Source: Candidatus Binataceae bacterium
GTDB taxonomy: Bacteria; Desulfobacterota; Binatia; Binatales; Binataceae
NCBI GenBank assembly: GCA_015478645.1
Contig: JADMIL010000007.1
Coordinates: forward strand, 3,356-67,355
Reading direction: 5' to 3'
DNA: 64,000 nt
The position numbers and the translations under genes were made by a program. The notes beneath the pieces were generated by a model. That model saw only the letters and a program-made list of their open reading frames with translations. It did no database searches and was not told the origin of the DNA. How positions within the stretch are numbered: the first letter of the stretch is position 1; each line of letters opens with the position of its first letter. Below are positions 1 to 64,000 of this stretch, one piece after another.

Positions 1-384
1 GGCGAGTTCGTCACCAGCCTGACGACCTGGGAGTTGCGCGAGGAGATGAGCGCGACGTCGGCCGACGTCGGACCCGAGGTCAGCGAGCCCGAGGTCGCGG
101 GCCTCGAGATGGCGCCGTCGATCGCGGTCAAGCCGCCGCGGGTGAAAAAATCGCCGGTCGCGCTCGAGTGCAAATACTGGAAGACCATCGAATTGCCGGC
201 GGTGGGCGCGGGCGCGATCGCCTACGCGATCGTGATCGGCGAGGTCGTCGGGATCTATATCGACGACGCGGTGATCGTCGAAGGCCGGATCGATCTGTCG
301 GGCGCGCGGCCGATCGCGCGGCTCGGCTACCTCGATCAATACGCGGTGGTCGATACGATCTTCAAAATGCGCCGCCCCGGCTGA
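1..384 (+). CDS. Flavin reductase-like domain protein (FMN-binding split barrel), C-terminal part; 5' end truncated by window edge
   Basis: The ORF is open from nt 1 in frame 1. The C-terminal pattern '...ALECKYW...IGEVVGIYIDD..IDLSGARPIARLGY' is typical of the flavin reductase family. Confidence 0.55.
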   Translation, partial: GEFVTSLTTWELREEMSATSADVGPEVSEPEVAGLEMAPSIAVKPPRVKKSPVALECKYWKTIELPAVGAGAIAYAIVIGEVVGIYIDDAVIVEGRIDLSGARPIARLGYLDQYAVVDTIFKMRRPG

Positions 385-487
385 CGAGCGGTGCGCGACT
401 GCGCGGGCGAGCCATTATCGACTAGCCCGGGTGAATGGTTATCTCTGCCATTATGGGTTCCGTCACGAGGCTTTTGGGAAGACACCC

Positions 488-575
488 GCGCGGGATTCAT
501 TCGCTGCGGCAACCTGCGCTCAGAATGACAGGAGAAGGGAGCGTCCGTCATTCTGAGCGCAGCGAAGAATCCCGA
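488..575. repeat. Nested palindromic intergenic repeat, copy A (same family as 33634-33748 and 50696-50809)
   Basis: The outer arms are cgggattcattcgctgcg and cgcagcgaagaatcccg. The inner arms are tgcgctcagaatgac and gtcattctgagcgca. It shares the core 'ctgagcgcagcgaagaatccc' with copy B and 'cgctcagaatgaca' with copy C. Confidence 0.6.
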
Positions 576-641
576 ATTTTAAGAGGAACAAATCGGGGGC
601 GGCGCTCGCAGCGATCACAATGCTTGAGCACAGCCGACGAC

Positions 642-1118
642 CTATTTCTTCGACCAGAACTCCCAATCCCGCGCAAAATCCTGCACCGTAATCGCCCGGC
701 GCAGGCTAAAGTCGGTATTCAGCAGATCGTAAATGTGATCGTCGGTGCCGCGCATGCTGAAATAGACCACGACGCCGTCGTCGCCGCCGCCCTCGATATG
801 AATCTCGTTTTCGGCGCCGCTCGAGAACGAGCCGGCCGGCTTGACCTTCTCGACCACGCCATTGGCGGTCTGATCGAAAACGTGGAGCGACCCTTCGAGC
901 ACCATCGTGGTGGTGGCGGCGACGTGGCGATGGAACAGGCAGCGTGCGCCGGGGTCGAATTTGACCAGTATATCGGCCGTATGGGTGGCCACGTTGACGT
1001 CGAGAATCTTGTAATAGCAGCCGTCGGTGAGGAAATCTTTCCAGTCGACTTGGGCGGTATCGTAGCGGAAGCCCGCGGCATTGGTCTTGGGCGTCGCGGC
1101 CAACGTGTTCTCGTTCAT
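642..1118 (-). CDS. Cupin domain protein (ChrR-like cupin)
   Basis: An ATG at 1118 (MNENTLAA...) is preceded by a gaggga RBS. The HRH...EG motif lies in a cupin barrel. The protein is paralogous to the bicupin at 43809-44477. The longer TTG-initiated extension in the ORF track is unlikely. Confidence 0.6.
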   Translation of the reverse strand: MNENTLAATPKTNAAGFRYDTAQVDWKDFLTDGCYYKILDVNVATHTADILVKFDPGARCLFHRHVAATTTMVLEGSLHVFDQTANGVVEKVKPAGSFSSGAENEIHIEGGGDDGVVVYFSMRGTDDHIYDLLNTDFSLRRAITVQDFARDWEFWSKK

Positions 1119-1240
1119 TCGATTCCCTCGTAATCGACGGAAATTCAGGTGCGTCTCGTCGTGGTGATGTAAAAGTATCTCACGGGGCGGCGACGGTCTA
1201 TCCGATCGCGAGTTTGCGCCGCGCCGCATCGCGTAACGCA

Positions 1241-1276
1241 AACCGGCCGGCGCTAATCACCGGCCCGGTTTTTTCA
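1241..1276. terminator. GC-rich hairpin flanked by an A-run and a T-run (aaaccggccgg-cgctaatca-ccggcccggtttttt), lying between convergent or adjacent genes
   Basis: An 11-bp stem with one bulge, followed by TTTTTT on the plus strand. It lies immediately 3' of the minus-strand LLM gene stop at 1296, where only a short U-tract follows on that strand. Confidence 0.35.
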
Positions 1277-1295
1277 ATGTTTCGATCGGCTTGCG

Positions 1296-2519
1296 TTACG
1301 GACGGACGCGCGTGACCGGCTGATCGGCGAGGTCCGACGGCTTCTGGCCGATCGCCTGCCGATGCTCCTTGTAATCGTGCATCGCCTTGAGCACCGCCTG
1401 CACCGAGGTGGCGAACAACTGGTCGCGCCGCTCCGCGGTCCATTGCTGCGAATACTCGATCGGGATCGCCGAGCCCTGAAATTGCGGCATCACATGACGC
1501 GCGAGCAGTTCGTAGGACTTGTTGGTCTTTTCGCGCGAGGCCCATTCGTGCGCCAGCACCAGCAATCCGCCGAAGCCGCCGCCGGTCGCTTCAATCACCT
1601 CTTTGATACGCTTGATCGCGTCGTCGGGCGTGCCGACGATCGCGCCGCCGCGGCCGATCATCCGATCGAGCGTCATCTCCTCGGCCGGTTGCCCGGGATA
1701 TTCCTCGAACTGGATGCGCGCGGCTAAAGTGTCGATAAAATATTTCTGAATCCACGCATTGCCGCCCTCGCGCACGTCGTCGGCCGCCTCCTTGGTCGAC
1801 TCGGCCAGATGGACCGGGAAGACCAGCCGCCAGTTCTTGCGGTCGACGGTCTTGCCGTATTCGGCAGCGGTCTCCTCGGCCATCTGCCAGCGCTTGGGCA
1901 AACCTTCGAGGCCGCCCTTGCTGAACGCCGCCACCGACAGCACGCCGCATCCCAGGCGGCCCGCCGCGACCATCCCGGAGGGCGAGATCGTGTTGGCGAC
2001 AAAGACCGGCAAATGCGGCTGCTGGAACGGCTTCACCTGCAGATGCGCGTCGCGCATCTTGAAGTACGACCCGTCGATCGTGATGTTGCCCGGCTCGTTG
2101 AACAGGCGCATCACCGCCTCGAGGCCCTCGACCATGCGGTCGCGTTGCGTGGTGGTCTCGATGCCGAGCATGTAGGCGTCGCTCGAGAGCGCGCCGGGAC
2201 CGCATCCCAGGATGATGCGGCCGCGCGTAATCTGATCGAGCATCGCGAAGCGGCTCGCGATATGAAACGGATGATGGTACGGCACGCTGGTGACGCCCGA
2301 GCCGAGCATGATGCGCTTGGTGCGGGTGGCCGCCACCGCCATGAAGATTTCGGGCGACGGGATGATCTCCCATCCGGCCGAATGATGCTCGCCGATGAAG
2401 GCCTCGTCGTAGCCCAGCTCGTCGAGCCATTCGATCAATTGCAAATCGCGTTCGTAGGCCAGCGACGGATTTTCGCCGACGCGGTGAAACGGGGCCATGA
2501 AGATGCCGAACTTCATCAT
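1296..2519 (-). CDS. LLM-class (luciferase-like) flavin-dependent oxidoreductase
   Basis: A 407-aa protein. The N-terminus MMKFGIFMAPFH...EAFIGEHH and the overall length match the luciferase-like monooxygenase family. Confidence 0.8.
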   Translation of the reverse strand: MMKFGIFMAPFHRVGENPSLAYERDLQLIEWLDELGYDEAFIGEHHSAGWEIIPSPEIFMAVAATRTKRIMLGSGVTSVPYHHPFHIASRFAMLDQITRGRIILGCGPGALSSDAYMLGIETTTQRDRMVEGLEAVMRLFNEPGNITIDGSYFKMRDAHLQVKPFQQPHLPVFVANTISPSGMVAAGRLGCGVLSVAAFSKGGLEGLPKRWQMAEETAAEYGKTVDRKNWRLVFPVHLAESTKEAADDVREGGNAWIQKYFIDTLAARIQFEEYPGQPAEEMTLDRMIGRGGAIVGTPDDAIKRIKEVIEATGGGFGGLLVLAHEWASREKTNKSYELLARHVMPQFQGSAIPIEYSQQWTAERRDQLFATSVQAVLKAMHDYKEHRQAIGQKPSDLADQPVTRVRP

Positions 2520-2681
2520 TGTACTTTGCCTGTGTTCCTTACCGGGCTTCGCGTTTGCGGCGCCGCCGCTCGACGCATACGCCGATTAAAATATGCGCCG
2601 CACGTTACGCCCGATGCCCGTGGACGACAATAGCATCCGGCGCATGCGCGTCACCGTATGACCGCTGCGCGGGTCACCGTA

Positions 2682-3962
2682 TCACCCTTCGCGGGTCATG
2701 GCCTCGCGATAATAGCGCCAGATTGCGCGCTGCGTGGTCTCGTCGGTCTCATGGCCGGTGAGCGCGCCGTCGGCCTCGCGGTTTTCGCGATGGAGTCCGC
2801 GGCGCAGCACCAGCCATTCGTTGACCCGCGCCTGAAAGCCGGCCTGATTGCGCTCGTAGGCCTCGAAGTCGTCGGGCGCGACGCGGCCGGCCGGTCCGTG
2901 AATCAGGTAGGTCTCGCTCAGGCGGCGATTGTTCAGTTCGGCCGGGGCGTCCTTGAGCAGCGTCGGATAATACGAGATGACGGTCTCTTCGGCGCTGACC
3001 GGCTGAATCACGCGTAACTGGTTCAAAATAAAAATGATATTCGGCGCGATGCAGAAATGCGGCGGCCCTTCCGCGATGATCCGCTGGCCGCGCGCGGCGC
3101 CGTAATGCCGCTCCATCGCGGCGCGGTACTCGTCGTATGCACCCTTGCTCCATCCGGGCGGCACGACGCGTCCGCCGTTGCGCACGTTGACCGGGTTCAG
3201 ATCGAGTTGTGCCGCGCCGTTGCCCAGATCGCGCGTCAGCGCCTCGCTGCCCTCGCCGAAGATCGTCTCCATGCTGTTCTTGCCGCGCGTCATCATCGCC
3301 ATCGCGGCATGATGCAAAATGTTCGGATGATAGCCGTCGACCGAATTTTCCAGCGCCATCTTCCAGTTGCCGCGGTACGAATGCTTGAGCACGCCCGATC
3401 GCACGACGATCTCGCCGGCTGGCGACAGGTCGACGAACTGATCGATCAGCCGCGCGCTCGCGCCCAGCCGATCCATCAGGGTCGGACCTTCGGCGCTGAG
3501 GCTCGCGAAAATGAGTCCGCGATAGGCCGCCATCCGCGGCACCCGGGCGAGCGCGTACTCGCGCTTGTTGAACGCCGTGCCGTAGCCCGCGGCGTAGGGC
3601 ACGCCGACCAGGTCGCCGCGATTATTGTAGGTCCATCCGTGATAGGCGCAGCGAAAGGCGTGCGCGTTGCCGCGTTCGCTCTGGCATACGGTGTTGCCGC
3701 GATGCATGCAGCGGTTGAGCAGCAGATGGACCTGGCCGTCCTCGTCGCGCGAGACGATAACCGGCTGCATCCCGACCTGGCGCATTACATAGTCGCCCGG
3801 CTCGGGAACTTCGCTTTCATGCGCAACGTAAATCCATTCGCGATGCCAGATGCGGTCGATTTCGTCGCGGAAGATCGCCGGATCGTAGTACACGCGCCCG
3901 TTGATGCGATCGTCGAGCACCAGCGCGCGATAGTCGACATTTGCGTTGGCCGTCGTCTCCAT
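2682..3962 (-). CDS. Rieske non-heme iron aromatic ring-hydroxylating oxygenase, alpha subunit
   Basis: A Rieske [2Fe-2S] motif CMHRG...CAYHGW. An ATG at 3962 (METTANANVDYR) is preceded by a ggagg RBS. The length is about 427 aa. Confidence 0.85.
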   Translation of the reverse strand: METTANANVDYRALVLDDRINGRVYYDPAIFRDEIDRIWHREWIYVAHESEVPEPGDYVMRQVGMQPVIVSRDEDGQVHLLLNRCMHRGNTVCQSERGNAHAFRCAYHGWTYNNRGDLVGVPYAAGYGTAFNKREYALARVPRMAAYRGLIFASLSAEGPTLMDRLGASARLIDQFVDLSPAGEIVVRSGVLKHSYRGNWKMALENSVDGYHPNILHHAAMAMMTRGKNSMETIFGEGSEALTRDLGNGAAQLDLNPVNVRNGGRVVPPGWSKGAYDEYRAAMERHYGAARGQRIIAEGPPHFCIAPNIIFILNQLRVIQPVSAEETVISYYPTLLKDAPAELNNRRLSETYLIHGPAGRVAPDDFEAYERNQAGFQARVNEWLVLRRGLHRENREADGALTGHETDETTQRAIWRYYREAMTREG

Positions 3963-4083
3963 GATCGGTCTGCCTCCGGCGCGAAATTTCCGCCCCCTGC
4001 ATCTGCTGCGCTTGCGGCGCCGGCCCGTCGGGGCGGAGGACGGGCGCGGGTGACTTACAAATTCTTGCTCCGGGCAATCCCCG

Positions 4084-4338
4084 CTATGACGTGCGCCCAT
4101 TGCGCCCGTTGGACTTTGGCATATCGGGCTCGTTGGAGATGGGCGCTTCGCGCAGATGCCGCGACGGATCGAGGAACGGCGCCAGTTCGTCGTGGCGCAC
4201 GCGCGCGAGCGCCGCCAGTTCGAGCGGATCGAGCAGCACGCGCATCCCGGTCTGCGCGTCGCGGATCAGCAGGCGCGGGCCGTTGCCGCAGTCGTCGCGC
4301 TCGATTTCGACCGAGGCAAATTCACTCGTGAGTCGCAT
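4084..4338 (-). CDS. Small hypothetical protein encoded between the Rieske beta and alpha subunit genes
   Basis: The ORF has high GC3. An ATG at 4338 (MRLTSEF...) is preceded by an aggga RBS. No recognisable domain was found. Confidence 0.4.
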   Translation of the reverse strand: MRLTSEFASVEIERDDCGNGPRLLIRDAQTGMRVLLDPLELAALARVRHDELAPFLDPSRHLREAPISNEPDMPKSNGRNGRTS

Positions 4339-4398
4339 GATTTCCCTGTCGCGCATGCTTCATTGTTGCAAGGCGCCCGCCGCATCGCCATTCATATC

Positions 4399-4899
4399 TC
4401 AGATCAGAAAAAGCATATTGGGCAGCGGCTCATCGTGATTGAGCAGCGTGACCTTCTTGTATTTGATCGCCAGGCTGCCGGCGCGCCGCACCAGCCGATG
4501 TAGCGTGCTGCCAACCCATAGCGTCTGGCGATGGCGATGCAGTTCGGCCAGGATGAAGCTCGAGTTGACGACCACCTCTGCGCCGCTTGCCTCGTCGGCG
4601 CTCAATTGCGCGGCGCCGGCTTGCGCAACCTCGATATTCGCGACCAGGCGCTTGAGCCGCGGCGCCTGCTCTTTGAGCCACAGGGTCTCTTTGAGCCGCA
4701 CGATCCGGTTGCGCAACTGGCCCCGCCGATCGTAAATCACCGACACGGTCTGCGACGGCTCGCCCTCCGGGTCGCCGCACGGCACCCAGTAGGTCGCGTC
4801 CTCGTCCCACAACGCCAGCCATTCGTCGTAGCGATGGCCGTCCATCAGGCGCGCTTCAAGATAGATAAACCGTTCGATTTCCTGGCGATCCGGCGCCAT
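4399..4899 (-). CDS. Aromatic ring-hydroxylating dioxygenase beta subunit (NTF2/SnoaL-like fold)
   Basis: An ATG at 4899 (MAPDRQEIERFIYLEARLMDGHRYDEWLALW) is preceded by a ggaga RBS. The motif is typical of the beta subunit and the length is about 166 aa. Confidence 0.75.
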   Translation of the reverse strand: MAPDRQEIERFIYLEARLMDGHRYDEWLALWDEDATYWVPCGDPEGEPSQTVSVIYDRRGQLRNRIVRLKETLWLKEQAPRLKRLVANIEVAQAGAAQLSADEASGAEVVVNSSFILAELHRHRQTLWVGSTLHRLVRRAGSLAIKYKKVTLLNHDEPLPNMLFLI

Positions 4900-5243
4900 C
4901 GCGACATCATCTCCGAGCGGCCGTGTGCCCCGGCGGGCGCGACGCGGCCGGATTGCGTAATTAATCAATGGCCTAGCAGATCAGACTCGCGATTGCACGG
5001 CGGCCCGCCCGGCCTTACGCGGCCGTGAAACATGCCCGGCCGCGTTACGTCTAACCAATAGGCCGATACGTCTTAGGCCGACGCTTTCGCGTCGCCGCGA
5101 AATAAGCCGCTTGCTCCCGCGATCGGCAAATAGGAAGATCGTTATGTGGGAAATCCGTGCCTGGAAGAATCCGGCTTACCGGAGAATCCTATTCCACGGA
5201 CGACGGCGCGCGGCTGAGGCCTATATCCCGATGACCTGTCCGA

Positions 5244-5297
5244 TGACCCTGCGAAACCGGATGATCCTGCGAAACCGGATGACCTGGCCAAACCGCC
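5244..5297 (+). repeat. Tandem 18-bp direct repeat (gayCCTGCGAAACCGGAT twice, plus a degenerate third unit) at the 5' end or leader of the VWA gene
   Basis: Read directly as gaccctgcgaaaccggat gatcctgcgaaaccggat gacctggccaaaccgcct. In frame it encodes the repeats MTLRNR / MILRNR / MTWPNR. Confidence 0.5.
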
Positions 5298-6448
5298 TGA
5301 AGTGGCTGGCGTCTCGAAGACTGCCGGCGGCGGCGCTCGTCCTGTGCGTGATCCTTGCCGGCGGCCCGCTCGCGATCGCCCAGCAGGGTCAGTTCAACCC
5401 GCCGCCGATTCCGCCGAGTACGCAGGGTCAGGGCGGTTCGGTGCTCGAACTACCGACCATGCCCGGGCATCAGGGCGGCGGCTCGTCCAATACGATTCCG
5501 CAAATCGTGCCGCAGCCGGGCCAGGCGCTGACCGTGCCGTCGCGCGAGCTGAGCAACCAGCAGGGCTACGAACAGGTCACCGTGACCGTCACCGATCAGC
5601 AGGGGCGCTACGTGACCGGCTTGCAGCGTGGCGACTTCAAGCTGCTGGTCGACGGGCAGGATCGCGCGATCCAGTTCTTCCGCCAGGACCTCAATACGCC
5701 TGTCTCGATCGGCATCCTGGTGGATACCTCGGGCAGCATGCAGCCCAAGATTCCGCAGGCCCGCGCCGCGATTTCCGAATTTATCCATGACCTCAACGAT
5801 CGCGACGACGTTTTCCTGTTCGCCTTCTCCAGCCGGCCTTTCCTGCTGCAGCCCTTCACCACCAACCACTACCTGGTCATGAGCCGGCTCGAACTGCTCC
5901 ACGCCTACGGCCAGACCGCCCTCTTCGACACCATCCTCGACGGCCTGCTGATGGTCGAACATGGGCGCTACGACAAGAAGGCGCTGCTGGTGGTGACCGA
6001 CGGGATGGATAACACCAGCCAGTCGTCGCTCGAACAGGTGATCGCGCAGGCGCGCCGGATGGGCGTGCTGGTCTACTCGATCGGCATCGGCGACCCCAAC
6101 TCCTCGGCGATGCCGAGCGTCGCAATCGGGCCGTTGCTGTTTGGCGGCGATGTCGATCAGGTCGACGCGCGCACGCTGACGGCGCTCTCGACCGAGAGCG
6201 GCGCCAAAACCTATATCATCCGCGAGGTCGGTGACGGTGAGGCCCTGCGCAATGCCTGCGCCACGATCAGCCGCGAATTGCGCGAGCAGTACACGGTGGG
6301 ATTCATCGCGCCCGACGCCGCGCGCGGCGGCTATCGCTCGGTGCATGTCGACGTGCCGGGCCATGCGGACGATACCGTGCGCGTGCGCAAGGGCGTCGAG
6401 GTCGGCCATTCGATGTCGGCTTCGGCCGGCTATCCGCCGGCTCCCTGA
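5279..6448 (+). CDS. Secreted von Willebrand factor type A (VWA) domain protein
   Basis: A signal peptide MTWPNRLKWLASRRLPAAALVLCVILAGGPLAIA-QQ and the MIDAS motif DTSGSM. The start is ambiguous: in-frame ATGs lie at 5144, 5231, 5243, 5261 and 5279. Position 5279 gives a canonical signal peptide. Confidence 0.7.
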   Translation: MTWPNRLKWLASRRLPAAALVLCVILAGGPLAIAQQGQFNPPPIPPSTQGQGGSVLELPTMPGHQGGGSSNTIPQIVPQPGQALTVPSRELSNQQGYEQVTVTVTDQQGRYVTGLQRGDFKLLVDGQDRAIQFFRQDLNTPVSIGILVDTSGSMQPKIPQARAAISEFIHDLNDRDDVFLFAFSSRPFLLQPFTTNHYLVMSRLELLHAYGQTALFDTILDGLLMVEHGRYDKKALLVVTDGMDNTSQSSLEQVIAQARRMGVLVYSIGIGDPNSSAMPSVAIGPLLFGGDVDQVDARTLTALSTESGAKTYIIREVGDGEALRNACATISRELREQYTVGFIAPDAARGGYRSVHVDVPGHADDTVRVRKGVEVGHSMSASAGYPPAP

Positions 6449-6490
6449 GCTTGCCCGCGGCGCCCGTCACGCGCGCCAGCGCCGCGCGAT

Positions 6491-7204
6491 TTAACTACGG
6501 TGCGGTTTGTTTGCCGGTTTCGCGGTTGAAAAGGGCGCGCTAAACGCCCGGCCCGGATCGGGCAGCAGATTCAAAAATTTCACTTCGGCGAACTCGCCGG
6601 CAATCTGGATCGCCGAGAGCGCCGCGTTGTCCACGCGGATGCGATGGAAGTATTTCAGCTCCAGGCCGAGAAAATGGCACAGCACCGTGCGCACGATGTC
6701 GCCATGCGAGACGAACAGCACGCGCTGGCCCGTGCGCGCCGCGATGGTCCGCGTGATCGCGCCGACGCCGCGCGCCTGGACCTCGGGGATCGTTTCGCCC
6801 CCCGGTGTCGGATGCTCGATCGGCGCCTTGCGATAGGCGACGTAATGCGGGTCTTCAATCAAATCGTGATACGTCAGTCCTTCCCAGCGTCCGTACAGCA
6901 CCTCGGAAATTTCCGGCTCCTCGATGATCTCGAGGCCGCCCAGCACCGCCGCGACAATCTCGGCCGACTGGCGCGCGCGCACCAGCGGGCTGGTCACAAT
7001 CACCTCGGGCCGCACGGCGCGCGCCAACTCGGCGGTCGCCGCGACTTGCGCGCGGCCATGCTCGTTGAGCTCGACCGGACGGCAGCCCATGACCCGGCCC
7101 TCGCGATTCCAGGTGGTCTCGCCATGGCGCATCAGGATCGCCGTGCCGCGGACGCCGGTGGTCTCAATTAGTTTTTGCGCCACGTAAAAGGGCCCCAACG
7201 CCAT
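6491..7204 (-). CDS. Histidine phosphatase family protein (phosphoglycerate mutase-like)
   Basis: The RHGET.WN catalytic motif (LMRHGETTWN). An ATG at 7204 (MALGPFY...) is preferred. An alternative ATG lies at 7249. Confidence 0.7.
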   Translation of the reverse strand: MALGPFYVAQKLIETTGVRGTAILMRHGETTWNREGRVMGCRPVELNEHGRAQVAATAELARAVRPEVIVTSPLVRARQSAEIVAAVLGGLEIIEEPEISEVLYGRWEGLTYHDLIEDPHYVAYRKAPIEHPTPGGETIPEVQARGVGAITRTIAARTGQRVLFVSHGDIVRTVLCHFLGLELKYFHRIRVDNAALSAIQIAGEFAEVKFLNLLPDPGRAFSAPFSTAKPANKPHRS

Positions 7205-7329
7205 TGGTCTTTCCGCCGGTTCATGATTAGCAAATAAAGCGCTTGGCAAACAAAACGGCGAGCGCCATGTCCTGCGCCCGCCGTTTGAGCATTAGTCGCG
7301 ATTCCCGCGTGGTCCGCGCGGTTACCGTC

Positions 7330-8556
7330 TCAGCGTCCCGCTGCGGCCGCCGCGTGGCCGTTGGCCATCTCGCCCGCACTGGTGCCGGCTGGGGCCAGTC
7401 CGCAGAAGGCCTCGTAGTCGATCAGCGTGGTCTGCGTCGGATGGTCGCTGCATACCGGGCATTCCGGATTGCGGCGAATCTTGAGCACCCGCACGTAGTC
7501 GGCCGACAGCGTGTCGAAGTAGACCATCTTACCGGCCAGCGACTTGCCCGCGCCGATCAGCAGTTTGATCGCTTCGAGCGCCTCGATCGATCCGATCACG
7601 CCCGGCAGCGCGCCCAGCACGCCTGCTTCGGCACACGACGGCGCCATGTCGGGCGGCGCCGGCTCCGGATAGAGGCATCGGTAGCACGGGCCGCCGGCGG
7701 CCGGATTGAACACCGTCGCGTTGCCCTCGAAGCGGAAGATCGCGCCGTCGACCAGCGGTTTTTTGGCAAACACGCACGCGTCATTGATCAGGTAGCGGGT
7801 GGGAAAATTGTCGCCGCAATTGATCACCACGTCGTAGTTCTTGATGATCTCCATCACGTTCTCGGAGCTTAGCCGCACGTCATGGCGAATCACCTTGATC
7901 GCGGGATTCAGCGCATTGATCGACTTTTGCGCCGATTCGGTCTTGAGCATCCCGACCCGGTCGGTCGTATGGATTATCTGGCGCTGCAAGTTGGACAGAT
8001 CGACCACGTCGAAATCGACCAGCCCGATCGTGCCGACACCGGCCGCCGCCAGGTAGAGCGCCGTCGGCGAGCCGAGCGCGCCAGTGCCGAGAATCAGCAC
8101 CTTGGAATCGAGCAGTTTAGCCTGGCCCTTCTCGCCGACTTCGGGAATCACGAAATGGCGCGAGTAGCGCGTGATCTCATCAGCGGTAAAATTTCGGTCG
8201 GCGGTCCACGGCAGCCCGCGATCCTTCCAGGCGTTGAAGCCCCCGGTCAGATTGTAGACGTTGTCGTAGCCGAGCTCGCTCAGGGTGCGCGCGGCCAGCA
8301 GCGAGCGCGTGCCCGAGGCGCATTGCAGGATCACCGGCGTATGGTGGTCGGGCACCTTCTCTTCGACTCGCAGTTCGAGGAACCCGCGCGGAATCGCGAC
8401 CGCCTGCGGGATATGCCCCTGGCGCCATTCGTCGCTCTCGCGCACGTCGATCAGCACCGTGCCGGGCTGATCGATCAGGCGGCGCGCTTCGTCGATATCG
8501 ATCTGCTTAATCGACGCGCGCGCCTCATCGAGCATATTCTTGGAAGTCTTGGCCAT
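7330..8556 (-). CDS. Rhodanese - ThiF/MoeB-type E1-like adenylyltransferase fusion, with the domain order inverted
   Basis: The N-terminal rhodanese domain has the CxxGxR loop (LQCASGTRS). It is followed by a ThiF Rossmann domain (VLILGTGALGSPTALYLAAAGVG) and the zinc motifs CYRC...CPVC. Confidence 0.8.
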   Translation of the reverse strand: MAKTSKNMLDEARASIKQIDIDEARRLIDQPGTVLIDVRESDEWRQGHIPQAVAIPRGFLELRVEEKVPDHHTPVILQCASGTRSLLAARTLSELGYDNVYNLTGGFNAWKDRGLPWTADRNFTADEITRYSRHFVIPEVGEKGQAKLLDSKVLILGTGALGSPTALYLAAAGVGTIGLVDFDVVDLSNLQRQIIHTTDRVGMLKTESAQKSINALNPAIKVIRHDVRLSSENVMEIIKNYDVVINCGDNFPTRYLINDACVFAKKPLVDGAIFRFEGNATVFNPAAGGPCYRCLYPEPAPPDMAPSCAEAGVLGALPGVIGSIEALEAIKLLIGAGKSLAGKMVYFDTLSADYVRVLKIRRNPECPVCSDHPTQTTLIDYEAFCGLAPAGTSAGEMANGHAAAAAGR

Positions 8557-8689
8557 CTGTTTTCACCGCTAGGTCCGCCTCAATCTCCGCTAACGCGGCG
8601 GGCGCCGGCTCCTTAACTTTGGTCCTATCATGCAACTATAACCATCCCGCCCGCGGGATGCATCACATGGCAACGCCCGTGCGCCGCGC

Positions 8690-9136
8690 TCAGCCGCCGA
8701 TCATGCGATGGGATTCGACCAGCGCATGGACGAAATTGAGCACGCGTTTGGCATGGCCGCGCGGCGTGACGTCGTCGAACGCGCGCACCACCCGCCCGTC
8801 GCGATCGATAACGAAGGTCGCGCGCTCGGCCGTCCCGTTGCGCAGCACGCCAAAGGCCCGCGCCATTTCCCCGGCCTCGTCGGCCAGCAGGGTAAAGGGA
8901 AAGCCGTGCTTCTCGGCAAACGCGCGATGCGATCCCGGCGAATCCGTGCTCACGCCAATCACCGCGCATTCGAGCGCGCGGAATTGCTCGTGCAGGTCGC
9001 GGAATTCCTTGCCCTGGAGGGTGCAGCCGGGCGTGTCATCCTGCGGATAGAAATAGACGACGACGAGCGTACCACGATAGTCGCTCAGCCGGCGCGTGCA
9101 GCCGAATTGATCGTGCAGCGCGATCGCCGGCGCCAT
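8690..9136 (-). CDS. bcp: Peroxiredoxin, Bcp-type thiol peroxidase
   Basis: Contains VVVYFYPQDDTPGCT. The ATG at 9136 gives a Bcp-like N-terminal length. The ORF-track start at 9181 would overlap thiC. Confidence 0.8.
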   Translation of the reverse strand: MAPAIALHDQFGCTRRLSDYRGTLVVVYFYPQDDTPGCTLQGKEFRDLHEQFRALECAVIGVSTDSPGSHRAFAEKHGFPFTLLADEAGEMARAFGVLRNGTAERATFVIDRDGRVVRAFDDVTPRGHAKRVLNFVHALVESHRMIGG

Positions 9137-9161
9137 CGCGGGCGCGCCCGCGTGCCGCTCG

Positions 9162-10478
9162 TCAGCGGCCAGCGGCGGCATGGACTTCCACCTCTTCGAC
9201 CGCGCGCCGGCGCGTAAACTTGACCGCGGCGTTATCGATATTGATCGAGCAGAGCGATCCGCACATGCTGCACACGTTCGATCCCGCTGCTTCGCTCTCT
9301 TCCTTGTAGCGGCGCGCCTTGTCGGGATCCATCGCCATCGCGTACATCCCTTCCCAGTTGAGCGCCTTGCGATAGCGCGACATCTGATCGTTCCAGACTT
9401 TGGCCGCGCGCACGCCCTTGACCAGGTCGCCCGAATGGGCCGCGATGCGGGTCGCGATTACGCCCTCGCGCACGTCGTCGATATCAGGCAGCCGCAGATG
9501 CTCGGCCGGGGTCACGTAGCACAGGAAATCGGTGCCTGCGGCCGACGCGATCGCGCCGCCGATCGCGCCCGTAATATGGTCGTAGCCCGGCGCCACGTCG
9601 CAGGTCAGCGGTCCCAGCACATAGAACGGCGCGCCGCCGCACACGCGCTTTTCGAGCTTCACGTTGGCCTCGATCTGATCCAGCGGCACATGGCCCGGCC
9701 CTTCGATCATCACCTGTACGCCAAGTGCGCGGGCCCGGTCGGTCAACTCGCCCAGCACCAGCAGTTCGGCGAGCTGGCCGCGATCGGTCGCGTCGCCGGT
9801 GGCGCCTGGACGCAAGCCGTCGCCGAGCGAAATCGTCACGTCGTGCTCGCGCAGGATCGCGCAGACCTGGTCGAAATGCTCATAGAGCGGATTCTCGTTG
9901 CCGGTCCGCTCGATCCATCCCGCGAGCAGCGCGCCGCCGCGCGACACGATTCCCTCGATGCGGTCGTGGCCGCGCAACTTGCGCACGCTCTCGCGCGTGA
10001 CGCCGCAATGCAGCGTCATGTAGTCGACGCCCTGGCGCGCCTGGCGCTCGATCACGTTGAGGAAGCCGGGCAGCTCCAGTTCCATGATCGACCGTTCCGA
10101 AGCCACCTGGTAGATCGGCACCGTGCCCAGGATCACCGGGCAGCGCGACAGGATCTCCATCCGGATGCGGTCAAGGTCGGTGCCGGTCGAGAGATCCATC
10201 ACCGAGTCCGCGCCGTAGCGTACCGAGGTATAGAGCTTCTCGACCTCTTCCTCGACCAGTTGATGGAAGTTCGACGCGCCAATATTCGCGTTGACTTTGG
10301 TGCGCAGCGATTTGCCGATGCCGATCGCGCGAAAGTCGTGATGCAGGTTGTGCGGGATTACCACTTCGCCCGTCGCCACCAGGCCGCGGATCTCCTCGGG
10401 GCTGAGCCCCTCGTCCTCGGCCACTTCGATCATCTGCTGCGTGATGACGCCCTTGCGTGCAGCTTCGAGTTGGGTCAT
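9162..10478 (-). CDS. thiC: Phosphomethylpyrimidine synthase ThiC
   Basis: Full-length ThiC with the C-terminal CSMCGSLCS Fe-S cluster motif. The RBS gaggtga precedes the ATG at 10478. Confidence 0.95.
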   Translation of the reverse strand: MTQLEAARKGVITQQMIEVAEDEGLSPEEIRGLVATGEVVIPHNLHHDFRAIGIGKSLRTKVNANIGASNFHQLVEEEVEKLYTSVRYGADSVMDLSTGTDLDRIRMEILSRCPVILGTVPIYQVASERSIMELELPGFLNVIERQARQGVDYMTLHCGVTRESVRKLRGHDRIEGIVSRGGALLAGWIERTGNENPLYEHFDQVCAILREHDVTISLGDGLRPGATGDATDRGQLAELLVLGELTDRARALGVQVMIEGPGHVPLDQIEANVKLEKRVCGGAPFYVLGPLTCDVAPGYDHITGAIGGAIASAAGTDFLCYVTPAEHLRLPDIDDVREGVIATRIAAHSGDLVKGVRAAKVWNDQMSRYRKALNWEGMYAMAMDPDKARRYKEESEAAGSNVCSMCGSLCSINIDNAAVKFTRRRAVEEVEVHAAAGR

Positions 10479-10946
10479 GCCGTCACCTCTGACCTATCCG
10501 CTAACTGCGGACCACCTGGTCTCCGCGTTCGAACGACGCCTGCCTGGCGCCGATTTCCCGCCGGAGCGTTGGTCGTCCGGAACATTCACGATTCGCGCCC
10601 GCGTCGCCCGCGTGATGCCGCGTGCGATACGACGCTTCGATTCACCCGCGCGATTTTTTTACGCGCGATGTGTACCCGCGCCCTATATACACCCGCGCCG
10701 CCCTTTCGTCATCGGTTATGGGCGACTTTTATTGCCCGTCCGGGCCGCACCGACGGCCTGCTCGTACGCCACTATCAGCGGCAATTGGCAGCGGCAATTG
10801 GATTGATGAGTCAGGGCTTTCCCGCGCCTGCGAACTGCTTGAGGCGATTAATGGACCGCGCAACGCCACTATAGGTTCCGCCCGGAATTACAGTCAAGTT
10901 GGCCGCCGTTATCGCGCCGTCCCGATGATCGCCGCGGCGTTGCCGG

Positions 10947-12074
10947 TCAGCTAATCCGCGGGTACAGGCGATGCGGATTATCCCACAGAATCTTGCGCTG
11001 CGTCGCGGCCGGAAAGACCTCGGGCCGCGCCGTCAGCTTGACCGTATCGGGAAAACGGCCGTCGAAATGCGGGTAGTCGGACGCATAGAGAATATGCTCC
11101 GGGCCGACCACGCTCGCGACGAACGGCAGCGTCGCCTCGTCGGGGTCGCACGAAATAAAGAAATTCTCCGACCGGATCACCTCCGACGGTTTGCGCCGCA
11201 GGAACGGCACGTACTCGGGCATCAGCTCGTAATGCTCGTCCAGCCGCTCCATCCAGTAGGGCAGCCAGCCGACGCCCGCCTCCAGAATCGCCACGCGCAA
11301 CCTCTCGAACATATCCATCACGCCGCCGCCGATCAGCGCGCCCACCGCGCGCATCATCTCGAACGGATTGGTCGCCGAGTGCTGCAGGAAGAGATTGTTG
11401 GTCATCTCGAAGGTGCCCAGACCATAGGGCGGCCGCGCCGTGCCGCCATGCAGGCAAGCCGGCAGGTCGGTGTCCTGGCAGGCCTGCCATATCGGACGGA
11501 ACCCAGGATGGTCGAGCAGGCGATCCTCGACGTGGCCCGACAGATAGACGCCCACCGCCCACGGTTCGCGTGCCACCTGCCGGATCAGTTCGGCGGCGCG
11601 CTCCGGATCGCGCATCGGCACCACCGCGACGCCCTTGAGCCGTTGCGGATAGATCGAACAGTAATCGGCCAGCCATCGATGGTACGCGCGGATCATCGCG
11701 GTCTCGAACTCGACCGTCTTGAGCGCGCAGAAACTCGAGACCACGGTCGCGAACAGCACGGCCACGTCGATCCCCTCGCGGTCCATGTCCTTAATGCGGA
11801 TGTGCGGATCCCATCCGCCGCGCATGTCGGGCTTGTCGCCGCGCGGATTGCGGCCCGTGCGCATCAGCGGCTTTTCCGGATAGGGCACGCCGAGCGGCCG
11901 CCCGGTATTCAGTTGATGGAAGATGCCGAAGAAAAATTTCGACGGCAGCCCCGCGGCCATCTCTTTGAGCTCGGCGAGGTCGGGCTTGAAGCGTGCTTCG
12001 AGATAGCGGTCGTAGAGATCGTTCGGCTCCATCACATGGCCGTCGGCGTCGATCACCTTGCTGCCGTTGAACAT
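10947..12074 (-). CDS. Amidohydrolase-2 family protein (ACMSD/LigW-like metal-dependent hydrolase or decarboxylase)
   Basis: N-terminal VIDADGHVMEP with conserved His/Asp positions. A gagga RBS is present. Confidence 0.8.
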   Translation of the reverse strand: MFNGSKVIDADGHVMEPNDLYDRYLEARFKPDLAELKEMAAGLPSKFFFGIFHQLNTGRPLGVPYPEKPLMRTGRNPRGDKPDMRGGWDPHIRIKDMDREGIDVAVLFATVVSSFCALKTVEFETAMIRAYHRWLADYCSIYPQRLKGVAVVPMRDPERAAELIRQVAREPWAVGVYLSGHVEDRLLDHPGFRPIWQACQDTDLPACLHGGTARPPYGLGTFEMTNNLFLQHSATNPFEMMRAVGALIGGGVMDMFERLRVAILEAGVGWLPYWMERLDEHYELMPEYVPFLRRKPSEVIRSENFFISCDPDEATLPFVASVVGPEHILYASDYPHFDGRFPDTVKLTARPEVFPAATQRKILWDNPHRLYPRIS

Positions 12075-12226
12075 CGTCTAGTCCTCAAATTGCAATCGGC
12101 GTGCGGGCCGTCATGATCTCGCGCCGGCCTGCGGATCGTCGTGCGCGGCGACGACCTAGTTTATCGCGCGCGCGCCCGCCGATCTCAAGCCACGGCGACA
12201 CCTTGCGCCGGCGGCGGCGTCCCCGT

Positions 12227-13678
12227 TCAGAGCGACGAGAGCGGCGGGGCGATCTTTTCCAGGCTGGTTCGTTCAGCCGCCACGCCGAGCATCAATTCGG
12301 CCACTGCGGCCGCGATCATCAAGGCTGCCGCCACCAGATAGCCGTCGAGCAGGGCGCGACGCGACCCGGTATCGATAAGCCGGCCGAAGAACCAGGGCGC
12401 GGCGATGCCGCCGAAGGCGGTGCCGGCCGAGTAAAATATCGCGATCGCCAGCGCTCTAATCTCGATGGGGAAGATTTCGCTGACGGTCAGATAGGCCGAG
12501 CTGGCCGCCGGCGACGCAAAGAAAAACATCAGCGTCCACAGCGCGGTTTGCGAGAGGGTCGAAAGCGCGCCGCGGCAGAAGAGCCATCCGGTGGCGGTCA
12601 GGATCAGCGCCGAAATAGTATAGGTGGCCGCGATCATCCGCCGGCGTCCGATCGAGTCGAACAGATGCCCCAGCATCACCGGACCGAGAAAATTGCCGGC
12701 CGCGAACGGCAGCATCCACAGCCCGGCGCGATCGGCGCGGACGCCGTAAAACCGGTTCAAGACCAGCGCGTAGGTAAAGAAGATCGCATTGTAGGTAAAG
12801 GCCTGCGCGGTCATCAGCGTGAGTCCGAGAATCGATCGCGATCGATAGGTGGTGACCAGGGGCCGGATCAGTGCAGTGGAACCAAAGGTCCGCCGCGGCC
12901 GGAACCGCAATGGCTCCCCGGGCGCCGGCGCTTCGAGAACGATGCCGGTTTCCGCCGCCACGATCCGTTCGATCTCGCCCGTCGTGCGTTCAGCTTCGGC
13001 GAGCCGCCCGTGCATCGCGAGCCAGCGCGGACTCTCCGGCAGGAACCTTCTCAGGTACAGGATGCCCAGTCCGATGATCGCCCCGCTGCCGAAGCCGACC
13101 CGCCATCCGATCCGGTACGGAATGTAATGCGGGTTCAGGATGATCACCGTCGAGGCCGCTCCGAAGGCGGCGCCGAGCCAGAAGCTGCCGTTGACAATTA
13201 GGCCGACGCGGCCGCGCAGGCGCGCCGGAATCAATTCGTCGATCGCCGAATTAACCGCCGAATACTCGCCGCCGATCCCGGCGCCGGTGATAAAGCGAAA
13301 TAGCGCGAAGCTGCCAAGATTCCACGACAGCGCGCTCAACCCGACGCCGCCCAGGTAAAGCGAAAGGCTCAGCATAAAGAACAGGCGGCGGCCGAAGCGG
13401 TCCGTCAAATGGCCGAAAATCAGCGATCCGATTACCGCGCCAGCCAGGTAGCACGACCCGATGAATCCGATCTCGGCCGCGCTGAAATGCATTACGTCGG
13501 GCCGTTCGAGCACCGCGCTGATCGCGCCCATCAGCGTGACCTCCAGGCCGTCGAGAATCCACGTGATGCCCAAGCCCATCACCAGCAGGGTATGGAAGCG
13601 GCTCCACGGCAAGCGGTCGAGCCGGGCCGGAATCAGGGTCTCGATGGATTCGCCGGTCTGCAGCGAGGCGCTCGGCAC
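12227..13678 (-). CDS. MFS transporter (aromatic acid/H+ symporter-like)
   Basis: Twelve predicted TM helices and the motif LDRLPWSRFH. GTG start with a ggaagatggag RBS. Confidence 0.85.
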   Translation of the reverse strand: MPSASLQTGESIETLIPARLDRLPWSRFHTLLVMGLGITWILDGLEVTLMGAISAVLERPDVMHFSAAEIGFIGSCYLAGAVIGSLIFGHLTDRFGRRLFFMLSLSLYLGGVGLSALSWNLGSFALFRFITGAGIGGEYSAVNSAIDELIPARLRGRVGLIVNGSFWLGAAFGAASTVIILNPHYIPYRIGWRVGFGSGAIIGLGILYLRRFLPESPRWLAMHGRLAEAERTTGEIERIVAAETGIVLEAPAPGEPLRFRPRRTFGSTALIRPLVTTYRSRSILGLTLMTAQAFTYNAIFFTYALVLNRFYGVRADRAGLWMLPFAAGNFLGPVMLGHLFDSIGRRRMIAATYTISALILTATGWLFCRGALSTLSQTALWTLMFFFASPAASSAYLTVSEIFPIEIRALAIAIFYSAGTAFGGIAAPWFFGRLIDTGSRRALLDGYLVAAALMIAAAVAELMLGVAAERTSLEKIAPPLSSL

Positions 13679-13724
13679 GCTAAAGGCTCCATCTTCCGGG
13701 GGTCCCGCGGACGATGCGGAGGGT

Positions 13725-14048
13725 TCAGGATTGGCGCGCGCGCTTGCGCATGCGCACGGCGCAATTGCTCCAGCGGTTTTCCAGGTCGCATTTGGCCAAT
13801 CCGTGCAACGCCTGGTGTTGCTCGAATTCGACTTGCAGCGCGCGAAGCGCCCCGGCTGTTGCGGCCAAATCTCGCATATTCTCGTCGTTAGACATGCGCA
13901 GATAGTCGGCTTCCATGCTCTTGGCCGCCAGCGCCGTCTTCAGCCGCCATACTTCGCCGAGCAGATGGGCGCTATCCTCAAGGCTGAGAGCCTCGCCGGC
14001 GTCGACGATCGTCTTTAGCTGGTCGAGCCTTTCGACTTTCATAGACAT
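13725..14048 (-). CDS. Hypothetical protein (~107 aa, helical, with a C-terminal CDLENRWSNC)
   Basis: Coding-like codon usage. An internal ATG at 14048 (MSMKVERLDQLK) is preferred. The RBS is weak. Confidence 0.35.
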   Translation of the reverse strand: MSMKVERLDQLKTIVDAGEALSLEDSAHLLGEVWRLKTALAAKSMEADYLRMSNDENMRDLAATAGALRALQVEFEQHQALHGLAKCDLENRWSNCAVRMRKRARQS

Positions 14049-14239
14049 CCGAATCAATTGCAAACGGGAACGATCTGCCCCTCGATCCTTACCACAGGAG
14101 GGTGATGCTCGCACTGATCGGGGTCGCGATGCGCGGCGCCGCCGACGCTCGCTGATTTCCCCTGCCGCCCGATGATCACGACGAATCCGGCGCGCGCCGC
14201 TTCCTACCGGCCGGCACATCGCATATTAGATGACGACCG

Positions 14240-15469
14240 ATGGGTGCCAACGATGGATCCGCGACCGCGCCGCAAGCGCGCCAGTCCGCCAGTTCCGACG
14301 CGTTTCATACGCTGTTGGCGAGCTTTCTTGGCTGGACGCTCGACGCCTTCGACTTCTTCGTCCTGATCTTCGTGCTGCCCGCGGTCGCGCGCGAGTTCCA
14401 TCGCTCGATCGCCGACGTCGCCTTCACCATCACCGCCACGCTCGCGATGCGCCCGATCGGCGCGCTGATCTTTGGCTGGTTCGCCGATCGCTACGGCCGT
14501 CGCCTGCCGCTGATGGTCGACGTGCTGCTCTATTCGATTCTCGAGGTGCTGAGCGGGCTGGCGCCGTCGTACCGATGGTTCCTAATTTTGCGCGCGCTGT
14601 TCGGTATCGCGATGGGCGGCGAATGGGGGGTCGGCGCGTCGATCGCGATGGAGGCGGTGCCGGCGCGCTGGCGGGGCCTGCTCTCGGGTGTGCTGCAGGA
14701 GGGCTACGCGGTCGGCTATCTGCTCGCGGCGGCGGCCTTCGCCCTGGTCTTCCCGCATTGGGGATGGCGTCCGCTGTTTTTTCTCGGCGGCGCGCCGGCC
14801 CTGCTCACGCTCTATATCCGCACCAAGGTGCCCGAATCGAAATCATGGGAGCTGATGCGGCCGCCACGCGGCGTGATCTTCCGTGCGATTCGCGCCAACC
14901 TCCGCACCTTCCTGTACCTCGTCCTGCTCATGACGATGATGAACCTGGTGTCGCACGGCACGCAGGACCTCTATCCGACCTTCCTCAAGCTTCAGCGCGG
15001 ACTCGACGCGCGCACCGTCGGCACGATCGCGATCATCTATAACCTCGGCGCGCTGCTCGGCGGCCTGACCTTCGGCTACCTCTCCGACCGTATTGGGCGG
15101 CGGCGTTCGATGGCCGCGGCGGTGCTCTGCGGCCTGCTGATCGTGCCGCTCTGGATTTATCCGCGCTCGCTCGTGTGGCTGACCGCCGGCGCCTTTCTGA
15201 TGCAGTTCATGGTGCAGGGCGCGTGGGGTGCGATCCCGGCGCACCTGGTCGAGCTGTCGCCGCCGCAGGTGCGCGGTCTGTTCGCCGGCCTCGCGTATCA
15301 ATTGGGCGTGCTGTTCGCGGCCAACGCCGCGTTCGTCGAGGCGCTCATCGCGCAGCATCTCGGTTACGGCACGGCGCTCGCGATGGTCGCGGCGATCGTG
15401 CTGCTCGGCGACGCGATCGTGATCGCGTTCGGCAGCGAGCGCAAAGACGCCGACCTGCACGCGGGATAA
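14240..15469 (+). CDS. MFS transporter
   Basis: A 409-aa polytopic membrane protein with the MFS motifs G(R/K)xxRR and DRxGRR (FGWFADRYGRR; LSDRIGRRR). Confidence 0.85.
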   Translation: MGANDGSATAPQARQSASSDAFHTLLASFLGWTLDAFDFFVLIFVLPAVAREFHRSIADVAFTITATLAMRPIGALIFGWFADRYGRRLPLMVDVLLYSILEVLSGLAPSYRWFLILRALFGIAMGGEWGVGASIAMEAVPARWRGLLSGVLQEGYAVGYLLAAAAFALVFPHWGWRPLFFLGGAPALLTLYIRTKVPESKSWELMRPPRGVIFRAIRANLRTFLYLVLLMTMMNLVSHGTQDLYPTFLKLQRGLDARTVGTIAIIYNLGALLGGLTFGYLSDRIGRRRSMAAAVLCGLLIVPLWIYPRSLVWLTAGAFLMQFMVQGAWGAIPAHLVELSPPQVRGLFAGLAYQLGVLFAANAAFVEALIAQHLGYGTALAMVAAIVLLGDAIVIAFGSERKDADLHAG

Positions 15470-15562
15470 AGATCGCGGAGTTACTGCCGGGTACCGACGG
15501 ACCCTAAGAGGCGGGGCGATCGCTGTGAGCAGGGCGCGATTCTTGTTTGAGAGCTTTGCGGA

Positions 15563-16681
15563 TTACTTCTGGCTGAGCGCCCACGCGACGTCGGCCATCC
15601 GCGGCACGCGGCTGTCGTAGGTCGCGAACATCGGATCGTCGGCCTGCCCGCTCAGATAGCGCGCGTAGCTGCCCTCGGCGATGATCGCGAGCTTGAACAG
15701 CGAGAAGATTTCATAGAAGGCAAAGTCGCGCATCGTGCGGCCGGCCTTGCGTTCGTACAGATCGATCATCTCCTGGCGCGAGTAGTAGCCGCCGCCGGCT
15801 TCCATGCTCGAGACCACTTCGCGGCGGATCTCGTCGTCGCCCGGGTCGCTCCAGTAGGTGACCATCCAGCCGAGGTCGGCGAGCGGGTCGCCAATCGTCG
15901 ACATCTCCCAGTCGAACAGCGCGATGGGGCGCGGCTCGTCGCCCGCCGGATCCCACATCACGTTGTCGAGCTTGTAGTCGCCATGGACGATCGTCGCGGG
16001 CTGCGCTTGCGGCAGATGGGACTTGAGCCACGCCTGGATTTTGCCCATCACCGGCAGCGGGCGCGTGGCCGGAATCGTGCGCTCGAGCTGGTCGCTCCAG
16101 CGCCGCACCTGGCGCTCGATATAGCCGTCGGGACGGCCAAACCCCTCGAGGCCGGCGGCCCGCCATGCGACGCCTTGCAGCGTCACCAGCAGGTCCACCA
16201 TCCGCTCGCTGATCGCGCGCCGCTGCGCCGCCGTCTCGGCGAAGCTTTTTTCGCCCGACGGTATCAGGCCCGAACGGATCACCCGGCCGCGCATATACTC
16301 CATCAGCACGAACGGCGCGCCGATATAGGCCGGATCTTCGCAGCATGCATAGACGCGCGGCACCGGCACGGGCGTATTCTGCAGGGCCTTGAGCACGCGG
16401 TATTCGCGGACGACGTCGTGCGCGGTCGGCAGCAGCGGGCCGCGCGGCGGCCGGCGCAGGGCCCACGAATTGCCGTCGAAATGGATCAGGTGAACTTCAT
16501 TGGAATGACCGAACGAAATATTCTCGACGCGCATCTCGGCCGCGTCGCCCAGTCCGCCGTCGCGGATAAAGCGGCGCAGCCCGTGGATGTCGATGGTCGC
16601 CGAGGGGCCGGTTTTCTCGTTGCCTGTATCCACTATTGCCTGCCGTCCTGTGGCGCTTGCGCCGAATCCGGTCCCAATCAC
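15563..16681 (-). CDS. Phosphotransferase (APH/choline kinase-like) family protein
   Basis: The motifs FGHSNEV (GxSN) and HGDYKLDNVMW (HGD...N). GTG start. Confidence 0.75.
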   Translation of the reverse strand: MIGTGFGASATGRQAIVDTGNEKTGPSATIDIHGLRRFIRDGGLGDAAEMRVENISFGHSNEVHLIHFDGNSWALRRPPRGPLLPTAHDVVREYRVLKALQNTPVPVPRVYACCEDPAYIGAPFVLMEYMRGRVIRSGLIPSGEKSFAETAAQRRAISERMVDLLVTLQGVAWRAAGLEGFGRPDGYIERQVRRWSDQLERTIPATRPLPVMGKIQAWLKSHLPQAQPATIVHGDYKLDNVMWDPAGDEPRPIALFDWEMSTIGDPLADLGWMVTYWSDPGDDEIRREVVSSMEAGGGYYSRQEMIDLYERKAGRTMRDFAFYEIFSLFKLAIIAEGSYARYLSGQADDPMFATYDSRVPRMADVAWALSQK

Positions 16682-16888
16682 CTAAAGCCTATAGCCTCTC
16701 GCACAATTATGTCGCAAGCGCGGCGCGGCCCCAACGGCGAGGCATACGCGGCGCCGGCCGGTCCACGCCGCGCTACCTGCGGCCTCGCGATGCGGACTTT
16801 CCATCTACGGACGGCCTGACGCGCCGCCACGCGGCCAGCTATGCCAAAAGCACTCTTGCTACACGCGCGCCTATCTGCGGAGATAGTT

Positions 16889-17806
16889 GCGATGGATCTG
16901 GTTGAGGGCAGGGCGGTGGTAATGGCGGAGCGGAGCCGGCGCAACGCGACAGTCGCGCTTGTCCGCCCCTATCAATGGCTCAAGAACGGCCTGGTGCTGG
17001 CCGCGCTGATCTTCGGCCAGCGCCTGTTCGACCCGCACGCGGTGAGCCTGGCGGGCGTGGCGTTCGTCGCCTTCTGCGCGATCTCCAGCACCGGTTACAT
17101 CATCAACGACATCAGCGACCGCGCAGCCGATCGGCTGCATCCGGACAAGTGCCGGCGTCCGCTGGCCTCGGGCGAATTGAGCGTGGGCGCGGCGACGGTG
17201 ATCGCGGCGATCCTGGGCGTGGCCGGACTCGGCCTCAGCGCGACGCTCGGCGCGGAGTTCCTGTTAATCGCGGCATCCTATGTCGCGATGCAGTTTTTCT
17301 ATTCCAGCTACGCCAAGCACGTAGTGATCGTCGACATCATCGTAATCGCGGTGGGCTTCGTGCTGCGGGCGTATGCGGGCGGCGTGGCGATCGGCGTGGC
17401 GGTCTCGCCCTGGCTCATCTTCATCACCTTTGTCCTGGCGCTGTTCCTGTCGCTGGCGCGCCGCCGGCACGAACTGATCGCACTCGGCGAAGCCGCCACC
17501 AGCCATCGCGGCGCGCTCGGTGAATACAGTATTCGTTCGATCGATCAGATGATCTCGATCGTCGCCGGCGCCACGCTGGTCGGCTACATGATCTATACGG
17601 CGTCGCCCGACGTCGCCCTGAAGCTCCACACGCAGCATCTATTTCTGACGGTACCGTTCGTCGCCTTCGGGATCCTGCGCTACCTCCATCTGGTCAACGA
17701 CTGCGATGAAGGCGGCGACCCGGCGCGGCTGGTGCTTCGCGATCGTCCGCTGCTGGTCTCGATTATCCTGTGGGTGATCGCCGACGTTCTGCTGCTCTAC
17801 TTCTAG
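16889..17806 (+). CDS. UbiA-family prenyltransferase, resembling decaprenyl-phosphate phosphoribosyltransferase (DPPR synthase)
   Basis: The motif NDISDRAADRLHPDKCRRPLASGELS (NDxxDxxxD). Multiple TM segments. The N-terminus ALVRPYQWLKNGLVLAALIFG is as in Rv3806c-like enzymes. The start is at 16889 or 16922. Confidence 0.7.
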   Translation, partial: AMDLVEGRAVVMAERSRRNATVALVRPYQWLKNGLVLAALIFGQRLFDPHAVSLAGVAFVAFCAISSTGYIINDISDRAADRLHPDKCRRPLASGELSVGAATVIAAILGVAGLGLSATLGAEFLLIAASYVAMQFFYSSYAKHVVIVDIIVIAVGFVLRAYAGGVAIGVAVSPWLIFITFVLALFLSLARRRHELIALGEAATSHRGALGEYSIRSIDQMISIVAGATLVGYMIYTASPDVALKLHTQHLFLTVPFVAFGILRYLHLVNDCDEGGDPARLVLRDRPLLVSIILWVIADVLLLYF

Positions 17807-17865
17807 CCGGCACGCAATCCAACGCCGCCAGGGCGAACCGACGCGCGCGGTCGGTGCGGCGCGCG

Positions 17866-20286
17866 TCAGTAGGCGCCGGCGGTAGTGGGGCTGGCGGTAG
17901 GCAAAATACTGGTATGGGACTGGAACGGATTGCGCCCGAACGGACTCTGGCCGACCGAGCCGACCCCGCCCAGCGTGAGCTGAAACTGGAACTGGGTTTC
18001 GCTCGGGTTATAGGTCTTGGTGATTCCCATGTCGAAAGACCAGCAGTCGCATGGCGATTTCAGCCTCACGCCGTAGGCGGACGACAAGACCTTGCGCGCG
18101 GCGAAATCGTACGACGGCGCGAAATACACACCCATCCGATCGAACAGATCATAATACGCGCGCAAAACCATGAACTGGCTGAAATTGGCGTTGACCCCGG
18201 GCGTAAAGGTGGGGCCGGGCGCGATATAGTTGTAGCTGACCTGCATGAACGAGCCTTCCTCGGCCTTGGCGGTATAGACCTTGGCCTGATTGCGCGTCCA
18301 CCAGGGCTGGAAATCGATATACGCACTGGCGTATTGCAATTGGTCGGCGCTCGGATCGAAGCCCAATTGCGATCCGAATGACCATACGCGGGTGGGATAG
18401 ACCAGCGCACGGATGTCGACGTCGGAAAAACGCGTCGCGCCGCGGGCCACCGCATGGTCGATGTCATAGGCTTGCAGCACGGTTAACTGGAATAACTGCT
18501 CAACTTCGCCCGAGGTGCCGTTGGTATGGGCGCGGAACGGGCCGAGCACGGTGTTTTGCACGGTATCGGTGCCGTCGCCTTCGGGGCCACCGGCGGGCTG
18601 CGCCGCGGACTTGGCGTAGATGCGCGAAGTAAAGCCGTAGGTGACCAGGCTGCGCGCCTCCATCCGATCGGTCTGATCGAACAGCGGCAGATCGTTCTGA
18701 TTAACGTTCGGAACATAGGCGTAGGTCACGAGCGGCTCAATGGTATGTTTAATCTTTTCGATCGACTTCCAGTTGAGGTCGTAGACCTTTTCGATCTCCG
18801 AGCCGATCCCGGCCGACCCGTAAATCATCTCGCGCGTCTGCCATCCGCCCTGGGCCAGCGGTCCGAGCGACAGGCCGTTGTTGTACTGAAGGCCGTTCGA
18901 GCCGACCGGCGTGATCGTGATTGTATGGCCCGAGGTGTCGTACATCGTCTCGCGCAGGCCAAGCGTGCCGTATCCGTACAGATAGTCGCTCAGGCGCCAG
19001 GGCACGGTCACCCGTGGATTCAGGTCGATCCGCATGCCGCTCTGGCCCTCGGATCGCCAGAAGTCGGTGCCGGAGAAATCATAGTCAGTATAGGCGAGGC
19101 CGCCGAACAGCTCCTTGCGGCCGCTCACCAGTAATTCGGGCAAGGTCTGCAGGGCAAATTCCTGCGGCTGAATCAGGTCCTGGTTCCACGTACCGCCGAG
19201 CTGCGCGTAGCCGCCGTCGTAGCTGTCGATGAAGCCAAAATCCGATTGCGCGTTGCGAAACGACGGGATGCTGTCGGGATACATAATGCCGGTGCCGATC
19301 GTTCGCGAGAGCGTCCAGACGTTCATCTCGCGCAGCGTCAGGCTGTCGCTCACGCTCATCGCGTCGCCATAGGCCAGCAGGTCGTCGGTAATGTGCTGAC
19401 GGGCCATCGCTATAATGTCGTAGCGATCGATCGGGATATGCGGATCGGCAATCTGGTTGTCGATGACGTCGGTCTTGCGGCTACTGGCCGAGCGCAGGGC
19501 TTCATTGTAAAAGGCGCCGTCCACCGCCAGGAAGTCGTCGGGCCCGGCGAGCAGGCGGTATTCGCCGAGCAGCCCGACCCGCTTGGAGGTTTCCACATCG
19601 ACCGCCACGGTGGCGTCCGAACTCTTGTTGATCGCGTAGTAATAGGGCTGAACGACCTGGAATCCGCGCAGACCGGATTCGCCGATGCGCGGGAACAAGT
19701 AGCCCGAATGGCGCTGGGTATCGGCCGGGAAGACCACGTAGGGCATCGGGATGGCCGCGTGGCCCAGGATATCGAAATGGGCGTTGTGCGCGGTTCCCGT
19801 GTCGCCCAGATGCACATCCATCTGCTCGGCGGTGATTGCCCAGTCGGGCGTGCCGGGTTCACATCCGCAGGTCGTGAAGAAGCCGTCCAGAACCTTGTAG
19901 CGCTGGCCGAGCAGCTTGTAGATATGGCCGCCCTCGAGCCGATAGGTTTCGGCGCTGTCGGTGACGGTGGCGTCGGTCAGGTCGGCGGTTTCATCGGTGG
20001 AATTGACGATCGCGTCGCGCGCGACGATGCGGCCAAACGGATCGTTCAGATGCACGTTGCCGGTGGCGTGCATCTTGTGCTCCCGGCGCATCAGATGGAT
20101 CCGGTCGGCGGTCAGGACCGTGCGGGCCTGCCTCACTACCGCATCGCCGGTCACGACGAAGCTGTCGGTCTTGTAGTCGTAGACGAAGTTGCGGCCAGTG
20201 ATGTCGATCGGACCGCCCGGATGGGAGGCCTGGTAGGCGGCGGAAAATCCGCTCTGCTGCGCGCCTGCGGCATGCGGCGCCAGCAA
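17866..20286 (-). CDS. lptD: LPS-assembly protein LptD (OstA)
   Basis: An N-terminal OstA domain, a large beta-barrel region and the C-terminal CDC cysteine pair. The ORF-track start is a TTG that falls inside the signal peptide. The true N-terminus probably extends to about 20343 using a non-canonical start (see findings). Confidence 0.85.
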   Translation of the reverse strand: MLAPHAAGAQQSGFSAAYQASHPGGPIDITGRNFVYDYKTDSFVVTGDAVVRQARTVLTADRIHLMRREHKMHATGNVHLNDPFGRIVARDAIVNSTDETADLTDATVTDSAETYRLEGGHIYKLLGQRYKVLDGFFTTCGCEPGTPDWAITAEQMDVHLGDTGTAHNAHFDILGHAAIPMPYVVFPADTQRHSGYLFPRIGESGLRGFQVVQPYYYAINKSSDATVAVDVETSKRVGLLGEYRLLAGPDDFLAVDGAFYNEALRSASSRKTDVIDNQIADPHIPIDRYDIIAMARQHITDDLLAYGDAMSVSDSLTLREMNVWTLSRTIGTGIMYPDSIPSFRNAQSDFGFIDSYDGGYAQLGGTWNQDLIQPQEFALQTLPELLVSGRKELFGGLAYTDYDFSGTDFWRSEGQSGMRIDLNPRVTVPWRLSDYLYGYGTLGLRETMYDTSGHTITITPVGSNGLQYNNGLSLGPLAQGGWQTREMIYGSAGIGSEIEKVYDLNWKSIEKIKHTIEPLVTYAYVPNVNQNDLPLFDQTDRMEARSLVTYGFTSRIYAKSAAQPAGGPEGDGTDTVQNTVLGPFRAHTNGTSGEVEQLFQLTVLQAYDIDHAVARGATRFSDVDIRALVYPTRVWSFGSQLGFDPSADQLQYASAYIDFQPWWTRNQAKVYTAKAEEGSFMQVSYNYIAPGPTFTPGVNANFSQFMVLRAYYDLFDRMGVYFAPSYDFAARKVLSSAYGVRLKSPCDCWSFDMGITKTYNPSETQFQFQLTLGGVGSVGQSPFGRNPFQSHTSILPTASPTTAGAY

Positions 20287-20326
20287 CGCAAGCAGCGGCG
20301 CGGCGGCCAGCCCGCTCAGGAGCGAT

Positions 20327-21649
20327 CTAAACCGCGGCCTCAGGGAACAGTCCTCGGCGGCCTTCGCGTGCCAGAAACCACAGATATATCTCCCCCACCA
20401 GATAGACCGAGCCGGTGACCAACACTACATCATGCGCGGCGCTCTCCGCCATAACTTGGCCGATCGCTTCGAGTGGATCGCGAGTAATCCGCACCGGCAC
20501 GCGGCCGGCGAAACTCGCCGCGAGAATTTCCGGATCGAGCGGCCGCTTGGGCGTCGCGCGGGTCACGGTGACGTCGCTGACGCGCGGCGCCAGCATCGCG
20601 GCCATCCGCGCCCATTGCTTGTCCTCGAGGCAGCCGAAGACCAGCCGCGGCTTGACCTGCGGCCCGAGTTCCACCGCGATGGTCTCGAGCAGCGCCTCGA
20701 TCGCCAGTTCGTTATGCGCGCAATCCAGGATGGTCAGCGGCTGGCGCGCGACGATATCGAAACGGCCCGGCCACACGGTGGTGCCGAGTCCGCGGCGGAT
20801 CGCCGCCTCGTCAATCGTCAACCCGCCGGCCCGCAGCGCGTCGATCGCCGCCATCGCGATCGCCGCATTCTCATGCTGGAACGGTCCCGCCAGGGCGAGG
20901 TCGACGTCGGCCAGATTGAGGCCCAGGCCGCGATAGTCGAGCCGATGGGCCGGGGCCTGCGAGCGATATGAAAATTCGCGATCGATCATGAAGGCCGGAC
21001 TCTGGCGCTGGCCCGCGATCGAGGAGAGCACGAGGCGCGCCGCGGGGTCGCGTGCGCCGATTACCACCGGCACGCCCTGCTTGATGATGCCGCCCTTTTC
21101 GCCGGCGATCGCGGCGATGGTATAGCCCAGCCGGTCCATGTGGTCGAAGCCGATGGGCGTAATCACACTGAGCAGCGGATGGACCACGTTGGTCGAATCC
21201 AGCCGGCCGCCGAGGCCGGTTTCGATCACCGCCAGGTCGACTTTGGCTTCGGCGAAGTACAGAAACATCAGGGCGACGGTGAATTCAAAGAAGGTCAGGC
21301 CGAGTCCGGCGCGCTCGTAGATCGCGCGCAGCCGCATGATGTACTCGAGCATCAGCGCCGCCGGCATCTCGGCGCCGTCGATCCGCGTGCGTTCGGTCAA
21401 ATGGACGAGATGCGGCTTGGTATAGAGGCCCGTGCGGTAACCCGCGGCGCGCAGCACCGCGTCGATCATCGCGGCCACCGAGCCTTTGCCCTTGGTGCCG
21501 GCGATATGGACGGCGCGCAGCCGCAAGTGCGGGTCGCCGATCAGCGCGAGCGCCTGGTCCATCCGCTCGAGCTTATAGATTTCGCCGCGCGCTTCGAGCG
21601 AATAGAGCCAGTCGAGAGTGGCGGAGAGATGCTCCATAACTGCGGGCAT
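20327..21649 (-). CDS. folC: Bifunctional folylpolyglutamate synthase / dihydrofolate synthase
   Basis: The P-loop HIAGTKGKGS in a Mur-ligase fold. Conserved accD-folC synteny. Confidence 0.9.
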   Translation of the reverse strand: MPAVMEHLSATLDWLYSLEARGEIYKLERMDQALALIGDPHLRLRAVHIAGTKGKGSVAAMIDAVLRAAGYRTGLYTKPHLVHLTERTRIDGAEMPAALMLEYIMRLRAIYERAGLGLTFFEFTVALMFLYFAEAKVDLAVIETGLGGRLDSTNVVHPLLSVITPIGFDHMDRLGYTIAAIAGEKGGIIKQGVPVVIGARDPAARLVLSSIAGQRQSPAFMIDREFSYRSQAPAHRLDYRGLGLNLADVDLALAGPFQHENAAIAMAAIDALRAGGLTIDEAAIRRGLGTTVWPGRFDIVARQPLTILDCAHNELAIEALLETIAVELGPQVKPRLVFGCLEDKQWARMAAMLAPRVSDVTVTRATPKRPLDPEILAASFAGRVPVRITRDPLEAIGQVMAESAAHDVVLVTGSVYLVGEIYLWFLAREGRRGLFPEAAV

Positions 21650-21725
21650 CTTAATCTCTGCGCGTTAGCCGAGAAAGGTCTGCTCGGGCACAAAACCGCG
21701 CCGCAAGCGGCCAGCGGGGCGCGCC

Positions 21726-22619
21726 TCAGCGTGACGTTCGTACCGGGCGGCGCCGCGGCGCTTTCGCTCCCCTGGCCGGGCGATCGTCGGGCGGCCGCAG
21801 GATGGCCAGCAGATGGCCCAGCGTATGGCGCATCTGCGGGCGCGGCACGATCGCGTCGAGCATCCCGTGCGCCATCAGGAACTCGGCGGTCTGGAAGCCG
21901 GCCGGCAACTGCTGATTGGTGGTCTGCTCGATCACCCGGCGGCCGGCAAAGCCGATCGCCGCGCCCGGCTCGGCCAGGTTGACGTCGCCCAGGCTCGCGA
22001 ACGACGCGGCGACCCCGCCGGTGGTTGGATCGCCGAGCACCGAGATATACGGGATGCGCGCGTCACGCAGCCGCGCGATGGCGCTCGAGACCTTGGCCAT
22101 CTGCATCAGCGAGAGCACGCCCTCTTGCATGCGCGCGCCGCCCGACGCGGCAAAGACAATCACCGGGATGCGCCGCGCCAGCGCATGGTCCATCAGGCGG
22201 GCGAGCTTTTCGCCGACCACCACGCCCATGCTGCCGCCCATAAAGCCGAAGTCCATCAGGGCGAGCGCGGTCTCGCGCTTTTCGATGCGCGCAGTCCCCG
22301 TTAGTACGGCGTCGAGCCGGCCCGACGCGCGCCGGGCCTGCGCCATGCGCTGCGGATAGGGACGGCTGTCGACGAATTCCAGCGGGTCGCCGATCGCGAG
22401 GTCGGCGAACAGCTCGCGCCATGAGCCGCGATCGACCGTGATCGCCAGGCGCTGTTCGACCGTCACCCGATGGTGATGGCCGCAGCGCGGGCAGACGTTG
22501 AGGTTGCGCTCGACCTCCTTGCGAAAGGCGATCTCGCGGCATCCGGGGCATTTCAGCCACATGTCGTCGGCGGCCGTAGCCGCCGCCGGCTGCGTAGCAG
22601 GTGCGCGATTCGAGGCCAT
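21726..22619 (-). CDS. accD: Acetyl-CoA carboxylase carboxyltransferase subunit beta
   Basis: An N-terminal zinc ribbon CPGC...CPRCGHH and the motif FMGGSMG. Confidence 0.9.
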   Translation of the reverse strand: MASNRAPATQPAAATAADDMWLKCPGCREIAFRKEVERNLNVCPRCGHHHRVTVEQRLAITVDRGSWRELFADLAIGDPLEFVDSRPYPQRMAQARRASGRLDAVLTGTARIEKRETALALMDFGFMGGSMGVVVGEKLARLMDHALARRIPVIVFAASGGARMQEGVLSLMQMAKVSSAIARLRDARIPYISVLGDPTTGGVAASFASLGDVNLAEPGAAIGFAGRRVIEQTTNQQLPAGFQTAEFLMAHGMLDAIVPRPQMRHTLGHLLAILRPPDDRPARGAKAPRRRPVRTSR

Positions 22620-22709
22620 CGGTAAATTAAACCGCCGCCGGCGCGATCGGTATCGCCGGGGTCGTTGGGGTTTGGTAAATCGCCTGGGTCATCCTGGGTG
22701 CCTGATCCA

Positions 22710-23564
22710 CTATGCCGAGACGGCCGCGCCGCCGCCATCGCGCGCGGTGCGCATCGCCGCTTTGAGCGCGGCGGCAAAATCCCCGACCACTTCGACCAGC
22801 CGATCGGACCCGGCGTGGGTTTCGATCAATTGCGATATCGCGCTGCCGACCACCACCGCGTCGGCGAAGGCGGCCACTTCGCGCGCCTGCGCGGGTGTCG
22901 AGATGCCGAAGCCGACGCCGATCGGCAGGTCGGTCACGGTCCTGAGTTCGCTCAGCCGCGCGGCGAGATCGGTCGCGATCCGGGCGCGCGCGCCGGTCAC
23001 TCCGGTCACCGAGACGTAGTAGAGAAAGCCGCTGGCCGAGCGCGCGATCACGCGGCTGCGCTCAAGCGGCGTGGTCGGCGCGAGCAGATAAATGATATCG
23101 AGGCCGGCGGCGCGGGCCGGACGGGCCAGTTCGCGCGCCTCCTCGGGCGGCAGGTCGACGACCAGCAGGCCGTCGAGGCCGGCGCGTGCGGCGTCGGCGC
23201 ACAGCCGGTCGCATCCGTAGCGCAGGATCGGGTTGAAGTAGCCGAACAGGATCAGCGGAACCTGCGTCGTGCGCCGGAGCTCGGTGACCATCGCGAGGAT
23301 CGCGGGCAGCGTCGCGCCGGCGGCGAGTCCGCGCGCGGCGGCACGCTGATTGGCGGGGCCGTCGGCCATCGGATCGGAAAACGGCACGCCCAGCTCGATC
23401 AGGTCGGCGCCGCGCGCCTCGAGTTCGAGCACCAGGCGGCGGGTGTGCTCAAGGCCGGGATCGCCGGCGACTATATATGGAATCAGCGCCGGTTCGCGGC
23501 GCGTGGCGAGCTCGCGGAATTTCTCCCCGATGCGGCCGCTATGGGTATTCGATCGATTAGTCAT
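22710..23564 (-). CDS. trpA: Tryptophan synthase alpha subunit
   Basis: A TrpA TIM-barrel with motifs (ELGVPFSDPMADGP; GFGIS). Confidence 0.9.
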   Translation of the reverse strand: MTNRSNTHSGRIGEKFRELATRREPALIPYIVAGDPGLEHTRRLVLELEARGADLIELGVPFSDPMADGPANQRAAARGLAAGATLPAILAMVTELRRTTQVPLILFGYFNPILRYGCDRLCADAARAGLDGLLVVDLPPEEARELARPARAAGLDIIYLLAPTTPLERSRVIARSASGFLYYVSVTGVTGARARIATDLAARLSELRTVTDLPIGVGFGISTPAQAREVAAFADAVVVGSAISQLIETHAGSDRLVEVVGDFAAALKAAMRTARDGGGAAVSA

Positions 23565-23625
23565 TAGGCTTAATAGTCATTTGCAGTTTATTAGTCATTA
23601 GAATAGTCAGAGCAACAAGCAATAC
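23565..23625 (-). repeat. AT-rich trpB-trpA intercistronic spacer carrying 3.5 copies of (A)ATGACTA(A/T)T
   Basis: The plus-strand motif 'tagtcat' occurs at 23558, 23574, 23592 and 23604. The minus-strand mini-ORF MTNKLQMTIKPND (23557-23598) overlaps the trpA ATG. Confidence 0.4.
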
Positions 23626-24819
23626 TCAGAGGGTGACGCCGAAGGCTTGCGCGACGGTCTGCATATCCTTGTCGCCGCGGCCCGACAGATTGACCACGAT
23701 TACCTGGTCGCGCGGCAGCGTCGGCGCGAGCTTCAGCGCATAGGCGACCGCGTGCGAGCTCTCGAGCGCCGGAATAATCCCTTCGCATTCCGAGAGCAGC
23801 CTCAGCGCCTCGAGCGCCTCGGCGTCGGTCACCGCGGCGTAGCTGGCGCGTCCGCTGTCCTTGAGCCACGCATGCTCGGGGCCGACGCCCGGGTAGTCGA
23901 GGCCGGCGGCGATCGAATGGGTCTCGCGGACCTGGCCCATCTCGTCCTGCAGCAGGTAAGTCCGATTGCCGTGCAGCACGCCGACCTGGCCGGCGGTCAG
24001 GGTCGCCGCGTGCATCGGTCCGCTGATCCCGAGGCCGGCCGCTTCGACGCCGACCAGGCGCACGGCCAAGTCCTTGATAAACGGATAGAAGATGCCGATG
24101 GCGTTGGAGCCGCCGTTGACGCAGGCGATGATCACATCGGGCAGGCGCCCTTCGTGCGCGACGATCTGGCGGCGCGTCTCGCGGCCGATGACGGCCTGGA
24201 AGTCGCGCACGATCATCGGGTACGGATGCGGTCCGGCGGCCGTGCCGATCAGGTAATAGGTGTCGCGGACGGTCGCGATCCAGTCGCGCAGGGCCTCGTT
24301 GAGGGCGTCCTTGAGGCTGCGGCTGCCGGCATCGACGGGCGTGACTTTGGCGCCGAGCAACTTCATGCGAAAGACGTTGAGCGACTGGCGCTCGACGTCG
24401 ACGCTGCCCATAAAGACTTCGCATTCGCGCTTGAACAGCGCCGCCATGGTGGCGGTCGCGACGCCGTGCTGGCCCGCGCCGGTCTCGGCCGTGATGCGTG
24501 GTTTGCCCATGCGCACGGCGAGCAGCGCCTGGCCGAGCGTGTTGTTCACCTTATGCGCACCGGTATGGCAGAGGTCCTCGCGCTTGAGATAAATCTTCGC
24601 CCCGGCGCATCGCGCGGTCAGGTTGGCGCATAAAAACAGCGGCGTCGGACGGCCGACGTATTCGGCCGCGTAGCGCTTGAGGTCGGCGCGAAAGCGCGGA
24701 TCGCGACGCGCCTCTTGGTAGGCTTTTTCCAGATCGAATAACGCGGGCATCAGGGTTTCGGCGACGTAGCGGCCGCCGAAATCGCCGAACCGTCCGCGGC
24801 TATCGGGCAGATTTTGCAT
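23626..24819 (-). CDS. trpB: Tryptophan synthase beta subunit
   Basis: The PLP lysine motif (HTGAHKVNN), the GGGSNA motif and a strong aaggag RBS. Confidence 0.95.
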
Positions 24820-25411
24820 TCGCGATGAAGCTCCTTAACTTCGCGGGATCCTTGACGCCCGGTGCGGCTTCGACGCCGCTGGCGACGTCCACCGCATACG
24901 GGCCGAGCGCGGCGGCGGCGCCGACGTTGGCCGGATCGAGCCCGCCTGAAAGAAACACCCGCGCCAGGTCGAAGCGGTCGAGACCGTCGAGCGGACGCGC
25001 CTGTCCGGTGCCGCCGAAGAGCCCCGGATGGAAGGTGTCGAGCAGCAGATAATCGGCCGCGCTCGCCGGCAGCGACGCATACGCGGTGTCGGCCTTGAGG
25101 CGCAGCGCGCGGATCACCGGCACCGGCCATCCGGCGAGGGCGTCTTCGTCCTCGTCGCCGTGAAACTGGAGCAGATCGAGATTGAGTTCGCGGCGGAACT
25201 CATCGATATGACCGCGTGCGGCGTTGACGAAGACCCCGGCGACGAGGCCGCGCGCGCCGATCGCCCGGCGAATCTCGCGCGCGCGCTCGAGCGTCAGACA
25301 GCGCGGACTCGGCGGATGGAAATTGAGGCCGACGATCTCGGCGCCCAGCGCCACCGCGAGTTCGGCGTCCGCCACCCGCGTCACGCCGCAGATTTTGATC
25401 CGTACGCTCAT
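24800..25411 (-). CDS. trpF: Phosphoribosylanthranilate isomerase
   Basis: The PRAI family start [11 protein letters not shown]. It overlaps the trpB start by 20 nt. Confidence 0.85.
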
Positions 25412-25452
25412 TTAATGTGCCTTAATGTGCCTACTCTTGCCGGCCCGCATGC

Positions 25453-26259
25453 TCACGCCGCGCCGGGGGCGGACGGACCGCCGAGCGCGTTGACCAGAAT
25501 CGTCAGGGCGTCGCGCGGAGCGCCGCCGCGCAGCAGGCTCTCGCCGATCAGAAACGCGCCCGCGCCGGCACGATGGAGCCGGCGGATATCGGCCGGCGTC
25601 TCGAGGCCGCTCTCGGACACGATCAGCGCGTCGTCGCGATAGCCGGCGAGCAGCGTCTCGGTAGTCGCGATAGCGGTCTTGAAGGTGTGCAGGTCGCGGT
25701 TGTTGATCCCGATTAGGGTCGCGCCGGCGGCGCAGGCGCGCTCGAGTTCGGCGGCGTCGTGGACCTCGATCAGCGCCGCCATCCGCAGCTCGCGGGCGAG
25801 TCCGGCCAGCGAGCGCATCTCGCCGTCTTTGAGCATCGCGGCGATCAGCAGGATCGCGTCGGCGCCGGCCGCGCGCGCTTCATAAAGTTGATAGGGATCG
25901 AAGATGAAGTCCTTGCGCAGCAACGGCAAATCGACCGCTGCGCGCACCGCGCGCAGGTCGTCGAGGGAGCCCTTGAAGTGGCTATCGGTGAGCACCGAAA
26001 TCGCCGCGGCACCGCCCGCCGCGTAATCGCGGGCAACCCGCGCCGGGTCGAGGCCGGGCAGAATATCGCCCTTGCTCGGCGAGGCGCGCTTGACCTCGGC
26101 GATAATCGCCGGAACCTCCGCCCGCAGCGCTGCGACGAAGGGCCGCGGTGCGGACGCGCGCGCGGCGGCCGCGGCAATTTCGCTTGGCGTCACGCGGCGC
26201 CGCTGGAGGCGCACTTCCTCGCGCTTGGCGGCGAATATCCGGTCGAGTATCGAGGGCAT
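25453..26259 (-). CDS. trpC: Indole-3-glycerol phosphate synthase
   Basis: IGPS motifs (EVKRASPSKG; LIGINNRDL). Confidence 0.9.
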   Translation of the reverse strand: MPSILDRIFAAKREEVRLQRRRVTPSEIAAAAARASAPRPFVAALRAEVPAIIAEVKRASPSKGDILPGLDPARVARDYAAGGAAAISVLTDSHFKGSLDDLRAVRAAVDLPLLRKDFIFDPYQLYEARAAGADAILLIAAMLKDGEMRSLAGLARELRMAALIEVHDAAELERACAAGATLIGINNRDLHTFKTAIATTETLLAGYRDDALIVSESGLETPADIRRLHRAGAGAFLIGESLLRGGAPRDALTILVNALGGPSAPGAA

Positions 26260-26274
26260 GGTTTAATCCCGCCT

Positions 26275-27309
26275 TCAGCGTGCCGCGGCGGCGCCTTCGT
26301 TGCTCACGCGGCAAATTGTTTCGAGCGTCGCGGCGGAGCGGCCGGCGATCAGGATCGCGCGCGCCAGTTTGACCCCGGCGGCGATCGTCGCCGCGCCGCC
26401 GCCGACGTAGATTGCGGCGCCGGCGTTAAGCGCGAGCACATCTTGCGCCGGGCCCGGGTCGCCGGCAAGGGTCCGCTTAAGAATCGCGGCGGCTTCGTCG
26501 GCGTCGGCGGCGAGGAACGTGGCCGGGCTGGCCGGGGCGACGCCGAGGCCCTCGGGCGTGATCTCGTATGCGCGCAATTCGCCGCCCGCCACTTCGACCA
26601 CCCGGGTCGGCGCGCCGAGCGAGATTTCGTCGAGTCCGTCGCCCCCATGGACGACCATCGCATGGTCGACGCCGAGCGCGGCGAGCGTCTCGGCCATCGG
26701 GCGCAGCAGGCGCGGGTCGGCGACGCCGAGCAACTGGCGGCGCGGATGCGCCGGGTTGGCCAGCGGCGCGATCAGATTGAAGACCGTGCGGATGCCGAGC
26801 GTGCGGCGCAGCACCGCCAGCCGCGCGAGCACCGGATGATAGCGGGGCGCGAAGATGAAGCAGAATTGCGCCGCCGCGAGGCAGTGCGCGAGCCCCGCCG
26901 GATCGAGCTCGAGCTTGACGCCGCAGCGTTCGAGCACGTCGGCCGCGCCGACCCGTCCGCTGACCGCGCGATTGCCATGCTTGGCGACCGGCACGCCGGC
27001 GGCCGCCGCGACGAGGGCGGCGGCGGTCGAGATATTGAACGTGCCGGCGCCGTCACCGCCGGTGCCCGCGGTATCGAGCACCTGGCCGCCGTGGAGCTCG
27101 AGCGGACGCGCCCGCCGGCGCATCGCGCGCGCGCCACCGGTCAGCTCGGCGGCCGACTCGCCCTTGATTTTGAGCGCGACCAGGAAGCCCGCGACGAGGA
27201 TGTCGGGGACCACGTCGTCGAGAATTTCGCCGACCACCTGCTCGGCTTCGGCGGCGCTGAGCGAGCGGCCGCGGAGCACCTCGCTGAAGGCTTCGCGCAG
27301 GTTGATCAC
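26275..27309 (-). CDS. trpD: Anthranilate phosphoribosyltransferase
   Basis: The motifs GTGGDG and KHGNRAVS. The true start is a GTG at 27309 that forms a GTGA overlap with the trpG stop. The 112-aa N-terminal extension in the ORF track is an out-of-frame read through trpG. Confidence 0.85.
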
Positions 27310-27881
27310 GCGGCCACTCCGGCAAGAAAGTTGCGCAGCAGGTCTTTGCCCGCGGGCGTGCCGATCGACTCCGGATGGAACTGCACGCCCTCGATGCGAT
27401 GTTCGCGATGGCGCAGTCCCATAATTTCGCCTTCGGCGGTGCGCGCGCTGATTTCGAGACATGCCGGGAGCGAGTCGGGCTCGACCAGCAGCGAATGATA
27501 GCGCATCGCGGCGAACGGATTGGCGAGTCCGCCGAAGATCGATTTGCCGTCGTGGATGATCGGCGAGGTCTTGCCGTGCATCAGGCGCGCGGCACGCACG
27601 ACCTTGCCGCCGAAGGCCTCGCCGATACATTGATGGCCCAGACACACACCCAGAATCGGCACCGCCCCGGCCATCGCGCGCAGCAGCGCGACCGAAACGC
27701 CGGCCGCGGCGGGCGTGCAGGGGCCGGGCGAGATGACGATCGCGTCGGGCTTGAGCGCGCGCGCGCCGGCCACGTCGAGAGCGTCATTGCGGCGGACGAT
27801 CGCGTCGACGCCGAGCTCGCCGATGTACTGCACCAGGTTGTAGGTAAACGAATCGTAATTGTCGATCATCAGGAGCTTCAT
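27306..27881 (-). CDS. trpG: Anthranilate synthase component II (glutamine amidotransferase, TrpG/PabA type)
   Basis: A class-I GATase with the GVCLGHQ catalytic Cys. The ggaggtaa RBS lies inside the trpE 3' end. Confidence 0.85.
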
Positions 27882-27885
27882 CGGC

Positions 27886-29394
27886 TTACCTCCGCGCCGC
27901 CGCTTCGAACTCGCGGGCGGCGCCGAGCGCGCGGATCATAGCGCGCGCCTTGTTGATCGACTCCTGGAACTCGGCGGCCGGATCGGAATCGGCGACGACG
28001 CCGCCGCCCGCCTGGATATAGACCCGATCGCCCTTGACCAGCAGCGTGCGCAGCGCGATCGCGGTGTCGGTGTTGCCGGTATAGCTGAAGTAGCCGACCG
28101 CGCCGGCGTAAACGCCGCGCCGCACGTTTTCCAGCTCGTCGATAATTTCCATCGCGCGGATTTTCGGCGCGCCCGAGACCGTGCCCTGCGGAAAGGTGGC
28201 GCGAAAGGCGTCGAACGCGTCGCATCCGTCGCGCAGCTCGCCGACCACGTTGGAGACGATATGCATCACGTGCGAATAGCGCTCGACGCCCATCAGCTCG
28301 GTCACCTTGACCGAACCGGTCCTGGCCACGCGGCCAACGTCGTTGCGGCCGAGATCGACCAGCATCACGTGCTCGGCGATCTCCTTGGGATCCGCCAGCA
28401 GCTCGCGCTCGAGCGCCTGATCCTCGGCCTCGGTGGCGCCGCGCGGACGGGTGCCGGCGATCGGGCGCAGCGTGATCTCGCGGCCCTCCGCCCGGACCAT
28501 CGTTTCGGGCGACGCGCCGACCAGCGTGAGATCGCCCAGGCGCACGTAAAACATGTACGGCGACGGGTTGATCGTGCGCAGGCTGCGATAGAGGTTGAAC
28601 GGATGGACGGTCAGCGGCGCCTCGAAGCGCTGCGACGGCACGACCTGGATAATGTCGCCGGCCGCGATGTATTCCTTGGCCGCATCGACCATCGCCAGGT
28701 AGCCCTCGCGGGTCTGGTTAGAGGTGATCTCGATCTCGCCGCGAAGGTCGGGCGCGGGCGGCTCGAGCCGCGGCGCGACTGCGGCCTCGGCCAGCCGCGC
28801 GATGGTCGCGTCGATTTTGGCCTGCGCGCTCAGATAGGCGGTATGGGTCGAAGCGAACTCTTCGAGCGGCACGCTCGCGATAATCTTGAGCGACTGGCGC
28901 ACGTTGTCGAAGACCAGCACCGTATCGGTGAACATCATGCAGAGGTCGGGCACGCCGAGATCGTCATGCGCCGTGGCGGGAATCCGCGGCTCGAAGCAGC
29001 GCACGATATCGTAGGCCAGAAAGCCCACCGCGCCGCCGAAAAAGCGCGGCATCTCGGGCAGCTCGGGCGCGCGCAGGCGCTGCACCTCATGGCGCAGCGC
29101 TTCAAACGAATTGTCGACGTGGCGGGCTTCGATCGCGCGTCCCGGCCTGATCAACTCCATCCGCTTGCCGCGTGCGCGCACCACCAGGGCCGGCTCGGTG
29201 CCAAGGAAGGTATAGCGTCCCCACTTCTCGCCGCCGCGCACGCTCTCGAGCAGAAATGAATAATCGCCGCGCGCAATCTTGAGAAAGGCCGAAACCGGCG
29301 TCTCGAGATCGGCGGCAATCTCGCGGCCCACCGGGATCAGGTTGAAGCCGCGGGCCGCCAGCGCGTCGAAGTCGTGTTCGCTAGGCGTAAGCAT
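27886..29394 (-). CDS. trpE: Anthranilate synthase component I
   Basis: The chorismate-binding-enzyme C-terminal domain ([13 protein letters not shown]; LIPVGRE N-terminus). An ATG at 29394 lies 9 nt after gggagg. The GTG at 29397 is the alternative. Confidence 0.9.
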
Positions 29395-29446
29395 CACAGT
29401 GAGCCTCCCGGCTCGGCGTCGTTAAGCGGGTGCGGCCGCGCGGCCC

Positions 29447-29486
29447 AAATAAAAAAGGGGCCGCTGGACGTAATGCCCGCGGCCCC
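29447..29486 (-). terminator. trp operon attenuator: Rho-independent terminator upstream of trpE
   Basis: On the minus strand, the stem GGGGCCGC / GCGGCCCC with a 14-nt loop (29457-29486) is followed by UUUUUUAUUU (29456-29447). Confidence 0.7.
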
Positions 29487-29509
29487 TGGAAAATCGGTTT
29501 CGTCGTGGA

Positions 29510-29596
29510 TTACAAAACCGGAGCGCAGGCCAACGCCACGTGGCGCCAACGCCAGTTCGCCCAACTCATCCGGTTTACGCAATCGCTCATCGCCAT
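29510..29596 (-). CDS. trpL: trp leader peptide (28 aa, MAMSDCVNRMSWANWRWRHVALACAPVL) with three Trp codons
   Basis: Read directly. The ATG at 29596 and the TAA at 29512-29510 bound the ORF. Trp codons at positions 12, 15 and 17 lie 23 nt upstream of the terminator stem. Confidence 0.65.
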   Translation of the reverse strand: MAMSDCVNRMSWANWRWRHVALACAPVL

Positions 29597-29624
29597 AGTA
29601 ATAAGCCAGCCGCGCCGCGCTTTG

Positions 29625-30437
29625 TCAATCGGCGGGGGTGGCCGCGGCGCTCGTGCCGCCGTAGGTGCCGTTGTATCTGGTGCGCAATTGCTGCTGCGCG
29701 GCAGCCGCCTCTTGCTGCGTCGCGTACGGACCGACCTCGACCTTGTACCAGGTCTGGCCCGAGAGCTGGGTCGATACGATATGCGGCGTGTAGCCGAGAT
29801 TCTGTAACCGCACGACCATGACTTCGGCGCCGTTGCGATCCATCACCGCCTGGATCTGGATATTGTACGGCCGGCGACGCACCGCGGGACTCGCCGAGGC
29901 GATCGCCGGCGGACTCGCACGATGGGTTGGCGCGGTGGGCGGCGAAGCTTCCGAATCGTCCGCCGAGGTATAGTCGGAGGACGATTCGGCGCTGCCGCGC
30001 GGCGCCGCGGCCGAAGGCGGAATAGTCATTTCGCCGGCGCGCGGCGGCGTTTCATCGGCAATCGCGCCGCCGGTCGGCGCGATTGCTGCGGCCGTGCGCG
30101 CGGGCGCCCTGGCATATCTCGGCTTCGCGATTTTGGCGATTGTGGAGGGCGTTTCCGGCGCCGCGCCGTCCTCGGCTACCGCCGGTGCGGACGGCGCCGC
30201 GGTAGCGGGGGCCGGCGTGCCGCTGACGGCGGCGGGCGGGGCCGACGTGGCCGGCGCAGCCGCGCTTTCCGGCGGCGTCTCGAGCGGATAGGCGGTCGCG
30301 ACCTGCGCCTGGCTCGACTGGCTCTCACGGCCGACGTCGTAGCCGGCCAGCAGGCCCAGCATGAAGACCGTGCCCGACAGCGCGGCGATCGCGAAGACGA
30401 TTGCGGCTATGCCGCCCGATCTGATTTCAAACCGCAT
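29625..30437 (-). CDS. SPOR domain-containing protein (membrane-anchored, with a Pro/Ala-rich linker)
   Basis: An N-terminal TM segment, a low-complexity AP-rich linker and a C-terminal SPOR fold (YNIQIQAV...GYTPHIV...TWYKVEVGPYATQQEA). Confidence 0.75.
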   Translation of the reverse strand: MRFEIRSGGIAAIVFAIAALSGTVFMLGLLAGYDVGRESQSSQAQVATAYPLETPPESAAAPATSAPPAAVSGTPAPATAAPSAPAVAEDGAAPETPSTIAKIAKPRYARAPARTAAAIAPTGGAIADETPPRAGEMTIPPSAAAPRGSAESSSDYTSADDSEASPPTAPTHRASPPAIASASPAVRRRPYNIQIQAVMDRNGAEVMVVRLQNLGYTPHIVSTQLSGQTWYKVEVGPYATQQEAAAAQQQLRTRYNGTYGGTSAAATPAD

Positions 30438-30449
30438 GCCGCCTCACCC

Positions 30450-32126
30450 TCACATTCGATCCGGAGCGCTCACCCCGAGCAGATCCAGCGCGCCCGCCAG
30501 CGCGTTGCGCAACACGCCCATCAGGAACAGCCGCGCGACGCTGAGCGCGGGATCGTCGGGGTTGATTATACGGTTGGCGGGCTTGTTGTAATAGCGATGG
30601 AACTCGCCGGCAAGTTCCAGCAGGGCGAACGGTAGCCGATGCGGCTCGAGCGCCTCGACCGCCCCGGTGACGACTGCGGGCAGGGCGAGGGCGCGCTTGG
30701 CGAGTTCGAGCTCCTCCGGGCCGAGCCGCGCCAGATCGATCGCCGCCGCGTCGGCCGCAAGCGCGATGCCCGCCTTGGCCGCTTCGCGGAAGATGCTGGC
30801 CAGCCGCGCATGCGCGTACTGCACGTAAAAGACCGGATTCTCGGGCGCCTGGCGCTTGGCCAGATCGAGGTCGAAGTCGAGGTGGCTGTCGTGCTTGCGA
30901 AACACAAAAAAGAAGCGCACGACGTCGCTGCCGACCTCCTCGATCAGCTCGTCGAGCGTGACGTAGGTTGCCTTGCGCGTCGACATCTTGACCTTCTCGC
31001 CGGCGCGCGTGAGCGTAACGAACTGGTAGATGATCGCGCGGATCGGCGCGGTGTCGTGGCCCAGCGCCTTGACCGCCGCGATCACGCCGACGTGCTCGGC
31101 GATATGGTCGGCGCCGAACACGTCGACAATCAGATCGAAGCCGCGCTCGAGCTTGTCGACGTGATACGCGATGTCCGGCGTGCGGTAGGTCGGCTCGCCG
31201 GTCGATCGGATCAGCACCTGGTCCTTGGGCAGGCCGAGCTTCGCGCCGACCAGCCATTCGGCGCCGTCGCGGGTGGCCACCAGTTGGCGCTCGCGCAGCG
31301 CGGTCATTACGGCGTCCACGCGGCTTACCGCCGCGCCATCGCGCGGGCGCATCAGATCGAGTTCGTTGGTGAAGACGTCGAACTTGATCGCGAGCGTGGC
31401 GCAGGTCTGGTTGATGCCGGCGAAAATTTCGCTCACGGCGGCCTGGATGAAAATCGCCAGATCGGTCCGCTCGGCCAGCGCGGGTCCATGCTGTTCGACC
31501 AGTTTGCGCGCGATGTCGCGGATATATTCGCCCTGGTAGCCGTCCTCCGGCAGTTCGGCGTCGCGGCCAAGTTCGTTCAGATAGCGCACGCGCACCGACT
31601 CGCCGAGCAGCTTCATCTGGCGCCCGCCGTCGTTAAAATAGTATTCGCGCGTGACGGCAAAGCCGGTCGCTTCGAACAGCCGCGCGAGGGTATCGCCGAG
31701 CACCGCGTTGCGGCCGTGGCCGACGGTCAGCGGTCCGGTCGGATTGGCGGAAAGAAATTCGACCTGCACGCGCCGGCCGTGGCCGATTTGCGGGCGCATC
31801 AAGGCCGCGCCGCGCGCCGCCGCGCCGCGCAATTCGCCATGCCAGTAGGCCGGCGCCATGCGAAAATTTATGAAGCCCGGACCGGCAATCGTCACCTCGA
31901 CGATCTCCGGCGGCAATTGGATGTGGCGCCTGATGATTTCCGCGATTACCCTGGGCGGCTGGCCCTCGGCGCGCGCCAGCACCAGCGCAAGGTTGCTCGC
32001 GGCGTCGCCGTGCGCGGGGTCTTTGGGCGCTTCGATCGCGACCGCGGCGGCCGGCGACTTCAGTTCGCCCGCCGCATGGGCCCGCGCGAGCGCGGCGATC
32101 AGGATCGGTACGATCAGTTCGTTCAT
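30450..32126 (-). CDS. argS: Arginine--tRNA ligase
   Basis: The class I motif HIGH (VGHGRN) and an Arg-tRNA-synthetase N-terminal domain (AGPGFINF). The ATG at 32126 (MNELIVP) is preferred over the TTG at 32144. Confidence 0.9.
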   Translation of the reverse strand: MNELIVPILIAALARAHAAGELKSPAAAVAIEAPKDPAHGDAASNLALVLARAEGQPPRVIAEIIRRHIQLPPEIVEVTIAGPGFINFRMAPAYWHGELRGAAARGAALMRPQIGHGRRVQVEFLSANPTGPLTVGHGRNAVLGDTLARLFEATGFAVTREYYFNDGGRQMKLLGESVRVRYLNELGRDAELPEDGYQGEYIRDIARKLVEQHGPALAERTDLAIFIQAAVSEIFAGINQTCATLAIKFDVFTNELDLMRPRDGAAVSRVDAVMTALRERQLVATRDGAEWLVGAKLGLPKDQVLIRSTGEPTYRTPDIAYHVDKLERGFDLIVDVFGADHIAEHVGVIAAVKALGHDTAPIRAIIYQFVTLTRAGEKVKMSTRKATYVTLDELIEEVGSDVVRFFFVFRKHDSHLDFDLDLAKRQAPENPVFYVQYAHARLASIFREAAKAGIALAADAAAIDLARLGPEELELAKRALALPAVVTGAVEALEPHRLPFALLELAGEFHRYYNKPANRIINPDDPALSVARLFLMGVLRNALAGALDLLGVSAPDRM

Positions 32127-32313
32127 TGGTGATTTAACGATCAATGGTGCCAGATGCCGGCGATGCAGGGTAGGGGGCGCGCTCCGGGCGTGCCAAGGCG
32201 GCCGATGGCGCGGCGCTGACGGCGCGCGGCGCTTTCATGCTAAGCACCGCGCTGGCATCTAATTATGGCTGAGTCGTCCGGCGTCGGCGATCTCGGCGAT
32301 CAGGGAGCAACGC

Positions 32314-33096
32314 ATGGAACTTGGACTGGCGGGCAAGGTCGCAATCGTTACTGGTGGCAGCAAGGGTATCGGCCGCGCCACCGCGCTCGGCCTGATTGCC
32401 GAGGGTGCGTCGGTCCTGATCTGCGCGCGCGGCCAGGCGGCGCTCGATGAAGTGGTCGCAGCGGCCGGCGCGGGCGCGCACGGACGGCTCGAGACCTGCG
32501 TCGCCGACCTGACCGATGGCGCGGCGATCCGGCAGGTCGTCACGCGCTGCGTCGATCTGTTCGATCGCATCGATATCCTGGTCAACAACGCGGGCAGTGC
32601 GCGCGTCGGCGAGTTCCTCAAGCTCGACGATCAGGCCTGGCTCGACGATTGGCAATTGAAGTTTTTTGGCTACGTGCGGATGGCCCGCGAGGTGCTGCCG
32701 CAAATGGAGCGCAAGGGCGGCGGCGTGATCATCAATATCATCGGCGCGGCGGCGCTCAACCCGCGCCACAGCTATATGATCGGCGGCGCCGCCAACGCCG
32801 CGCTCAACCATTTCACCAAGGCGCTGGCCGACGAGGGCGGCAAGCTCGGGGTGCGCGTCGTGGGGATAAATCCGGGACCGATTCTGACCGAACGGCTGCT
32901 CAAGATGCGCACCGGGCTGATGCCGTCGGCGGCGGCGGCTGATGAGGCGTTTCGCAAGATGACGCCACTCGGGCGCGTCGGCAAGGCGACCGAGGTCGCC
33001 GACCTGGTGCTCTTTCTAGCCTCCGATCGCGCCGGCTTTATCCACGGCGCGAATATCACGATCGACGGCGGCTACACCCAGGGCCTTATGGGATGA
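32314..33096 (+). CDS. SDR family oxidoreductase (short-chain dehydrogenase/reductase)
   Basis: The motif TGGSKGIGRA (TGxxxGIG), the NNAG motif and an agggag RBS. Confidence 0.85.
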   Translation: MELGLAGKVAIVTGGSKGIGRATALGLIAEGASVLICARGQAALDEVVAAAGAGAHGRLETCVADLTDGAAIRQVVTRCVDLFDRIDILVNNAGSARVGEFLKLDDQAWLDDWQLKFFGYVRMAREVLPQMERKGGGVIINIIGAAALNPRHSYMIGGAANAALNHFTKALADEGGKLGVRVVGINPGPILTERLLKMRTGLMPSAAAADEAFRKMTPLGRVGKATEVADLVLFLASDRAGFIHGANITIDGGYTQGLMG

Positions 33097-33100
33097 CGGG

Positions 33101-33544
33101 CTATGGCTTGAACCATTCGGCCGATCGCGCCAGCGTCGGGTAGCCCGAGCCGATCTGGATCAGGACGCCGTGACTCGCGCGCGGCGAGATGAACGCCTCG
33201 TACGAGTCGGGTGCGAACTCGCGCTCGTCGACCATGCGCAGGCCGTCGGCCTTCATTTGGGTAATTTTTTCTTTCGCATTCGGCACGTCGAACGTCAGAT
33301 GGTGCAGCCCCTCGCCGCGCTTTTCCAGAAACGCGTGGAGAAACGACTTCTCGCCCAACGGTTCGAGCAGCTCAAAGGTCGTTCCATTCAGATCGAGTTC
33401 GATCAGCCGATACCCGGCTGCGCGATTTTCATGTTCATAAAGAAAGCGCGCGCCGAGCACGCCCTCGAAGAACTTGCGCGCCTCGCTGAGGCTCTTCACG
33501 GCTATGCCGATGTGGTCGAGTTTACCGATGGGTTCGTTGGCCAT
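33101..33544 (-). CDS. VOC family protein (methylmalonyl-CoA epimerase / glyoxalase-like)
   Basis: A glyoxalase-fold N-terminus (LDHIGIAV) and the motif GLHHLTF. An ATG at 33544. Confidence 0.7.
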   Translation of the reverse strand: MANEPIGKLDHIGIAVKSLSEARKFFEGVLGARFLYEHENRAAGYRLIELDLNGTTFELLEPLGEKSFLHAFLEKRGEGLHHLTFDVPNAKEKITQMKADGLRMVDEREFAPDSYEAFISPRASHGVLIQIGSGYPTLARSAEWFKP

Positions 33545-33633
33545 GCGCGGCGCCTCAACGCCTGCGCGCAATTTAGGGGCGTGGCGGACCGATCGTCAAG
33601 CGCGCCTTGCACGGCGCGGCAAAAGCGCGCATC

Positions 33634-33748
33634 TAGGAAACCTCTGCACCAGGCTCTGCGGTCACCCTGAGCGCAGCGAAGAATCCCGGATCCAGGACCC
33701 CTTCGCTTCGCTCAGGGTGACCGCAGAGCCTGGTGCAGAGGTTCCCTA
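33634..33748. repeat. Nested palindromic intergenic repeat, copy B (~115 bp with ~48-bp inverted arms)
   Basis: The left arm is taggaaacctctgcaccaggctctgcggtcaccctgagcgcagcgaag. The right arm is its near-perfect reverse complement around a ~20-nt centre. It is related to copies at 488-575 and 50696-50809. Confidence 0.65.
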
Positions 33749-33754
33749 GCGCCT

Positions 33755-34231
33755 ATGCCAGTGGTCCCGTGGAAAATGCCGCCGATTGCCAAAGTTTACG
33801 AGGCGCTCGGCGCGGTCGGTGACGGCCGGGTCGAGATAGTCGACGCCGCCCGCGCCATGGTCGCCTCGTCCGACGGCGCCAGGCGCTATGAAGTGACGAT
33901 TTCCGCTGACGGCCGCGAGGTCTCGTCCAACGACAACGCGTCGTTCTGGCAGGGTTATCTCGGCTATCCGGCGATCGCCGTGATGATCGTGCGCGGGCTG
34001 ATCGGACGGCCCGCGGAGGCGATCAGCGCGCTGGCCGGCGTGCCGTGGAAGCAACTGAACACGCGCTATCGCAATGATTACGACCGCACGCTGGACGACG
34101 CGCTCGCCCGCGCCGCGGCGCGCGGCTTCGACCCGGCCGCGATTCGCGCGGCCGCCGCCGCGACTCTCGAGGAGTTGCGCGCGCTGGCTCCGCTGCGCGG
34201 GCCGCGCCGTGCGCCGCCGCGCGCGCAATAG
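33755..34231 (+). CDS. Hypothetical protein (158 aa)
   Basis: The ORF has GC3-rich codon usage. No recognisable motif. The start abuts the right arm of repeat copy B. Confidence 0.4.
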   Translation: MPVVPWKMPPIAKVYEALGAVGDGRVEIVDAARAMVASSDGARRYEVTISADGREVSSNDNASFWQGYLGYPAIAVMIVRGLIGRPAEAISALAGVPWKQLNTRYRNDYDRTLDDALARAAARGFDPAAIRAAAAATLEELRALAPLRGPRRAPPRAQ

Positions 34232-34240
34232 TCCGCCGGC

Positions 34241-34765
34241 TCAATACTGGCGATGCGCCCGCCACGATCCGCCTTCGAGGATCGCGCCGCCGTTGTAGCA
34301 GGTATAGCCGCCGTTCACGTCGCCGTTGGGCGTGCGTCCGGTGAACACGCACGAGCTGCCGTCGGGCATCTGCACCCGCATCGTGATCTGCGTGCCGCTG
34401 AGCGTGGCCCGGACGATCTTGCCGGTCTCATTCATGTTGTAGCAATTTTGCGTCAAATAGGCGCAGCGGTAGAAACCGCCCAATCCCTTGTCGCCCTGGA
34501 TCAGCGTGAGCGTCACGTCCTGCTGCGCGTTGCATCGGCTGGCCGACGAGGTATTGCAACTCGCCAGCGTCGTCCCCTGCCAGACGCCGACCACGCCGTT
34601 GGCGCCGGGCTTGTCCGCCTGGGTGCCGGCCGGCGGTGCGACCGCGGTCGCGGGAGCCGTGTAGCCGCCGTCACGGCCGGGTCCGGTAGAGCATCCCGCG
34701 GCGCCGGCGATCATCGCCAGTAGCGTCAATCCGCCTAATCTAATGCGTAATGATAATCGTCCCAT
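34241..34765 (-). CDS. Cys-rich lipoprotein, tandem paralog 1
   Basis: A signal peptide with lipobox LLAMIAGAAGC and a gagagg RBS. It shares GVWQG...YRCAY..Q.C..MNETG..TMRV..DGS.C.FTG...GGY.C..GG.I.EG with the downstream paralog. Confidence 0.6.
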   Translation of the reverse strand: MGRLSLRIRLGGLTLLAMIAGAAGCSTGPGRDGGYTAPATAVAPPAGTQADKPGANGVVGVWQGTTLASCNTSSASRCNAQQDVTLTLIQGDKGLGGFYRCAYLTQNCYNMNETGKIVRATLSGTQITMRVQMPDGSSCVFTGRTPNGDVNGGYTCYNGGAILEGGSWRAHRQY

Positions 34766-34790
34766 TAATCACCGCCTCTCGGTTTCCGCT

Positions 34791-35300
34791 TCAGTAACTG
34801 CGCCGGGTCTGAAACTCGCCCTGCTCGATAATGCCGCCGCCCTGCAGGCACTCGTAGCCGCCGGCGAATCGCTCGCCCTCGGGCACGCCGGTAAAGAAAC
34901 ACATCGAGCCGTCTTCCAGCATCACCCGCATAGTAAGCCGATTATGGCTCAGACGGCCATGCCGGATTATGCCGGTCTCGTTCATGTGGCGGCAGACCTG
35001 GTTGCCGTAGGCGCAACGGTAATAGCCCGAGACGATTTCGCCCTGCTGAAACATCGTGAGCGTAATGTTCTGCATCGCCGCGATGCGTCCTGGGTCGGAC
35101 GGATCGCCGACCGAAGTCGAGACGCTGATGCCTTGCCATACTCCGCTCAGGGCGCTGTCGGCGGCGGCCATGCGCGCAGTCGCAGGGCCGGTTGACGCAC
35201 CGGCCAGGCGCGCCGCATCGGGCGATGCGGCGGCGCATCCGATCGTCGTGGCGACGAGCATCGCGAGCGCGATCATACCGGCCGTGGCACGGATCGTCAT
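34791..35300 (-). CDS. Cys-rich lipoprotein, tandem paralog 2
   Basis: A signal peptide with lipobox VATTIGC and a ggaggg RBS. It conserves the same Cys pattern as the paralog at 34241-34765. Confidence 0.6.
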   Translation of the reverse strand: MTIRATAGMIALAMLVATTIGCAAASPDAARLAGASTGPATARMAAADSALSGVWQGISVSTSVGDPSDPGRIAAMQNITLTMFQQGEIVSGYYRCAYGNQVCRHMNETGIIRHGRLSHNRLTMRVMLEDGSMCFFTGVPEGERFAGGYECLQGGGIIEQGEFQTRRSY

Positions 35301-35430
35301 GTGGAACCCTCCGGCGAACCTTCGGGTGCGTCCGCGCGGCGCGGTCGCCGTGGCAATTAACCGTGCAGAGCGCGGAGGCGGGTGTGATCGCGAATTTAGG
35401 AACCGCGGGTCGCGGGGTCAATAGGGAATT

Positions 35431-36975
35431 TCAGAGCGCGCCGGATAGGGGCTTCGCGGCTCTGGCGGTGGCGGCGCCTGGCGCCTGATCGCCAAGCTCG
35501 CCAGCCGCGATGGCGGGCCGTTCCATCAAGGCGATCAGGCTCAGTGCCGGCGTTGGCAGGTGCGCTTCGATCCGGCGAAACAGTGGCGTCAGCCAATTGA
35601 GCATCTGCACCTGGAAGCGCCCAAAATGAGTCCGCTTGAGTAATTTACCGTTGAGCCACCAGGCGAAGCAGCCGCTGCGGTTGAACGGGATCACCTTGAC
35701 CACGAGCAGCCCGCAAGCGCGGCCCAGTTCAGTCAATGACGCTTCGGTATAGCGGCGCTTATGGCCCAGTACCTCGTCGAGCGTGCCGAACAGCCCGGGG
35801 CCGTTCGGCACCAATACGATCGCGCGCCCACCCGGCCGCAGCGCCGCCTTGATATTGAGCAGCGCCGCCCGATCGTCATCGACATGTTCGACCACGTTGA
35901 GACAGATGACGGTATCGAAACCCCGCTCGAGGTCGGGAAAGGTCGCGACCTCGGTCACGTCGCAGTACGAGACGTCGAGGTACGGATGGTCCTCGCGCAG
36001 CGCGCGCAAACTGTCGAGGTAAAGCGGGTTTATATCGCTCGCGACGTAGTGCTCGCGCGGGATCATCTGGCGCGTGAGATTGCCGACGCCGCTGCCTATC
36101 TCGAGCACCCGCTGGCCGCAGAACGGCCGAATCACTTCCGCCATCCAGCGGTTGTAGCGCGGCGCCCGCGACAGGCGCGCCAGGATCTGGCTGCCGAATT
36201 GGTCAAGCCGGTAGATGTTGTCGCTCGCGGCGAATCTGAAAATCGCCACCAATGCGCCGAGCCCGTCGCGCCAGCCGATCTTTTTGCCCTCGGCATAGGT
36301 GCGGCCGCGATAGCTAATCGGGATCTCGAAAATCCGCGCACCGCGTTTCGCCAGTTTGATACTTAATTCGATCTCGATGCGGAAATCGTTGCTCTGGAGC
36401 GGAATCGATTTTAACAGGTCGGTGCGGATTGCCTTGTAGCAGGTCTCGACGTCGGTGAAGTTGACGTTGGAGGCGAGATTACACAAAAACGTGATCAGCT
36501 TGTTGCCGAGTTGATGCCGGTACATCAGGACGCGCCGCACTGAGCCGCCCGCGAACCGCGAACCGAATACCGCGTCGGCCTCTTCGGTCGCGAAGATCTC
36601 GACGATCCGCAGAATATCCCGCGGCTGATATTCCAGGTCGCTGTCGTGGATGATGCTGACCGTGCCGGTCGCCTCGCGCAGCGCGGTCTCGATCGCTTTG
36701 CCCTTGCCGGCATTGCGCGGATGACGCAGGAAGGTCCACGACATCTTCGCCTCGCCACCGTCGGCGTCGCGCCCCGCCTGTTCCTGGCGGAACGCCTCGA
36801 GCGCGGCCGGCGTACCGTCATGCGAGCCGTCGTCGACCACGATCACTTCGATGCGCGTGAGATGGAGGCTACTCTCGAGCACGCGCAACCGCCGCAGCGA
36901 AGCCGCTACCAGGTGCTCTTCGTTGTAGACCGGCACGAGGACCGCAAGACTCAACGTGGGAGCGGCGGCATTCAT
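35431..36975 (-). CDS. Glycosyltransferase family 2 - class I SAM-dependent methyltransferase fusion protein
   Basis: The N-terminal GT2 fold (LVPVYNEE...VVDDGSHDGT...DSDLE) and the C-terminal MTase motif I (VLEIGSGVGNL). Confidence 0.8.
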   Translation of the reverse strand: MNAAAPTLSLAVLVPVYNEEHLVAASLRRLRVLESSLHLTRIEVIVVDDGSHDGTPAALEAFRQEQAGRDADGGEAKMSWTFLRHPRNAGKGKAIETALREATGTVSIIHDSDLEYQPRDILRIVEIFATEEADAVFGSRFAGGSVRRVLMYRHQLGNKLITFLCNLASNVNFTDVETCYKAIRTDLLKSIPLQSNDFRIEIELSIKLAKRGARIFEIPISYRGRTYAEGKKIGWRDGLGALVAIFRFAASDNIYRLDQFGSQILARLSRAPRYNRWMAEVIRPFCGQRVLEIGSGVGNLTRQMIPREHYVASDINPLYLDSLRALREDHPYLDVSYCDVTEVATFPDLERGFDTVICLNVVEHVDDDRAALLNIKAALRPGGRAIVLVPNGPGLFGTLDEVLGHKRRYTEASLTELGRACGLLVVKVIPFNRSGCFAWWLNGKLLKRTHFGRFQVQMLNWLTPLFRRIEAHLPTPALSLIALMERPAIAAGELGDQAPGAATARAAKPLSGAL

Positions 36976-37246
36976 CGGCGGGTGGGCTTCAACTCGAGCT
37001 CTTCCGGATGCGGGTCAGCACACGCGTTCGGCGCGGCGCCCGGATCGCGCCGCGTTCGCGATCCGCATTAGACGGGGCTTCCTTATGTAAGGCTGGATGA
37101 ATTTCGGGCGGACGATCCGATTGCATAAAAACGACTGAGCGCCGGCCATCGCGCTATGCGGGATGCCCGCAGCGTCGCGAAAAGCCGTGGCTGCCGCCTG
37201 GACGGCGGATGTTGGCGCCAACCGTCGGCCGCGCGCGGCCAGCCGT

Positions 37247-46168: not shown

Positions 46169-47293
46169 ATGGACTACAACGTCATCGACGCCGACGGCCA
46201 TATACTCGAGCCTCCCGATTTGTGGGAGCAATATATCGATCCGCAATACCGCGAGGGCTGCCCCAAGCTGGTAACGATGGCCGATGGGCTGGAGATTTTC
46301 CGCGTCGAGCACGACGATGCGGTCGACCTGGGCCACGGCAAAAAGCGCATCAGCTTCGGCGCGGTCGGCGCATACGGCTCGCGCGACGGCAAGGTCTCGG
46401 CGCGCATTCCCTACACCGAGGGGCGCAAGGGCGGCTTCGATCCGCATGCGCGGATTCCCGACATGGACGCCGAGGGCGTCGACGCGGCGTTTCTCTATCC
46501 GAGCCTCGGCCTGTTTTTGGGCTCGATGAAGGATCCCGACTTCTCCGCGGCAGCATGCCGCGCCTACAATCGCTGGCTCGCCGACTATTGCAAGCCTTAT
46601 CCCGAGCGGCTGTTCGGCGCCGCGATGCTGCCGATGCAATCGGTCGAAGGCGCGATCCAGGAGATGCGCTTTGCGGTCAAAGAACTGGGCTTCAAGGCGG
46701 GCTTTATCCGGCCCAATCCGTACAACGGGCGCGTGCTGCACGATCCGGCCTACGAGCCGCTGTGGACGGCGGCCGAGGAGATCGGCTTCTCGATGGGGAT
46801 TCACGGCGGCTCGGAGAGCGGGCAGGTCACCCTCGGCATGGATCGCTTTACGCGCGGCGGCGCGGTGCGCCATTGCGTGGCGCATACCTTCGAGATGATG
46901 GCGGCGGCGACCAGCCTCCTGATGTGCGGTGTGTGCGACCGCCATCCGAAACTCAAGTTCGCATTTCTGGAATCGGGCGGCGGCTGGATGGCCGGGTGGC
47001 TCGATCGGATGGATCGCCATTTCGACGACCAGGGGATGAACGATACGCGCCTCACGATGCGGCCGAGCGAGATGTTCCATCGCCAATGCTTCATCTCGTT
47101 CGAGCCGGTCGAGAAATCGCTGCCGCTGCTCGCCGATTACCTGGGCTCGGACAATATCCTGTGGGCGACCGACTACCCGCATCTCGACGGCTTTCCCGAC
47201 GCGCCCAAGATGATCCAGGCGATGGGCATGCCGGCCAAAACGCTGGCCAACGTGATGGCGGGCGGGGCCAAGCGCTACTACAACATGATTTAA
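46169..47293 (+). CDS. Amidohydrolase-2 family protein (second paralog)
   Basis: N-terminal MDYNVIDADGHILEP. The ATG at 46169 has a gggg/ggtga RBS. A GTG at 46160 is an alternative. Confidence 0.8.
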   Translation: MDYNVIDADGHILEPPDLWEQYIDPQYREGCPKLVTMADGLEIFRVEHDDAVDLGHGKKRISFGAVGAYGSRDGKVSARIPYTEGRKGGFDPHARIPDMDAEGVDAAFLYPSLGLFLGSMKDPDFSAAACRAYNRWLADYCKPYPERLFGAAMLPMQSVEGAIQEMRFAVKELGFKAGFIRPNPYNGRVLHDPAYEPLWTAAEEIGFSMGIHGGSESGQVTLGMDRFTRGGAVRHCVAHTFEMMAAATSLLMCGVCDRHPKLKFAFLESGGGWMAGWLDRMDRHFDDQGMNDTRLTMRPSEMFHRQCFISFEPVEKSLPLLADYLGSDNILWATDYPHLDGFPDAPKMIQAMGMPAKTLANVMAGGAKRYYNMI

Positions 47294-47315
47294 TCCGGAC
47301 CGGCGAGGCGTCCGT

Positions 47316-47359
47316 GCGCGCCGTCCGCAGCGATCGCCCGATCGCGGCGGACGGCGCGC
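47316..47359. repeat. Near-perfect 20-bp inverted repeat (gcgcgccgtccgcagcgatc ... gatcgcggcggacggcgcgc) immediately 3' of the amidohydrolase gene
   Basis: Read directly. There is one mismatch, a 4-nt loop and no U-tract. Confidence 0.45.
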
Positions 47360-47512
47360 CTCCATGTCGGACGCGGGTCACGGATGAATTCGCCGGGGAT
47401 GGCCGCCGTTGCTGCCGCGCGCGGCAATCGACCACGCGGCGCGGCGCGCGTGGCGCTTGACAGATTGTGCCGCTAACGCGAAGTACAACGAGATCGGGAA
47501 GGATGGTGGCAT

Positions 47513-48577
47513 ATGGAATTCGCACTCGCATATCCGGCACGTCCGGACGCCTGGAAAGACCTCGTAATCGCGGAAGAGCACGGTTTCACCCAGGCCTGGT
47601 TCTACGACTCGCAGATGCTCTACAGCGACGTCTACGTCTGCATGGCGATGGCGGCGGAACGGACCAAGCGGATCAAGCTGGCGACCGGCGTCGCGATACC
47701 GTCGAACCGCATCGAGCCGGTCACGGCGCATTCGATCGCGACGATCAATCTGCTCGCGCCGGGCCGGACTATCCTGGGCATCGGGAGCGGTTTCACCGGG
47801 CGCAATACGATGGGCTTGCCGCCGGTGCCGCTCGGCCAACTGCGCGATTACGTCGCGATGGTGCGCAAGCTGCTGCGCGGCGAAGAGGTGATGTATCGCG
47901 AAGGCGATCGCGAGCGCGCGATTCGCCTGCTCCATCAGGATTGCGGCTACATCAATCTGAAGGATCCGATTCCGATCCATATCGCGGCCGACGGACCCAA
48001 GGCGCTCGAACTGGCCGGTGAAATCGGCGACGGATGGTTGACCGTGCTGGCCGACGCGCCGCGCTATCGGCAGAAGTTCGACTCGGTGAAAAAGGGCGCC
48101 GCGCGCGCCGGCCGCTCAGTCAAGGATATGCCGACCGTGGTGCTGACCACCGGATGCGTCCTGCGCGACGGCGAATCCGCCACTTCGCCACGCGTGATCG
48201 AGCGCGTGGGGCCATTCGTGACCGTGTTTCTGCACGCGCTGTGGGAGCAATCGGCCGTCAGTGCGGGACTGCCGGCGCCGCTCGCCAAGCTCTGGGAGCG
48301 CTACCGCGACGAGTACATCCCGACCATGAAGACGCCCGCCGATCGCCGCTACCTCGAAATGCATGAGGGCCATCTCATCTATATGCGACCGGGCGAGGAC
48401 AAATATGTCAACGAGGCGCTGGTCTCGATGATGTCGCTGACCGGGCGCGGCGAAGAGATCATTGCGCGGCTCAAGGCGCTCGAGGCCGAGGGGCTCAAGC
48501 AGGTCGCGATCCAGGTGGTCAATAACGGGCGCGAGATGATCGAGGAATTCAGCCGTGAGGTGATCGCCAAGTATTAG
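47513..48577 (+). CDS. LLM-class oxidoreductase (F420-dependent / methylene-H4MPT reductase-like subfamily)
   Basis: The luciferase-like TIM barrel and a ggaagga RBS. Confidence 0.8.
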   Translation: MEFALAYPARPDAWKDLVIAEEHGFTQAWFYDSQMLYSDVYVCMAMAAERTKRIKLATGVAIPSNRIEPVTAHSIATINLLAPGRTILGIGSGFTGRNTMGLPPVPLGQLRDYVAMVRKLLRGEEVMYREGDRERAIRLLHQDCGYINLKDPIPIHIAADGPKALELAGEIGDGWLTVLADAPRYRQKFDSVKKGAARAGRSVKDMPTVVLTTGCVLRDGESATSPRVIERVGPFVTVFLHALWEQSAVSAGLPAPLAKLWERYRDEYIPTMKTPADRRYLEMHEGHLIYMRPGEDKYVNEALVSMMSLTGRGEEIIARLKALEAEGLKQVAIQVVNNGREMIEEFSREVIAKY

Positions 48578-48697
48578 CCGCGTCGCAGTGGCGGCACTGA
48601 CGCATCCGCGTGAGCGGGCGCGGCGGAGTGCAGCTCGATTTGACCGCGGGCGGCGCGCCGCGCGATAAACGGCGAGCAAGCCAGGAGGAAGCAGCCG

Positions 48698-49381
48698 ATG
48701 GGCAAATACTTCCGGTTCGAGAAGGCGGACGGCGTTGGACGGTTGACGTTCGACTATGCGGCCAAGCGCAATCCGTTCAACGAAGACAGTCTGAGCGAGC
48801 TCGAGGACAATCTGCTCGCCGCGCGCGAAGACGGCGAGGTTCGCGCGCTGGTCCTGACCGGCGTGGGCAATACCTTTTCGGCTGGCGCCGACCTGTCGCA
48901 CATGAAGGGCGTCACCGACGAGGCCGAGCGCCTGCGCCTGTTCAGCTCGGTCGCGCCGCGGCGCGGACGGCTGGTGCGCCGCGTGCTCGAGATGCTCACC
49001 CACCTGGAAATTCCGACTATCGCGGCGGTCAACGGATTCGCGGTGGGCGGCGGCTTTTTCCTGGTGCTCGCCTGCGATTTGCGCATCGCGGTCGCCGGCG
49101 CGGAGTTCTGGATGCCCGAGGTCGACCTGGGTGTGCCGGGTCCGCGCCGGCCCGAGCAATGGCTGGCGGCGCACGTCGGTGCGGCGCGCGCCAAAGAGAT
49201 CGTCATGACCTGCCGGCACTTCAAGGCCGAGGAGCTCTATCAATGGGGGCTGCTCAACCGCGTCGTGGCGAAGGACGAGCTGATGCCGGCGGCGATGGAG
49301 CTCGGACATTATCTGGCCTCGCGCAAGCCCTCCGCGGTGCGCCAGGCCAAGGCCAATATCAACGGTTATACGCTCGACTAG
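48698..49381 (+). CDS. Enoyl-CoA hydratase/isomerase (crotonase) family protein, paralog 1
   Basis: The crotonase oxyanion-hole region (LTGVGNTFSAGADL ... AAVNGFAVGGG) and a ggagga RBS. Confidence 0.8.
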   Translation: MGKYFRFEKADGVGRLTFDYAAKRNPFNEDSLSELEDNLLAAREDGEVRALVLTGVGNTFSAGADLSHMKGVTDEAERLRLFSSVAPRRGRLVRRVLEMLTHLEIPTIAAVNGFAVGGGFFLVLACDLRIAVAGAEFWMPEVDLGVPGPRRPEQWLAAHVGAARAKEIVMTCRHFKAEELYQWGLLNRVVAKDELMPAAMELGHYLASRKPSAVRQAKANINGYTLD

Positions 49382-49447
49382 AAGAGTGCGCGGCGCGCGT
49401 CGAGCGGCTCGCGAGGGCGGCTTGCGGGGCGGCGCAAAGGAAGCCCG

Positions 49448-50143
49448 ATGCCGGATAATTTTCTCGTCGCGAAGGACGGCCCGATCACCACGATCACGTT
49501 CAACCGGCCCGAGCGGCGCAACTGCCTCAACCGCGAGGTGATGACCGAACTCGAAGACCGGCTGCGCGCCGTGCGCAACGATCGCGGCGTGCGCGTGCTG
49601 ATCGTGACCGGCACCGGCGCCGCATTTTCGGCCGGCGCCGACATGACCGTGACCAAAGGCATCGCCGATGCGCAAGCGCGCGCGCGCGTATTTATGGCCA
49701 ACAATGACGGTGGGGCGCGGATGGTCGGGCGCATCTACGATCACGTCACGCGGCTCGACTGCATGACGATCGCCGCCGTCAACGGCTACGCGGTGGGCGG
49801 CGGATGGGCGATCGCGGCCGCGTTCGATTTTATCGTCGCCATCGAGGAGGCCGAATTCTGGGTGCCCGAGGTCGAACTGGGCGCGGCCTTCACCGGCGGT
49901 CCGGCGCTCGCGATGGCGGCGCGGCTCGGGCCCTGGCGCGCCAAGGACGCGATGATCCTGTGCCGCCATTTCAAGGCCCGCGAACTGCACGATTTGGGCA
50001 TGGTCAATCGGGTGGTCAAGCAGGGCGATCTGATTCCGGCGGCGCATAAGCTGGCGCAGGAATTGATTAAGCTGCCGCAAAAGGCGGCGACCCGGACCAA
50101 GCATTTCGTCGACGGCGTGTTTATCGGCGCGCGGCTCTATTAA
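49448..50143 (+). CDS. Enoyl-CoA hydratase/isomerase (crotonase) family protein, paralog 2
   Basis: The motifs VTGTGAAFSAGADM ... AAVNGYAVGGG and an aaggaag RBS. Confidence 0.8.
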   Translation: MPDNFLVAKDGPITTITFNRPERRNCLNREVMTELEDRLRAVRNDRGVRVLIVTGTGAAFSAGADMTVTKGIADAQARARVFMANNDGGARMVGRIYDHVTRLDCMTIAAVNGYAVGGGWAIAAAFDFIVAIEEAEFWVPEVELGAAFTGGPALAMAARLGPWRAKDAMILCRHFKARELHDLGMVNRVVKQGDLIPAAHKLAQELIKLPQKAATRTKHFVDGVFIGARLY

Positions 50144-50190
50144 GGATTCGGCGCGGGGCGCGCCCACGGCGCGCGAGGAGGGCTATTGCG

Positions 50191-50685
50191 ATGATCGTAC
50201 CGGACCGTATCGGCCACGTGGTGATCAAGGTGCGCGACCTCGCACGCTCGCGCCATTTCTATACCGACGTGATGGGCCTCGAAGTGATGATGGAGCTGCC
50301 GCAAATCAAGATGGCGTTCTTCGCCAGTCACGGCCGCGACCATCACGAACTCGCCTGCCTCGAGGTGGGCGAGGCCGCGCCGGCCCCGCCCAAGGGCGCG
50401 GTCGGGCTCTCGCATATCGCGTTTCGCCTGCGCGACGAAGAGCATCTGCGCGCCGCCTACCGCGAGCTCAAGGAAAAGCAGGTGCCGGTGCTCTCGACCA
50501 TCGACCACGGCATCACCAAGAGCATCTACCTGCGCGACCCCGACGGCTATCAAATTGAAGTATATTGCGACACATCGGCGCAAGACCAGGCGCATTTTCC
50601 CAACCCATACGGCGGGATGGAAAAGCTCGAGTTCGCAAAGGACGACCCCGGGATCGGCGACGCGATGCGCAAGCGGCTTAACTAG
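50191..50685 (+). CDS. VOC family protein (single-domain extradiol dioxygenase / glyoxalase-like)
   Basis: The motifs IGHVVIKV...LSHIAFRL and a ggaggg RBS. Confidence 0.75.
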   Translation: MIVPDRIGHVVIKVRDLARSRHFYTDVMGLEVMMELPQIKMAFFASHGRDHHELACLEVGEAAPAPPKGAVGLSHIAFRLRDEEHLRAAYRELKEKQVPVLSTIDHGITKSIYLRDPDGYQIEVYCDTSAQDQAHFPNPYGGMEKLEFAKDDPGIGDAMRKRLN

Positions 50686-50695
50686 GGAACCTCGG

Positions 50696-50809
50696 CACAA
50701 GGCTCTGCGGTCACCCTGAGCGCAGCGCATGGGTCCCGGATCCGGGATTCTTCGCCGCGCTCAGAATGACAACCTGACTTGTGCAGAGGTTCCCTAGACG
50801 ATTGTCGTG
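50696..50809. repeat. Nested palindromic intergenic repeat, copy C
   Basis: The termini are tagggaacctcggcacaaggctctgcggtcaccctgagcgcagcg ... cgctcagaatgacaacctgacttgtgcagaggttcccta. It shares the outer arms with copy B and the inner 'gctcagaatgaca' with copy A. Confidence 0.65.
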
Positions 50810-50865
50810 CGGCGCGCGCCGCGATCGCGCGGGCGCGTCAGATAACCAACGAACACGGGAGTTTC

Positions 50866-52299
50866 ATGGGTATCCGCAGCGGTAGCGAATTCGTCGAGAG
50901 CCTGCGCGACGCGCGCACGATCTACGCCAATGGCGAGCGCGTGCGCGACGTCACCGACTATCCGCCCTTTCGCGGCATCGTCGCCACGATGGCCTCGCTC
51001 TACGACCTTCAGCATCGGCGGCGCGACGAGCTGACCTTCCCTTCGCCGACCACCGGCGAGCCGGTCAGTGCGAGCTTTATCCTGGCCGACACGCTCGAAG
51101 CGGCCGAGCGCCGCGCGCGCGCCGAGGAGATTCGCGCCGACCATACCTTTGGCCTGATGGGGCGGATGCCCGACTTCTGCAATGCGATGGTCAGTGACGT
51201 GGTCACGGCGCGCGGCTACGTGGGCCGGCGCGAGCCGCGCTACGGCGACAATCTCCAGCGCTACTACGAGGAGGTGCGCGATCGCGACTGGTGCCTGACC
51301 CATACGCTGGTCGATCCGCAGATCGATCGATCGCGCGGGCCGGCCGAGCAGGACGATCCGTTTGCGGCGCTGCGCCTGGTGCGCGAGACCGACTCAGGAC
51401 TCATCGTGCGCGGCGCCAAGATGCTCTCGACGCTGGCGCCCTTTTCCAACGAGCTGTGGGTGGGACCGTTCTATCCGCGGCGTGCGGGCGAGGAGGCCTA
51501 CGCGCTCTGCTTCGCGATTCCCACGGCGACGCCGGGCCTCAAGTTCATCTGCCGCGAGACCTACGACGGCGGGCGCAGCAGCTTCGATCGTCCGCTCAGC
51601 TCGCGCTTTGACGAAGAGGACGCGCTGGCGGTCTTCGACGACGTGCTGGTGCCGTGGGAGCGCGTCTTCATCCATGGCGATATCGAGATCTTCAATGGCG
51701 TCCTGGCGCGCACGCCGGGCTACGCGATGTTGCAGGGTGCGATTCGCGGGATGGTCAAGCTGCGTTTTCTGGCCGGCCTCGCCTGTCATCTGGCGGACGC
51801 GATCGGGCGCAGCGCCCTGCCGCAGGTCCAGTCGCAGGTTGGCGAGCTGGTGGCCAACGCGGAGTTGGTCAGCGGACTGATCCGCGCCGGCACGCAGGAG
51901 GTCACCTGGGGCGCGACACGCGGCACGCCGCATCGCTCGCTCGCGGCGACGCTGTGGGTGATGATCCCGCAGGCGCAGATGCGCGCGGCCGAGGTCATCC
52001 GGCAGTTGAGCGGCAGCGGGCTTATCATGACGCCGACGGAAAAGGATTTCGCCAATCCCGAAATCGCCGGCTACCTGGAAAAATATCTGCGCGGCAAGGA
52101 CGTGAGCGCGCGCGATCGCGTGCAGCTCTTCAAGCTCGCCTGGGACATGATCGGCGAGCCGTTCGGCAGCCGCCAGTTGCAGTACGAATGGTTCTACTCG
52201 GGCGATCCGAATTTCACCCGCTCGCGCTTTTTCCGCTCGCCGATCACGCGCGACTTCAAGGCGATGGTCGATCGGCTGCTCAAGCCGCCCGGCGCCTGA
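50866..52299 (+). CDS. HpaB-family flavin-dependent monooxygenase (4-hydroxyphenylacetate 3-monooxygenase oxygenase component-like)
   Basis: The protein aligns along its length with HpaB (RPLSSRFDEEDALAVFDDVLVPWERVFI; LQYEWFYSG). An ATG at 50866 is preceded by a gggag RBS. The ORF-track extension would run through the repeat. Confidence 0.85.
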   Translation: MGIRSGSEFVESLRDARTIYANGERVRDVTDYPPFRGIVATMASLYDLQHRRRDELTFPSPTTGEPVSASFILADTLEAAERRARAEEIRADHTFGLMGRMPDFCNAMVSDVVTARGYVGRREPRYGDNLQRYYEEVRDRDWCLTHTLVDPQIDRSRGPAEQDDPFAALRLVRETDSGLIVRGAKMLSTLAPFSNELWVGPFYPRRAGEEAYALCFAIPTATPGLKFICRETYDGGRSSFDRPLSSRFDEEDALAVFDDVLVPWERVFIHGDIEIFNGVLARTPGYAMLQGAIRGMVKLRFLAGLACHLADAIGRSALPQVQSQVGELVANAELVSGLIRAGTQEVTWGATRGTPHRSLAATLWVMIPQAQMRAAEVIRQLSGSGLIMTPTEKDFANPEIAGYLEKYLRGKDVSARDRVQLFKLAWDMIGEPFGSRQLQYEWFYSGDPNFTRSRFFRSPITRDFKAMVDRLLKPPGA

Positions 52300-52310
52300 G
52301 CGGTCGTCAA

Positions 52311-53795
52311 TCAGGCGCGCGCGGCGCGGCCGGCCGAGGTTCCCGCGAGGCGGCCGAAGACCGCACCCGACATCAGGCCGGTGCCCCCGGGATAGTTGAA
52401 GTAGAACAGTCCGCCGACCATTTCGCCCGCCGCGTAGAGCCCCGCGATCGGCGCCCCGTCGGTATCGATCACCGCGCCATTCCCGTCGATGCGCAGTCCG
52501 CCGAAGGTAAACGTGATGCCGCAGGTGATCGCGTAGGCCTCGAACGGCGGCGTGTCGAGCGCGTTGGCCCAGTGGCTCTTGTCGATCTTGAGCCCGCGGG
52601 TTGCGCGACCGTCCTTGACGTTGGGATTAAACGGCGTCGCGGTCGCCACGGCGGCGTTGAACTCGCCGACCTCGGCGAGAAAGCCGGCCGCATCGACGTC
52701 CTCGAGCTTGCCGGCCAGTTCCTCGAGCGTTGCGGCGGTCACCCGCGTCACGCGCTTGATCCGGTATTCGTCGCGCAGCAGATGAGCCACCTTGCGATCG
52801 AAGACCTGCCAGGCGAACTGCCCGGGCTGTTCGAGCACCGCGCGTCCATACTTGGCGTAGGTGTAATTGCGGAAGTCCGCGCCCTCGTCGACGAACCGGC
52901 GGCCGCGTGCGTTCACGATAATGCCGAACGGGTAGCTGTGCTTCTGAAAGCCGTCGCCGACGCTCAAGTCGCCGAACTCGGGCGCGTTGCGATCCCATCC
53001 CACCGCGTGGCATCCCGACCAGTTCCCGCAGGGCATCGCGCCAATCGCGAGCGCCATGCGCAGGCCGTCGCCGGTGTTGAAGCGGGTGCCGCGCACCTTG
53101 GCGAGATCCCAGCCCGGGCCGAGGTAGCGCGTGCGCCATTCGGCGTTGGCCTCGAAGCCGCCCGCGGCCAGGATCACGGCGCGCGCCGCGATCGGTGCGG
53201 TGCGTCCGCCGGCGCGCACGAGCACACCGCGCACTCCGCCGTCGTCATGGATCAGTTCGATCGCGCGGCTGGCGTACGCGACCTCGATCGCGTTGCGCTC
53301 GGCCGCGGCGTACAGCGCGTCGACCAGTCCCGGTCCGCCGCCCCACGCCTCGACCGTGAGCCCGCCCCAGAACTTGAACTTGCCGTCGACCTTGAACGCC
53401 TGCCGCCCGTAGATCGGCGCGAACCGCACGCCCTTGCCGCGCATCCAGAGCATCGTCTCGAGGCTCTGGCCGACCAGGGTTTCGGCCAGCGCCGGGTCGG
53501 TGCGGTATTGGGTGACGCGGCAGAGGTCGTCGTAAAACTGATCCTGGCCGTAGACGCCGAAGTCGGTGTTGGCCTTTTCCTCGTCGGTCAGATCGGGTAT
53601 GAGGCGCGCCAGATCGCCGATACCGTCGTACGCCACGCGCATCGCGCCCGCCGTGAAGCGGCTGTTGCCGCCGCGCTCGCCGGGCGGCGCGCATTCGAGG
53701 ACCAGCACGCTCGCCCCGCTCTCGCGCGCGGCCAGTGCGGCGCACAAGGCGGCATTGCCGCCGCCGACCACGATTACGTCATACGCCGAAGCCAT
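52311..53795 (-). CDS. TcuA-like FAD-dependent flavoprotein (tricarballylate dehydrogenase family)
   Basis: An N-terminal FAD fold YDVIVVGGGNAALCAALAARESGASVLVLE and a TcuA-like architecture. Confidence 0.8.
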   Translation of the reverse strand: MASAYDVIVVGGGNAALCAALAARESGASVLVLECAPPGERGGNSRFTAGAMRVAYDGIGDLARLIPDLTDEEKANTDFGVYGQDQFYDDLCRVTQYRTDPALAETLVGQSLETMLWMRGKGVRFAPIYGRQAFKVDGKFKFWGGLTVEAWGGGPGLVDALYAAAERNAIEVAYASRAIELIHDDGGVRGVLVRAGGRTAPIAARAVILAAGGFEANAEWRTRYLGPGWDLAKVRGTRFNTGDGLRMALAIGAMPCGNWSGCHAVGWDRNAPEFGDLSVGDGFQKHSYPFGIIVNARGRRFVDEGADFRNYTYAKYGRAVLEQPGQFAWQVFDRKVAHLLRDEYRIKRVTRVTAATLEELAGKLEDVDAAGFLAEVGEFNAAVATATPFNPNVKDGRATRGLKIDKSHWANALDTPPFEAYAITCGITFTFGGLRIDGNGAVIDTDGAPIAGLYAAGEMVGGLFYFNYPGGTGLMSGAVFGRLAGTSAGRAARA

Positions 53796-53867
53796 CTATG
53801 CAGTTCCGTCCTTGCCGGGGTGTGCCGCGGCCGCGCCGCGCCGATCGATCGCGCACAATTATGGCGA

Positions 53868-54788
53868 TCACTTGCGCGCGCGCAGGTCCGGCGGCACGGC
53901 GCTATGCGCGATCGACTCGTCGAGCGCCTCGTAATCCGCGTAGCCGATAGTTTCGTACAGATCCGCGCGCGTCTGCATCCGCTCGAGCATCGCGGAGGCG
54001 CCGCCGTCGCGCATGATTGTGCCGTACAGATCGCCGATCGCATGCGCCGCGACGCGCAATGACGAGACCGGCCAGATGACCAGCTTGAAGCCGAAGGCGG
54101 CGAACTCGCCGGCGCTGAAATACGGCGTGCGGCCAAACTCGGTCATGTTGGCGAGCAGCGGGGCGTCGATCGCGCCGGCGAATTTCCGGAACATTTCGGC
54201 GGTCGTGAGCGCCTCGGGGAAGATCACGTCGGCGCCGGCCGCGCGATAGAGCCGGGCGCGCGCGATCGCCGCGTCGAGGCCCTCGACGCCCGCCGCGTCG
54301 GTCCGCGCGATCACCTTGAGATGGCGCCGCGCGCGCACCGCCGCCGCGACCTTGGCCGCCATCTCGTCGGGCGCGACCAGCCGCTGGTCGTTCAGATGGC
54401 CGCATTTTTTTGGCAGTTGCTGGTCCTCGAGTTGAATCGCCGCGGCACCGGCGTCTTCGAGTTCGCGCACCGTGCGCATCACGTTGAGCACGCCGCCATA
54501 GCCGGTATCGCCGTCGACGATCAGCGGAATCGCCGCCGCGCGCGCGATTGTGCGGGTGAACAGGCAAAGCTCGTCGAGGCCCAGAATCCCCAGGTCGGCG
54601 AGACCCAGGCTCGCGCTTAACGCCGCACCCGACAGATAGATCGCCTTGAAGCCGGCGCGCATCGCGAGCATCCCAGCAAGAGCGTTGTGCGCGCCGGGAA
54701 CCATGACGATCCCCGGTGCACGCCACAATTGCGCGAGCCGTTCGCCCGGCGGCGCGTGGTCCGCCCGGTCGTTGGTTAGCCAGGTCAT
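53868..54788 (-). CDS. Isocitrate lyase / PEP mutase family lyase (2-methylisocitrate lyase-like)
   Basis: The family signature K-K-C-G-H (PKKCGHL) and DGDTGYGG. Confidence 0.8.
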   Translation of the reverse strand: MTWLTNDRADHAPPGERLAQLWRAPGIVMVPGAHNALAGMLAMRAGFKAIYLSGAALSASLGLADLGILGLDELCLFTRTIARAAAIPLIVDGDTGYGGVLNVMRTVRELEDAGAAAIQLEDQQLPKKCGHLNDQRLVAPDEMAAKVAAAVRARRHLKVIARTDAAGVEGLDAAIARARLYRAAGADVIFPEALTTAEMFRKFAGAIDAPLLANMTEFGRTPYFSAGEFAAFGFKLVIWPVSSLRVAAHAIGDLYGTIMRDGGASAMLERMQTRADLYETIGYADYEALDESIAHSAVPPDLRARK

Positions 54789-54918
54789 CGCGAAGCCACT
54801 CCCGCGCGCGTCCAGTGGCGGAGATTTTTGCCGCCGCGCGCTTTGTGCAATTATTCGGTCGGCGGGGCGATACAGTCAAATCGCACCGGTCAATCGGATG
54901 GAGAAGTAAGCGAAAGCT

Positions 54919-56391
54919 ATGCCGGACTACGACGTTATCGTGGTGGGTGCGGGCAACGCCGCGCTGGCGGCCAGCGTAGCCGCGCGCAATGCCGGTGCGG
55001 AGCGCGTCCTGGTGCTGGAAAAGGCGCCCGAGGCGATGCGCGGCGGCAATACGCATTACAGCGGCGGCCTGCTGCGCATCGCGTTCGACCGGGTCGACGA
55101 GATTTTGCACCTGGTGCCCAAGGCGCGCGAGCTGCCGGGCTTCGTCGAAGGGATCGAAGCCTACCCGCGCGACGCTTTCATGGCCGACCTCAAACGGATG
55201 ACGGCGAACCGCACCGATCCCGAGCTGGCGGAAATTCTGGTCGCCAATTCCTACGCGACCGCATCCTGGATGGCCGACCAAGGGATCCGCTTCGAGCCGG
55301 CGATCTCGCTCGGCGCGGTCCGCGTCGGCAACCTGATCAAATGGCCCAAGGGCGCGATTATCCGCGCCGTGCATGAGGGCGTGGGGCTCTCGCGGATGTG
55401 GTTCACGGCGGCCGAGCGCAAGGGCGTGACGATTCGCTACGGCGCCGCCGCGACGCGCCTGGTGCTCGACGGCGCGGGCCGCGTATGCGGTGTGGCGGTG
55501 CGCGACGCCACCGGCCTCCACGAAGTCGCGGGGCGCGCAATCGTGCTCGGCTGCGGCGGCTTCGAAGCCAACGCCGCGTGGCGCGCGCAATATCTCGGCC
55601 GCCCGTGGGACCATGCCAAGGTGCGCGGCACCCCGCATAACCAGGGTGACGGGCTGCGCATGGCGTGCGAGATCGGCGCGATGCCGTGGGGGCAATGGAG
55701 CGGATGCCACGCGACGCCGATCAATGCCGAGGCGCCGCCCTTCGGCGATCGCCAGCTCACCGACAAGACCAATCGCCTCTCGTATCCGTACGGCGTGATG
55801 ATCAACCGGGCGGGCCTGCGCTTCGTCGACGAGGGTGAGGACCAGGCGTTTTTCACCTACGCCAAGTTCGGCGGGATAATTCTCAACCAGCCCGGCGGCG
55901 TGGCGTATCAGATTTTCGATTCCAAGGTGCGCCATCTGCTCGAGCCGCGCTATGCGACCAGCGATCCGATCGCGGCGGCGAGCCTCGCCGAACTGGTCGA
56001 TCGGATCGACGTCGATCGCGAGGCTGCGCGGCGCACACTCGAGCAGTATAACGCGGCGGCCGGCGAGGGCTTGTTTAATCCGGGCGATCGCGACGGGCTG
56101 GCGACGCGCGGCCTGGCGCTGGGCAAATCCAACTGGGCGCAGCGGCTCGACACGCCGCCGTTCCTCGCGTGGCCGGTCACCGGCGGCATCACGTTCTCGT
56201 TCGGCGGCCTCAAGATCAACGATCGCGCGCAGGTCGTCGGCACCAACTGGGAGCCAATCGCGGGACTCTATACGTGCGGCGAGATGGTCGGCGGGCTGTT
56301 CCACAGCAACTATCCCGGCGGCTCGGGCCTGATGTCGGGAGCGGTCTTCGGCCGCATCGCGGGCGCCAGCGCGGCGCGCGACGGAAAATAG
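54919..56391 (+). CDS. TcuA-like FAD-dependent flavoprotein, second paralog
   Basis: The motif YDVIVVGAGNAALAASVAARNAGAERVLVLE. It is paralogous to the protein at 52311-53795. Confidence 0.8.
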   Translation: MPDYDVIVVGAGNAALAASVAARNAGAERVLVLEKAPEAMRGGNTHYSGGLLRIAFDRVDEILHLVPKARELPGFVEGIEAYPRDAFMADLKRMTANRTDPELAEILVANSYATASWMADQGIRFEPAISLGAVRVGNLIKWPKGAIIRAVHEGVGLSRMWFTAAERKGVTIRYGAAATRLVLDGAGRVCGVAVRDATGLHEVAGRAIVLGCGGFEANAAWRAQYLGRPWDHAKVRGTPHNQGDGLRMACEIGAMPWGQWSGCHATPINAEAPPFGDRQLTDKTNRLSYPYGVMINRAGLRFVDEGEDQAFFTYAKFGGIILNQPGGVAYQIFDSKVRHLLEPRYATSDPIAAASLAELVDRIDVDREAARRTLEQYNAAAGEGLFNPGDRDGLATRGLALGKSNWAQRLDTPPFLAWPVTGGITFSFGGLKINDRAQVVGTNWEPIAGLYTCGEMVGGLFHSNYPGGSGLMSGAVFGRIAGASAARDGK

Positions 56392-56407
56392 CGGGAGCAC
56401 TCGGGCG

Positions 56408-57601
56408 ATGCGGCAAGTCGGCTTGCGCGCGGTCTTCATGCGCGGCGGCACGAGCAAGGCGGTAATCTTCCGCGCCGCGGACTTGCCGCGCGATCGCGCG
56501 GATTGGACGCCAATCTTCCTCGGCGTGATCGGCAGCCCCGACCGCAACGGCCGCCAGCTTGACGGGATGGGCGGCGGGCTCTCGTCGCTCTCCAAAGTAT
56601 GCGTGGTCGGGCCGCCGAGCTGCGTGGACGCCGACGTCGATTACACCTTCGCGCAGGTCGCGATCGGCGACGCGGCGGTCGATTACAGCGGCAATTGCGG
56701 CAACATGTCGTCGGCGATCGGGCCGTTCGCGATCGATGAAGGAATCGTCGCGGCGGCGGCCGAAGGCGCGGCGACCGTGCGCATCCATAATACCAACACG
56801 CACAAGATCATCGTCGCGCGCTTTGCGGTCGCCGGCGGACGCGCCGCCGTCGATGGCGATTTCGTGCTGCCGGGCGTGGCTGGCACGGGCGCGCCAGTGC
56901 GCCTGGATTTTCTCGATCCGGGCGGCGCGGGCACCGGGCGGCTGCTGCCCACCGGCAATCCGTCCGATGAACTCGAAGTTCAGGTAAATCTACAAAATGG
57001 CACGACGGCGGCGGAACGCGTGACGGTCTCGATGGTCGATGCGGCGAATCCCTGCGTGTTCGTCGCGGCCGCGGCGCTCGGCGCGACCGGACTCGAGATG
57101 CCCGGCGAGCTCGAGGCGCGGCCCGAACTCCTGCGCCGGCTCGAGGCGATCCGGATTGCCGCGAGCCTGCGTATGGGAATCGCGCGCAGCGCCGCCGACG
57201 CGGCGCGCAAGCCCAGCATCCCCAAGGTCGCGATGGTCACCGGGCCGCGCGCCGCGACGACCCTGGCCGGCGATCGCCTCGCCGCGGACGACGCCGACCT
57301 GACCGTGCGCATGATCTCGATCGGCCAGCCGCATCGCGCGGTGCCGCTGACCGGCGCGATGTGCCTCGCGGTGGCGTCGCGGATCGATGGCAGCGTGGTC
57401 AATCGCCTCGCGCGGCGGCCCACCCCGCCCGCCGACGCGGTGCGGATTGCGCAGCCCTCGGGGCTGACCGTGGTCGGTGCGGCGGTGCGACCGATCGACG
57501 GTGGCTGGCACGCCGACCATGCGACGGTCTATCGGACCGCGCGCCGCCTGATGGAAGGAACGGTCTTCGTCCGCGCCGCCGCGTTCGCCGGCCTCGCATA
57601 A
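56408..57601 (+). CDS. PrpF-family isomerase (2-methylaconitate / 3-methylitaconate isomerase-like)
   Basis: The motifs VFMRGGTSKAVIF, GSPD..G.Q.DGMGGG and YSGNCGN are diagnostic of the PrpF/AcnD-accessory family. Confidence 0.8.
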   Translation: MRQVGLRAVFMRGGTSKAVIFRAADLPRDRADWTPIFLGVIGSPDRNGRQLDGMGGGLSSLSKVCVVGPPSCVDADVDYTFAQVAIGDAAVDYSGNCGNMSSAIGPFAIDEGIVAAAAEGAATVRIHNTNTHKIIVARFAVAGGRAAVDGDFVLPGVAGTGAPVRLDFLDPGGAGTGRLLPTGNPSDELEVQVNLQNGTTAAERVTVSMVDAANPCVFVAAAALGATGLEMPGELEARPELLRRLEAIRIAASLRMGIARSAADAARKPSIPKVAMVTGPRAATTLAGDRLAADDADLTVRMISIGQPHRAVPLTGAMCLAVASRIDGSVVNRLARRPTPPADAVRIAQPSGLTVVGAAVRPIDGGWHADHATVYRTARRLMEGTVFVRAAAFAGLA

Positions 57602-57814
57602 GCTGACCGCGTGACCCCGCAGCGATGCGGGATTCGGGCGGGCGGAACGGGCGCTGCGGACTGGCGGGTCCGGATTTGCTTGCATCGCGCGGCCCAGTTT
57701 GGGCAATCTCAAACCCTCATGGGGACGATTTTTCACAGCGCGGCGCGGACTGGCGGGTTTCACCTTCGAGCGGCGCGGGCAGTCGTGCCGGCCGGCCGCG
57801 CGGGCTAGATCGCG

Positions 57815-59395
57815 ATGGCCGCGGCACCTTCGCAAAACGCGTCGCCGCCGGAGCATGGGCCGGCCGCGGTCAACAAATGGTTGATCGCGGTCGCCGTGAT
57901 GCTCGCGACGATCATGGAGGTGCTCGACACCACCATCGCCAACGTCGCGCTGCTGCATATCCGCGGCAGCCTGTCGGCGGGCGTGGACGAGGCGGCGTGG
58001 GTGCTGACGTCGTACATCGTGGCCAACGCGATCGTGATCCCGCTGACCGGCTGGTGCGGCGCGTTCTTTGGCCGCAAGCGCTTCTTCACCTTCTCGATTC
58101 TGCTGTTCGTCACCAGCTCGCTGCTGGCCGGGGCGTCGCCCAACCTGCCGACGCTGATCTTCTTCCGCGTGCTCCAAGGGATCGGCGGTGGCGCGATGAT
58201 GCCAATGTCGCAGGCGATCCTGATGGAGACCTTTCCGCCCGAGCAGCAGGCGGTCGCGATGGCGGTGTGGGGCGTTGGCATGATGCTCGGGCCGGTGATG
58301 GGGCCGGTGCTCGGCGGATGGATCACCGACAACTACAGTTGGCGCTGGATCTTCTATATCAACGTGCCGATCGGACTGATCGCGGCGACCATGGTCGCGG
58401 TCTTCGTGCACGATCCGGATTACATCCGGCGCGGGATCAAGAAGATCGACTGGTGGGGCATCATCTTTCTGGCGATTGGCGTCGGGTTTATCCAGGTGAT
58501 GCTCGACAAGGGCGATCGGCTCGACTGGTTCAACTCCAAGCTGATCGTCGAGCTGACAGTCGTCGGCACCATCGGCGTGGCACTCTTTTTGATCCGCGAG
58601 ATGCGCACCCGGGAGCCGGTGGTCGATTTGCGAGTGCTCAACAATCGCACCTTCGCGGTCGGCACGGTCTTCACCACGATCGTGATGTTCGCGATGTACG
58701 GCACGTACGTGCTGATCCCGCTCTACTGCCAGCAAATCGCCGGTTACACGCCGCTGCAGGCGGGCTTCGTGCTGTCGATCCAGAGCTTCGGCACGTTCGC
58801 GTCGATCATGCTCGCCGGGCGCCTGTTCACGATGATGGATCCGCGCGTGCTGATCGCTGGCGGCTGCCTGATTGCGGGGTACGGCACGTGGGGGATGGCG
58901 AACTTCAATCCGCAGATCGATTTCTGGAATATCGCGATGCCCGGGATCTACCGCGGGATCGGCTCGGGCCTGATCTTCATCCCGATTACCACGCTGAGCC
59001 TGGGTGCCGTCTCGAACGAGGAGATGGGCAACGCGTCGGGGCTGTTCAACATGGTGCGGTCGGTGGGCGGCAGTATCGGGATTGCGATCCTGGTCGCGAT
59101 GGTCAGCCGGCATACGCAAATCCATCAGAGTTACCTGAGCGCGCGAATCGATCCGTTCCGCTTCCAGGAATGGAGCCATTCCAACCCCGGCATCACGGCC
59201 CAATACAACAGCTTCACCCTGCACGGGGCGGCGCCGTACCTGGGGATGATCTACCAGGAGGTGCAGCGCCAGGCGGCGATCCTGGCGTATGTCGACGACT
59301 TCCGGCTGATTTCCTATATTTTTCTGTTCCTGACGCCGCTCGCCTTTGTGATGCGGCGGCCGGCGAAGATGGGCGCCGCGCCGGCCGTGCATTGA
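57815..59395 (+). CDS. MFS transporter, DHA2 (EmrB/QacA) family, 14 TM
   Basis: N-terminal LIAVAVMLATIMEVLDTTIANVALLHI is typical of DHA2. Length 526 aa. Confidence 0.85.
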   Translation: MAAAPSQNASPPEHGPAAVNKWLIAVAVMLATIMEVLDTTIANVALLHIRGSLSAGVDEAAWVLTSYIVANAIVIPLTGWCGAFFGRKRFFTFSILLFVTSSLLAGASPNLPTLIFFRVLQGIGGGAMMPMSQAILMETFPPEQQAVAMAVWGVGMMLGPVMGPVLGGWITDNYSWRWIFYINVPIGLIAATMVAVFVHDPDYIRRGIKKIDWWGIIFLAIGVGFIQVMLDKGDRLDWFNSKLIVELTVVGTIGVALFLIREMRTREPVVDLRVLNNRTFAVGTVFTTIVMFAMYGTYVLIPLYCQQIAGYTPLQAGFVLSIQSFGTFASIMLAGRLFTMMDPRVLIAGGCLIAGYGTWGMANFNPQIDFWNIAMPGIYRGIGSGLIFIPITTLSLGAVSNEEMGNASGLFNMVRSVGGSIGIAILVAMVSRHTQIHQSYLSARIDPFRFQEWSHSNPGITAQYNSFTLHGAAPYLGMIYQEVQRQAAILAYVDDFRLISYIFLFLTPLAFVMRRPAKMGAAPAVH

Positions 59396-59646
59396 GCGGG
59401 CCGCAGCAGCCCGCGCCGTGGCCCGATCGGGTGAGCGTCGCGCGGCGGAATAGGCCAGCGTCGCGCAGCGCGTCCGGGAGTGCGTCGTGCCGCGAGATTG
59501 GCGCGGGATGGGTCGGGGCGAGCCTTGCTATGGTTCGCGCAGGATGGTACGCAAACGGCTCCCAGTGGGGGCAGGGCACGCGAGCGCGGTCGGGGGACGG
59601 CCTTGCGCCCGCTCTACACTTGGGATGAAGCGGAGAGTCTCGTCAA

Positions 59647-62073
59647 ATGGCGACTTCGAGCAGTAACGAGCCCTGGGGGCTGGGCAAGTACATTCTTCAG
59701 TATCGCGCGGCGATTGGCCTTACACTGATTGGCATCACGATCTTCATGGGCTATTGGGCGGCGAACGTGCGGATCGCGACCCGGTTCGAAAACTTCTTCC
59801 CGACCGGCCATCAAGACACCCTGCTGTATCATAAGTACCAGAATCAGTACGGCGGGGCGCAATCGCTCTATCTGCTGCTGAGGGTCAAGCACGGCGACAT
59901 CTTCAACTCGCAGACGCTGCACAAAATCCAGGACATCACGCGCGACGTCAATATACTGCCGGGCGTCGATCATAACGAAATCTTCTCGCTGGCTTCCTAT
60001 CGCGTTGCTTACAGCCACGCGATTCCGGGCGCGCTGATTTCGGACAACTACATGTATCCGAAGGTGCCCGACACGGCGGCCGGCGTCGAAGATCTGCGGC
60101 ACACCGTAATGGCGCATCGCGGTCCGGTCACGGGCCTGATTACCTACGACGACAAGGGTGCGCTGATTACCGCGACCTTTAACGAGCAGGGCCTCGACTA
60201 CAAGAAGCTGTTCGACGATATCCAGGGCATCATCAAAAAATACCAGGACGCCGACACGGAGATCTTCGTGGCGGGCCAGCCGGTCATCTCGGGCTGGGGC
60301 TATTACTACCTGACGCAGATCAAGGTGATTTTCCTCATCGCGATCACGCTGATGCTGATAATTCTCTATCTGAGCATCGGCGAACGCAGCAGTTGGTGGG
60401 CGCCCATCCTGACCGGCACCTTCTCGGCGATCTGGGGTCTCGGTTTCGTCAGCCTGATGGGCTACGACTTCGACCCGGTGATGCTGGTCATCCCGTTCAT
60501 CCTGACCGCGCGCGACTTGAGCCACGGGATCCAGTGGCAGGGGCGCTACTACGACGAGCTTGATCGGCTCGACGACAAGTTGCTGGCCTGCGCGACGACG
60601 ACCGATGTCATGCTGCCGCCGGGATTGCTCTCGATCCTGGCCGACATCGCGGGGATCATTTTCATCTCGTTCGGCGGGATCCCGGTGCTCAAGGAAATCG
60701 GCGTGGGCGGCGCGATGTGGCTGGCGGCCAGCCTCACGATGGTCTTCGTCTTCCAGCCGATCTTCATGAGCTATCTGCCGCGCCCGCGGATTCGCGAACG
60801 CAGTTGGCTGCGCCGGCGCCAGCTCAGCACGCGGCGGACGGTCTTCGGTTCGTTTGTCGACTGGGTGATCAGGATTCCGGTGACGCCGGGGGTCACGCGC
60901 ACTGCGCTGCTCGCCGGTGGCGCGCTGTTTATCGTCTTTGGCCTGGTATCGGGCCAGCGCGCGCGGATTGGCTATGAGACGCCGGGCACGCCGCTCTATC
61001 GGCAGGATTCCAAGGTCAACAAGGATATCGCGGTAATCGGCCAATACTTCCCGACCGACGTCGGGTGGGTGGTGATGTCGTCGCCGGACTATCCCGATCC
61101 GCAGTCCACGATCAGCCCGGCGGTGCTCCGGATGACCGACGATCTGGGCAACTATCTGGTGAGCCGGGGCGACGCGGTGGGCGTGATCTCGTTCGCCAAC
61201 GCCGGGATCATGCCGCTCAACATGATGTTCCACAACGGGTACCCGAAGTACCTGAGCATCCCGAACGGAACCGAGCTGGGCGGCAACCTGTGGTACATGT
61301 TCTGGGCGGGCACCGCGCCGGGCGAAATGGAGCGCTTCTTTGCCCATTCGCCGAAGATGACCAACGCGTGCATCCGCGTGTTGCTGCCGGATCATACCTA
61401 CTCGCGGCTCAACAAGGTGCGGGCCGATATCCAGCAATTCATCAACGAGCGGGTGAATACCGATCCCGCCCTGGCCAAGGTGAAACTGACCTACTTCGGT
61501 GGTGAAGCGGGCCTGTACCTGGCGGCCAACGACGTGCTCTACCGGCTGGATTTCATCAACCTGACGTTCGTGCTGCTGGTGATCTTTCTTTGCTGCGCGT
61601 TTACCTTCTGGTCGCCGACCGCCGGCGCGCTGTTTATCATCTCGTGCGTGATGGCAAATTTCGGCGCCTTCGTTTACATGAATGCGCGCAATATCGGCCT
61701 GACTATCGATACCATCCCGGTGATCTCGCTGGGGATCGGGCTCGGCGTCGATTACGGGATATACGTAGTCGCGCGAATTCGCGACGAGGTGATGGGTGGC
61801 GCGACCCTCGAGGACGCGATCACGACCGCGCTGCGATCGACCGGCGCGTCGGTCTTCAGCACCTTCGCGGTGATGATTGGCGGGATCGTGCCGTGGGCCT
61901 TTTCACCGCTGCTGTTCCACAACGAGATGAGCGTGCTGCTGATCTTCCTGATGGGCACCAACATGGTCGCCGGTGTGCTGATTCTGCCGGCGTACATCGC
62001 ATGGCGCCGTCCGCGCTTTATCATGCGCTACGCCAATCCGCCCCGCGCGGGCGCGAGTGCCGCGGCACTCTGA
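59647..62073 (+). CDS. RND-superfamily / MMPL-family membrane transporter (HpnN-like architecture)
   Basis: An 808-aa protein with two six-TM bundles, each preceded by a large periplasmic loop. A ggagag RBS. Confidence 0.8.
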   Translation: MATSSSNEPWGLGKYILQYRAAIGLTLIGITIFMGYWAANVRIATRFENFFPTGHQDTLLYHKYQNQYGGAQSLYLLLRVKHGDIFNSQTLHKIQDITRDVNILPGVDHNEIFSLASYRVAYSHAIPGALISDNYMYPKVPDTAAGVEDLRHTVMAHRGPVTGLITYDDKGALITATFNEQGLDYKKLFDDIQGIIKKYQDADTEIFVAGQPVISGWGYYYLTQIKVIFLIAITLMLIILYLSIGERSSWWAPILTGTFSAIWGLGFVSLMGYDFDPVMLVIPFILTARDLSHGIQWQGRYYDELDRLDDKLLACATTTDVMLPPGLLSILADIAGIIFISFGGIPVLKEIGVGGAMWLAASLTMVFVFQPIFMSYLPRPRIRERSWLRRRQLSTRRTVFGSFVDWVIRIPVTPGVTRTALLAGGALFIVFGLVSGQRARIGYETPGTPLYRQDSKVNKDIAVIGQYFPTDVGWVVMSSPDYPDPQSTISPAVLRMTDDLGNYLVSRGDAVGVISFANAGIMPLNMMFHNGYPKYLSIPNGTELGGNLWYMFWAGTAPGEMERFFAHSPKMTNACIRVLLPDHTYSRLNKVRADIQQFINERVNTDPALAKVKLTYFGGEAGLYLAANDVLYRLDFINLTFVLLVIFLCCAFTFWSPTAGALFIISCVMANFGAFVYMNARNIGLTIDTIPVISLGIGLGVDYGIYVVARIRDEVMGGATLEDAITTALRSTGASVFSTFAVMIGGIVPWAFSPLLFHNEMSVLLIFLMGTNMVAGVLILPAYIAWRRPRFIMRYANPPRAGASAAAL

Positions 62074-62351
62074 TCGCCCGCTCGCAAGAGTCAGTAGCGG
62101 TCTTGGTCGTTGGTACGCCGTCAATCGCGGCCGGCGATGGGGGTCGCGTCGGTGGCGATGCGTATTGACGTTGAGTGGCGTTTATACGGGACAATTAGCT
62201 AACTTGGCGTAGTTGGAAGGGACTGCTAGATGGGCCGGTCGCCGGCGCATCGCGGGCCGCGCGGTTGCGACCGCGAAGCGACGGCTATATCCTGTCGCTA
62301 CGCACTTTTTCACGTCAGCAAGCTGATTTTCAGCCGGAACAACTGAGCGAG

Positions 62352-62657
62352 TTGACTACGCCTGCGACAATTTCGATCGATTCGGTCGTGGCGGTTGCCG
62401 CGGATCAGATCTCGTGCGATCTCGACGGCGAGACGGCGATCCTCAATCTCAAGAGCGGCACCTATTACGGGCTCGATCCGGTGGGCGCGACGGTCTGGAG
62501 TCTGCTCGCGACGCCAACCACCGTGCGCGCGATCGCGGATTTGATGATCGAACGTTACGAGGTCGACCGCGCGCGCTGCGAACGCGACCTGATCGAACTG
62601 CTCGGCAAGCTCGCGGAGCGCGGCCTGATCGAGGTGCGCGATGGGCGCGCCGGCTAA
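62352..62657 (+). CDS. PqqD-family RiPP recognition protein (lasso peptide biosynthesis B1)
   Basis: The pattern ISCDLDGETAILNLKSGTYYGLDPVGATVWSLL...TVRAIADLMIERYEVD...LIELLGKLAERGLIEV matches PqqD. A TTG at 62352 gives about 101 aa. A TTG at 62265 is the alternative. Confidence 0.7.
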   Translation: MTTPATISIDSVVAVAADQISCDLDGETAILNLKSGTYYGLDPVGATVWSLLATPTTVRAIADLMIERYEVDRARCERDLIELLGKLAERGLIEVRDGRAG

Positions 62658-63168
62658 GTTGCTTGCGCTCGGGTGGCGTGATCGCGGCCTGCTAATGGCG
62701 GCGTCATGCGCGCTGGCGGGGGCGTGGATCGGGCTGCGCACGGCGGGCTTCGATGCGACGCAGCGGGCCGCCGCGGGCGCGCACAGGAGCCACGCGTGGT
62801 GCGGTCCGCCACCGCGCCGGCGGCGCATGCCGCCGTCGGCGGAGCGAATCGCATGGGCGGTGCGCGCGGCCGGCGAGTATCTTGCGGGGGGCGGCAATTG
62901 CCTGGTGCGCGCCCTGGCAACCCAGGCCCTGCTCACCCGGTACGGCTACTCCGCGCAATTGCGCATTGGCGTGCGCAAGGCGGACGACGGCGGGCTGGCG
63001 GCGCATGCCTGGCTGGAAGCGGGCGGCGCGATCGTAATTGGCGATTTCGCAATGGACGAATACACCGCGCTCGTCGCGCCCAGCGCGCGGCAGTCTGCGC
63101 TGGAACAGACCCCGGTGAGCGGCGGCAATCCGCCAGGCGGCATCGACGACACCCGTGGGGATCGCTAG
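62641..63168 (+). CDS. Lasso peptide biosynthesis B2 protein (transglutaminase-like leader peptidase)
   Basis: The motif GGGNCLVRALATQALL...AHAWLEAGGAIVIGD matches the Cys/His/Asp core of B2 proteases. It overlaps the B1 3' end by 17 nt. Confidence 0.75.
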   Translation: MGAPAKLLALGWRDRGLLMAASCALAGAWIGLRTAGFDATQRAAAGAHRSHAWCGPPPRRRRMPPSAERIAWAVRAAGEYLAGGGNCLVRALATQALLTRYGYSAQLRIGVRKADDGGLAAHAWLEAGGAIVIGDFAMDEYTALVAPSARQSALEQTPVSGGNPPGGIDDTRGDR

Positions 63169-63217
63169 GCGCCGACCGCCGATGGCGACGATCGACGAGC
63201 CGGACGCGGCCTGACGC

Positions 63218-64000
63218 ATGAGCGGTTTCGCCGTAATCCATCATCTGGACGGCCGCCCCGTGGAGCGCGGCACGCTCGAGCGGATGCTAGCCGCGATCGC
63301 CCATCGCGGACCCGACGGCCGCGGTATCTGGAGCGCGGGCGCGATCGCGATGGGCTTTGCGGCGTTCCATACGACGCCCGAGGCGGTGCACGAATCGCAG
63401 CCGCTGGCCGACGCGGCCGGGCGCATGCGGATCGTATTCGACGGACGGGTCGATAATCGCGAGGAGCTGGCGGCGGCGATCAGCGCCCGGGGCGCGGCGC
63501 CGCGCGACGACACCGACGCCGAGCTGGCGCTGTGCGCCTATCGATGCTTCGGCGACCAGGCTCCACTTAGAATTATCGGCGACTTCGCCTTCGTGGTGTG
63601 GGACGCCGAGCGGCGCGAACTGTTTTGCGCGCGCGATCCGATCGGGATCCGCATGTTCCATTACTGGTGCGACGGCCGCACGTTCGTGGCCGCGACCGAA
63701 CTACAGCAACTCTTCGAATATCCGGGAATGCCGGCCGAGCCCGACGAGGGCGTCGTCGGCGAGTACCTGGCGGGCACGCTGATGGGACGCGAGGCGACGC
63801 TGTTTCGCGGCCTCAAGCGGCTCCCCGCGGCCCATCTGATGGTGGTGCGCGGCGACGGTCCGCGGGTGCGGCGATATTTCGATCTGCTGCCGCGCGAATC
63901 GATAACCTATCGCGACGATACCGAGTATGCCGAGCATTTCCGCGGCCTGTTTGCCGAGGCGGTGCGATGCCGGATGCGCAGCGTGGGCGGCGTCGGCGCG
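63218..64000 (+). CDS. Lasso peptide isopeptide bond-forming cyclase (asparagine synthetase B-like); 3' end truncated by window edge
   Basis: An ATG at 63218 opens an ORF in frame 2 to the end of the window. It is absent from the ORF track because it has no stop. The AsnB N-terminal domain pattern is MSGFAVIHHLDG...AHRGPDG...DGRVDN...YLAG. Confidence 0.7.
   Translation, partial: MSGFAVIHHLDGRPVERGTLERMLAAIAHRGPDGRGIWSAGAIAMGFAAFHTTPEAVHESQPLADAAGRMRIVFDGRVDNREELAAAISARGAAPRDDTDAELALCAYRCFGDQAPLRIIGDFAFVVWDAERRELFCARDPIGIRMFHYWCDGRTFVAATELQQLFEYPGMPAEPDEGVVGEYLAGTLMGREATLFRGLKRLPAAHLMVVRGDGPRVRRYFDLLPRESITYRDDTEYAEHFRGLFAEAVRCRMRSVGGVGA

Follow-up and report, generated by a model that had tools for sequence, protein, structure and literature searches.

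The tryptophan operon of a Candidatus Binataceae bacterium is preceded by what is very probably (about 85%) a ribosome-mediated, tryptophan-sensing attenuator of the Yanofsky type, controlling trpEGDCFBA and, if transcription runs through, accD and folC. The parts that define such an attenuator are found upstream of trpE: a cluster of Trp codons in a short ORF, an intrinsic terminator, an antiterminator that excludes it, and a 1:2 helix that sequesters the antiterminator strand. The first-pass annotation of this DNA had recognized here the textbook layout of ribosome-mediated attenuation; every element of that layout that can be checked in sequence is present, and is conserved in 41 relatives.

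This would place the whole tryptophan pathway of an uncultured soil and peat lineage (phylum Binatota) under classical leader-peptide control, which is otherwise documented mainly in proteobacteria and Actinobacteria. A literature search returned no paper on tryptophan in Binatota. The control mechanism is already known and the example is new, so that the understanding of attenuation is unchanged. The Binataceae leader makes small additions to attenuator designs, namely an ORF that begins without a Shine-Dalgarno sequence and extends across segment 2, and a hairpin enclosed by the antiterminator. The analysis also yields an alignment of 41 sequences and a covariance model of the leader, which Rfam lacks; these should help to annotate such metagenome-assembled genomes (MAGs) better.

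The trp operon and its leader

The locus lies on the minus strand of the window, by which we mean the whole 64-kb stretch of DNA analysed (positions 1-64000). The genes are as follows.

27886-29394, minus strand: trpE, anthranilate synthase component I, first gene under the proposed control (TIGR00564, 570 bits, above cut-off)
20327-27881, minus strand: trpG, trpD, trpC, trpF, trpB, trpA, accD and folC (NCBIfam matches)
29404-29409, minus strand: GGGAGG, Shine-Dalgarno sequence of trpE (read from sequence)

Every gene, trpF included, has an NCBIfam match, and the curated cut-off was also reached by trpG (at subfamily level), trpD, trpC, trpB, trpA, accD and folC. Gene by gene, these matches agree with the complete trpEGDCFBA operon of the first-pass annotation. 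The nine genes trpE-G-D-C-F-B-A-accD-folC are co-directional and their ends are close or overlapping. The trpE ATG is at 29394, where the N-terminus MLTPSE lines up with relatives; a GTG at 29397 is an alternative start. Upstream on the same strand are a SPOR-domain gene (ending at 29625, with its TGA at 29627-29625) and argS. No tRNA genes were found in the window.

The co-directional accD and folC follow trpA (20327-23564, minus strand), and the linkage trpFBA-accD-folC also occurs in Sinorhizobium meliloti (PMC6614838). The reach of the attenuator may extend to these two genes, provided that there is no internal terminator.

The leader itself comprises the following elements.

29510-29596, minus strand: leader ORF of 28 codons and a stop codon, translation MAMSDCVNRMSWANWRWRHVALACAPVL (translated from the window)
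29546-29563, minus strand: putative regulatory Trp codons 12, 15 and 17 (UGG at 29563-29561, 29554-29552 and 29548-29546), inside segment 1
29569-29576, minus strand: 5' ORF strand AAACCGGA, pairing with UCCGGUUU (29522-29515)
29521-29537, minus strand: segment 2, pairing with segment 1 (via 29535-29528 and 29524-29522) or with segment 3
29495-29520, minus strand: hairpin H, CGGUUUUGU / loop AAUCCACG / ACGAAACCG (covariation, folds)
29457-29487, minus strand: intrinsic terminator hairpin, segments 3 and 4 (fold energy, conservation)
29447-29456, minus strand: U-tract UUUUUUAUUU (TTTTTTATTT), expected release site; a T-rich tract is also present in aligned relatives

The order originally described for the region, a 28-codon ORF with three Trp codons within six positions (minus strand, 29596-29510), a GC-rich stem-loop 23 nt behind it, a U-tract, the gggagg ribosome-binding site and the trpE ATG, is present in full. 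The distance of 23 nt (29509-29487) between the ORF stop and GGGGCCGC is exact. It is not an inert spacer, as it forms part of hairpin H together with the last codons of the ORF.

A leader family for comparison

The eight closest TrpE loci in a collection of species-representative genomes are 76-85% identical, and a homologous leader precedes trpE in all eight. These MAGs are labelled Candidatus Binataceae, delta proteobacterium or Proteobacteria. Metagenome contigs were further scanned with a 19-base degenerate pattern derived from the leader alone. About 40-45 of the 80 pattern matches listed were true leaders, and the other 35 or so were discarded as chance matches in coding DNA. One sequence that had passed a crude filter was removed by eye (L152) and another was dropped for apparent indel errors (L139). 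The conservation counts given below rest on the resulting alignment of 41 leaders. Searched with a covariance model of this family, the window contains a single match (106 bits).

The terminator and the region up to trpE

The terminator hairpin is GGGGCCGCGGGC/AUUAC/GUCCAGCGGCCCC (29486-29457). It folds at -25.7 to -26.3 kcal/mol (z = -5.1; none of 200 shuffles was as good), and across the 41 sequences 98% of its cells are paired, with compensatory changes at five pairs. Its 5' arm (29487-29475) constitutes segment 3 and contains the antiterminator partner CGCGGGC (29481-29475). On both strands of the 64 kb there are three sites that combine a strong hairpin with a T5 tract, of which that of the leader is the strongest. 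The other two are near 16245 (plus strand) and near 24636 (minus strand, inside trpB). So low a number suggests that this genome makes little use of canonical intrinsic terminators. A consensus terminator scan of the window missed the leader hairpin, probably owing to its bulged stem. The one minus-strand "terminator" that the scan did report (29537-29522) was rejected, being located in the ORF and explicable by chance.

Between the terminator and trpE, the RNA folds no better than shuffled sequence (z = +0.7) and is without conservation in relatives. This region (29385-29450, minus strand) includes the palindromic sequence GGCCGCGCGGCC and could form a small hairpin, GAGCC-GGGA-GGCUC, around the Shine-Dalgarno sequence of trpE.

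Alternative RNA structures

RNAalifold returned three elements from the alignment: the 1:2 helix, which contains the W-R-W codons; hairpin H, which contains the stop codon; and the terminator. The 28 pairs of this consensus are 97.8% paired (slid controls, 31-53%), as counted across the alignment; the window's own fold misregisters the inner terminator pairs in other sequences. Compensatory changes occur at seven of the 28 pairs, representing perhaps three or four independent events per pair because the sequences are related. The Trp codons lie in segment 1, which provides the 5' strand of the 1:2 helix (29561-29559 and 29553-29547), and the 1:2 helices are 94-98% paired across the alignment. 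In hairpin H, 99% of cells are paired and a UA-to-CG compensatory pair is found in nine sequences; the 5' arm ends with the first base of the stop codon, the second and third being loop bases.

The antiterminator, or 2:3 helix, is formed by GCCUGCG (29530-29524) and CGCGGGC. It is 97.2% paired in the 41 sequences (30-46% with the partner slid), a value that partly reflects conservation, since four of the seven segment-2 positions were fixed by the metagenome search pattern. No double-sided compensatory change occurs in the alignment, so that the helix is supported by conservation and energy. In the ribosome-stalled folds shown, the 2:3 pairing encloses H, which is thus nested in the antiterminator.

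A further helix, AAACCGGA:UCCGGUUU, links the 5' part of the ORF to its 3' part, extends the 1:2 structure and competes with H. It is present in the minimum-energy fold of the free leader. This helix was specified by hand and then counted on the alignment, where pairing holds in 79.8% of cells. Two of its pairs show compensatory changes (GC in 22 and AU in 8; GC in 18, CG in 5 and UA in 1), and none of 500 shuffles reached its covariation score. RNAalifold on the MAFFT alignment did not recover this long-range pairing.

Predicted switching and proposed mechanism

Fold prediction and comparison among relatives had been named in the first-pass annotation as checks on its reading. Nascent RNA up to segment 3 was folded with a ribosome masked so that its A site lay on the last or the first UGG of W-R-W, and the predictions switch as the attenuation model predicts. 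The 2:3 helix around H forms in 41 of 41 leaders with the last UGG masked and in 39 of 41 with the first. Only four form it when no ribosome is placed, and the remaining 37 ribosome-free nascent leaders do not. With the ribosome at the stop codon, the RNA 3' of it is almost unstructured (-1.7 to -5.4 kcal/mol in the three leaders shown). The comparison among relatives likewise bore the reading out, in that the leader ORF and its Trp codons are conserved.

The window's own leader has an antiterminator plus H of -24.9 kcal/mol and a 1:2 helix of -19.3 kcal/mol. Without a ribosome, the predicted optimum for its nascent RNA is the antiterminator (-41.5 kcal/mol), which an estimate by subtraction puts about 4 kcal/mol below the 1:2 conformer. 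Therefore, default termination in this particular leader would depend on the order of co-transcriptional folding.

We infer the transcription start, the translation of the leader ORF and the response to tryptophan as follows. Transcription would begin a few nucleotides 5' of the ATG at 29590, driven by the promoter-like TTGACA-N17 site at the overlapping 3' end of the upstream gene. The resulting mRNA would be near-leaderless, and its ORF would be read without the help of a Shine-Dalgarno sequence. With charged tRNA-Trp in good supply, the ribosome should reach the stop codon at 29512-29510 and cover segment 2 and the 5' arm of H. This would leave segment 3 available to segment 4, and the transcript would be released by RNA polymerase at the U-tract (29456-29447). 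When tRNA-Trp is scarce, the ribosome would stall on UGG-CGU-UGG, or on the UGG upstream of it, holding segment 1. Segment 2 (GCCUGCG) could then pair with the 5' arm of the terminator (CGCGGGC), H at the tip of the 2:3 helix bringing both strands together; the terminator would be blocked and transcription would run on into trpE. If no ribosome loads, the 5' half of the ORF is expected to pair with its 3' half, through the 1:2 helix and AAACCGGA:UCCGGUUU, leaving segment 3 free and allowing the terminator to form.

Promoter-like site and start of translation

Two elements upstream of the ORF bear on where the transcript would begin.

29623-29628, minus strand: TTGACA, -35-like hexamer overlapping the TGA stop of the SPOR-domain gene (conserved; putative promoter element)
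29598-29605, minus strand: AT-rich -10-like region, CTTATT (17-nt spacer) or TATTAC (19-nt spacer), a weak match of 3-4 of 6 in the window

TTGACA (TTGACT in two) is found in 40 of the 41 leaders at a fixed 70-75 nt 5' of UGG-CGN-UGG, and relatives have GATCAT, GATTAT or CATCAT as the -10-like hexamer with a 17-nt spacer. At the thresholds of a consensus scan, no sigma-70 promoter was detected in the window. From the -10-like hexamer of the TTGACA-N17 site to the conserved ATG the distance is 8-13 nt, and a Shine-Dalgarno-like motif precedes the ORF in only two of 41 leaders. The proximity of the ATG to the promoter-like site, together with the missing Shine-Dalgarno sequence, makes a near-leaderless mRNA probable, and a 5' UTR of 3-4 nt with near-leaderless translation of a 26-aa peptide would be the likely arrangement.

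The start of the ORF probably needs revision in this respect. The reading frame and Trp codons of the first-pass annotation stand, but the start codon of the relatives aligns with the second ATG (29590-29588), so the leader peptide is more probably the 26-aa MSDCVNRMSWANWRWRHVALACAPVL. The additional in-frame ATG 6 nt upstream is found only in the window (at 29596) and in two other leaders (L005 and L096). It is just 3 nt behind the -10-like hexamer, hence probably at or before the transcription start and unlikely to be used.

Relation to known attenuators

Leader-peptide trp attenuators have been described in gamma- and alpha-proteobacteria (PMC6614838), in Actinobacteria (PMC1262725) and in Deinococcus (PMC4007540). 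The Binataceae leader resembles E. coli trpL in the clustering of Trp codons within a short ORF and in its four competing segments, which pair as 1:2, 2:3 and 3:4 (PMC6614838; PMC4007540). It also shares with trpL the intrinsic terminator before trpE and the logic of stalling versus run-through. There is, however, no sequence or covariance-model similarity between the two. The Binataceae ORF has 26-28 codons against 14 in E. coli trpL, and three spaced Trp codons (WxxWRW) against two adjacent ones. Unlike that of E. coli, it runs through segment 2 into H and stops after segment 2. E. coli trpL has a 5' UTR with a Shine-Dalgarno sequence, for which the Binataceae leader leaves no room.

Leaderless or near-leaderless trp leader peptides have precedents in S. 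meliloti (PMC6614838) and Deinococcus deserti, where the trpEGD leader peptide starts 1 nt after the transcription start (PMC4007540). In S. meliloti, the leader-peptide attenuator (trpL/rnTrpL) also precedes trpE(G) and its transcript is leaderless (PMC6614838). The trp genes of that organism are distributed over three operons of which only trpE(G) is attenuated, in contrast to the seven genes behind one leader in Binataceae, and no sequence similarity to its trpL was detected. The Corynebacterium and Streptomyces leaders are similarly classical attenuators with double or triple UGG, GC-rich terminators and U-tracts (PMC1262725). Nevertheless, the actinobacterial and Deinococcus leaders come from phyla other than Binatota and are unrelated in leader sequence. 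A hairpin nested in the antiterminator, combined with long-range pairing of the 5' half of the ORF, is to our knowledge not found in any of them.

It is conceivable, although we would rate it at somewhat below an even chance, that the Binataceae leader represents an independently evolved structural class. It would be a five-element switch, with H clamped within the 2:3 helix in the ON state and dismantled by the long-range ORF pairing in the OFF state, translated in leaderless fashion from a 5' UTR of 3-4 nt, and the released RNA might act in trans as rnTrpL does.

Trans action also deserves consideration on its own, as an addition to a classical attenuator in which the released leader RNA of about 140 nt, the peptide or both would act on other genes. 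The rnTrpL RNA and peTrpL peptide of S. meliloti are precedents (PMC6614838; PMC7298713), and the terminated Binataceae RNA would be stable-looking and highly structured. Strong conservation is also seen in the 3' arm of H and the bases next to it, which would be single-stranded in the terminated conformer. The alternative structures acting in cis already account for this conservation, however, and the leader is present in a single copy in the window, with all family members located before trpE. We consider such an additional role unlikely.

Evidence bearing on translation and the proposed tryptophan sensing

Tryptophan could also be sensed without translation, by a TRAP-like protein, by uncharged tRNA in the manner of a T-box or by a metabolite, with the ORF being incidental. 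This deserves attention because conservation extends to the alternative helices, one of which contains the Trp codons. Constraints on RNA folding could thus account for some of the conservation by themselves, and the invariance of the Trp codons could be partly structural.

Several observations argue against it. Rfam matched no family at gathering score in the window and nothing relevant, T-boxes included, at E up to 10 in 29300-29700, so the leader is neither a Trp_leader (RF00513) member nor a T-box. TRAP sites consist of some 9-11 (G/U)AG triplets, 2-3 nt apart, that overlap the antiterminator. The leader, with two GAG and no UAG triplets in 29596-29487, is far from that number.

The conservation of the ORF also speaks against it. 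All 41 aligned leaders have an intact in-frame ORF of 24-28 aa. Its indels are of 3 or 6 nt only, and its stop codon, TAA at 29512-29510 in the window, occupies fixed alignment columns as UAA (24 leaders), UAG (14) or UGA (3). UGG-CGN-UGG is invariant in 41 of 41, variation being confined to the wobble base of Arg. The invariant in-frame Trp codons, the indels in multiples of three and the fixed stop position argue for translation of the ORF. Each leader has two to four Trp codons (exactly three in 31 of 41), and 37 have an additional Trp codon beyond W-R-W; some clades show WxxWRW, and in others a 3-nt insertion has produced WWRW. That the extra codon was gained by different routes points to selection for Trp codons as such. 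This, the indel lengths and the conserved start and stop speak against an incidental ORF. A translation-independent switch is therefore very improbable, and a ribosome-mediated attenuator remains the preferred reading.

Distribution and gene context

Linkage of the leader to trpE is constant. Wherever a metagenome leader has 250 nt or more of sequence behind it (29 contigs), trpE comes next. On the 5' side the neighbour varies, being the SPOR gene in only 19 of 47 cases. This pattern indicates that the leader element belongs to trpE and not to the upstream gene. In the window, only one of the 227 ATG-initiated ORFs of 15-60 aa in six frames has at least three Trp within six codons, and it is the leader ORF. 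That the hairpin and U-tract merely terminate the SPOR-domain gene (or an argS-SPOR unit), behind which a Trp-rich ORF arose by chance, would fit with the SPOR gene ending 28 nt before the ORF and with no other terminator lying between them, but is largely refuted by this synteny (the upstream gene differs in 28 of 47 cases), by the rarity of such Trp clusters and by the retention of frame, stop position and Trp codons in 41 of 41 leaders, and is scarcely credible.

The leader sequence family behind this attenuator looks specific to Binataceae. Outside the family, the covariance model scores 34 bits for a weak relative 5' of trpE in a further Binatia MAG (L033) and 22 bits for a marginal match in a Syntrophaceae MAG (L024). 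Two Candidatus Binatia MAGs (L012 and L069) have neither leader nor terminator before trpE, and hence the attenuator is not universal in class Binatia. In L012, the SPOR-domain gene runs right up to the trpE start.

The mechanism, as distinct from the sequence family, was held in the first-pass annotation to be lineage-restricted for trp operons. This did not hold up: in a crude scan, Trp-rich leader ORFs and terminators were found 5' of trpE in several unrelated lineages. Taken together with the published cases from Actinobacteria, the leader-peptide mechanism looks widespread beyond the textbook groups. ORFs with WW, WWW, WWWW or WPW, followed by strong terminators before trpE, were seen in L010, L014, L021, L024, L046, L033, L051 and L076, MAGs assigned to Syntrophales, unclassified Binatia, Spirochaetales, Glassbacteria and others.

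Follow-up and report, generated by a model that had tools for sequence, protein, structure and literature searches.

The closest documented analogue of the repeats described here is MITEPsy1 of Pseudomonas syringae pv. phaseolicola, which is 100 nt long, has IS5-type repeats of 18 nt, duplicates 4 nt (CTAG/YTAA) and was trapped in the course of transposition (PMC3189936). It is compared here with two elements, copies B and C, located in a stretch of 64,000 nucleotides of Binatia DNA (the window). B and C share with MITEPsy1 and ISPsy2 a length of about 100 nt, a non-coding character, repeats of 16-18 nt (GGAAGGTCTGAAAAAGCC vs GGAACCTCTGCACAAG) and a 4-nt CTAG or YTAA duplication; furthermore, derivation from or mobilisation by an IS5-family element of about 1.2 kb is common to the MITEPsy1 case and to the reading favoured below (PMC3189936). 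Differences concern the sequence of the repeats, the host phylum (Binatia here) and the core, which here is represented by an inverted pair of REP-like hairpins. Moreover, MITEPsy1 was caught transposing experimentally, whereas B and C are known from sequence alone.

Among autonomous elements, IS5 of Escherichia coli and ISXfu1 of Xanthomonas are comparable regarding their ends and the type of transposase (NCBIfam IS5_4; Pfam DUF772 and DDE_Tnp_1). In contrast to these elements, B and C are gene-less and one tenth the length. Binatia represent a soil lineage known almost only from metagenome-assembled genomes (MAGs). B and C are mobile DNA of a well-understood kind, present here in soil bacteria that have received little study, and they add to this lineage a documented IS5-family MITE with empty sites.

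Elements of similar size are also known from Neisseria, where Correia elements represent MITEs of about 100-150 bp with terminal repeats, forming long hairpins when co-transcribed within operons. Their duplication is TA, their repeats are 26 nt long, and RNase III processing as well as promoter activity have been documented for them. B and C are likewise MITEs of similar size with terminal repeats and a predicted long hairpin; the 26-nt repeats of Correia elements, however, belong to another family, and processing and promoter activity are documented for Correia elements alone.

For the core of B and C, and for a third repeat of the window, copy A, the comparators are the CGTC/TGTC-tagged REPs, e.g., Neisseria dRS3 and Rickettsia RPE-4/-6, as far as these are covered by the available text of Di Nocera et al. 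2013 (PMC3733652). According to that text, the (C/T)GTC tag of such REPs is unpaired, the stem opens with A-T followed by T-A, the loop is short and the C-rich tail comprises 3 nt; these REPs frequently occur as inverted dimers, in many phyla and with no dedicated transposase (PMC3733652). The module described below resembles them in these features, with departures in tag, stem and loop.

Termini and relatives of copies B and C

Copies B and C are, with high confidence, non-autonomous MITEs of the IS5 family (IS5 group), 108-109 bp in length, featuring 16-nt terminal repeats GGAACCTCTGCACAAG and a duplicated CTAG. The 17-mer CTAGGGAACCTCTGCAC (up to 3 mismatches allowed) matched the window four times, exactly at the B and C ends, with 0.04 matches expected; the claim of an earlier note on this DNA that C shares the outer termini of B thus applies to all four ends.

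The three repeat copies listed in that note are real. Copy B (33633-33749) is a near-perfect palindrome of 117 nt including the flanking CTAGs, and its arms (33633-33681 and 33701-33749, 49 nt each) are 96% complementary across a gap of 19 nt, as determined by the inverted-repeat scan. MITE B itself (33637-33745, 109 bp) was delimited by inverted repeats, the terminus scan and colinearity after excision, and represents a symmetrised, near-perfectly palindromic variant. Its left terminal inverted repeat (33637-33652, plus strand, GAAACCTCTGCACCAG) matches the IS5-group end GGAACCTCTGCACAAG of full-length elements, and the right one (33730-33745, GGAACCTCTGCACCAG on the minus strand) was recognised by the terminus scan and the ends of full-length elements. 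Two REP-like hairpin modules are located in between, at 33661-33689 on the plus strand (GTCACCCTGAGCGCAGCGAAGAATCCCGG, an exact 14-mer match) and at 33693-33721 on the minus strand (a match with 1 mismatch). The target-site duplication CTAG was read directly at 33633-33636 and, as the identical tetranucleotide, at 33746-33749, the latter also being placed by empty-site alignment. B is a variant of the family whose 22 subterminal nt on the right have been exchanged for the complement of the left arm, making it a near-perfect palindrome.

Copy C including its flanking CTAGs occupies 50682-50797; the interval given previously (50696-50809) did capture the element, but was placed about 13 nt too far to the right. 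MITE C (50686-50793, 108 bp), recognised by its repeats and the terminus scan and absent from orthologues, shows the canonical asymmetric form of the family. Its terminal inverted repeats were located by the terminus scan at 50686-50701 (plus strand, GGAACCTCGGCACAAG) and 50778-50793 (GGAACCTCTGCACAAG on the minus strand). The left REP-like module (50710-50739, plus strand, GTCACCCTGAGCGCAGCGCATGGGTCCCGG) carries the stem variant ACCC/GGGT and was detected by the module scan, and the right one (50742-50770, minus strand, complement of GTCATTCTGAGCGCGGCGAAGAATCCCGG) carries ATTCT/AGAAT and was found by the module scan and as an inverted repeat. Of the flanking duplications, the left CTAG (50682-50685) contains as TAG the stop codon of the VOC gene at 50191-50685, and the right one (50794-50797) was read directly. 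The left 46 nt of C and B are 93% identical, and C is 90% identical to the reverse complement of B over 89 nt.

In a terminus scan with the 19-mer TAGGRAACCTCKGCACMAG, considering one genome per species, the terminus was detected in at least 97 genome stretches. The matches listed originate from Binatia, Acidobacteriaceae, Thermoanaerobaculia, Gemmatimonadota, Dehalococcoidia as well as Gamma- and Betaproteobacteria, and many of them are situated about 100 nt from a contig end. Among these matches, 40 short inverted pairs of termini (90-290 bp apart) and 10 loci with long inverted pairs (1166-1207 bp apart) were observed. Six of the long pairs (L107, L108, L159, L184, L153 and L162) feature intact ends or ends with 1 mismatch as well as identical flanking tetranucleotides. 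The element at L184 is 1172 bp long and contains a single ORF scoring 324.8 bits on the NCBIfam model transpos_IS5_4 (cutoff 140) and matching Pfam DUF772 and DDE_Tnp_1; the best named relative of the encoded transposase is ISXfu1 (53%). Pairwise identities among the ORFs of six other full-length elements and the L184 transposase amount to 36-71%; despite this divergence of the transposases, the 16-nt end is nearly invariant across lineages. The E. coli IS5 end GGAAGGTGCGAACAAGTC (100% identity vs E. coli genomes) matches GGAACCTCTGCACAAGTC at 12 of 18 positions, and the ends of ISXfu1 read GGAAACTCTGAACAAT with CTAA flanks. The B and C ends represent a distinct clade of IS5-type ends found in soil phyla. 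A conserved IS5 subterminal motif was considered as the origin of GTCATTCT, which Acidobacteriaceae copies contain and E. coli IS5 matches loosely (GTCATCTGGAGC); this origin was rejected, since the ends of L184, L107 and L108 lack the motif.

Since the same ends bound elements of 1166-1178 bp in other genomes, the tested one of which (L184) encodes an IS5_4 transposase, B and C represent an IS5-group insertion sequence in a short form lacking the gene. No IS5-like transposase was found in the 64-kb window by tblastn with the L184 transposase; therefore, any mobilisation would be in trans. MAGs labelled Candidatus Binatus (L129, L092, L123) contain 5' ends of insertion sequences, and 5' ends only, in which this terminus is accompanied by a transposase N-terminus resembling that of L184. 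From these related Binatia MAGs, together with the full copy at L184, we infer a transposase partner that may reside in the same cell. In the proposed mechanism, the DDE transposase of a full-length copy of about 1.17 kb elsewhere, having the same ends, would bind both repeats, excise or copy the element and insert it at a tetranucleotide of the form YTAR, which would be duplicated when the staggered cut is repaired.

Target duplication, empty sites and dispersal

CTAG is present on both sides of B and of C. At a single CTAG site, a 4-bp duplication of the IS5 type is indistinguishable from the TA duplication of IS630 elements. Among the matches listed, 7 of 10 elements with TTAG as the left flank also had it as the right flank, vs none of 27 elements whose left flank lacks the initial T (Fisher p = 1.2e-5). 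Given this concordance of the first base between the flanks, the duplication therefore comprises 4 bp at YTAR, as in IS5. IS5 targets YTAR and duplicates 4 bp. Flanks were identical in 14 of 40 family members among the matches listed and non-identical in several; the latter are expected for old insertions, yet weaken a strict target-duplication reading.

For C, eight orthologous junctions between the VOC gene and the HpaB-like gene, all from metagenomes, were found without the element (L189-L194, L198 and L211), the HpaB proteins being 82-84% identical at the amino-acid level over the best matching segment. In these orthologues the VOC gene ends with CTAG, TTAG or GTAG and is directly followed by a spacer that matches the sequence to the right of the window's right CTAG. 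These alignments indicate that MITE C inserted at the CTAG of the stop codon and regenerated the stop. For B, the spacer is conserved in L336 and L337, and the window minus positions 33637-33749 is colinear with it except for a single 1-nt gap. After removal of the element, the junction reads GCGCGCAT-CTAG-CG-CCTATGCC in the window vs GCGCGCAT-TAAC-CGAGCGATGG in L336. L217 (71% amino-acid identity), the first orthologue considered for B, was too diverged for an exact empty site and was superseded by L336 and L337. The empty sites of B and C, checked against a pre-existing paired context, contain one tetranucleotide each and not two. Terminal repeats, the 4-bp CTAG duplication and the empty sites are thus in line with the mobile, modular MITE/REP-like nature that the earlier note had proposed.

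Dispersal is also apparent from the distribution of near-identical copies. The sequence at L155, an unrelated locus in a different Binatia MAG, differs from copy C by 2 mismatches, and at least six near-identical copies reside on different contigs of the Binatia MAG DAHVFB (L095, L132, L141, L145, L155 and L174). Two MITE copies are present in the 64 kb of the window. Uniqueness to the window, named beforehand as an outcome speaking against a mobile element, was not observed: in addition to the stretches containing the terminus and the copies within one MAG, at least 88 viral contigs with the core module were found. Furthermore, contigs assembled independently from short reads of the organism to which the window belongs terminate within C (L089, L090) or within B (L220). 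Contig breaks within an element are the usual signature of a dispersed repeat, and the B and C repeats explain why short-read assembly of these genomes is interrupted there. L188, which over 7.4 kb shares 94.5% DNA identity with the window, carries exactly at the C site a decayed MITE that belongs to a different subfamily. A simple single-insertion history does not explain this finding; the same YTAR site could have been targeted repeatedly, or one copy could have been converted by another.

The core hairpin module and copy A

The core module comprises about 28 nt, (C/T)GTCAYYCTGAGCGCAGCGAAGRRTCC. In the 64 kb analysed, it was matched 12 times with up to 2 mismatches, vs 3.0 matches expected, and the six exact or 1-mismatch matches are all located within A, B and C. 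The right module of A is tagged with CGTC, the left module of A and the right one of C with TGTC, and the modules of B as well as the left one of C with GGTC. The predicted fold consists of a 5-bp stem ATYCT/AGRAT, a tandem G.A, 2 pairs and a triloop, followed by a 3-nt tail CCC or CTC. A single module was not more stable than shuffled sequence (z about 0), though its shape was as expected.

At least 88 viral contigs with GC contents of 40-71% contain the sequence GTCAYYCTGAGCGCAGCG, which is present there alone or in inverted pairs measuring 61-133 nt across, the tags being mostly TGTC or CGTC. Of 83 viral cases, 81 show covariation of the two variable positions of the stem with the 3' half, which was left unconstrained; they are distributed over TC/GA (40), TT/AA (38) and CC/GG (3). 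This covariation could in part be due to a few master copies having spread. Further stem variants, ATCCC/GGGAT and ACCCC/GGGG, occur in Acidobacteriaceae and Thermoanaerobaculia loci. A scan of the viral contigs for covariation with the loop only (TGAGCGCAGCGAAG) yielded mostly chance coding matches, 3 of 106 among the matches listed being tagged. Relative to genes in viral contigs, the module was oriented 24 vs 14 times, a weak bias; reading the core module as an RNA element on the basis of this gene-strand bias was rejected as too weakly founded.

Inverted module dimers are represented by A, B and C as well as 28 of 104 viral contexts, and 47 matches in the examined loci lie away from any terminal repeat. 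The cores of MITEs with the same ends differ widely among other lineages. Among the matches listed, the module GTCAYYYTGAR was present in 12 of 12 elements of Binatia (DAHVFB) and Binataceae and in 2 of 9 of Thermoanaerobaculia; in the remaining lineages two listed elements contain it, one possibly from a delta/Binatia member and one from Longimicrobiales. The interior of B and C is an inverted pair of modules and not a derivative of the transposase gene.

Copy A (488-575) contains the inner module GTCATTCTGAGCGCAGCGAAGAATCCCG twice, in inverted orientation, with GTCATTCTGAGCGC occurring exactly at 516-529 on the minus strand and 547-560 on the plus strand. The earlier note had derived A from the inner palindrome, which agrees with a stretch of 31 nt that is 94% complementary between A and the right arm of C. 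The left module (491-529, minus strand) carries a 10-nt insertion in the loop and is adjoined by no terminal repeat according to the module and terminus scans; the right, CGTC-tagged module (547-574, plus strand, cCGTCATTCTGAGCGCAGCGAAGAATCCCG) was detected by the module scan. The tags of copy A face inward. Copy A is part of a stretch of about 220 nt that is absent from the closest orthologue L222, where the spacer measures 37 nt vs 257 nt in the window and the cupin is 95% identical at the amino-acid level. Terminal repeats were looked for around A and around this lineage-specific insert, and none were found. Therefore, the assignment of A, B and C to one three-copy family was upheld for B and C as IS5-family MITEs, and A was separated as a class of its own; it is a dimer of the REP-like hairpin module that forms the MITE core, having no terminal repeats and not being a MITE.

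The module resembles CGTC-tagged REPs and is filed as CGTC-REP-like rather than as a proven member, judging from its sequence features. CGTC REPs in the available text of PMC3733652 have a stem of 8-9 clean pairs and a loop of 4-5 nt, whereas the module features 5 Watson-Crick pairs, tandem G.A/A.G, 2 pairs and a 3-nt loop. The tag GGTC in B and in the left arm of C marks a further difference from the REPs of that text, and the loop core GAGCGCAGCGAAG is not among the CGTC REP sequences in the text of PMC3733652. The ACCC stem variant also departs from the rule of a T-A pair at the second position. In Halothiobacillus, CGTC dimers are always enclosed within a 41-bp palindrome GGGaaGCTT-GAAAaACC..., as stated in the available text (PMC3733652). 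To judge from this partial description, the palindrome looks like an IS5-type end and may be echoed by the module within the MITEs described here.

On the basis of the conserved loop with tandem G.A and the covarying stem, it is tentatively proposed that (C/T)GTCAYYCTGAGCGCAGCGAAGRRTC could represent an undescribed, phylum-spanning and phage-carried branch of CGTC/TGTC-tagged REPs, for which IS5-type ends would be one vehicle of spread. This possibility is considered doubtful at present. If true, the IS5-end vehicle would provide a concrete answer to the question of how transposase-less CGTC REPs move, and IS5-type ends ferrying REP dimers would link two classes of small repeats so far treated separately. 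The core hairpin, which occurs in viral contigs and several soil phyla and is absent from Rfam, is the only part of the elements with some potential for novelty.

Folding, gene context and alternative explanations

Prediction of RNA folds, a check named by the earlier note, placed all three copies far beyond shuffled controls (z -6.5 to -17). As RNA, B reached -102 and -113 kcal/mol on the two strands (z about -17), C -74 and -79 kcal/mol (z -9 to -10) and A -52 and -50 kcal/mol (z -6.5). A very stable hairpin results on either strand because the MITE core is an inverted module pair. The terminator scan revealed no U-tract and no terminator-like site overlapping A, B or C, so that the suggested role as a terminator was not confirmed at any copy. 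Likewise, no promoter-like sites were found inside A, B or C in the promoter scan, and a search of the whole window at the Rfam gathering threshold returned 0 matches. Sub-threshold Rfam matches on B (eukaryotic miRNA-hairpin models and mraW) were dismissed as generic hairpin similarity. A literature search with the sequence strings of the elements returned chance primer matches only.

Several other explanations for the repeats were evaluated. An origin of the palindromes by chance in GC-rich DNA has already been refuted: the window does contain 2171 pairs of mostly weak inverted repeats, but 49-nt arms at 96% complementarity, four termini vs 0.04 expected, folding z-scores of -9 to -17 and near-identical copies in other genomes are incompatible with it. 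Both B and C reside in CTAG, the classic target of IS630, and B and C (GGAACCTCTGCAC ends) could accordingly be MITEs of IS630/Tc1-mariner elements inserted into CTAG with only the central TA duplicated. The probability of this assignment is nevertheless close to negligible, as the first base of the tetranucleotide covaries between the flanks (p = 1.2e-5), implying 4 duplicated bp, the full-length element ORF tested (L184) encodes an IS5-family transposase, and E. coli IS5, ISXfu1 and MITEPsy1 have ends similar to those of B and C.

The core, an inverted pair of short hairpins with an unpaired 5' tag, is furthermore reminiscent of REPINs, i.e., inverted REP doublets moved as single-stranded DNA by a RAYT (an IS200-like tyrosine transposase), in which case the outer repeats would just be parts of the hairpin. 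REPIN/RAYT systems, reportedly described by Bertels and Rainey in 2011, share with the elements studied here the inverted doublets of a short tagged hairpin, the formation of one long hairpin and the intergenic dispersal. Hairpin pairs lacking outer repeats (copy A, L124, L128 and the 28 of 104 viral contexts) and the covarying hairpin stem (81 of 83) would also fit. Such an origin is very improbable, however, for the B and C ends are identical to those of DDE-type IS5 elements, the 4-bp duplication at both copies is not made by HUH/Y1 transposition, and the module tag is (C/T/G)GTC instead of the REPIN head GTAG/GTGG; moreover, CGTC-type REPs are published without an associated RAYT in the available text of PMC3733652. 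Alternatively, the repeats could primarily be RNA elements with which the host regulates its genes in cis (terminators, attenuators or hairpins stabilising mRNA) and which selection maintains, their repetition reflecting function and not mobility. This would be compatible with hairpins that are very stable on both strands and with the intergenic position of all copies, C being situated in an operon spacer and B abutting a start codon. This explanation is very improbable as well, given that A, B and C feature no U-tract or terminator-like site and no Rfam family at threshold, that close orthologues function without the elements, that the three contexts differ (convergent, divergent, co-directional), and that such RNAs are not characterised by terminal repeats or duplicated targets. 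Selfish dispersal as IS5-family MITEs is the most likely account of B and C.

The contexts reported earlier, i.e., convergent for A, divergent for B and intra-operon for C, agree with the gene annotation. Copy A is located between a flavin-reductase fragment (34-384, plus strand) and a convergent Cupin_7 gene (642-1241, minus strand). Copy C separates the VOC gene (50191-50685, plus strand) from a co-directional gene for an HpaB-like monooxygenase starting at 50866 (plus strand), and as a side effect of its insertion a strong hairpin of -74 kcal/mol may be present in the spacer of the VOC-HpaB operon transcript. Palindromes of 109 bp can also mislead gene callers, because ORFs run through them, as well as RNA-motif screens. 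Copy B lies between a VOC/glyoxalase gene (33101-33544, minus strand) and a divergent PF27709 gene (33755-34231, plus strand), the ATG of which is situated 5 nt downstream of B. The SD-like AGAGG at 33737-33741, within the right terminal repeat of B and 13 nt upstream of the start codon, is the only SD-like sequence for the PF27709 gene; B may thus possibly sequester or provide this site. In the promoter scan, one promoter-like site was observed for the VOC gene, located outside B.

Terminal repeat of the MITE family and assembly breakpoints

At least 97 genome stretches (loci L091-L187), representing eight or more bacterial classes, contain an exact match to the 19-mer terminus of the MITE family, TAGGGAACCTCTGCACAAG. 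Transposases encoded within full-length copies bounded by termini of this type share only 36-71% identity. As judged from these sequence comparisons, the terminal repeat is much more strongly conserved than the transposase enzyme.

Contigs of the same organism, assembled independently from short reads, break within one of the two IS5-family MITEs of the window in three cases. L089 and L090 end within MITE C (50686-50793), at window positions 50772 and 50711, respectively, and L220 starts within MITE B (33637-33745), at position 33723. Binatia MAGs are fragmented by these elements.

MITE B and the start of the PF27709 gene

The PF27709 (UCP014422) gene has its ATG 5 nt past the right CTAG of MITE B, and the only Shine-Dalgarno-like run available to this gene, AGAGG, lies within the terminal repeat of the element (region 33737-33757). 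If transcription comes from upstream, this run would be paired in a hairpin of -102 kcal/mol.

Rfam E-value searches with MITE B (33641-33741) returned eukaryotic miRNA-precursor models only, namely MIR1846 (50.7 bits, threshold 77.5) and mir-9242 (47.8 bits, threshold 62). Both scores are below threshold and represent generic similarity of long hairpins, and the hits were rejected; they illustrate that bacterial MITEs are picked up by such models.

Variation at the MITE C site and in the hairpin loop

At the exact site of copy C, the related locus L188, with DNA 94.5% identical to the window, has a MITE from another subfamily (L188:2806-2935; orthologous region in the window, 50682-50797). 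The left terminal repeat of this MITE is decayed, the flanks read CTAA/CCAA, and divergence is far greater in the MITE than in its surroundings.

Among the matches listed for the loop alone in viral contigs, a few hairpins have the loop TGAGCGCAGCGAAG in common on unrelated yet complementary stems (e.g., flank pairs CCTACTTC/AAGTAG, GCAGTACC/GGTACA and CGTCATGC/CATCTC), and some of these lack the GTC tag. The loop may represent the conserved functional part of the hairpin.

Paralogous genes in the window

Two flavoprotein genes with the FAD_binding_2 domain, paralogues in divergent orientation (52311-53795, minus strand; 54919-56391, plus strand; 50% amino acid identity), explain the longest inverted repeats of the window (I1, I2). 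Between them lies a PEP_mutase/isocitrate-lyase-family gene (53868-54788, minus strand). Two tandem ECH_1 (enoyl-CoA hydratase) paralogues (48700-50150), with which the 34-nt repeat D2 of the window repeat search is associated, are located directly upstream of the VOC-HpaB gene pair flanking MITE C.

Follow-up and report, generated by a model that had tools for sequence, protein, structure and literature searches.

Four conserved genes of an uncultured Binataceae bacterium probably form an uncharacterised module that burns a tricarballylate-like acid without the usual partner enzymes

Introduction

PrpF is established as the enzyme that carries out an allylic shift, the product of which goes on to aconitase and PrpB. 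A related chemistry closes nicotinate fermentation in Eubacterium barkeri, the tail of which consists of the isomerase Mii, the hydratase DmdAB and the lyase Dml. In Salmonella, tricarballylate utilisation depends on tcuRABC, with TcuA as the FAD dehydrogenase and TcuB as its Fe-S membrane partner (PMC2606687), and in Bacillus, tarAB/tarR for trans-aconitate assimilation and tbrAB have been described (PMC11495376). Here we analyzed a 64-kb stretch of DNA (hereafter the window) from an uncultured soil bacterium of the Binataceae, which hosts a cluster of four genes related to parts of these systems.

Results

Positions 52311–57601 of the window comprise two divergent operons. On the minus strand, a lyase gene of the PEP_mutase/ICL family (53868–54788, 306 aa), apparently for a PrpB-type 2-methylisocitrate lyase, is followed after 72 bp by the gene for TcuA-like flavoprotein 1 (52311–53795, 494 aa; PF00890). 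On the plus strand, the gene for TcuA-like flavoprotein 2 (54919–56391, 490 aa; PF00890) precedes that for a PrpF-family isomerase (56408–57601, 397 aa; PF04303) by 16 bp. All four open reading frames have a coding-type GC3 of 0.85–0.88. The initial annotation had described a K-K-C-G-H lyase flanked by two paralogous TcuA-family FAD flavoproteins and followed by a PrpF-family gene, and it proved accurate in every element and coordinate.

The 130-bp divergent intergenic region (54789–54918) contains the motif TTTGTGCAATTAT at 54842–54854, which is kept, with 1–2 changes in some, in seven of eight aligned Binataceae intergenic regions; in the eighth (L017) it is present outside the aligned block. 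The region also holds a sigma-70-like promoter match for the leftward operon (–35 at 54874–54879, –10 at 54850–54855), in which TTGACT-18-AATAAT agrees at 10 of 12 positions. Motif and match may mark a putative promoter or operator. A consensus scan placed a terminator-like hairpin 3′ of the PrpF-like gene (57657–57672, plus strand), which is weak evidence; terminator-like hairpins are no commoner in this region than in shuffled sequence.

No match to TcuB, AcnA, AcnD, PrpC, PrpD, LeuC/D, PrpR or ETF was found by tblastn in the 64-kb window, so the reported lack of TcuB, AcnD, PrpC and PrpD partners is true of its whole length. Upstream of the block lies an HpaB-like gene (50779–52299), which encodes no transporter, and downstream lies a DHA2/EmrB-family MFS gene (57815–59395). 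The MFS protein passes TIGR00711 (462 bits, cut-off 230) and is an efflux pump of the EmrB type with 14 TMS; its gene is accompanied in relatives by a divergent TetR gene of its own and by an MMPL/HAE3 partner, and most related loci lack it. These features, together with the terminator-like hairpin in between, speak against the proposal that it imports or exports the acid, although its family assignment is confirmed.

To assess conservation, we used the PrpF-like orthologue as the anchor for a survey of 80 species-level genomes. All Binataceae loci examined share the order lyase, TcuA1 / TcuA2, PrpF, with differing flanks. A TcuB-less TcuA-like gene occurs in 34 of the 80 genomes and lies less than 2 kb from the PrpF-like gene in 27. 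It immediately follows the PrpF-like gene in 7/80 and immediately precedes it, on the same strand, in 13/80; in the latter it is an orthologue of TcuA-like 2, and these 13 genomes include Alpha- and Betaproteobacteria and a Thermodesulfobacteriota MAG. Such tight pairing, with gaps of 6–110 bp in 20 other genomes, extends over Binatota, both proteobacterial classes and the Thermodesulfobacteriota MAG. A lyase gene is present in 24/80 genomes and a PrpD-family gene in 31/80. TcuA-like, PrpF-like and lyase genes occur together in 19 (of 80), among them Bradyrhizobium, Novosphingobium and an alphaproteobacterial MAG (L086) arranged TcuA1 / TcuA2-PrpF-lyase; in many non-Binataceae loci, L086 included, the lyase is of another subfamily (33–44% identity).

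The same survey found TcuB in none of the 80 PrpF-anchored loci, PrpC in one and AcnD/AcnA-like genes in two, in agreement with the earlier description of the cluster as non-canonical. The four-gene adjacency is far beyond chance; independent genomes from several phyla show it again. As the association is conserved in this way, neither a TcuB or AcnD gene restoring a canonical pathway nor a failure of the adjacency in other genomes was encountered. In cultured examples, the locus contains the missing hydratase or hints at a tricarboxylate substrate: the Hydrogenophaga locus reads TTT-SBP, TcuA-like, LeuC, LeuD, TTT-SBP, PrpF-like; P. pantotrophus has TRAP, PrpD, TcuA2, TcuA1 as well as PrpD, PrpF, lyase; R. 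opacus has lyase, AcnA, citrate symporter, PrpF-like, TTT; and Shinella has tcuB-tcuA / acnA ... PrpF-like. Tricarboxylate (TTT) transporters, AcnA and citrate symporters are recurrent in related loci.

Both flavoproteins are FAD_binding_2 proteins, paralogous at 50% identity. They pass the NCBIfam model NF006130 ‘TcuA’ (596 bits for TcuA-like 1 and 540 for TcuA-like 2, cut-off 369) and, with 284 and 257 bits, miss the cut-off of 372 set for the TcuA/CobZ equivalog TIGR02485. TcuA-like 1 is 41% identical by alignment (39% by tblastn) to the canonical, tcuB-adjacent TcuA of Shinella. Its orthologues share 78–83% identity in Binataceae loci and 64–67% in Hydrogenophaga, P. versutus and Bradyrhizobium plasmids. 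These nearest cultured relatives stand in very different contexts, with SsuA-type ABC transporters, a ComA-like gene or ETF, and family specificity is therefore not transferable by identity. The statement that TcuA normally pairs with TcuB holds for the canonical clade only; beyond it, TcuB-less TcuA-like genes are common, every one of them labelled ‘TcuA’ by PGAP.

The PrpF-like protein matches PF04303 (PrpF) at 373 bits and is below the cut-offs of PrpF TIGR02334 and of OMA tautomerase NF033377 (about 301 bits, cut-off 440). Its catalytic K63 and C97 are invariant and equivalent to K73 and C107 of SoPrpF, and it is 42% identical to Mii, 41% to PA0793 and 39–40% to PrpF. In a neighbor-joining tree its nearest PrpF relatives are mostly TcuA-adjacent, among those with enough flank, and Mii falls outside its entire 55–75% identity clade.

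The lyase carries the motif K127-K-C-G-H131, scores 388 bits with the PrpB equivalog TIGR02317, above its cut-off of 354, and is 59–63% identical to the PrpBs of canonical prpDCB and acnD-prpF-prpC-prpB(-acnA) operons; its sequence is not separable from canonical PrpB. R158, N210, T212, R241, R270 and the F186/L234(I)/P236 pocket are retained, and the active-site residues of E. coli PrpB, a methylisocitrate lyase, are conserved. Judged by its sequence, the lyase is a genuine PrpB orthologue and not the likeness of 2,3-dimethylmalate lyase that had first been suggested. Orthology, the TIGR02317 match and the kept active site favor a tricarboxylate ending in 2-methylisocitrate over dimethylmalate or a C5-dicarboxylate.

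Discussion

We propose that the four genes form a TcuB-independent module in which the flavoproteins would desaturate a tricarballylate-type free acid, the PrpF-like protein would shift the double bond, an unlinked aconitase would hydrate the product and PrpB would yield pyruvate and succinate. We put the probability of this reading at about 0.45, a little short of even. Candidate substrates are tricarballylate and/or an alkyl homologue such as 2-methyltricarballylate (butane-1,2,3-tricarboxylate), and the module would join the 2-methylcitrate cycle at its tail. By analogy to their relatives TcuA and succinate dehydrogenase, TcuA-like 1 and 2 would desaturate the succinyl part to an aconitate-type enoate. 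The Lys/Cys pair of the PrpF-like protein could then perform a 1,3-allylic or cis-trans shift to cis-aconitate or 2-methyl-cis-aconitate, the aconitase-competent isomer, in parallel to PrpF acting after AcnD. Water would be added by a hydratase encoded elsewhere, in Binataceae the housekeeping aconitase, and in other lineages by the product of an in-cluster PrpD-family, LeuCD-like or AcnA gene. Cleavage of 2-methylisocitrate or a close analogue by the PrpB orthologue is the best-supported step, given its orthology and active-site conservation. The two flavoproteins might serve different substrates or stereoisomers; a single one suffices in most other lineages.

An order of dehydrogenase, isomerase, (hydratase) and lyase acting on a substituted succinate or tricarballylate-type acid explains the conserved neighbours most economically. 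It preserves the dehydrogenase role and the general logic of the pathway for a branched C5/C6 di- or tricarboxylate that the initial annotation had envisaged, but not its dimethylmalate/C5-dicarboxylate option, which a PrpB orthologue disfavors. Several observations count against the tricarballylate-type reading. To our knowledge, 2-methyltricarballylate is no recognised abundant natural compound, and plain tricarballylate would need no methylisocitrate lyase. The best score of the PrpF-like protein is with Mii, a dicarboxylate isomerase. Neither the window nor any Binataceae locus contains a hydratase gene, a gap that the initial annotation did not mention, and the lyase subfamily differs in many non-Binataceae loci. 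The dissimilar contexts of the nearest cultured relatives of TcuA-like 1 count against it as well.

A dicarboxylate version, the analogy preferred by the initial annotation, is unlikely. Methylsuccinate or 2,3-dimethylsuccinate would be converted to mesaconate, citraconate or dimethylmaleate, with the PrpF-like protein as Mii and the lyase as 2,3-dimethylmalate lyase. Mii of E. barkeri (PDB 3g7k) is indeed the solved structure that the PrpF-like protein matches best (287 bits versus 243–251 for PrpFs), the LeuCD-type hydratase accompanying the Hydrogenophaga TcuA-like and PrpF-like genes is of the same family as dimethylmaleate hydratase, and a paralogous dehydrogenase pair would suit an R/S chiral alkylsuccinate. 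However, the lyase, a member of the PrpB orthologous group with its pocket intact, scores 161 bits with A. niger DML and 168 with petal death protein against 317 and 233 with methylisocitrate lyases; the position of Mii outside the clade and the recurrent TTT, AcnA and citrate symporter genes also weigh against this version.

Alternatively, PrpB and the PrpF-like protein might be the tail of a propionate cycle with prpC and acnD/prpD elsewhere, the TcuA-like genes being unrelated and neighbours by descent. PrpF and PrpB catalyze consecutive steps in the AcnD-type cycle, the lyase is indistinguishable from canonical PrpB, and the partner search covered 64 kb of the genome. We nevertheless think this quite unlikely, in view of the close TcuA-like/PrpF-like spacing recurring across phyla, the rarity of PrpC and AcnD/AcnA-like genes in related loci and an isomerase that shares only about 40% identity with canonical PrpFs and does not reach the cut-off of TIGR02334.

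The neighbouring operon (46160–52299; Amidohydro_2, LLM, two ECH, VOC and HpaB) is of an aromatic or CoA-ester catabolic type, and the block could be its lower branch, handling a polycarboxylic ring-cleavage product in the manner of LigU/LigJ/LigK. VOC and HpaB, usually with Amidohydro_2, adjoin the block in every Binataceae locus whereas other flanks vary, HpaB is close to the T. thermophilus 4-HPA 3-hydroxylase (348 bits), and LigU and GalD belong to the PrpF family. This connection is improbable: the synteny is confined to Binataceae, with HpaB or VOC in 0/74 non-Binataceae loci; the PrpF-like protein scores 171 bits with LigU, far below Mii; the Amidohydro_2 protein resembles PtmU3 (172 bits) and DitZ (109) and not the hydratase LigJ (26); and HpaB is convergent with TcuA-like 1, hence in a separate transcription unit.

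Very little weight falls on a reductive direction, with the TcuA-like proteins as soluble enoate reductases (for example, trans-aconitate to tricarballylate) for an electron sink or detoxification and the product exported by the downstream efflux-type MFS: soluble fumarate reductases and urocanate reductase are the nearest solved structures, but an electron-input domain or partner is lacking, three of the fumarate-reductase residues (R402, H504 and R545) are unconserved, the MFS adjacency is not kept, and the C-C lyase and uptake systems (TTT, TRAP, ABC) associated in other genomes indicate catabolism.

Among known systems, LigU-LigJ-LigK of protocatechuate 4,5-cleavage likewise uses a PrpF-family 1,3-allylic isomerase on a tricarboxylic enoate, followed by hydration and C-C cleavage to pyruvate; similarity to LigU is low, however, the nearby Amidohydro_2 is not LigJ-like, and the lyase is of the ICL/PEP-mutase family rather than a class II aldolase. 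Bacillus tarAB and tbrAB share with our cluster the succession of a PrpF-superfamily isomerase gene and an MFS transporter gene. Our isomerase shows only 28% identity to the PrpF-domain protein encoded on pCT281 of B. thuringiensis CT-43, which we infer to be TbrA; the MFS here is an efflux type, accompanied in relatives by TetR and MMPL genes, and the LysR regulator is missing. The E. barkeri tail has the same superfamilies in the same order (PrpF fold, aconitase/LeuCD-type hydratase, ICL/PEP-mutase lyase) and contains the best structural-database match of the isomerase; it differs in having a hydratase and a mutase, neither of which is encoded here, in a lyase that is not the PrpB orthologue found here and in Mii lying outside the clade, and our host is apparently no fermenter of that type.

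Relative to Salmonella tcuRABC, the flavoproteins match NF006130, have invariant residues in common with a tcuB-adjacent TcuA and, in related loci, are accompanied by tricarboxylate transporters and aconitase. In contrast to canonical TcuA, they are 36–41% identical to it, fall below the TIGR02485 cut-off and have two insertions and the motifs TYAK(Y/F)G, GITF(T/S)FGG and NYPGG; the cluster also differs in lacking TcuB, as do all 80 related loci, in having two paralogues and in its coupling to a PrpF-like gene. Compared with the AcnD/PrpF-dependent 2-methylcitrate cycle of Shewanella oneidensis, of which Novosphingobium sp. P6W carries an acnD-prpF-prpC-prpB-acnA operon, PrpC, AcnD, PrpD and PrpR are missing, the isomerase is below the PrpF equivalog cut-off and entry appears to be by a flavoprotein dehydrogenase instead of a synthase and dehydratase. 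The two nevertheless share the Lys/Cys pair of a PrpF-family isomerase and an orthologous PrpB (59% identity), and the same logic would be expected, in which the isomerase shifts a ‘wrong’ aconitate isomer, aconitase adds water and PrpB splits the product into pyruvate and succinate.

The four genes form two divergent operons

We mapped the genes around the block from all open reading frames filtered by GC3, with an unambiguous outcome. The genes for TcuA-like 1 (52311–53795) and the lyase (53868–54788) lie on the minus strand, separated by 72 bp, and those for TcuA-like 2 (54919–56391) and the PrpF-like protein (56408–57601) lie on the plus strand, separated by 16 bp. These short same-strand gaps indicate that the block consists of two operons of two genes each, transcribed divergently from a 130-bp intergenic region. 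Everything described in the initial annotation was present: the four genes, the two flavoproteins (50% identical to each other), a lyase with the catalytic loop K127-K-C-G-H131, and a full-length PrpF-fold protein (373 bits against PF04303). The window has a G+C content of 61–71% and comes from the uncultured lineage Candidatus Binatota. A protein annotated in the 'Candidatus Binataceae bacterium' metagenome-assembled genome (MAG) GCA_027317005.1 matches the window's PrpF-like protein exactly.

The divergent region carries a motif at 54842–54854, TTTGTGCAATTAT, variably TTTGTGCAAT(T/G)AT, with small changes in some loci. It is kept in seven of eight aligned Binataceae intergenic regions (the window and related loci L003, L004, L005, L014, L015 and L019) and lies elsewhere, in a longer spacer, in the eighth (L017). 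This motif overlaps the −10 element of a predicted sigma-70-like site for the leftward lyase operon and is a possible operator. In Binataceae the block has no adjacent regulator gene; in Bradyrhizobium and Novosphingobium a GntR-family gene lies inside the cluster. In L017, the spacer between the lyase gene and TcuA2 (the orthologue of TcuA-like 2) is 1.28 kb long (7219–8500), the divergent promoter region having acquired a coding sequence of the luciferase-like-monooxygenase type by insertion. An Rfam scan of the window from 44 to 64 kb returned no riboswitch or other RNA family.

The block recurs in other genomes without the canonical partners

We compared the block among Binataceae loci from metagenome assemblies (L003–L005) and a species-genome collection (L014–L019). 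The arrangement of lyase and TcuA1 divergent from TcuA2 and PrpF was kept in every related locus, with proteins 67–84% identical and variable flanks; in two MAG loci, one gene each fell under the coverage filter. For a wider scan, we ran an alignment of PrpF-like orthologues against one genome per species, which gave 80 loci at 55–75% identity. About six of these are from Binataceae, and the others are from Alpha- and Betaproteobacteria, a Thermodesulfobacteriota MAG and further groups. Neighbors were counted by tblastn and all-against-all clustering of predicted proteins. A TcuA-like gene was present at 34 of the 80 loci and lay less than 2 kb from the PrpF-like gene at 27, with a median distance between the two of 170 bp. 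At 13 loci it was directly upstream on the same strand (the TcuA2 type) and at seven directly downstream on the same strand; six of these seven were of the TcuA1 type, mainly from a Novosphingobium group. PrpD-family genes occurred at 31/80 loci and isocitrate lyase/PEP-mutase-family lyases at 24/80, and TcuA-like, PrpF-like and lyase genes were found together at 19/80.

Individual loci illustrate how the block is rearranged. An alphaproteobacterial MAG has TcuA1 (72%) divergent from TcuA2 (62%), PrpF (59%) and a lyase (41%), and two cultured Bradyrhizobium strains have TcuA2 and a GntR gene divergent from PrpF and PrpB (57–59%), one of them (L037; Bradyrhizobium sp. McL0616, NZ_CP188255.1, 1.663–1.685 Mb) also carrying a gene of the PrpD family together with an ABC transporter of the Liv type. 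Among loci with enough flanking DNA, the closest PrpF relatives of the window in a neighbor-joining tree were mostly TcuA-adjacent. The four-gene adjacency therefore recurs in other genomes, and the concern raised in the initial annotation, that it might not be conserved, does not hold. Accessory genes in the related loci encode a short-chain dehydrogenase/reductase, an FMN-dependent hydroxyacid dehydrogenase, an NAD-epimerase, a class II aldolase, an aldehyde dehydrogenase, an amidase, an OYE-type reductase and a CoA-transferase, and are too varied to single out one substrate.

A tblastn search of the whole 64 kb with reference proteins gave no match to TcuB, AcnA, AcnD, PrpC, PrpD, LeuC/D, PrpR or ETF. 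TcuB is the 4Fe-4S membrane partner that re-oxidises TcuA; queried with a tcuA-adjacent Shinella protein, it had no match in the 64 kb at E ≤ 1e-3 and was found at 0/80 related loci. AcnA/AcnD-like genes were found at 2/80 loci and PrpC at 1/80. No TcuB or AcnD that would restore a canonical pathway came to light in the window, and the cluster is non-canonical, as had been proposed.

The lyase is of the PrpB type

Of the four proteins, the lyase is the one whose identity is plainest. It passes the PrpB equivalog model TIGR02317 (388 bits, cut-off 354). Aligned to E. coli PrpB (1mum), it keeps S45, D58, D85, D87, E115, K121, C123, H125, R158, F186, E188, N210, T212, P236, R241 and R270, with Ile in place of L234. 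We take these residues to include the Mg and substrate ligands, the catalytic loop and the methyl pocket of PrpB, in which the Phe/Leu(Ile)/Pro side chains presumably house the methyl group of pyruvate. The nearest annotated homologues in the plasmid collection are 57–63% identical and include PrpBs of textbook operons. Identity is 59–63% to the PrpBs of Paracoccus versutus (prpD-prpC-prpB), Novosphingobium sp. P6W (acnD-prpF-prpC-prpB-acnA) and Sagittula (PrpF-adjacent), and about 61% to that of the Pseudochrobactrum prpD-prpC-prpB operon; in P. versutus and Pseudochrobactrum, a PrpR-type regulator accompanies prpD-prpC-prpB. Together, the equivalog match, the conserved residues and the identities to canonical PrpBs argue that the lyase, judged from its sequence, is a PrpB orthologue outside a prp operon.

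The initial annotation had likened the lyase and isomerase to the 2,3-dimethylmalate lyase (Dml) and 3-methylitaconate isomerase (Mii) couple, which would make the substrate a dicarboxylate. The lyase half of this analogy was not borne out by TIGR02317, the residues or the identities. The lyase scores 317 bits against Bacillus-type and 229–233 bits against E. coli and other solved methylisocitrate lyases, above the 168 bits for petal death protein and 161 bits for A. niger dimethylmalate lyase, the two proteins that stand for the Dml side in this comparison. A further rival is that the block holds split housekeeping prp genes. The orthology of the lyase to PrpB is compatible with this reading; no prpC, prpD, acnD or PrpR gene lies beside it in the window, so that the operon context of a housekeeping PrpB is missing.

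The PrpF-like isomerase belongs to a distinct clade

K63 and C97 of the PrpF-like protein are invariant in 12 diverse relatives and align to K73 and C107 of S. oneidensis PrpF, both of which were shown to be required in that enzyme. The protein scores under every equivalog cut-off, including that of PrpF itself (TIGR02334, 302 bits, cut-off 440), and has no acnD/prpC operon. Its identities to Mii (42%), PA0793 (41%), and the S. oneidensis and Novosphingobium PrpFs (39–40%) are roughly equidistant, and by sequence comparison it is a member of a distinct clade. Mii, the other half of the dicarboxylate analogy, is the best PDB match, yet at 42% identity it branches outside the 55–75% identity clade; the context also speaks against Mii, with no LeuCD-type gene in the window and a lyase of the PrpB type.

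Two other assignments were considered. As a 4-oxalomesaconate tautomerase or LigU, the protein scores 301 bits against NF033377 (cut-off 440) and 171 bits against LigU, and the nearby Amidohydro_2 gene, a potential lig/gal neighbor, is PtmU3/DitZ-like, not LigJ-like. As an aconitate isomerase of the TbrA/TarA type it is unsupported by homology, the pCT281 PrpF-domain protein (presumably TbrA) being 28% identical. The protein may still act on aconitate, given that relatives adjoin tcuAB/acnA. Clade members adjoin canonical tcuB-tcuA and acnA in Shinella; a TcuA-like gene, LeuCD and tricarboxylate transporter (TTT) binding proteins in Hydrogenophaga; PrpD and a lyase in P. pantotrophus and Microvirga; PrpB in Sagittula; and a lyase, AcnA, a citrate symporter and TTT in R. 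opacus. The paper describing S. oneidensis PrpF noted that many prpF homologues sit in operons of unknown function.

The TcuA-like flavoproteins and the reach of the TcuA label

TcuA-like 1 and 2 have the FAD_binding_2 fold (153 and 129 bits against PF00890), and their N-termini, YDVIVVG(G/A)GNAAL, contain the GxGxxA dinucleotide motif. They score 596 and 540 bits against NF006130 (cut-off 369), and 284 and 257 bits against TIGR02485 (cut-off 372). The broad NF006130 model also names many TcuB-less proteins in unrelated contexts. The neighbors of such PGAP-named 'TcuA' genes include TTT binding proteins, PrpD genes, SsuA-type ABC transporters, a ComA-like gene and divergent ETF genes. This range of contexts indicates that the PGAP label over-reaches, and 'FAD-dependent tricarballylate dehydrogenase TcuA', assigned through NF006130, is probably a systematic over-annotation.

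The nearest cultured relatives of TcuA-like 1 (65–67% identity) adjoin SsuA-type ABC transporters, in P. versutus pTAV3 (L008, 11171–17021) and Bradyrhizobium guangxiense p53363 (L094, 4216–13198). One of these loci has a ComA-like phosphosulfolactate-synthase-family gene, and the other has divergent ETF alpha/beta genes with a CoA lyase and transferase. Together with the reported route from 3-sulfopropionate through sulfoacrylate to sulfolactate (PMC11489063), these neighbors hint that some 'TcuA' proteins might be dehydrogenases of sulfonates, as succinate analogues, with ETF as a possible acceptor; this is conjecture on our part.

A rival explanation assigns the TcuA-like proteins a reductive role. 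We aligned them to fumarate reductase and considered R402, H504, R545 and H365, which we take from the flavocytochrome c3 literature to be its key residues. H365 appears conserved and the other three are not, and as a guide to substrate the alignment gives no handle.

Flanking genes are probably not part of the module

Upstream of the block, a plus-strand operon (46160–52299) encodes in order an Amidohydro_2 protein (46160–47293), an F420-type luciferase-like oxidoreductase (47513–48577), two short crotonase-fold proteins of 227 and 231 aa (48698–49381 and 49448–50143), a 164-aa VOC/glyoxalase protein (50191–50685) weakly matching the N-terminal half of HpaD, and an HpaB-like protein (50779–52299). 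Within Binataceae, and only there, VOC and HpaB, usually with Amidohydro_2, keep strict synteny with the block. As a missing LigJ-like hydratase, Amidohydro_2 was rejected (PtmU3 172 bits, DitZ 109 bits, LigJ only 26 bits), as was HpaB as a 4-hydroxybutyryl-CoA dehydratase (348 bits to T. thermophilus HpaB, a 4-HPA 3-hydroxylase, versus 87–118 bits to dehydratase/isomerases). No flavin reductase partner was seen. That the block is the lower branch of the HpaB operon has strict synteny within Binataceae on its side, but the link is missing from 74/74 non-Binataceae loci, the operon and TcuA-like 1 face each other instead of sharing an orientation, and the operon's Amidohydro_2 resembles the CoA-ester-acting PtmU3 and DitZ, not the hydratase LigJ.

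Downstream, a predicted terminator-like hairpin separates the PrpF-like gene from an MFS gene (57815–59395, plus strand), followed by an MMPL/HAE3 gene (59647–62073, plus strand) in the window and its relatives; most Binataceae loci have no MFS gene at that position. The MFS protein is of the DHA2 (EmrB) efflux type (462 bits against TIGR00711, cut-off 230). A divergent TetR gene lies between the PrpF-like and MFS genes in L003 (11262–12005) and L005 (11205–11864). We found no TetR remnant in the 213-bp gap of the window (57602–57814), and the pump may therefore have lost its regulation there. The suggestion that the MFS protein transports the pathway acid was not sustained, since the protein is an EmrB-type efflux pump tied to TetR and MMPL in relatives, has no counterpart at most related loci and is encoded beyond the terminator-like hairpin; we exclude it from the module.

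Several further genes were seen nearby. Lasso-peptide-type biosynthesis genes follow MMPL in the window (PqqD-like, 62265–62657; transglutaminase-core, 62641–63168), in a region running on to the window end, and occur in L003 (16878–19628) and L005 (16581–19425), where they are succeeded by an asparagine-synthase-like gene. At 44551–45276, genes for a DUF433 protein and, after it, a DUF5615/PIN-like protein likely form a toxin-antitoxin pair; a Deinococcus deserti plasmid carries both families close to a TcuA-like gene, probably by coincidence. An intradiol (catechol or chlorocatechol 1,2-) dioxygenase-family gene (37247–38122, minus strand), under equivalog cut-offs, and a RecD2-type helicase gene (39025–41196, plus strand) are unconnected with the block.

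A proposed route for substituted tricarballylates

The recurrent partners are an SDH/FRD-superfamily flavoprotein, an allylic isomerase, hydratases of the PrpD, LeuCD or aconitase type, and a lyase, which together point to one chemical logic. To our knowledge, the substrates of PrpF-family allylic isomerases are all 2-substituted butenedioates. PrpB-type lyases cleave 2-substituted isocitrates. We infer the steps that follow, as distinct from the family assignments, orthology and conserved residues. The flavoprotein would desaturate a substituted succinate or tricarballylate, the isomerase would move the double bond to a position that the hydratase accepts, the hydratase would add water, and the lyase would split the product into a 2-oxoacid and a carboxylic acid. 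For Binataceae, the scheme requires a hydratase gene outside the block, elsewhere in the genome.

Given the orthology of the lyase to PrpB, the simplest choice of last intermediate is 2-methylisocitrate, which would yield pyruvate and succinate. If the flavoprotein attacked 2-methyltricarballylate on its unsubstituted CH-CH2 side, the product would be exactly a 4-methylaconitate. For plain tricarballylate, the TcuA-like/PrpF-like pair alone could suffice, producing cis-aconitate via trans to cis isomerization, which fits the many loci with the pair and no lyase and the frequent tricarboxylate transporters. We give this tricarboxylate model with a PrpB tail a probability of roughly 0.45, and consider the generic dehydrogenase-isomerase-hydratase-lyase scheme somewhat more probable. 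Its furthest-reaching form, which we consider rather unlikely, would be an undescribed pathway widespread in soil Binatota and Alpha- and Betaproteobacteria, in which a TcuB-independent TcuA-like protein and a dedicated PrpF-type isomerase provide CoA-free entry of alkyl-tricarballylates and related polycarboxylic acids into the methylcitrate-cycle tail; the Binataceae paralogues would split substrates or stereoisomers, and some lineages would swap tricarballylate-sensitive aconitase for an Fe-S-independent PrpD-type hydratase.

Implications and relation to known systems

Literature searches on TcuA with PrpF, TcuA, methylitaconate or itaconate isomerase, and dimethylmalate or methylisocitrate lyase found no paper describing this cluster. 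If correct, the proposal would give a function to three gene sets mislabelled by current pipelines (the large TcuB-less 'TcuA' group, a PrpF-family clade with no assigned role, and those PrpB copies that lie apart from propionate operons), and would provide soil bacteria, including uncultured Binatota, with a new route to mineralise plant- or microbe-derived polycarboxylic acids. The same module in cultured Bradyrhizobium, Novosphingobium and Paracoccus strains makes it directly testable; such strains include Bradyrhizobium sp. McL0616, B. iriomotense SZCCT0346, Novosphingobium sp. JCM 18896 and P. pantotrophus DSM 11072 (pPAN3). We see a well-conserved, experimentally tractable orphan pathway alongside a clear over-propagated annotation, neither of which overturns expectations.

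Chemically, the proposal recombines known steps, each of which already occurs in the tcu, prp or nicotinate pathways. The TcuA-like proteins differ from canonical TcuA in several respects: they are 36–41% identical to tcuB-adjacent TcuA, carry two insertions, differ at three conserved motifs and fall below the TIGR02485 cut-off. Unlike in tcuRABC, no TcuB gene adjoins the TcuA-like genes, either in the 64 kb or in the 80 related loci.

Follow-up and report, generated by a model that had tools for sequence, protein, structure and literature searches.

A lasso peptide maturation operon lies at the 3' end of the 64,000-nucleotide stretch of DNA analysed here (the window), which comes from an uncultured Binataceae bacterium. 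Taken as a whole, our results make it likely that positions 62352–64000 are the 5' half of a six-gene operon of this kind, that the precursor gene once encoded in cis has been lost in this lineage, and that the other genes remain intact under purifying selection.

Gene content and layout of the operon

Profile HMMs identified three consecutive plus-strand genes at the 3' end of the window, B1, B2 and C, with matches to PqqD (PF05402), to the lasso B2 protease (PF13471/NF033537) and to the lasso cyclase (NF033535, the best NCBIfam match, below its cut-off). The truncated B1-B2-C lasso cluster that a preliminary description of this DNA had claimed for its 3' edge is thereby confirmed.

The product of B1 (62352–62657, plus strand, 101 aa) is the PqqD-like RiPP recognition element (RRE) protein that it had been taken for: it scores 74.4 bits against PF05402 (cut-off 23.4), and its best NCBIfam match, NF033536 (lasso_PqqD_Bac), lies at 70.7 bits, just below the cut-off of 80. 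The cluster had been said to begin at 62265, a position that marks just the beginning of the longest possible ORF, and the public annotation begins B1 at a GTG at 62388 (89 aa). Because relatives share an ISLDS(I/V)V N-terminus and have in-frame stops just upstream of it (from 2 codons before the B1 start in locus L005 to ~18 codons in L006/L007), we place the probable start at TTG 62352. That N-terminal motif and an AILNLK.G.Y.GLD core are conserved in 6 loci. The preceding conserved block (62265–62351, plus strand), which lies outside B1, probably represents the operon's promoter and 5' UTR. Against the related locus L003 it is ~97% identical, whereas indels and many mismatches interrupt the preceding 190 nt; its GGTTGCG-N(15-17)-CTATAT motif is common to L005 and L006/L007. 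Since a scan of 61900–62700 for consensus sigma-70 promoters and terminators found nothing, the promoter is one that we infer.

B2 (62641–63168, plus strand, 175 aa) encodes a transglutaminase-like leader peptidase, matching NF033537 (lasso_biosyn_B2) at 92.1 bits (cut-off 33) and PF13471 at 84.8 bits. Both motifs by which it had been recognized, GNCLVRAL and AHAWLE, are found, and 7 homologues all retain Asn86-Cys87 and His122. The reported 17-nt overlap with B1 (62641–62657) is correct; the spacing between B2 and C had been given as 50 nt and is 49 nt with C starting at 63218.

C (63218–64000, plus strand) encodes a lasso macrolactam synthetase and, as described, runs off the window, which holds residues 1–261 of 644 and ends three residues short of the ATP-binding motif SGGVDS at residue 264; the full sequence was taken from the public contig L001 (see below). 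It matches NF033535, the lasso isopeptide-forming cyclase model, at 441.5 bits (curated cut-off 525). The reading of this ORF as an ordinary asparagine synthetase, with the PqqD and transglutaminase genes as unrelated neighbours, could appeal to its matches to PF00733, PF13537 and PF13522 (PF00733 and GATase domains being common to AsnB) and to a TIGR01536 score of 248.2 bits, but it is effectively refuted by that score falling below the cut-off of 267.1 and under the lasso cyclase score, by the N-terminus MSGF, in which Ser2 takes the place of the catalytic glutaminase Cys2 of asparagine synthase B, and by the recurrence of the order B1-B2-C-(A)-K, where A is the precursor gene, in dozens of loci bearing lasso precursors.

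Extension of the locus in the 3' direction, as the preliminary description had proposed, used L001 (GCA_027317005.1, Ca. Binataceae), which is 100% identical to the window across a 3801-nt overlap. It recovered the whole of C and, downstream of it and outside the window, a kinase-like gene (K), a nucleotidyltransferase gene (N) and the ABC exporter gene (D), but no A gene. The full order across the window and L001 is therefore B1-B2-C-K-N-D. Translational coupling, which had been claimed for B1, B2 and C together, is plausible only for B1/B2 and for C/K, which overlap by 8 nt in the window lineage, because B2 and C lie 49 nt apart. An Rfam search of 57000–64000 gave 0 matches.

By motif and predicted fold, K appears to be a divergent HPrK/PEPCK-type peptide kinase. 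It has the invariant pattern LHAT...GxAGTGKSTLAA...CDDC, whose LHAT, GKS and CDDC elements correspond to a His-Lys-Asp-Asp motif described in lasso kinases (PMC9266682). A profile of K homologues matches the Hpr(Ser) kinase 3tqf (E=8.8e-4), and an AlphaFold model of K (pLDDT 91) matches PEP carboxykinases (E=1e-7). All public copies of K are named ‘hypothetical protein’. Pfam, including PF07475, gave no match to K, which scores 27.5 bits against TIGR04352 (cut-off 200) and lies below every curated family cut-off; this, together with the NF033535 and NF033536 scores below theirs, counts against our preferred explanation. N is a PsmN-like NTP_transf_5 protein (PF14907, 176 bits) with a DLD motif, and D is an ABC permease/ATPase fusion (PF00005 and PF00664).

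These results establish which genes are present, with the kinase identity of K probable, how the operon is ordered and which catalytic motifs it carries. By analogy with characterised homologues, B1 would bind the YxxPxL leader of a precursor peptide through its RRE; K, a P-loop kinase of HPrK/PEPCK fold, would phosphorylate a precursor Ser or Thr with the assistance of B1; B2, a Cys-His protease, would cut off the leader; C would adenylate an Asp/Glu side chain and then close the macrolactam ring around the tail; N would decorate the phosphate; and D would export the product.

Loss of the precursor gene

Between C and K, sister loci retain a precursor gene that has been lost from the window lineage. 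Using as criterion a YxxPxL...Thr(-2) leader followed by a core with Asp/Glu at position 7–9, we found no precursor gene in the 64-kb window and 12 kb downstream by regular expression, tblastn or a 149-sequence precursor HMM (no HMM match at E<1). The earlier statement that neither A nor D is visible in the window therefore holds for A over this longer distance; D is present downstream on L001. The same HMM found nothing at E<1 in L003, L005, L006, L007, L010, L012, L014 or L015, and finds A at ~E=1e-15 in L008, L009, L011 and L013, where a canonical A lies between C and K (L008/L009, L011, L013). Besides the window, 8 loci lack A, 7 of them independent (9 and 8 with the window counted). Because the A-less loci form one clade, sister to L008, a single loss of the precursor gene is the most parsimonious history.

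The A-bearing Binataceae loci L008/L016 share the window's neighbourhood (TcuA, PrpF, EmrB-type MFS and MMPL, then B1-B2-C...K-N-D), and their proteins are orthologous to those of the window at 45–57% identity. They differ in carrying a 60-aa A gene within a 566-nt C-K spacer, as opposed to the 8-nt C/K overlap of the window lineage; across the A-less loci C and K show either an 8-nt overlap or a gap of 39–82 nt. The L008/L016 peptide is named ‘lasso RiPP family leader peptide-containing protein’ by NCBI, and the L008-type precursor core is AKGTSVDTNGGQGFNKHPYG.

Several candidates for A were examined and rejected. Extension of B1 from 62265 into an A-B1 fusion is contradicted by the stops upstream of B1 in relatives and by the resemblance of the block to a promoter and UTR. 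A 360-nt insert between D and HtrA in L003 is a fragment of a pyrophosphatase gene that is intact in L015. A candidate at 70511–70693 (minus strand), with a Ser at its end, overlaps HtrA, has an Arg/Ala-rich leader that looks off-frame and is without HMM support; another, at 53797 (plus strand), forms the end of a long spurious ORF overlapping genes of the minus strand.

With no precursor at the locus the substrate is missing, and a lasso product therefore cannot be asserted. A word-indexed search for a precursor encoded in trans returned 12 peptides, all of the L008/L011 type. Scanning 1.84 billion representatives with the precursor HMM yielded 203 matches, of which the closest new one, P0133, again lies in a C-A-K context. 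A metagenome scan gave 37 precursor loci, none with readable context being unlinked to C; A directly follows C in 35 of the 35 whose context could be read.

Selection on the remaining genes and possible substrates

The remaining cluster genes are intact and under purifying selection. Against L003, dN/dS is 0.16–0.29 across the cluster genes (0.165 for B1, 0.225 for B2), and against L005, L006 and L012 it is 0.20–0.39. The window locus, L003, L005, L006/L007 and L012 all have six intact ORFs, the four present on L015 are likewise intact, and no variation occurs in the catalytic motifs of B2, C, K and N. The sole fragmented copy, L010, points to assembly error, since its housekeeping MMPL gene is broken too.

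The most likely reading, which we hold tentatively, is that the operon still functions, with its precursor coming from a gene at another site in the genome. Against it stand the 35 of 35 loci with readable context in which A is in cis (no trans-encoded precursor was seen in the family) and the selection measured on C, K and N. In the A-less clade their dN/dS is 0.20–0.31, 0.23–0.32 and 0.31–0.39, respectively, 2–3 times the values of 0.085, 0.14 and 0.16 in L008/L018, the one A-bearing pair measured, at similar dS. The higher ratios fit relaxed constraint after precursor loss.

The main rival is a slowly decaying relic, in which this Binataceae clade descends from an ancestor that lost the precursor gene by deletion and now retains maturation genes that no longer function. 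This would account for the nine clade loci, the window included, that have no precursor in cis, for the raised dN/dS of C, K and N, for the want of any known trans precursor in the family, and for the identity between A-less clade members, which is 54–68% for the cluster proteins as against 79–81% for the flanking MFS and MMPL. We nevertheless regard it as rather unlikely, given that the ORFs are intact across a clade whose more distant members differ by ~1 synonymous substitution per site, that dN/dS (0.16–0.39) is far under 1, that the catalytic motifs do not vary, and that the fragmentation of L010 is better laid to assembly.

We give little credence to a cis precursor too short or too divergent to recognise, for example one without the YxxPxL / Thr(-2) leader. 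Leaders with Ile(-2) and Val(-2) do occur in kinase-type clusters (PMC10368454), and a 38-aa ORF at 62230–62346 has a Shine-Dalgarno-like GGAAGGGA and stops 6 nt upstream of B1. This ORF, however, has no Asp/Glu in its C-terminal half for ring closure, its ATG is out of frame in L003 owing to a 4-nt indel, and L005 and L006 lack any equivalent of it. A relaxed search allowing any residue at -2 gave only off-frame artefacts, no small ORF in the intergenic regions is conserved across relatives, and it is in these regions that the window and L003 diverge most.

Equally improbable is the recruitment of the enzymes to a non-lasso substrate, either a larger protein or an RRE-sharing peptide of another RiPP class. 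Purifying selection that continues without a cis precursor would be consistent with it, and the precursor profile matches repeated segments of some large proteins, such as P0139 (1389 aa, 9 stretches). Against it, B1, B2 and C keep all canonical lasso-enzyme features and have orthologues that adjoin a canonical precursor.

It is possible that, once its cis precursor was deleted, this Binataceae lineage as a whole went on keeping its genes for maturation, tailoring and export intact under purifying selection. If the operon is indeed kept without a cis precursor, either a regular precursor acts in trans, as seen in 0 of the 35 context-bearing loci, or lasso enzymes act on a new substrate.

Relation to characterised clusters

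The arrangement B1-B2-C-K-N-D is an already known phosphorylated-lasso-peptide cluster type (paeninodin, pseudomycoidin, Bsf). Lasso clusters with K, N and D have been described (PMC6993621, PMC10368454). The pseudomycoidin cluster (psm) of Bacillus pseudomycoides, ordered psmC-A-K-B1-B2-N-D (PMC6993621), shares with the window operon split B1/B2 proteins, C, an ABC exporter D and an uncharacterised NTP_transf_5-type N in which a DxD motif is present, and its HPrK-type kinase has a probable counterpart in K. The window operon differs from it in gene order, in having no precursor gene, in its uncultured Binataceae host and in a K too divergent for Pfam Hpr_kinase_C.

Among the papers covered by a full-text search, none named both Binat* and lasso peptides. 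The operon extends the host range of kinase/nucleotidyltransferase-type lasso clusters to an uncultured phylum. K, which motif and fold would make an HPrK/PEPCK-type peptide kinase, belongs to a large family annotated only as ‘hypothetical’, of which a candidate-limited search returned at least 626 homologues at E≤1e-5. The precursor-less clade offers a natural test of whether lasso enzymes can persist with a trans-encoded precursor and, for genome mining, a case in which the enzymes alone flag a lasso cluster, yet no product can be assigned.

Paeninodin (Pade) and Thco are likewise kinase-associated lasso clusters with split B proteins (PMC9266682), as is Bsf of Bradymonas sediminis, whose BsfK phosphorylates the ring-region Ser3 with B1 assisting (PMC10368454). 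They share the split B proteins and, probably, the kinase with the locus described here and differ from it in that the window locus has no precursor at all. Comparison of the peptides themselves is afforded by the sister clade. Its precursors end in Gly, in contrast to the C-terminal Ser that PsmK modifies in psm, and they keep Thr(-2) in the leader where Bsf has Ile(-2). Their predicted ring comprises 7 residues, from position 1 (Ala, Gln or Lys) to Asp7, and the cores have a conserved Thr4 and Ser/Thr5 that could serve as acceptor in the manner of Bsf Ser3.

The operon at the window's 3' end

An ORF listing and the raw sequence show that three successive ORFs on the plus strand close the window at its 3' end; a preliminary description had claimed here, from sequence alone, a truncated lasso-peptide cluster (62265-64000). 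Profile matches to PqqD, lasso B2 and lasso cyclase models bore this out. B1 belongs to the PqqD family (PF05402, 74.4 bits), with lasso_PqqD_Bac as its top NCBIfam model (NF033536, 70.7 bits, cut-off 80). B2 is a lasso B2 protease (NF033537, 92.1 bits, cut-off 33; PF13471, 84.8 bits) that contains the GNCLVRAL and AHAWLE motifs quoted for it, and its Cys87 and His122 are invariant in an alignment of seven homologues. C is asparagine-synthetase-like; NF033535, the model for lasso isopeptide-forming cyclases, ranks first (441.5 bits, cut-off 525), and C scores 248 bits against the genuine asparagine synthase model TIGR01536 (cut-off 267). SGGVDS is present at residue 264, and the N-terminus, MSGF, carries a serine in place of the glutaminase nucleophile Cys2. 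Given the profile matches and the missing Cys2, the three-gene observation is confirmed.

Two boundaries required adjustment. Position 62265, previously taken as the start of B1, merely begins the maximal ORF; the start is most likely TTG 62352 (giving 101 aa), because relatives share an N-terminal ISLDS(I/V)V segment and carry stop codons just 5' of it. B2 and C are adjacent as described, with C beginning at 63218 after a gap of 49 rather than 50 nt; residues 1-261 of 644 fall inside the window.

Looking up the exact B2 protein led to a public contig (DAHVFM010000036.1, GCA_027317005.1; L001/L014) identical to the window across 3801 overlapping bases, which supplied the full 644-residue C and an exporter further 3'. 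Downstream of C lie K (328 aa, no Pfam match, sharing its first 8 nt with C), N (a 431-aa NTP_transf_5 protein; PF14907, 176 bits) and D (a 613-aa ABC permease/ATPase), followed by unrelated genes (HtrA, DUF1329, SnoaL, CoA-transferase, EthD and others). The locus is a genuine lasso maturation operon, of a subtype already known, that is cut by the window edge; in full it includes an exporter and two tailoring enzymes and lacks a precursor in cis.

A structure search with the AlphaFold model of K (pLDDT 91.4) matched PEP carboxykinases at E=1e-7, a fold superfamily that also includes HPr kinase. The K family profile matched the Hpr(Ser) kinase 3tqf at E=8.8e-4, with PEP carboxykinases weaker; K did not reach curated models (TIGR04352, 27.5 bits, cut-off 200), and every public copy is labelled 'hypothetical protein'. 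Alignments of first seven and later 42 homologues both contained an invariant LHAT ... GxAGTGKSTLAA ... CDDC pattern, corresponding to the His-Lys-Asp-Asp motif reported for lasso-peptide kinases (PMC9266682). Our reading of K is a divergent peptide kinase of the HPrK type. With K, N and D together, the operon fits the known cluster type for phosphorylated lasso peptides, from which the pseudomycoidin proteins PsmK and PsmN (PMC6993621) and BsfK and BsfN (PMC10368454) have been described; lasso clusters of this kinase/nucleotidyltransferase type are already established. Full-text searching of one literature collection turned up no paper mentioning Binat* together with lasso peptides.

The annotated start of D (region L001 7306-7390, equivalent to window positions 67505-67590) gives a protein of 613 aa, but homologues are 596 aa long. 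In L003, a Candidatus Binataceae locus with 94.6% nucleotide identity to that of the window, an apparent anomaly in D length reflects a 5-nt deletion only 33 nt past the annotated start, which makes an internal start (MNGKVVAFF...) probable and a better fit, the annotated one probably lying too far upstream. An inorganic pyrophosphatase gene between D and HtrA is intact in L015 (6489-7016), survives in L003 as a 360-nt fragment (16181-16543) and is wholly deleted in the window's genome (equivalent position ~69415), a pattern that looks like stepwise gene loss beside the cluster.

Absence of the precursor gene

The search for an A gene yielded no candidate: the window plus extension contained no Thr(-2)/Asp-Glu(7-9) pattern, no YxxPxL leader and nothing similar to known precursors of the family. 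An HMM of 149 family members matched the A genes of precursor-bearing loci (L008/L009, L011) at about E=1e-15 and had no match at E<1 in the window, the extension or eight other precursor-less loci.

A 38-aa plus-strand ORF (62230-62346; MGRSPAHRGPRGCDREATAISCRYALFHVSKLIFSRNN) was rejected as a precursor. A 4-nt indel in L003 puts its ATG out of frame, and in frame with B1; L005 and L006 lack a conserved counterpart of the ORF, and the stretch 62130-62260 is divergent from L003, with many indels. The ORF is preceded by a Shine-Dalgarno-like GGAAGGGA and stops 6 nt short of B1. The conserved plus-strand block at 62265-62351 carries a GGTTGCG...CTATAT motif common to distant relatives and would most simply be a promoter and 5' UTR, because relatives sharing the motif have in-frame stops upstream of B1; a promoter consensus scan of this region was negative.

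The order B1-B2-C-K-N-D, with no precursor and with C and K overlapping or at most 82 nt apart, recurs in L005, L006/L007, L010, L012 and L015. C is 61-70% identical to that of the window in all of these except L015, which is known from K alone (79% identical). Each of N, D and MMPL is fragmented in L010 (ENA ERZ25039604 contig_117476), probably by long-read assembly frameshift error rather than pseudogenisation, since the housekeeping MMPL gene is also split.

A short gene lies between C and K in L008/L009 and L011 (C 53% and 49% identical to the window's, respectively), at L008 12232-12414 and L011 12094-12261. Both encode textbook leaders: Y-Q-T-P-T-I-T-D-Y-G-D-V-T-R-L-T-Q before core AKGTSVDTNGGQGFNKHPYG in L008, and Y-K-A-P-R-L-I-E-Y-G-S-V-T-K-I-T-A before KPGTRTDSS... 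in L011. One family peptide carries the NCBI name 'lasso RiPP family leader peptide-containing protein [Candidatus Binataceae bacterium]'. A precursor-profile scan of JGI metagenomes yielded 37 loci, of which 35 have readable context; in every one of these 35, A lies directly 3' of C, often with K next. The precursor-less loci group as a single clade when C proteins are placed on a neighbour-joining tree, sister to L008 and with L011 outside, and because of this grouping a single deletion of A would be the parsimonious explanation.

Selection and possible function

The window, L003, L005, L006/L007 and L012 each retain the six ORFs intact, and the four present on L015 are intact as well. Nei-Gojobori dN/dS against L003 was 0.165 (B1), 0.225 (B2), 0.159 (C), 0.168 (K) and 0.294 (N), and against L005, L006 and L012 it was 0.20-0.39 at dS of about 1. 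The precursor-bearing pair L008/L018 gave lower values at similar dS (C 0.085, K 0.143, N 0.161); all these values are rough, with dS near saturation and one such pair. From intact ORFs and low ratios, set against the lower values in L008/L018, we infer purifying selection, with constraint possibly relaxed.

We tentatively favor continued activity of the operon on a precursor encoded at another locus; a search of protein collections for such a peptide returned only peptides in C-A-K contexts again. That the operon is instead a slowly decaying relic seems somewhat less likely: the lower L008/L018 ratios and the greater divergence of the cluster proteins (54-68% identity, against 79-81% for flanking MFS and MMPL in the same genomes) fit relaxed constraint, but the ORFs are intact across clade members at dN/dS of 0.159-0.39. 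An unrecognised precursor in cis is improbable, and recruitment of the enzymes to another substrate is similarly doubtful. Loss of the precursor throughout the lineage is of modest interest, and what it means would hinge on a genome-wide precursor scan.

Sister-clade peptides and the upstream neighborhood

The sister-clade precursors (including proteins P0121-P0160) have a predicted 7-residue ring from residue 1 to Asp7, and core position 1 is unusually variable (Ala, Gln or an atypical Lys). A widespread related family has the core form KPG(S/T)RxDG...GDKGxG(S/A). Some family hits (P0134, P0135, P0220) contain two tandem leader-motif copies, and in several very large proteins of up to 2988 aa (P0139, 1389 aa; P0156, P0168, P0179, P0206, P0280) the YG.V..LT part of the profile matched in 5-9 separate stretches.

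The genes upstream of the cluster (TcuA-like, PrpF-like, EmrB-type MFS transporter, HAE3/MMPL transporter) are syntenic in all Binataceae loci, including precursor-bearing L008, and absent in L011; we treated them as conserved genome backbone outside the cluster. Between the MFS (57815-59395) and MMPL (59647-62073) genes lies a non-coding block of about 105 nt (59522-59625) that is nearly invariant in six Binataceae loci, where the flanking proteins are about 75-80% identical. It has no Rfam match, and RNAalifold predicted a long, imperfect hairpin with 34 pairs, of which 6 show compensatory changes; the block is a candidate leader RNA for cis-regulation of the MMPL transporter gene.

Follow-up and report, generated by a model that had tools for sequence, protein, structure and literature searches.

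The DNA analysed here, referred to below as the window, is a stretch of 64,000 nucleotides from a Candidatus Binataceae bacterium whose 3' end enters a gene cluster of the lasso peptide type. An MMPL/RND-family transporter gene on the forward strand (59647-62073; Pfam PF03176 MMPL, NCBIfam HAE3/MMPL) is followed, after a gap of 278 nt between its end at 62073 and a TTG codon at 62352, by three genes on the same strand. The first of these, B1 (62352-62657, TTG start), encodes a PqqD-like leader-recognition protein (RRE) of 101 aa that scores 73.1 bits against PF05402 (cut-off 23.4), and its best NCBIfam match is NF033536 (lasso_PqqD_Bac), which aligns from residue 10 with 73 bits, slightly below the cut-off of 80. 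The solved structure closest to this protein is TbiB1 (5V1U; E = 8.8e-15, residues 17-94). B2 (62641-63168) encodes a transglutaminase-like leader peptidase (PF13471) with 92.1 bits against NF033537 lasso_biosyn_B2 (cut-off 33). The third gene, C (63229-64000), represents the 5' part of an asparagine-synthetase-like lasso cyclase gene that is cut by the end of the window.

The remainder of the cluster is found in a second Candidatus Binataceae MAG (NCBI contig DAHVFM010000036.1, termed L001), which encodes the exact B2 protein and is identical to the window across an overlap of 3,801 nt. Here C is complete (3019-4953, 644 aa) and contains the domains PF00733 (149.6 bits), GATase_6 and GATase_7; of the NCBIfam models, that of the lasso cyclase (NF033535) fits it best, with 441.5 bits against a curated cut-off of 525, and thus below it. 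Past the point where the window ends, three further genes follow C in the order K, N and D: K codes for an HprK-like P-loop protein and overlaps C by 8 nt, N for a nucleotidyltransferase and D for an ABC exporter. K (328 aa, P-loop GEAGTGKS) has no Pfam match and resembles TIGR04352 HprK_rel_A weakly (27.5 bits, cut-off 200), N scores 176 bits against PF14907, and both PF00005 and PF00664 are found in D. With regard to the components of a lasso cluster with a split B protein, B1, B2 and C are present and a precursor gene (A) within the cluster is absent.

Related loci were compared throughout. The window clade comprises eight clusters, namely that of the window plus L001 and those of L083, L084, L086, L087, L088, L089 and L090; L002 and L085 are duplicate assemblies. 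L087 is a close relative with cluster proteins 90-98% identical to those of the window, and a further set, the 61-70% relatives, comprises loci grouped by the identity of their C protein to window C. The cluster is also found without MMPL upstream in L089 and L093, and the MMPL gene is therefore regarded as a neighbour rather than as a member of the lasso cluster. A block corresponding to 54919-62073, with FAD-binding, PrpF, TetR (opposite strand), MFS and MMPL genes, is syntenic in L084, L086, L090 and L093. B2 proteins of the window clade carry an insertion, WCGPPPxxS or more precisely (A/S)WCGPPP(R/K)(R/W)(R/S), at about residues 55-66, which is absent from the B2 proteins of L091 and L093.

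The start codon of B1

The first-pass annotation regarded the start of B1 as ambiguous between TTG 62265 and TTG 62352. This ambiguity does not survive comparison with the relatives: all nine of nine loci have TTG at the position of 62352, in-frame stops precede it in most relatives, and TTG 62265, which is in frame with B1, is the start of a -35 hexamer (see below). A third codon, GTG 62388, was chosen as the B1 start by one gene caller and was rejected, as it is not conserved and would truncate a domain that aligns from residue 10. For annotation, the start of B1 can be settled at TTG 62352.

A promoter-like motif and a predicted leader upstream of B1

The 5' two thirds of the interval (62074-62262) behave as a fast-diverging non-coding spacer, within which lie the short ORF 62137-62202 and the 5' part of a second ORF, 62230-62346. 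Positions 62074-62263 differ from L087 at ~15% of sites and by four indels (1, 1, 3 and 4 nt), and 62074-62262 cannot be aligned in the 61-70% relatives. An AT-rich, promoter-like stretch had been noticed in this interval at the outset; it does exist, at 62179-62207, but falls within the diverging spacer, and nothing in more distant relatives corresponds to it. An Rfam scan of 61800-62700 gave two sub-threshold chance matches and nothing more.

A different element is conserved. A sigma-70-like promoter motif on the forward strand (62263-62293) consists of a -35 hexamer TTGCGA (62265-62270), a 17-nt spacer and a -10 hexamer TATCCT (62288-62293). The string GGTTGC-N16-CTATAT, at 62263-62290, has a single occurrence in the 64-kb window, against a chance expectation of 0.07 when up to one mismatch is tolerated; L001, L002, L083-L087, L089 and L090 each contain exactly one copy, upstream of B1, and 82 other loci contain none. 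It is thus exact in seven of the eight window-clade clusters, and the eighth (L088) has one mismatch (CGTTGC...CGATAT). An alignment of the 140 nt upstream of B1 in nine loci shows that the spacing of the motif is fixed across the aligned window-clade loci and that the -10 hexamer in other loci reads TATGCT or TATGAT. A generic promoter and terminator scan reported nothing, which is explained by the fact that TTGCGA-N17-TATCCT matches only 8 of the 12 sigma-70 consensus positions. Because L089 keeps the motif despite a different upstream neighbour, the motif belongs to the B1 operon and not to MMPL.

From the position of this motif, transcription is predicted to start near 62300, inside the 38-aa ORF described below, which would give the B1 operon a 5' untranslated leader of ~50 nt on the forward strand (62300-62351) with few changes relative to L087. 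The whole of 62264-62351 differs from L087 by two substitutions, both of which are non-synonymous in either overlapping frame, and this near-identity points to constraint at the level of DNA or RNA rather than of protein. The leader contains a weak 4-bp stem (62330-62333/62343-62346; -3.9 kcal/mol) ~6 nt before the start codon, and eight loci share a short stem at this position, two of its pairs having double changes that both trace to one lineage. A regulatory hairpin before the TTG start was considered and not retained: the position of the stem is fixed, yet its energy and covariation are weak. Folding of the leader as a whole is not more stable than that of shuffled sequence (z = 0.28).

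By comparison of the aligned loci, 62074-62351 is non-coding DNA made up of a neutral spacer, a promoter-like motif and a predicted untranslated leader. It would, in other words, be an ordinary promoter region with its 5' leader.

The two short open reading frames

Both short ORFs singled out in the first-pass annotation are present at the coordinates it gave. The first, MGVASVAMRIDVEWRLYGTIS (62137-62202), is a part of a frame whose longest ORF starts at TTG 62110; the second, of 38 aa, MGRSPAHRGPRGCDREATAISCRYALFHVSKLIFSRNN (62230-62346, forward strand), has its TGA stop 5 nt before TTG 62352. It had been pointed out, rightly, that neither has a Thr at -2 followed by a core that begins with G, A, S or C and carries Asp or Glu at position 7-9. 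Neither contains a YxxPxL leader, neither matches the NCBIfam lasso leader and precursor models, and with NF033521 lasso_leader_L3 (cut-off 19 bits) there was no match to either at E <= 1. ORFs of 20 aa or longer are common in this ~65% GC DNA, with 98 of them overlapping its last 9 kb, and the occurrence of two such ORFs is not above chance.

The close relative L087 bears on both. A 1-nt deletion after the ATG breaks the frame of ORF 62137-62202, and a 4-nt insertion after the ATG breaks that of ORF 62230-62346, whose sole Thr is replaced by Ala. The 61-70% relatives encode nothing that resembles either ORF. The earlier statement that no precursor gene lies upstream of B1 is borne out on these grounds, both ORFs are best listed as chance ORFs, and neither 62137-62202 nor 62230-62346 should be called as a gene.

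The 38-aa ORF deserves separate consideration as a possible precursor of a highly atypical kind, translated and then processed by B1, B2 and C, as its ATG lies 8 nt downstream of a Shine-Dalgarno-like GGAAGGG and its end is very close to the start of B1. We regard this as extremely unlikely. Besides the 4-nt frameshift and the loss of the only Thr in L087 and its absence from the 61-70% relatives, the ORF contains the conserved promoter-like motif, its frame has no start codon downstream of the predicted transcription start, and it has neither YxxPxL nor a match to NF033521; its C-terminal half, where the putative core would lie, contains no Asp or Glu. A short upstream ORF coupled to B1 was likewise considered, as L083 and L084 encode MLEILESGRRGR and MIEALESGR after the -10 box, and was rejected for the window, where the frame lacks a start codon past the predicted transcription start.

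Search for a precursor gene in the window clade

Precursors were defined by a YxxPxL leader, Thr (or Ile/Val) at -2, G, A, S or C as core residue 1 and Asp or Glu at core position 7-9. Lasso precursors with Ile or Val at -2 exist (PMC10368454), and the YxxPxL regular expression was relaxed to accept any residue at this position in order to cover such cases. A leader HMM together with the relaxed expression found no precursor in the 64-kb window and the 9 kb downstream of it (L001), or in L083-L090 with flanks of up to 8 kb on each side, and recovered every positive-control precursor. In L001 no small ORF satisfies the precursor rules, and among the small ORFs located after the ABC gene in seven loci none is plausible. 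One match of the expression in the whole window, an intergenic precursor-like ORF at 51561-51671, proved to be spurious.

The scan of the flanking contig that had been proposed in the first-pass annotation therefore yields no precursor in the 9 kb downstream of the window. A precursor directly downstream of C, which it named as the finding that would overturn its view, is absent, since C and K overlap by 8 nt. Across the eight window-clade clusters the C-K junction measures from -8 to +81 nt, and apart from the promoter region no intergenic gap within the cluster exceeds 81 nt. No precursor remnant was found at the end of C, at the start of K or in the C-K gaps.

Searches of protein databases with precursor profiles gave 508 and 14 matches, and no stand-alone precursor was present among the matches listed. 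The 14 are L091-type precursors from a collection of 5.8 billion proteins, and all those whose context was read (L091-L095) sit in a C-A-K arrangement. L094 had appeared to be a stand-alone precursor, which was discounted when the locus proved to have the C-A-K arrangement, its genes having been miscalled. A scan of contigs from a genome collection gave relatives that are at most 48% identical among the matches listed, and a scan of metagenome contigs returned one locus.

These searches cover precursors with recognised leader types in genes of their own, and are blind to a precursor that overlaps another gene or has an unrecognised leader type. It is conceivable that such a gene, with a new type of leader, overlapping another gene or on the opposite strand, is present within the cluster, as the maturation machinery is under purifying selection (see below) and the clade-specific insertion in B2 could reflect a changed substrate. 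We consider this unlikely: the gaps are small, no small ORF is conserved across the eight clusters either upstream or after the ABC gene, and the resemblance of B1 to leader-binding RREs such as TbiB1 persists. The first-pass annotation had offered three places for the precursor, and of these a location outside the window is excluded for the 9 kb downstream, an atypical precursor in cis finds no support, and a precursor encoded in trans is the option that fits best.

Precursors of related clusters and loss of the ancestral C-A-K slot

More distant relatives of the cluster, with C proteins about 34-48% identical, encode precursors with the leader (K/R)PYxxPxLxEYGxVxxLT-x and a core Asp at position 7-9, and in the majority the precursor gene comes immediately after C and before K. 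Canonical precursors are found in L003, L004, L007, L008, L009, L010, L020 and L027 among the distant relatives and in L091-L095, the nearest outgroups. A is located upstream of K in 11 of the 13 precursor-bearing loci, and directly between C and K in all five outgroups.

The nearest outgroups L091 and L093, whose C proteins are 53-54% identical to window C, are particularly informative. L091 shows the same synteny as the window, MFS-MMPL-B1-B2-C...K-N-D, and L093 has the same cluster order with FAD-binding, PrpF and MFS genes upstream and without MMPL. Both of them, together with the fragments L092, L094 and L095, encode a precursor of 57 to 60 aa between C and K. In L091 this precursor (60 aa) lies in a lower-GC gap of 565 nt between the two genes, where the window clade has at most 81 nt; the end of its leader is ...KKSTYQTPTITDYGDVTRLTQ, also given as ...YQTPTITDYGDVTRLTQ, followed by the core AKGTSVDTNGGQGFNKHPYG. 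The bit scores of the L091, L093 and L007 precursors with NF033521 are 23.5, 24.9 and 22.8, respectively, all above the cut-off of 19. On this comparison the absence of A in the window clade is real and dates to one deletion, by which the ancestral C-K slot collapsed.

Several features of these precursor genes are recorded here in their own right. Gln occupies predicted core position 1 (...RLTQ/QKGTxxD..., the slash preceding this position) in L093 (10228-10410) and in P0243, P0249 and P0251, where sister sequences have Ala or Gly; several nearest-outgroup precursors thus depart from the rule that the ring-forming residue is usually G, A, S or C. Most precursors of the wider family (P0121-P0240) share a conserved C terminus and end in Cys-Leu, or in a Met-rich tail plus Cys-Leu (e.g. 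...GMGMGMCL). The L091 precursor gene is preceded by a near-perfect palindrome, TTGACAAG-N11-CTTGTCAA (L091 10095-10121), that overlaps a consensus -35 TTGACA, and a counterpart with CTAGTCAA is present at about 325-351 in L094. This palindrome could serve as an operator at a promoter that belongs to the precursor gene itself.

Selection on the maturation enzymes

Loss of A raises the question of whether the remaining genes are a non-functional remnant, either decaying or kept by chance alone; the missing precursor gene, with no replacement in the 64 kb upstream and 9 kb downstream, speaks for this reading. The enzymes themselves argue against it. Relative to L087, the dN/dS values of B1, B2, C, K, N and D are 0.16-0.29, and they are 0.19-0.39 relative to relatives at saturated synonymous distance (dS around 1). 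All six genes are single intact ORFs in seven of the eight window-clade clusters. Cys87 and His122 of B2 are invariant across the clade and in all seven sequences compared, the SGGxDS motif of C is invariant too, B1 is still TbiB1-like, and promoter motif and TTG start have both been kept. We therefore regard a decaying or accidental remnant as improbable, and by sequence criteria the cluster is still in use. In L088 (5205-13062), a nanopore-derived contig, three genes (MMPL, N and ABC) are each broken up into pieces; these splits are probably assembly frameshifts rather than real pseudogenes.

A probable substrate encoded elsewhere in the genome

Since A is absent from the clusters of the clade and the enzymes are under purifying selection, their substrate is probably encoded elsewhere in the genome, and it is on these two observations that we infer the existence of a precursor in trans. 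The sequence of events that we propose is as follows. In the ancestor of the Binataceae window clade the precursor gene A would have been deleted from the C-K slot; the six genes B1, B2, C, K, N and D would have persisted intact and under purifying selection after this loss; and the lasso peptide that the enzymes now mature would derive from a precursor gene at another site in the genome. To this account as a whole, in which the interval upstream of B1 is a promoter and leader, A was deleted from the C-K slot and the enzymes most likely serve a precursor elsewhere, we assign a probability of roughly 0.7.

The enzymes might instead have been recruited to a non-classical substrate, for example the terminus of a larger protein. 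The lack of a precursor in cis, the clade-specific insertion in B2 and the weak relationship of K to HprK (27.5 bits against a cut-off of 200) would be compatible with recruitment of this kind, but gene content and order are otherwise the same as in the outgroups that have a standard precursor, and we consider it very unlikely.

With regard to a precursor encoded in trans, two other Binataceae loci are of interest. L008 (7196-13231) and L007 (7260-13240) encode a lasso cyclase, a precursor (core AKSIAGSDGTQTGKN or AKSPGASDGTPGSHHDVGA), K and N. Neither B1 nor B2 was detected within 10 kb on each side in L008, or within 10 kb upstream and about 3.5 kb downstream in L007; the B1 profile finds B1 in all nine of the other distant relatives, and the B2 profile finds B2 in eight of the nine, missing L020. 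Two ORFs upstream of C in L008 encode signal-peptide proteins without a family match. The arrangement of these loci mirrors that of the window cluster, with a precursor but without B1 and B2 in the one case, and with B1 and B2 but without a precursor in the other. To judge by their accession blocks, the L007-type and window-type loci compared here come from different assemblies. That the window clade matures a peptide encoded elsewhere in the genome, with an L007/L008-type locus as one candidate partner, is a tentative suggestion that we hold to be possible rather than probable. If the two types of locus co-occur in one genome, they would constitute a split lasso pathway in which B1/B2 and the substrate gene reside at different loci.

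Genome mining of the RODEO kind usually counts a lasso cluster without a precursor as a failure of detection. Here the absence of the precursor is common to at least eight diverged clusters with enzymes under purifying selection, and the window clade lends itself to a clean test of whether the enzymes of lasso maturation are able to act on a precursor that is encoded elsewhere.

Comparison with known lasso peptide systems

Lasso clusters with a kinase and a nucleotidyltransferase include those of paeninodin and pseudomycoidin and the bsf cluster of Bradymonas sediminis, which comprises A, B1, B2, C and D together with K and N (PMC8498205, PMC10368454). The window cluster resembles this group in possessing a discrete PqqD-like B1, B2, C, a nucleotidyltransferase of PF14907 and an ABC exporter, next to a P-loop protein with some likeness to HprK, and its relatives likewise carry precursors with a YxxPxL leader. 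In contrast to paeninodin, pseudomycoidin and bsf, it has no precursor gene in or near the cluster, and its K protein matches the HprK models weakly. The cores of the outgroup precursors also differ in lacking a terminal Ser, which is the residue phosphorylated by the paeninodin-type kinases.

The sister clusters L091, L093 and L095 show the order B1-B2-C-A-K-N-D, and L091 has the same neighbourhood as the window, with proteins that are 44-58% identical to those of the window. All three keep the precursor, whereas the window clade has nothing like the C-K gap of L091. The closest solved structure to window B1, TbiB1 (PDB 5V1U/5V1V), is the leader-recognition protein of a Thermobaculum lasso pathway and, unlike window B1, has a known leader partner encoded in cis. 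Seen against these systems, a precursor-less lasso clade in which the deletion can be traced is a variation of modest interest on a system that is well known.
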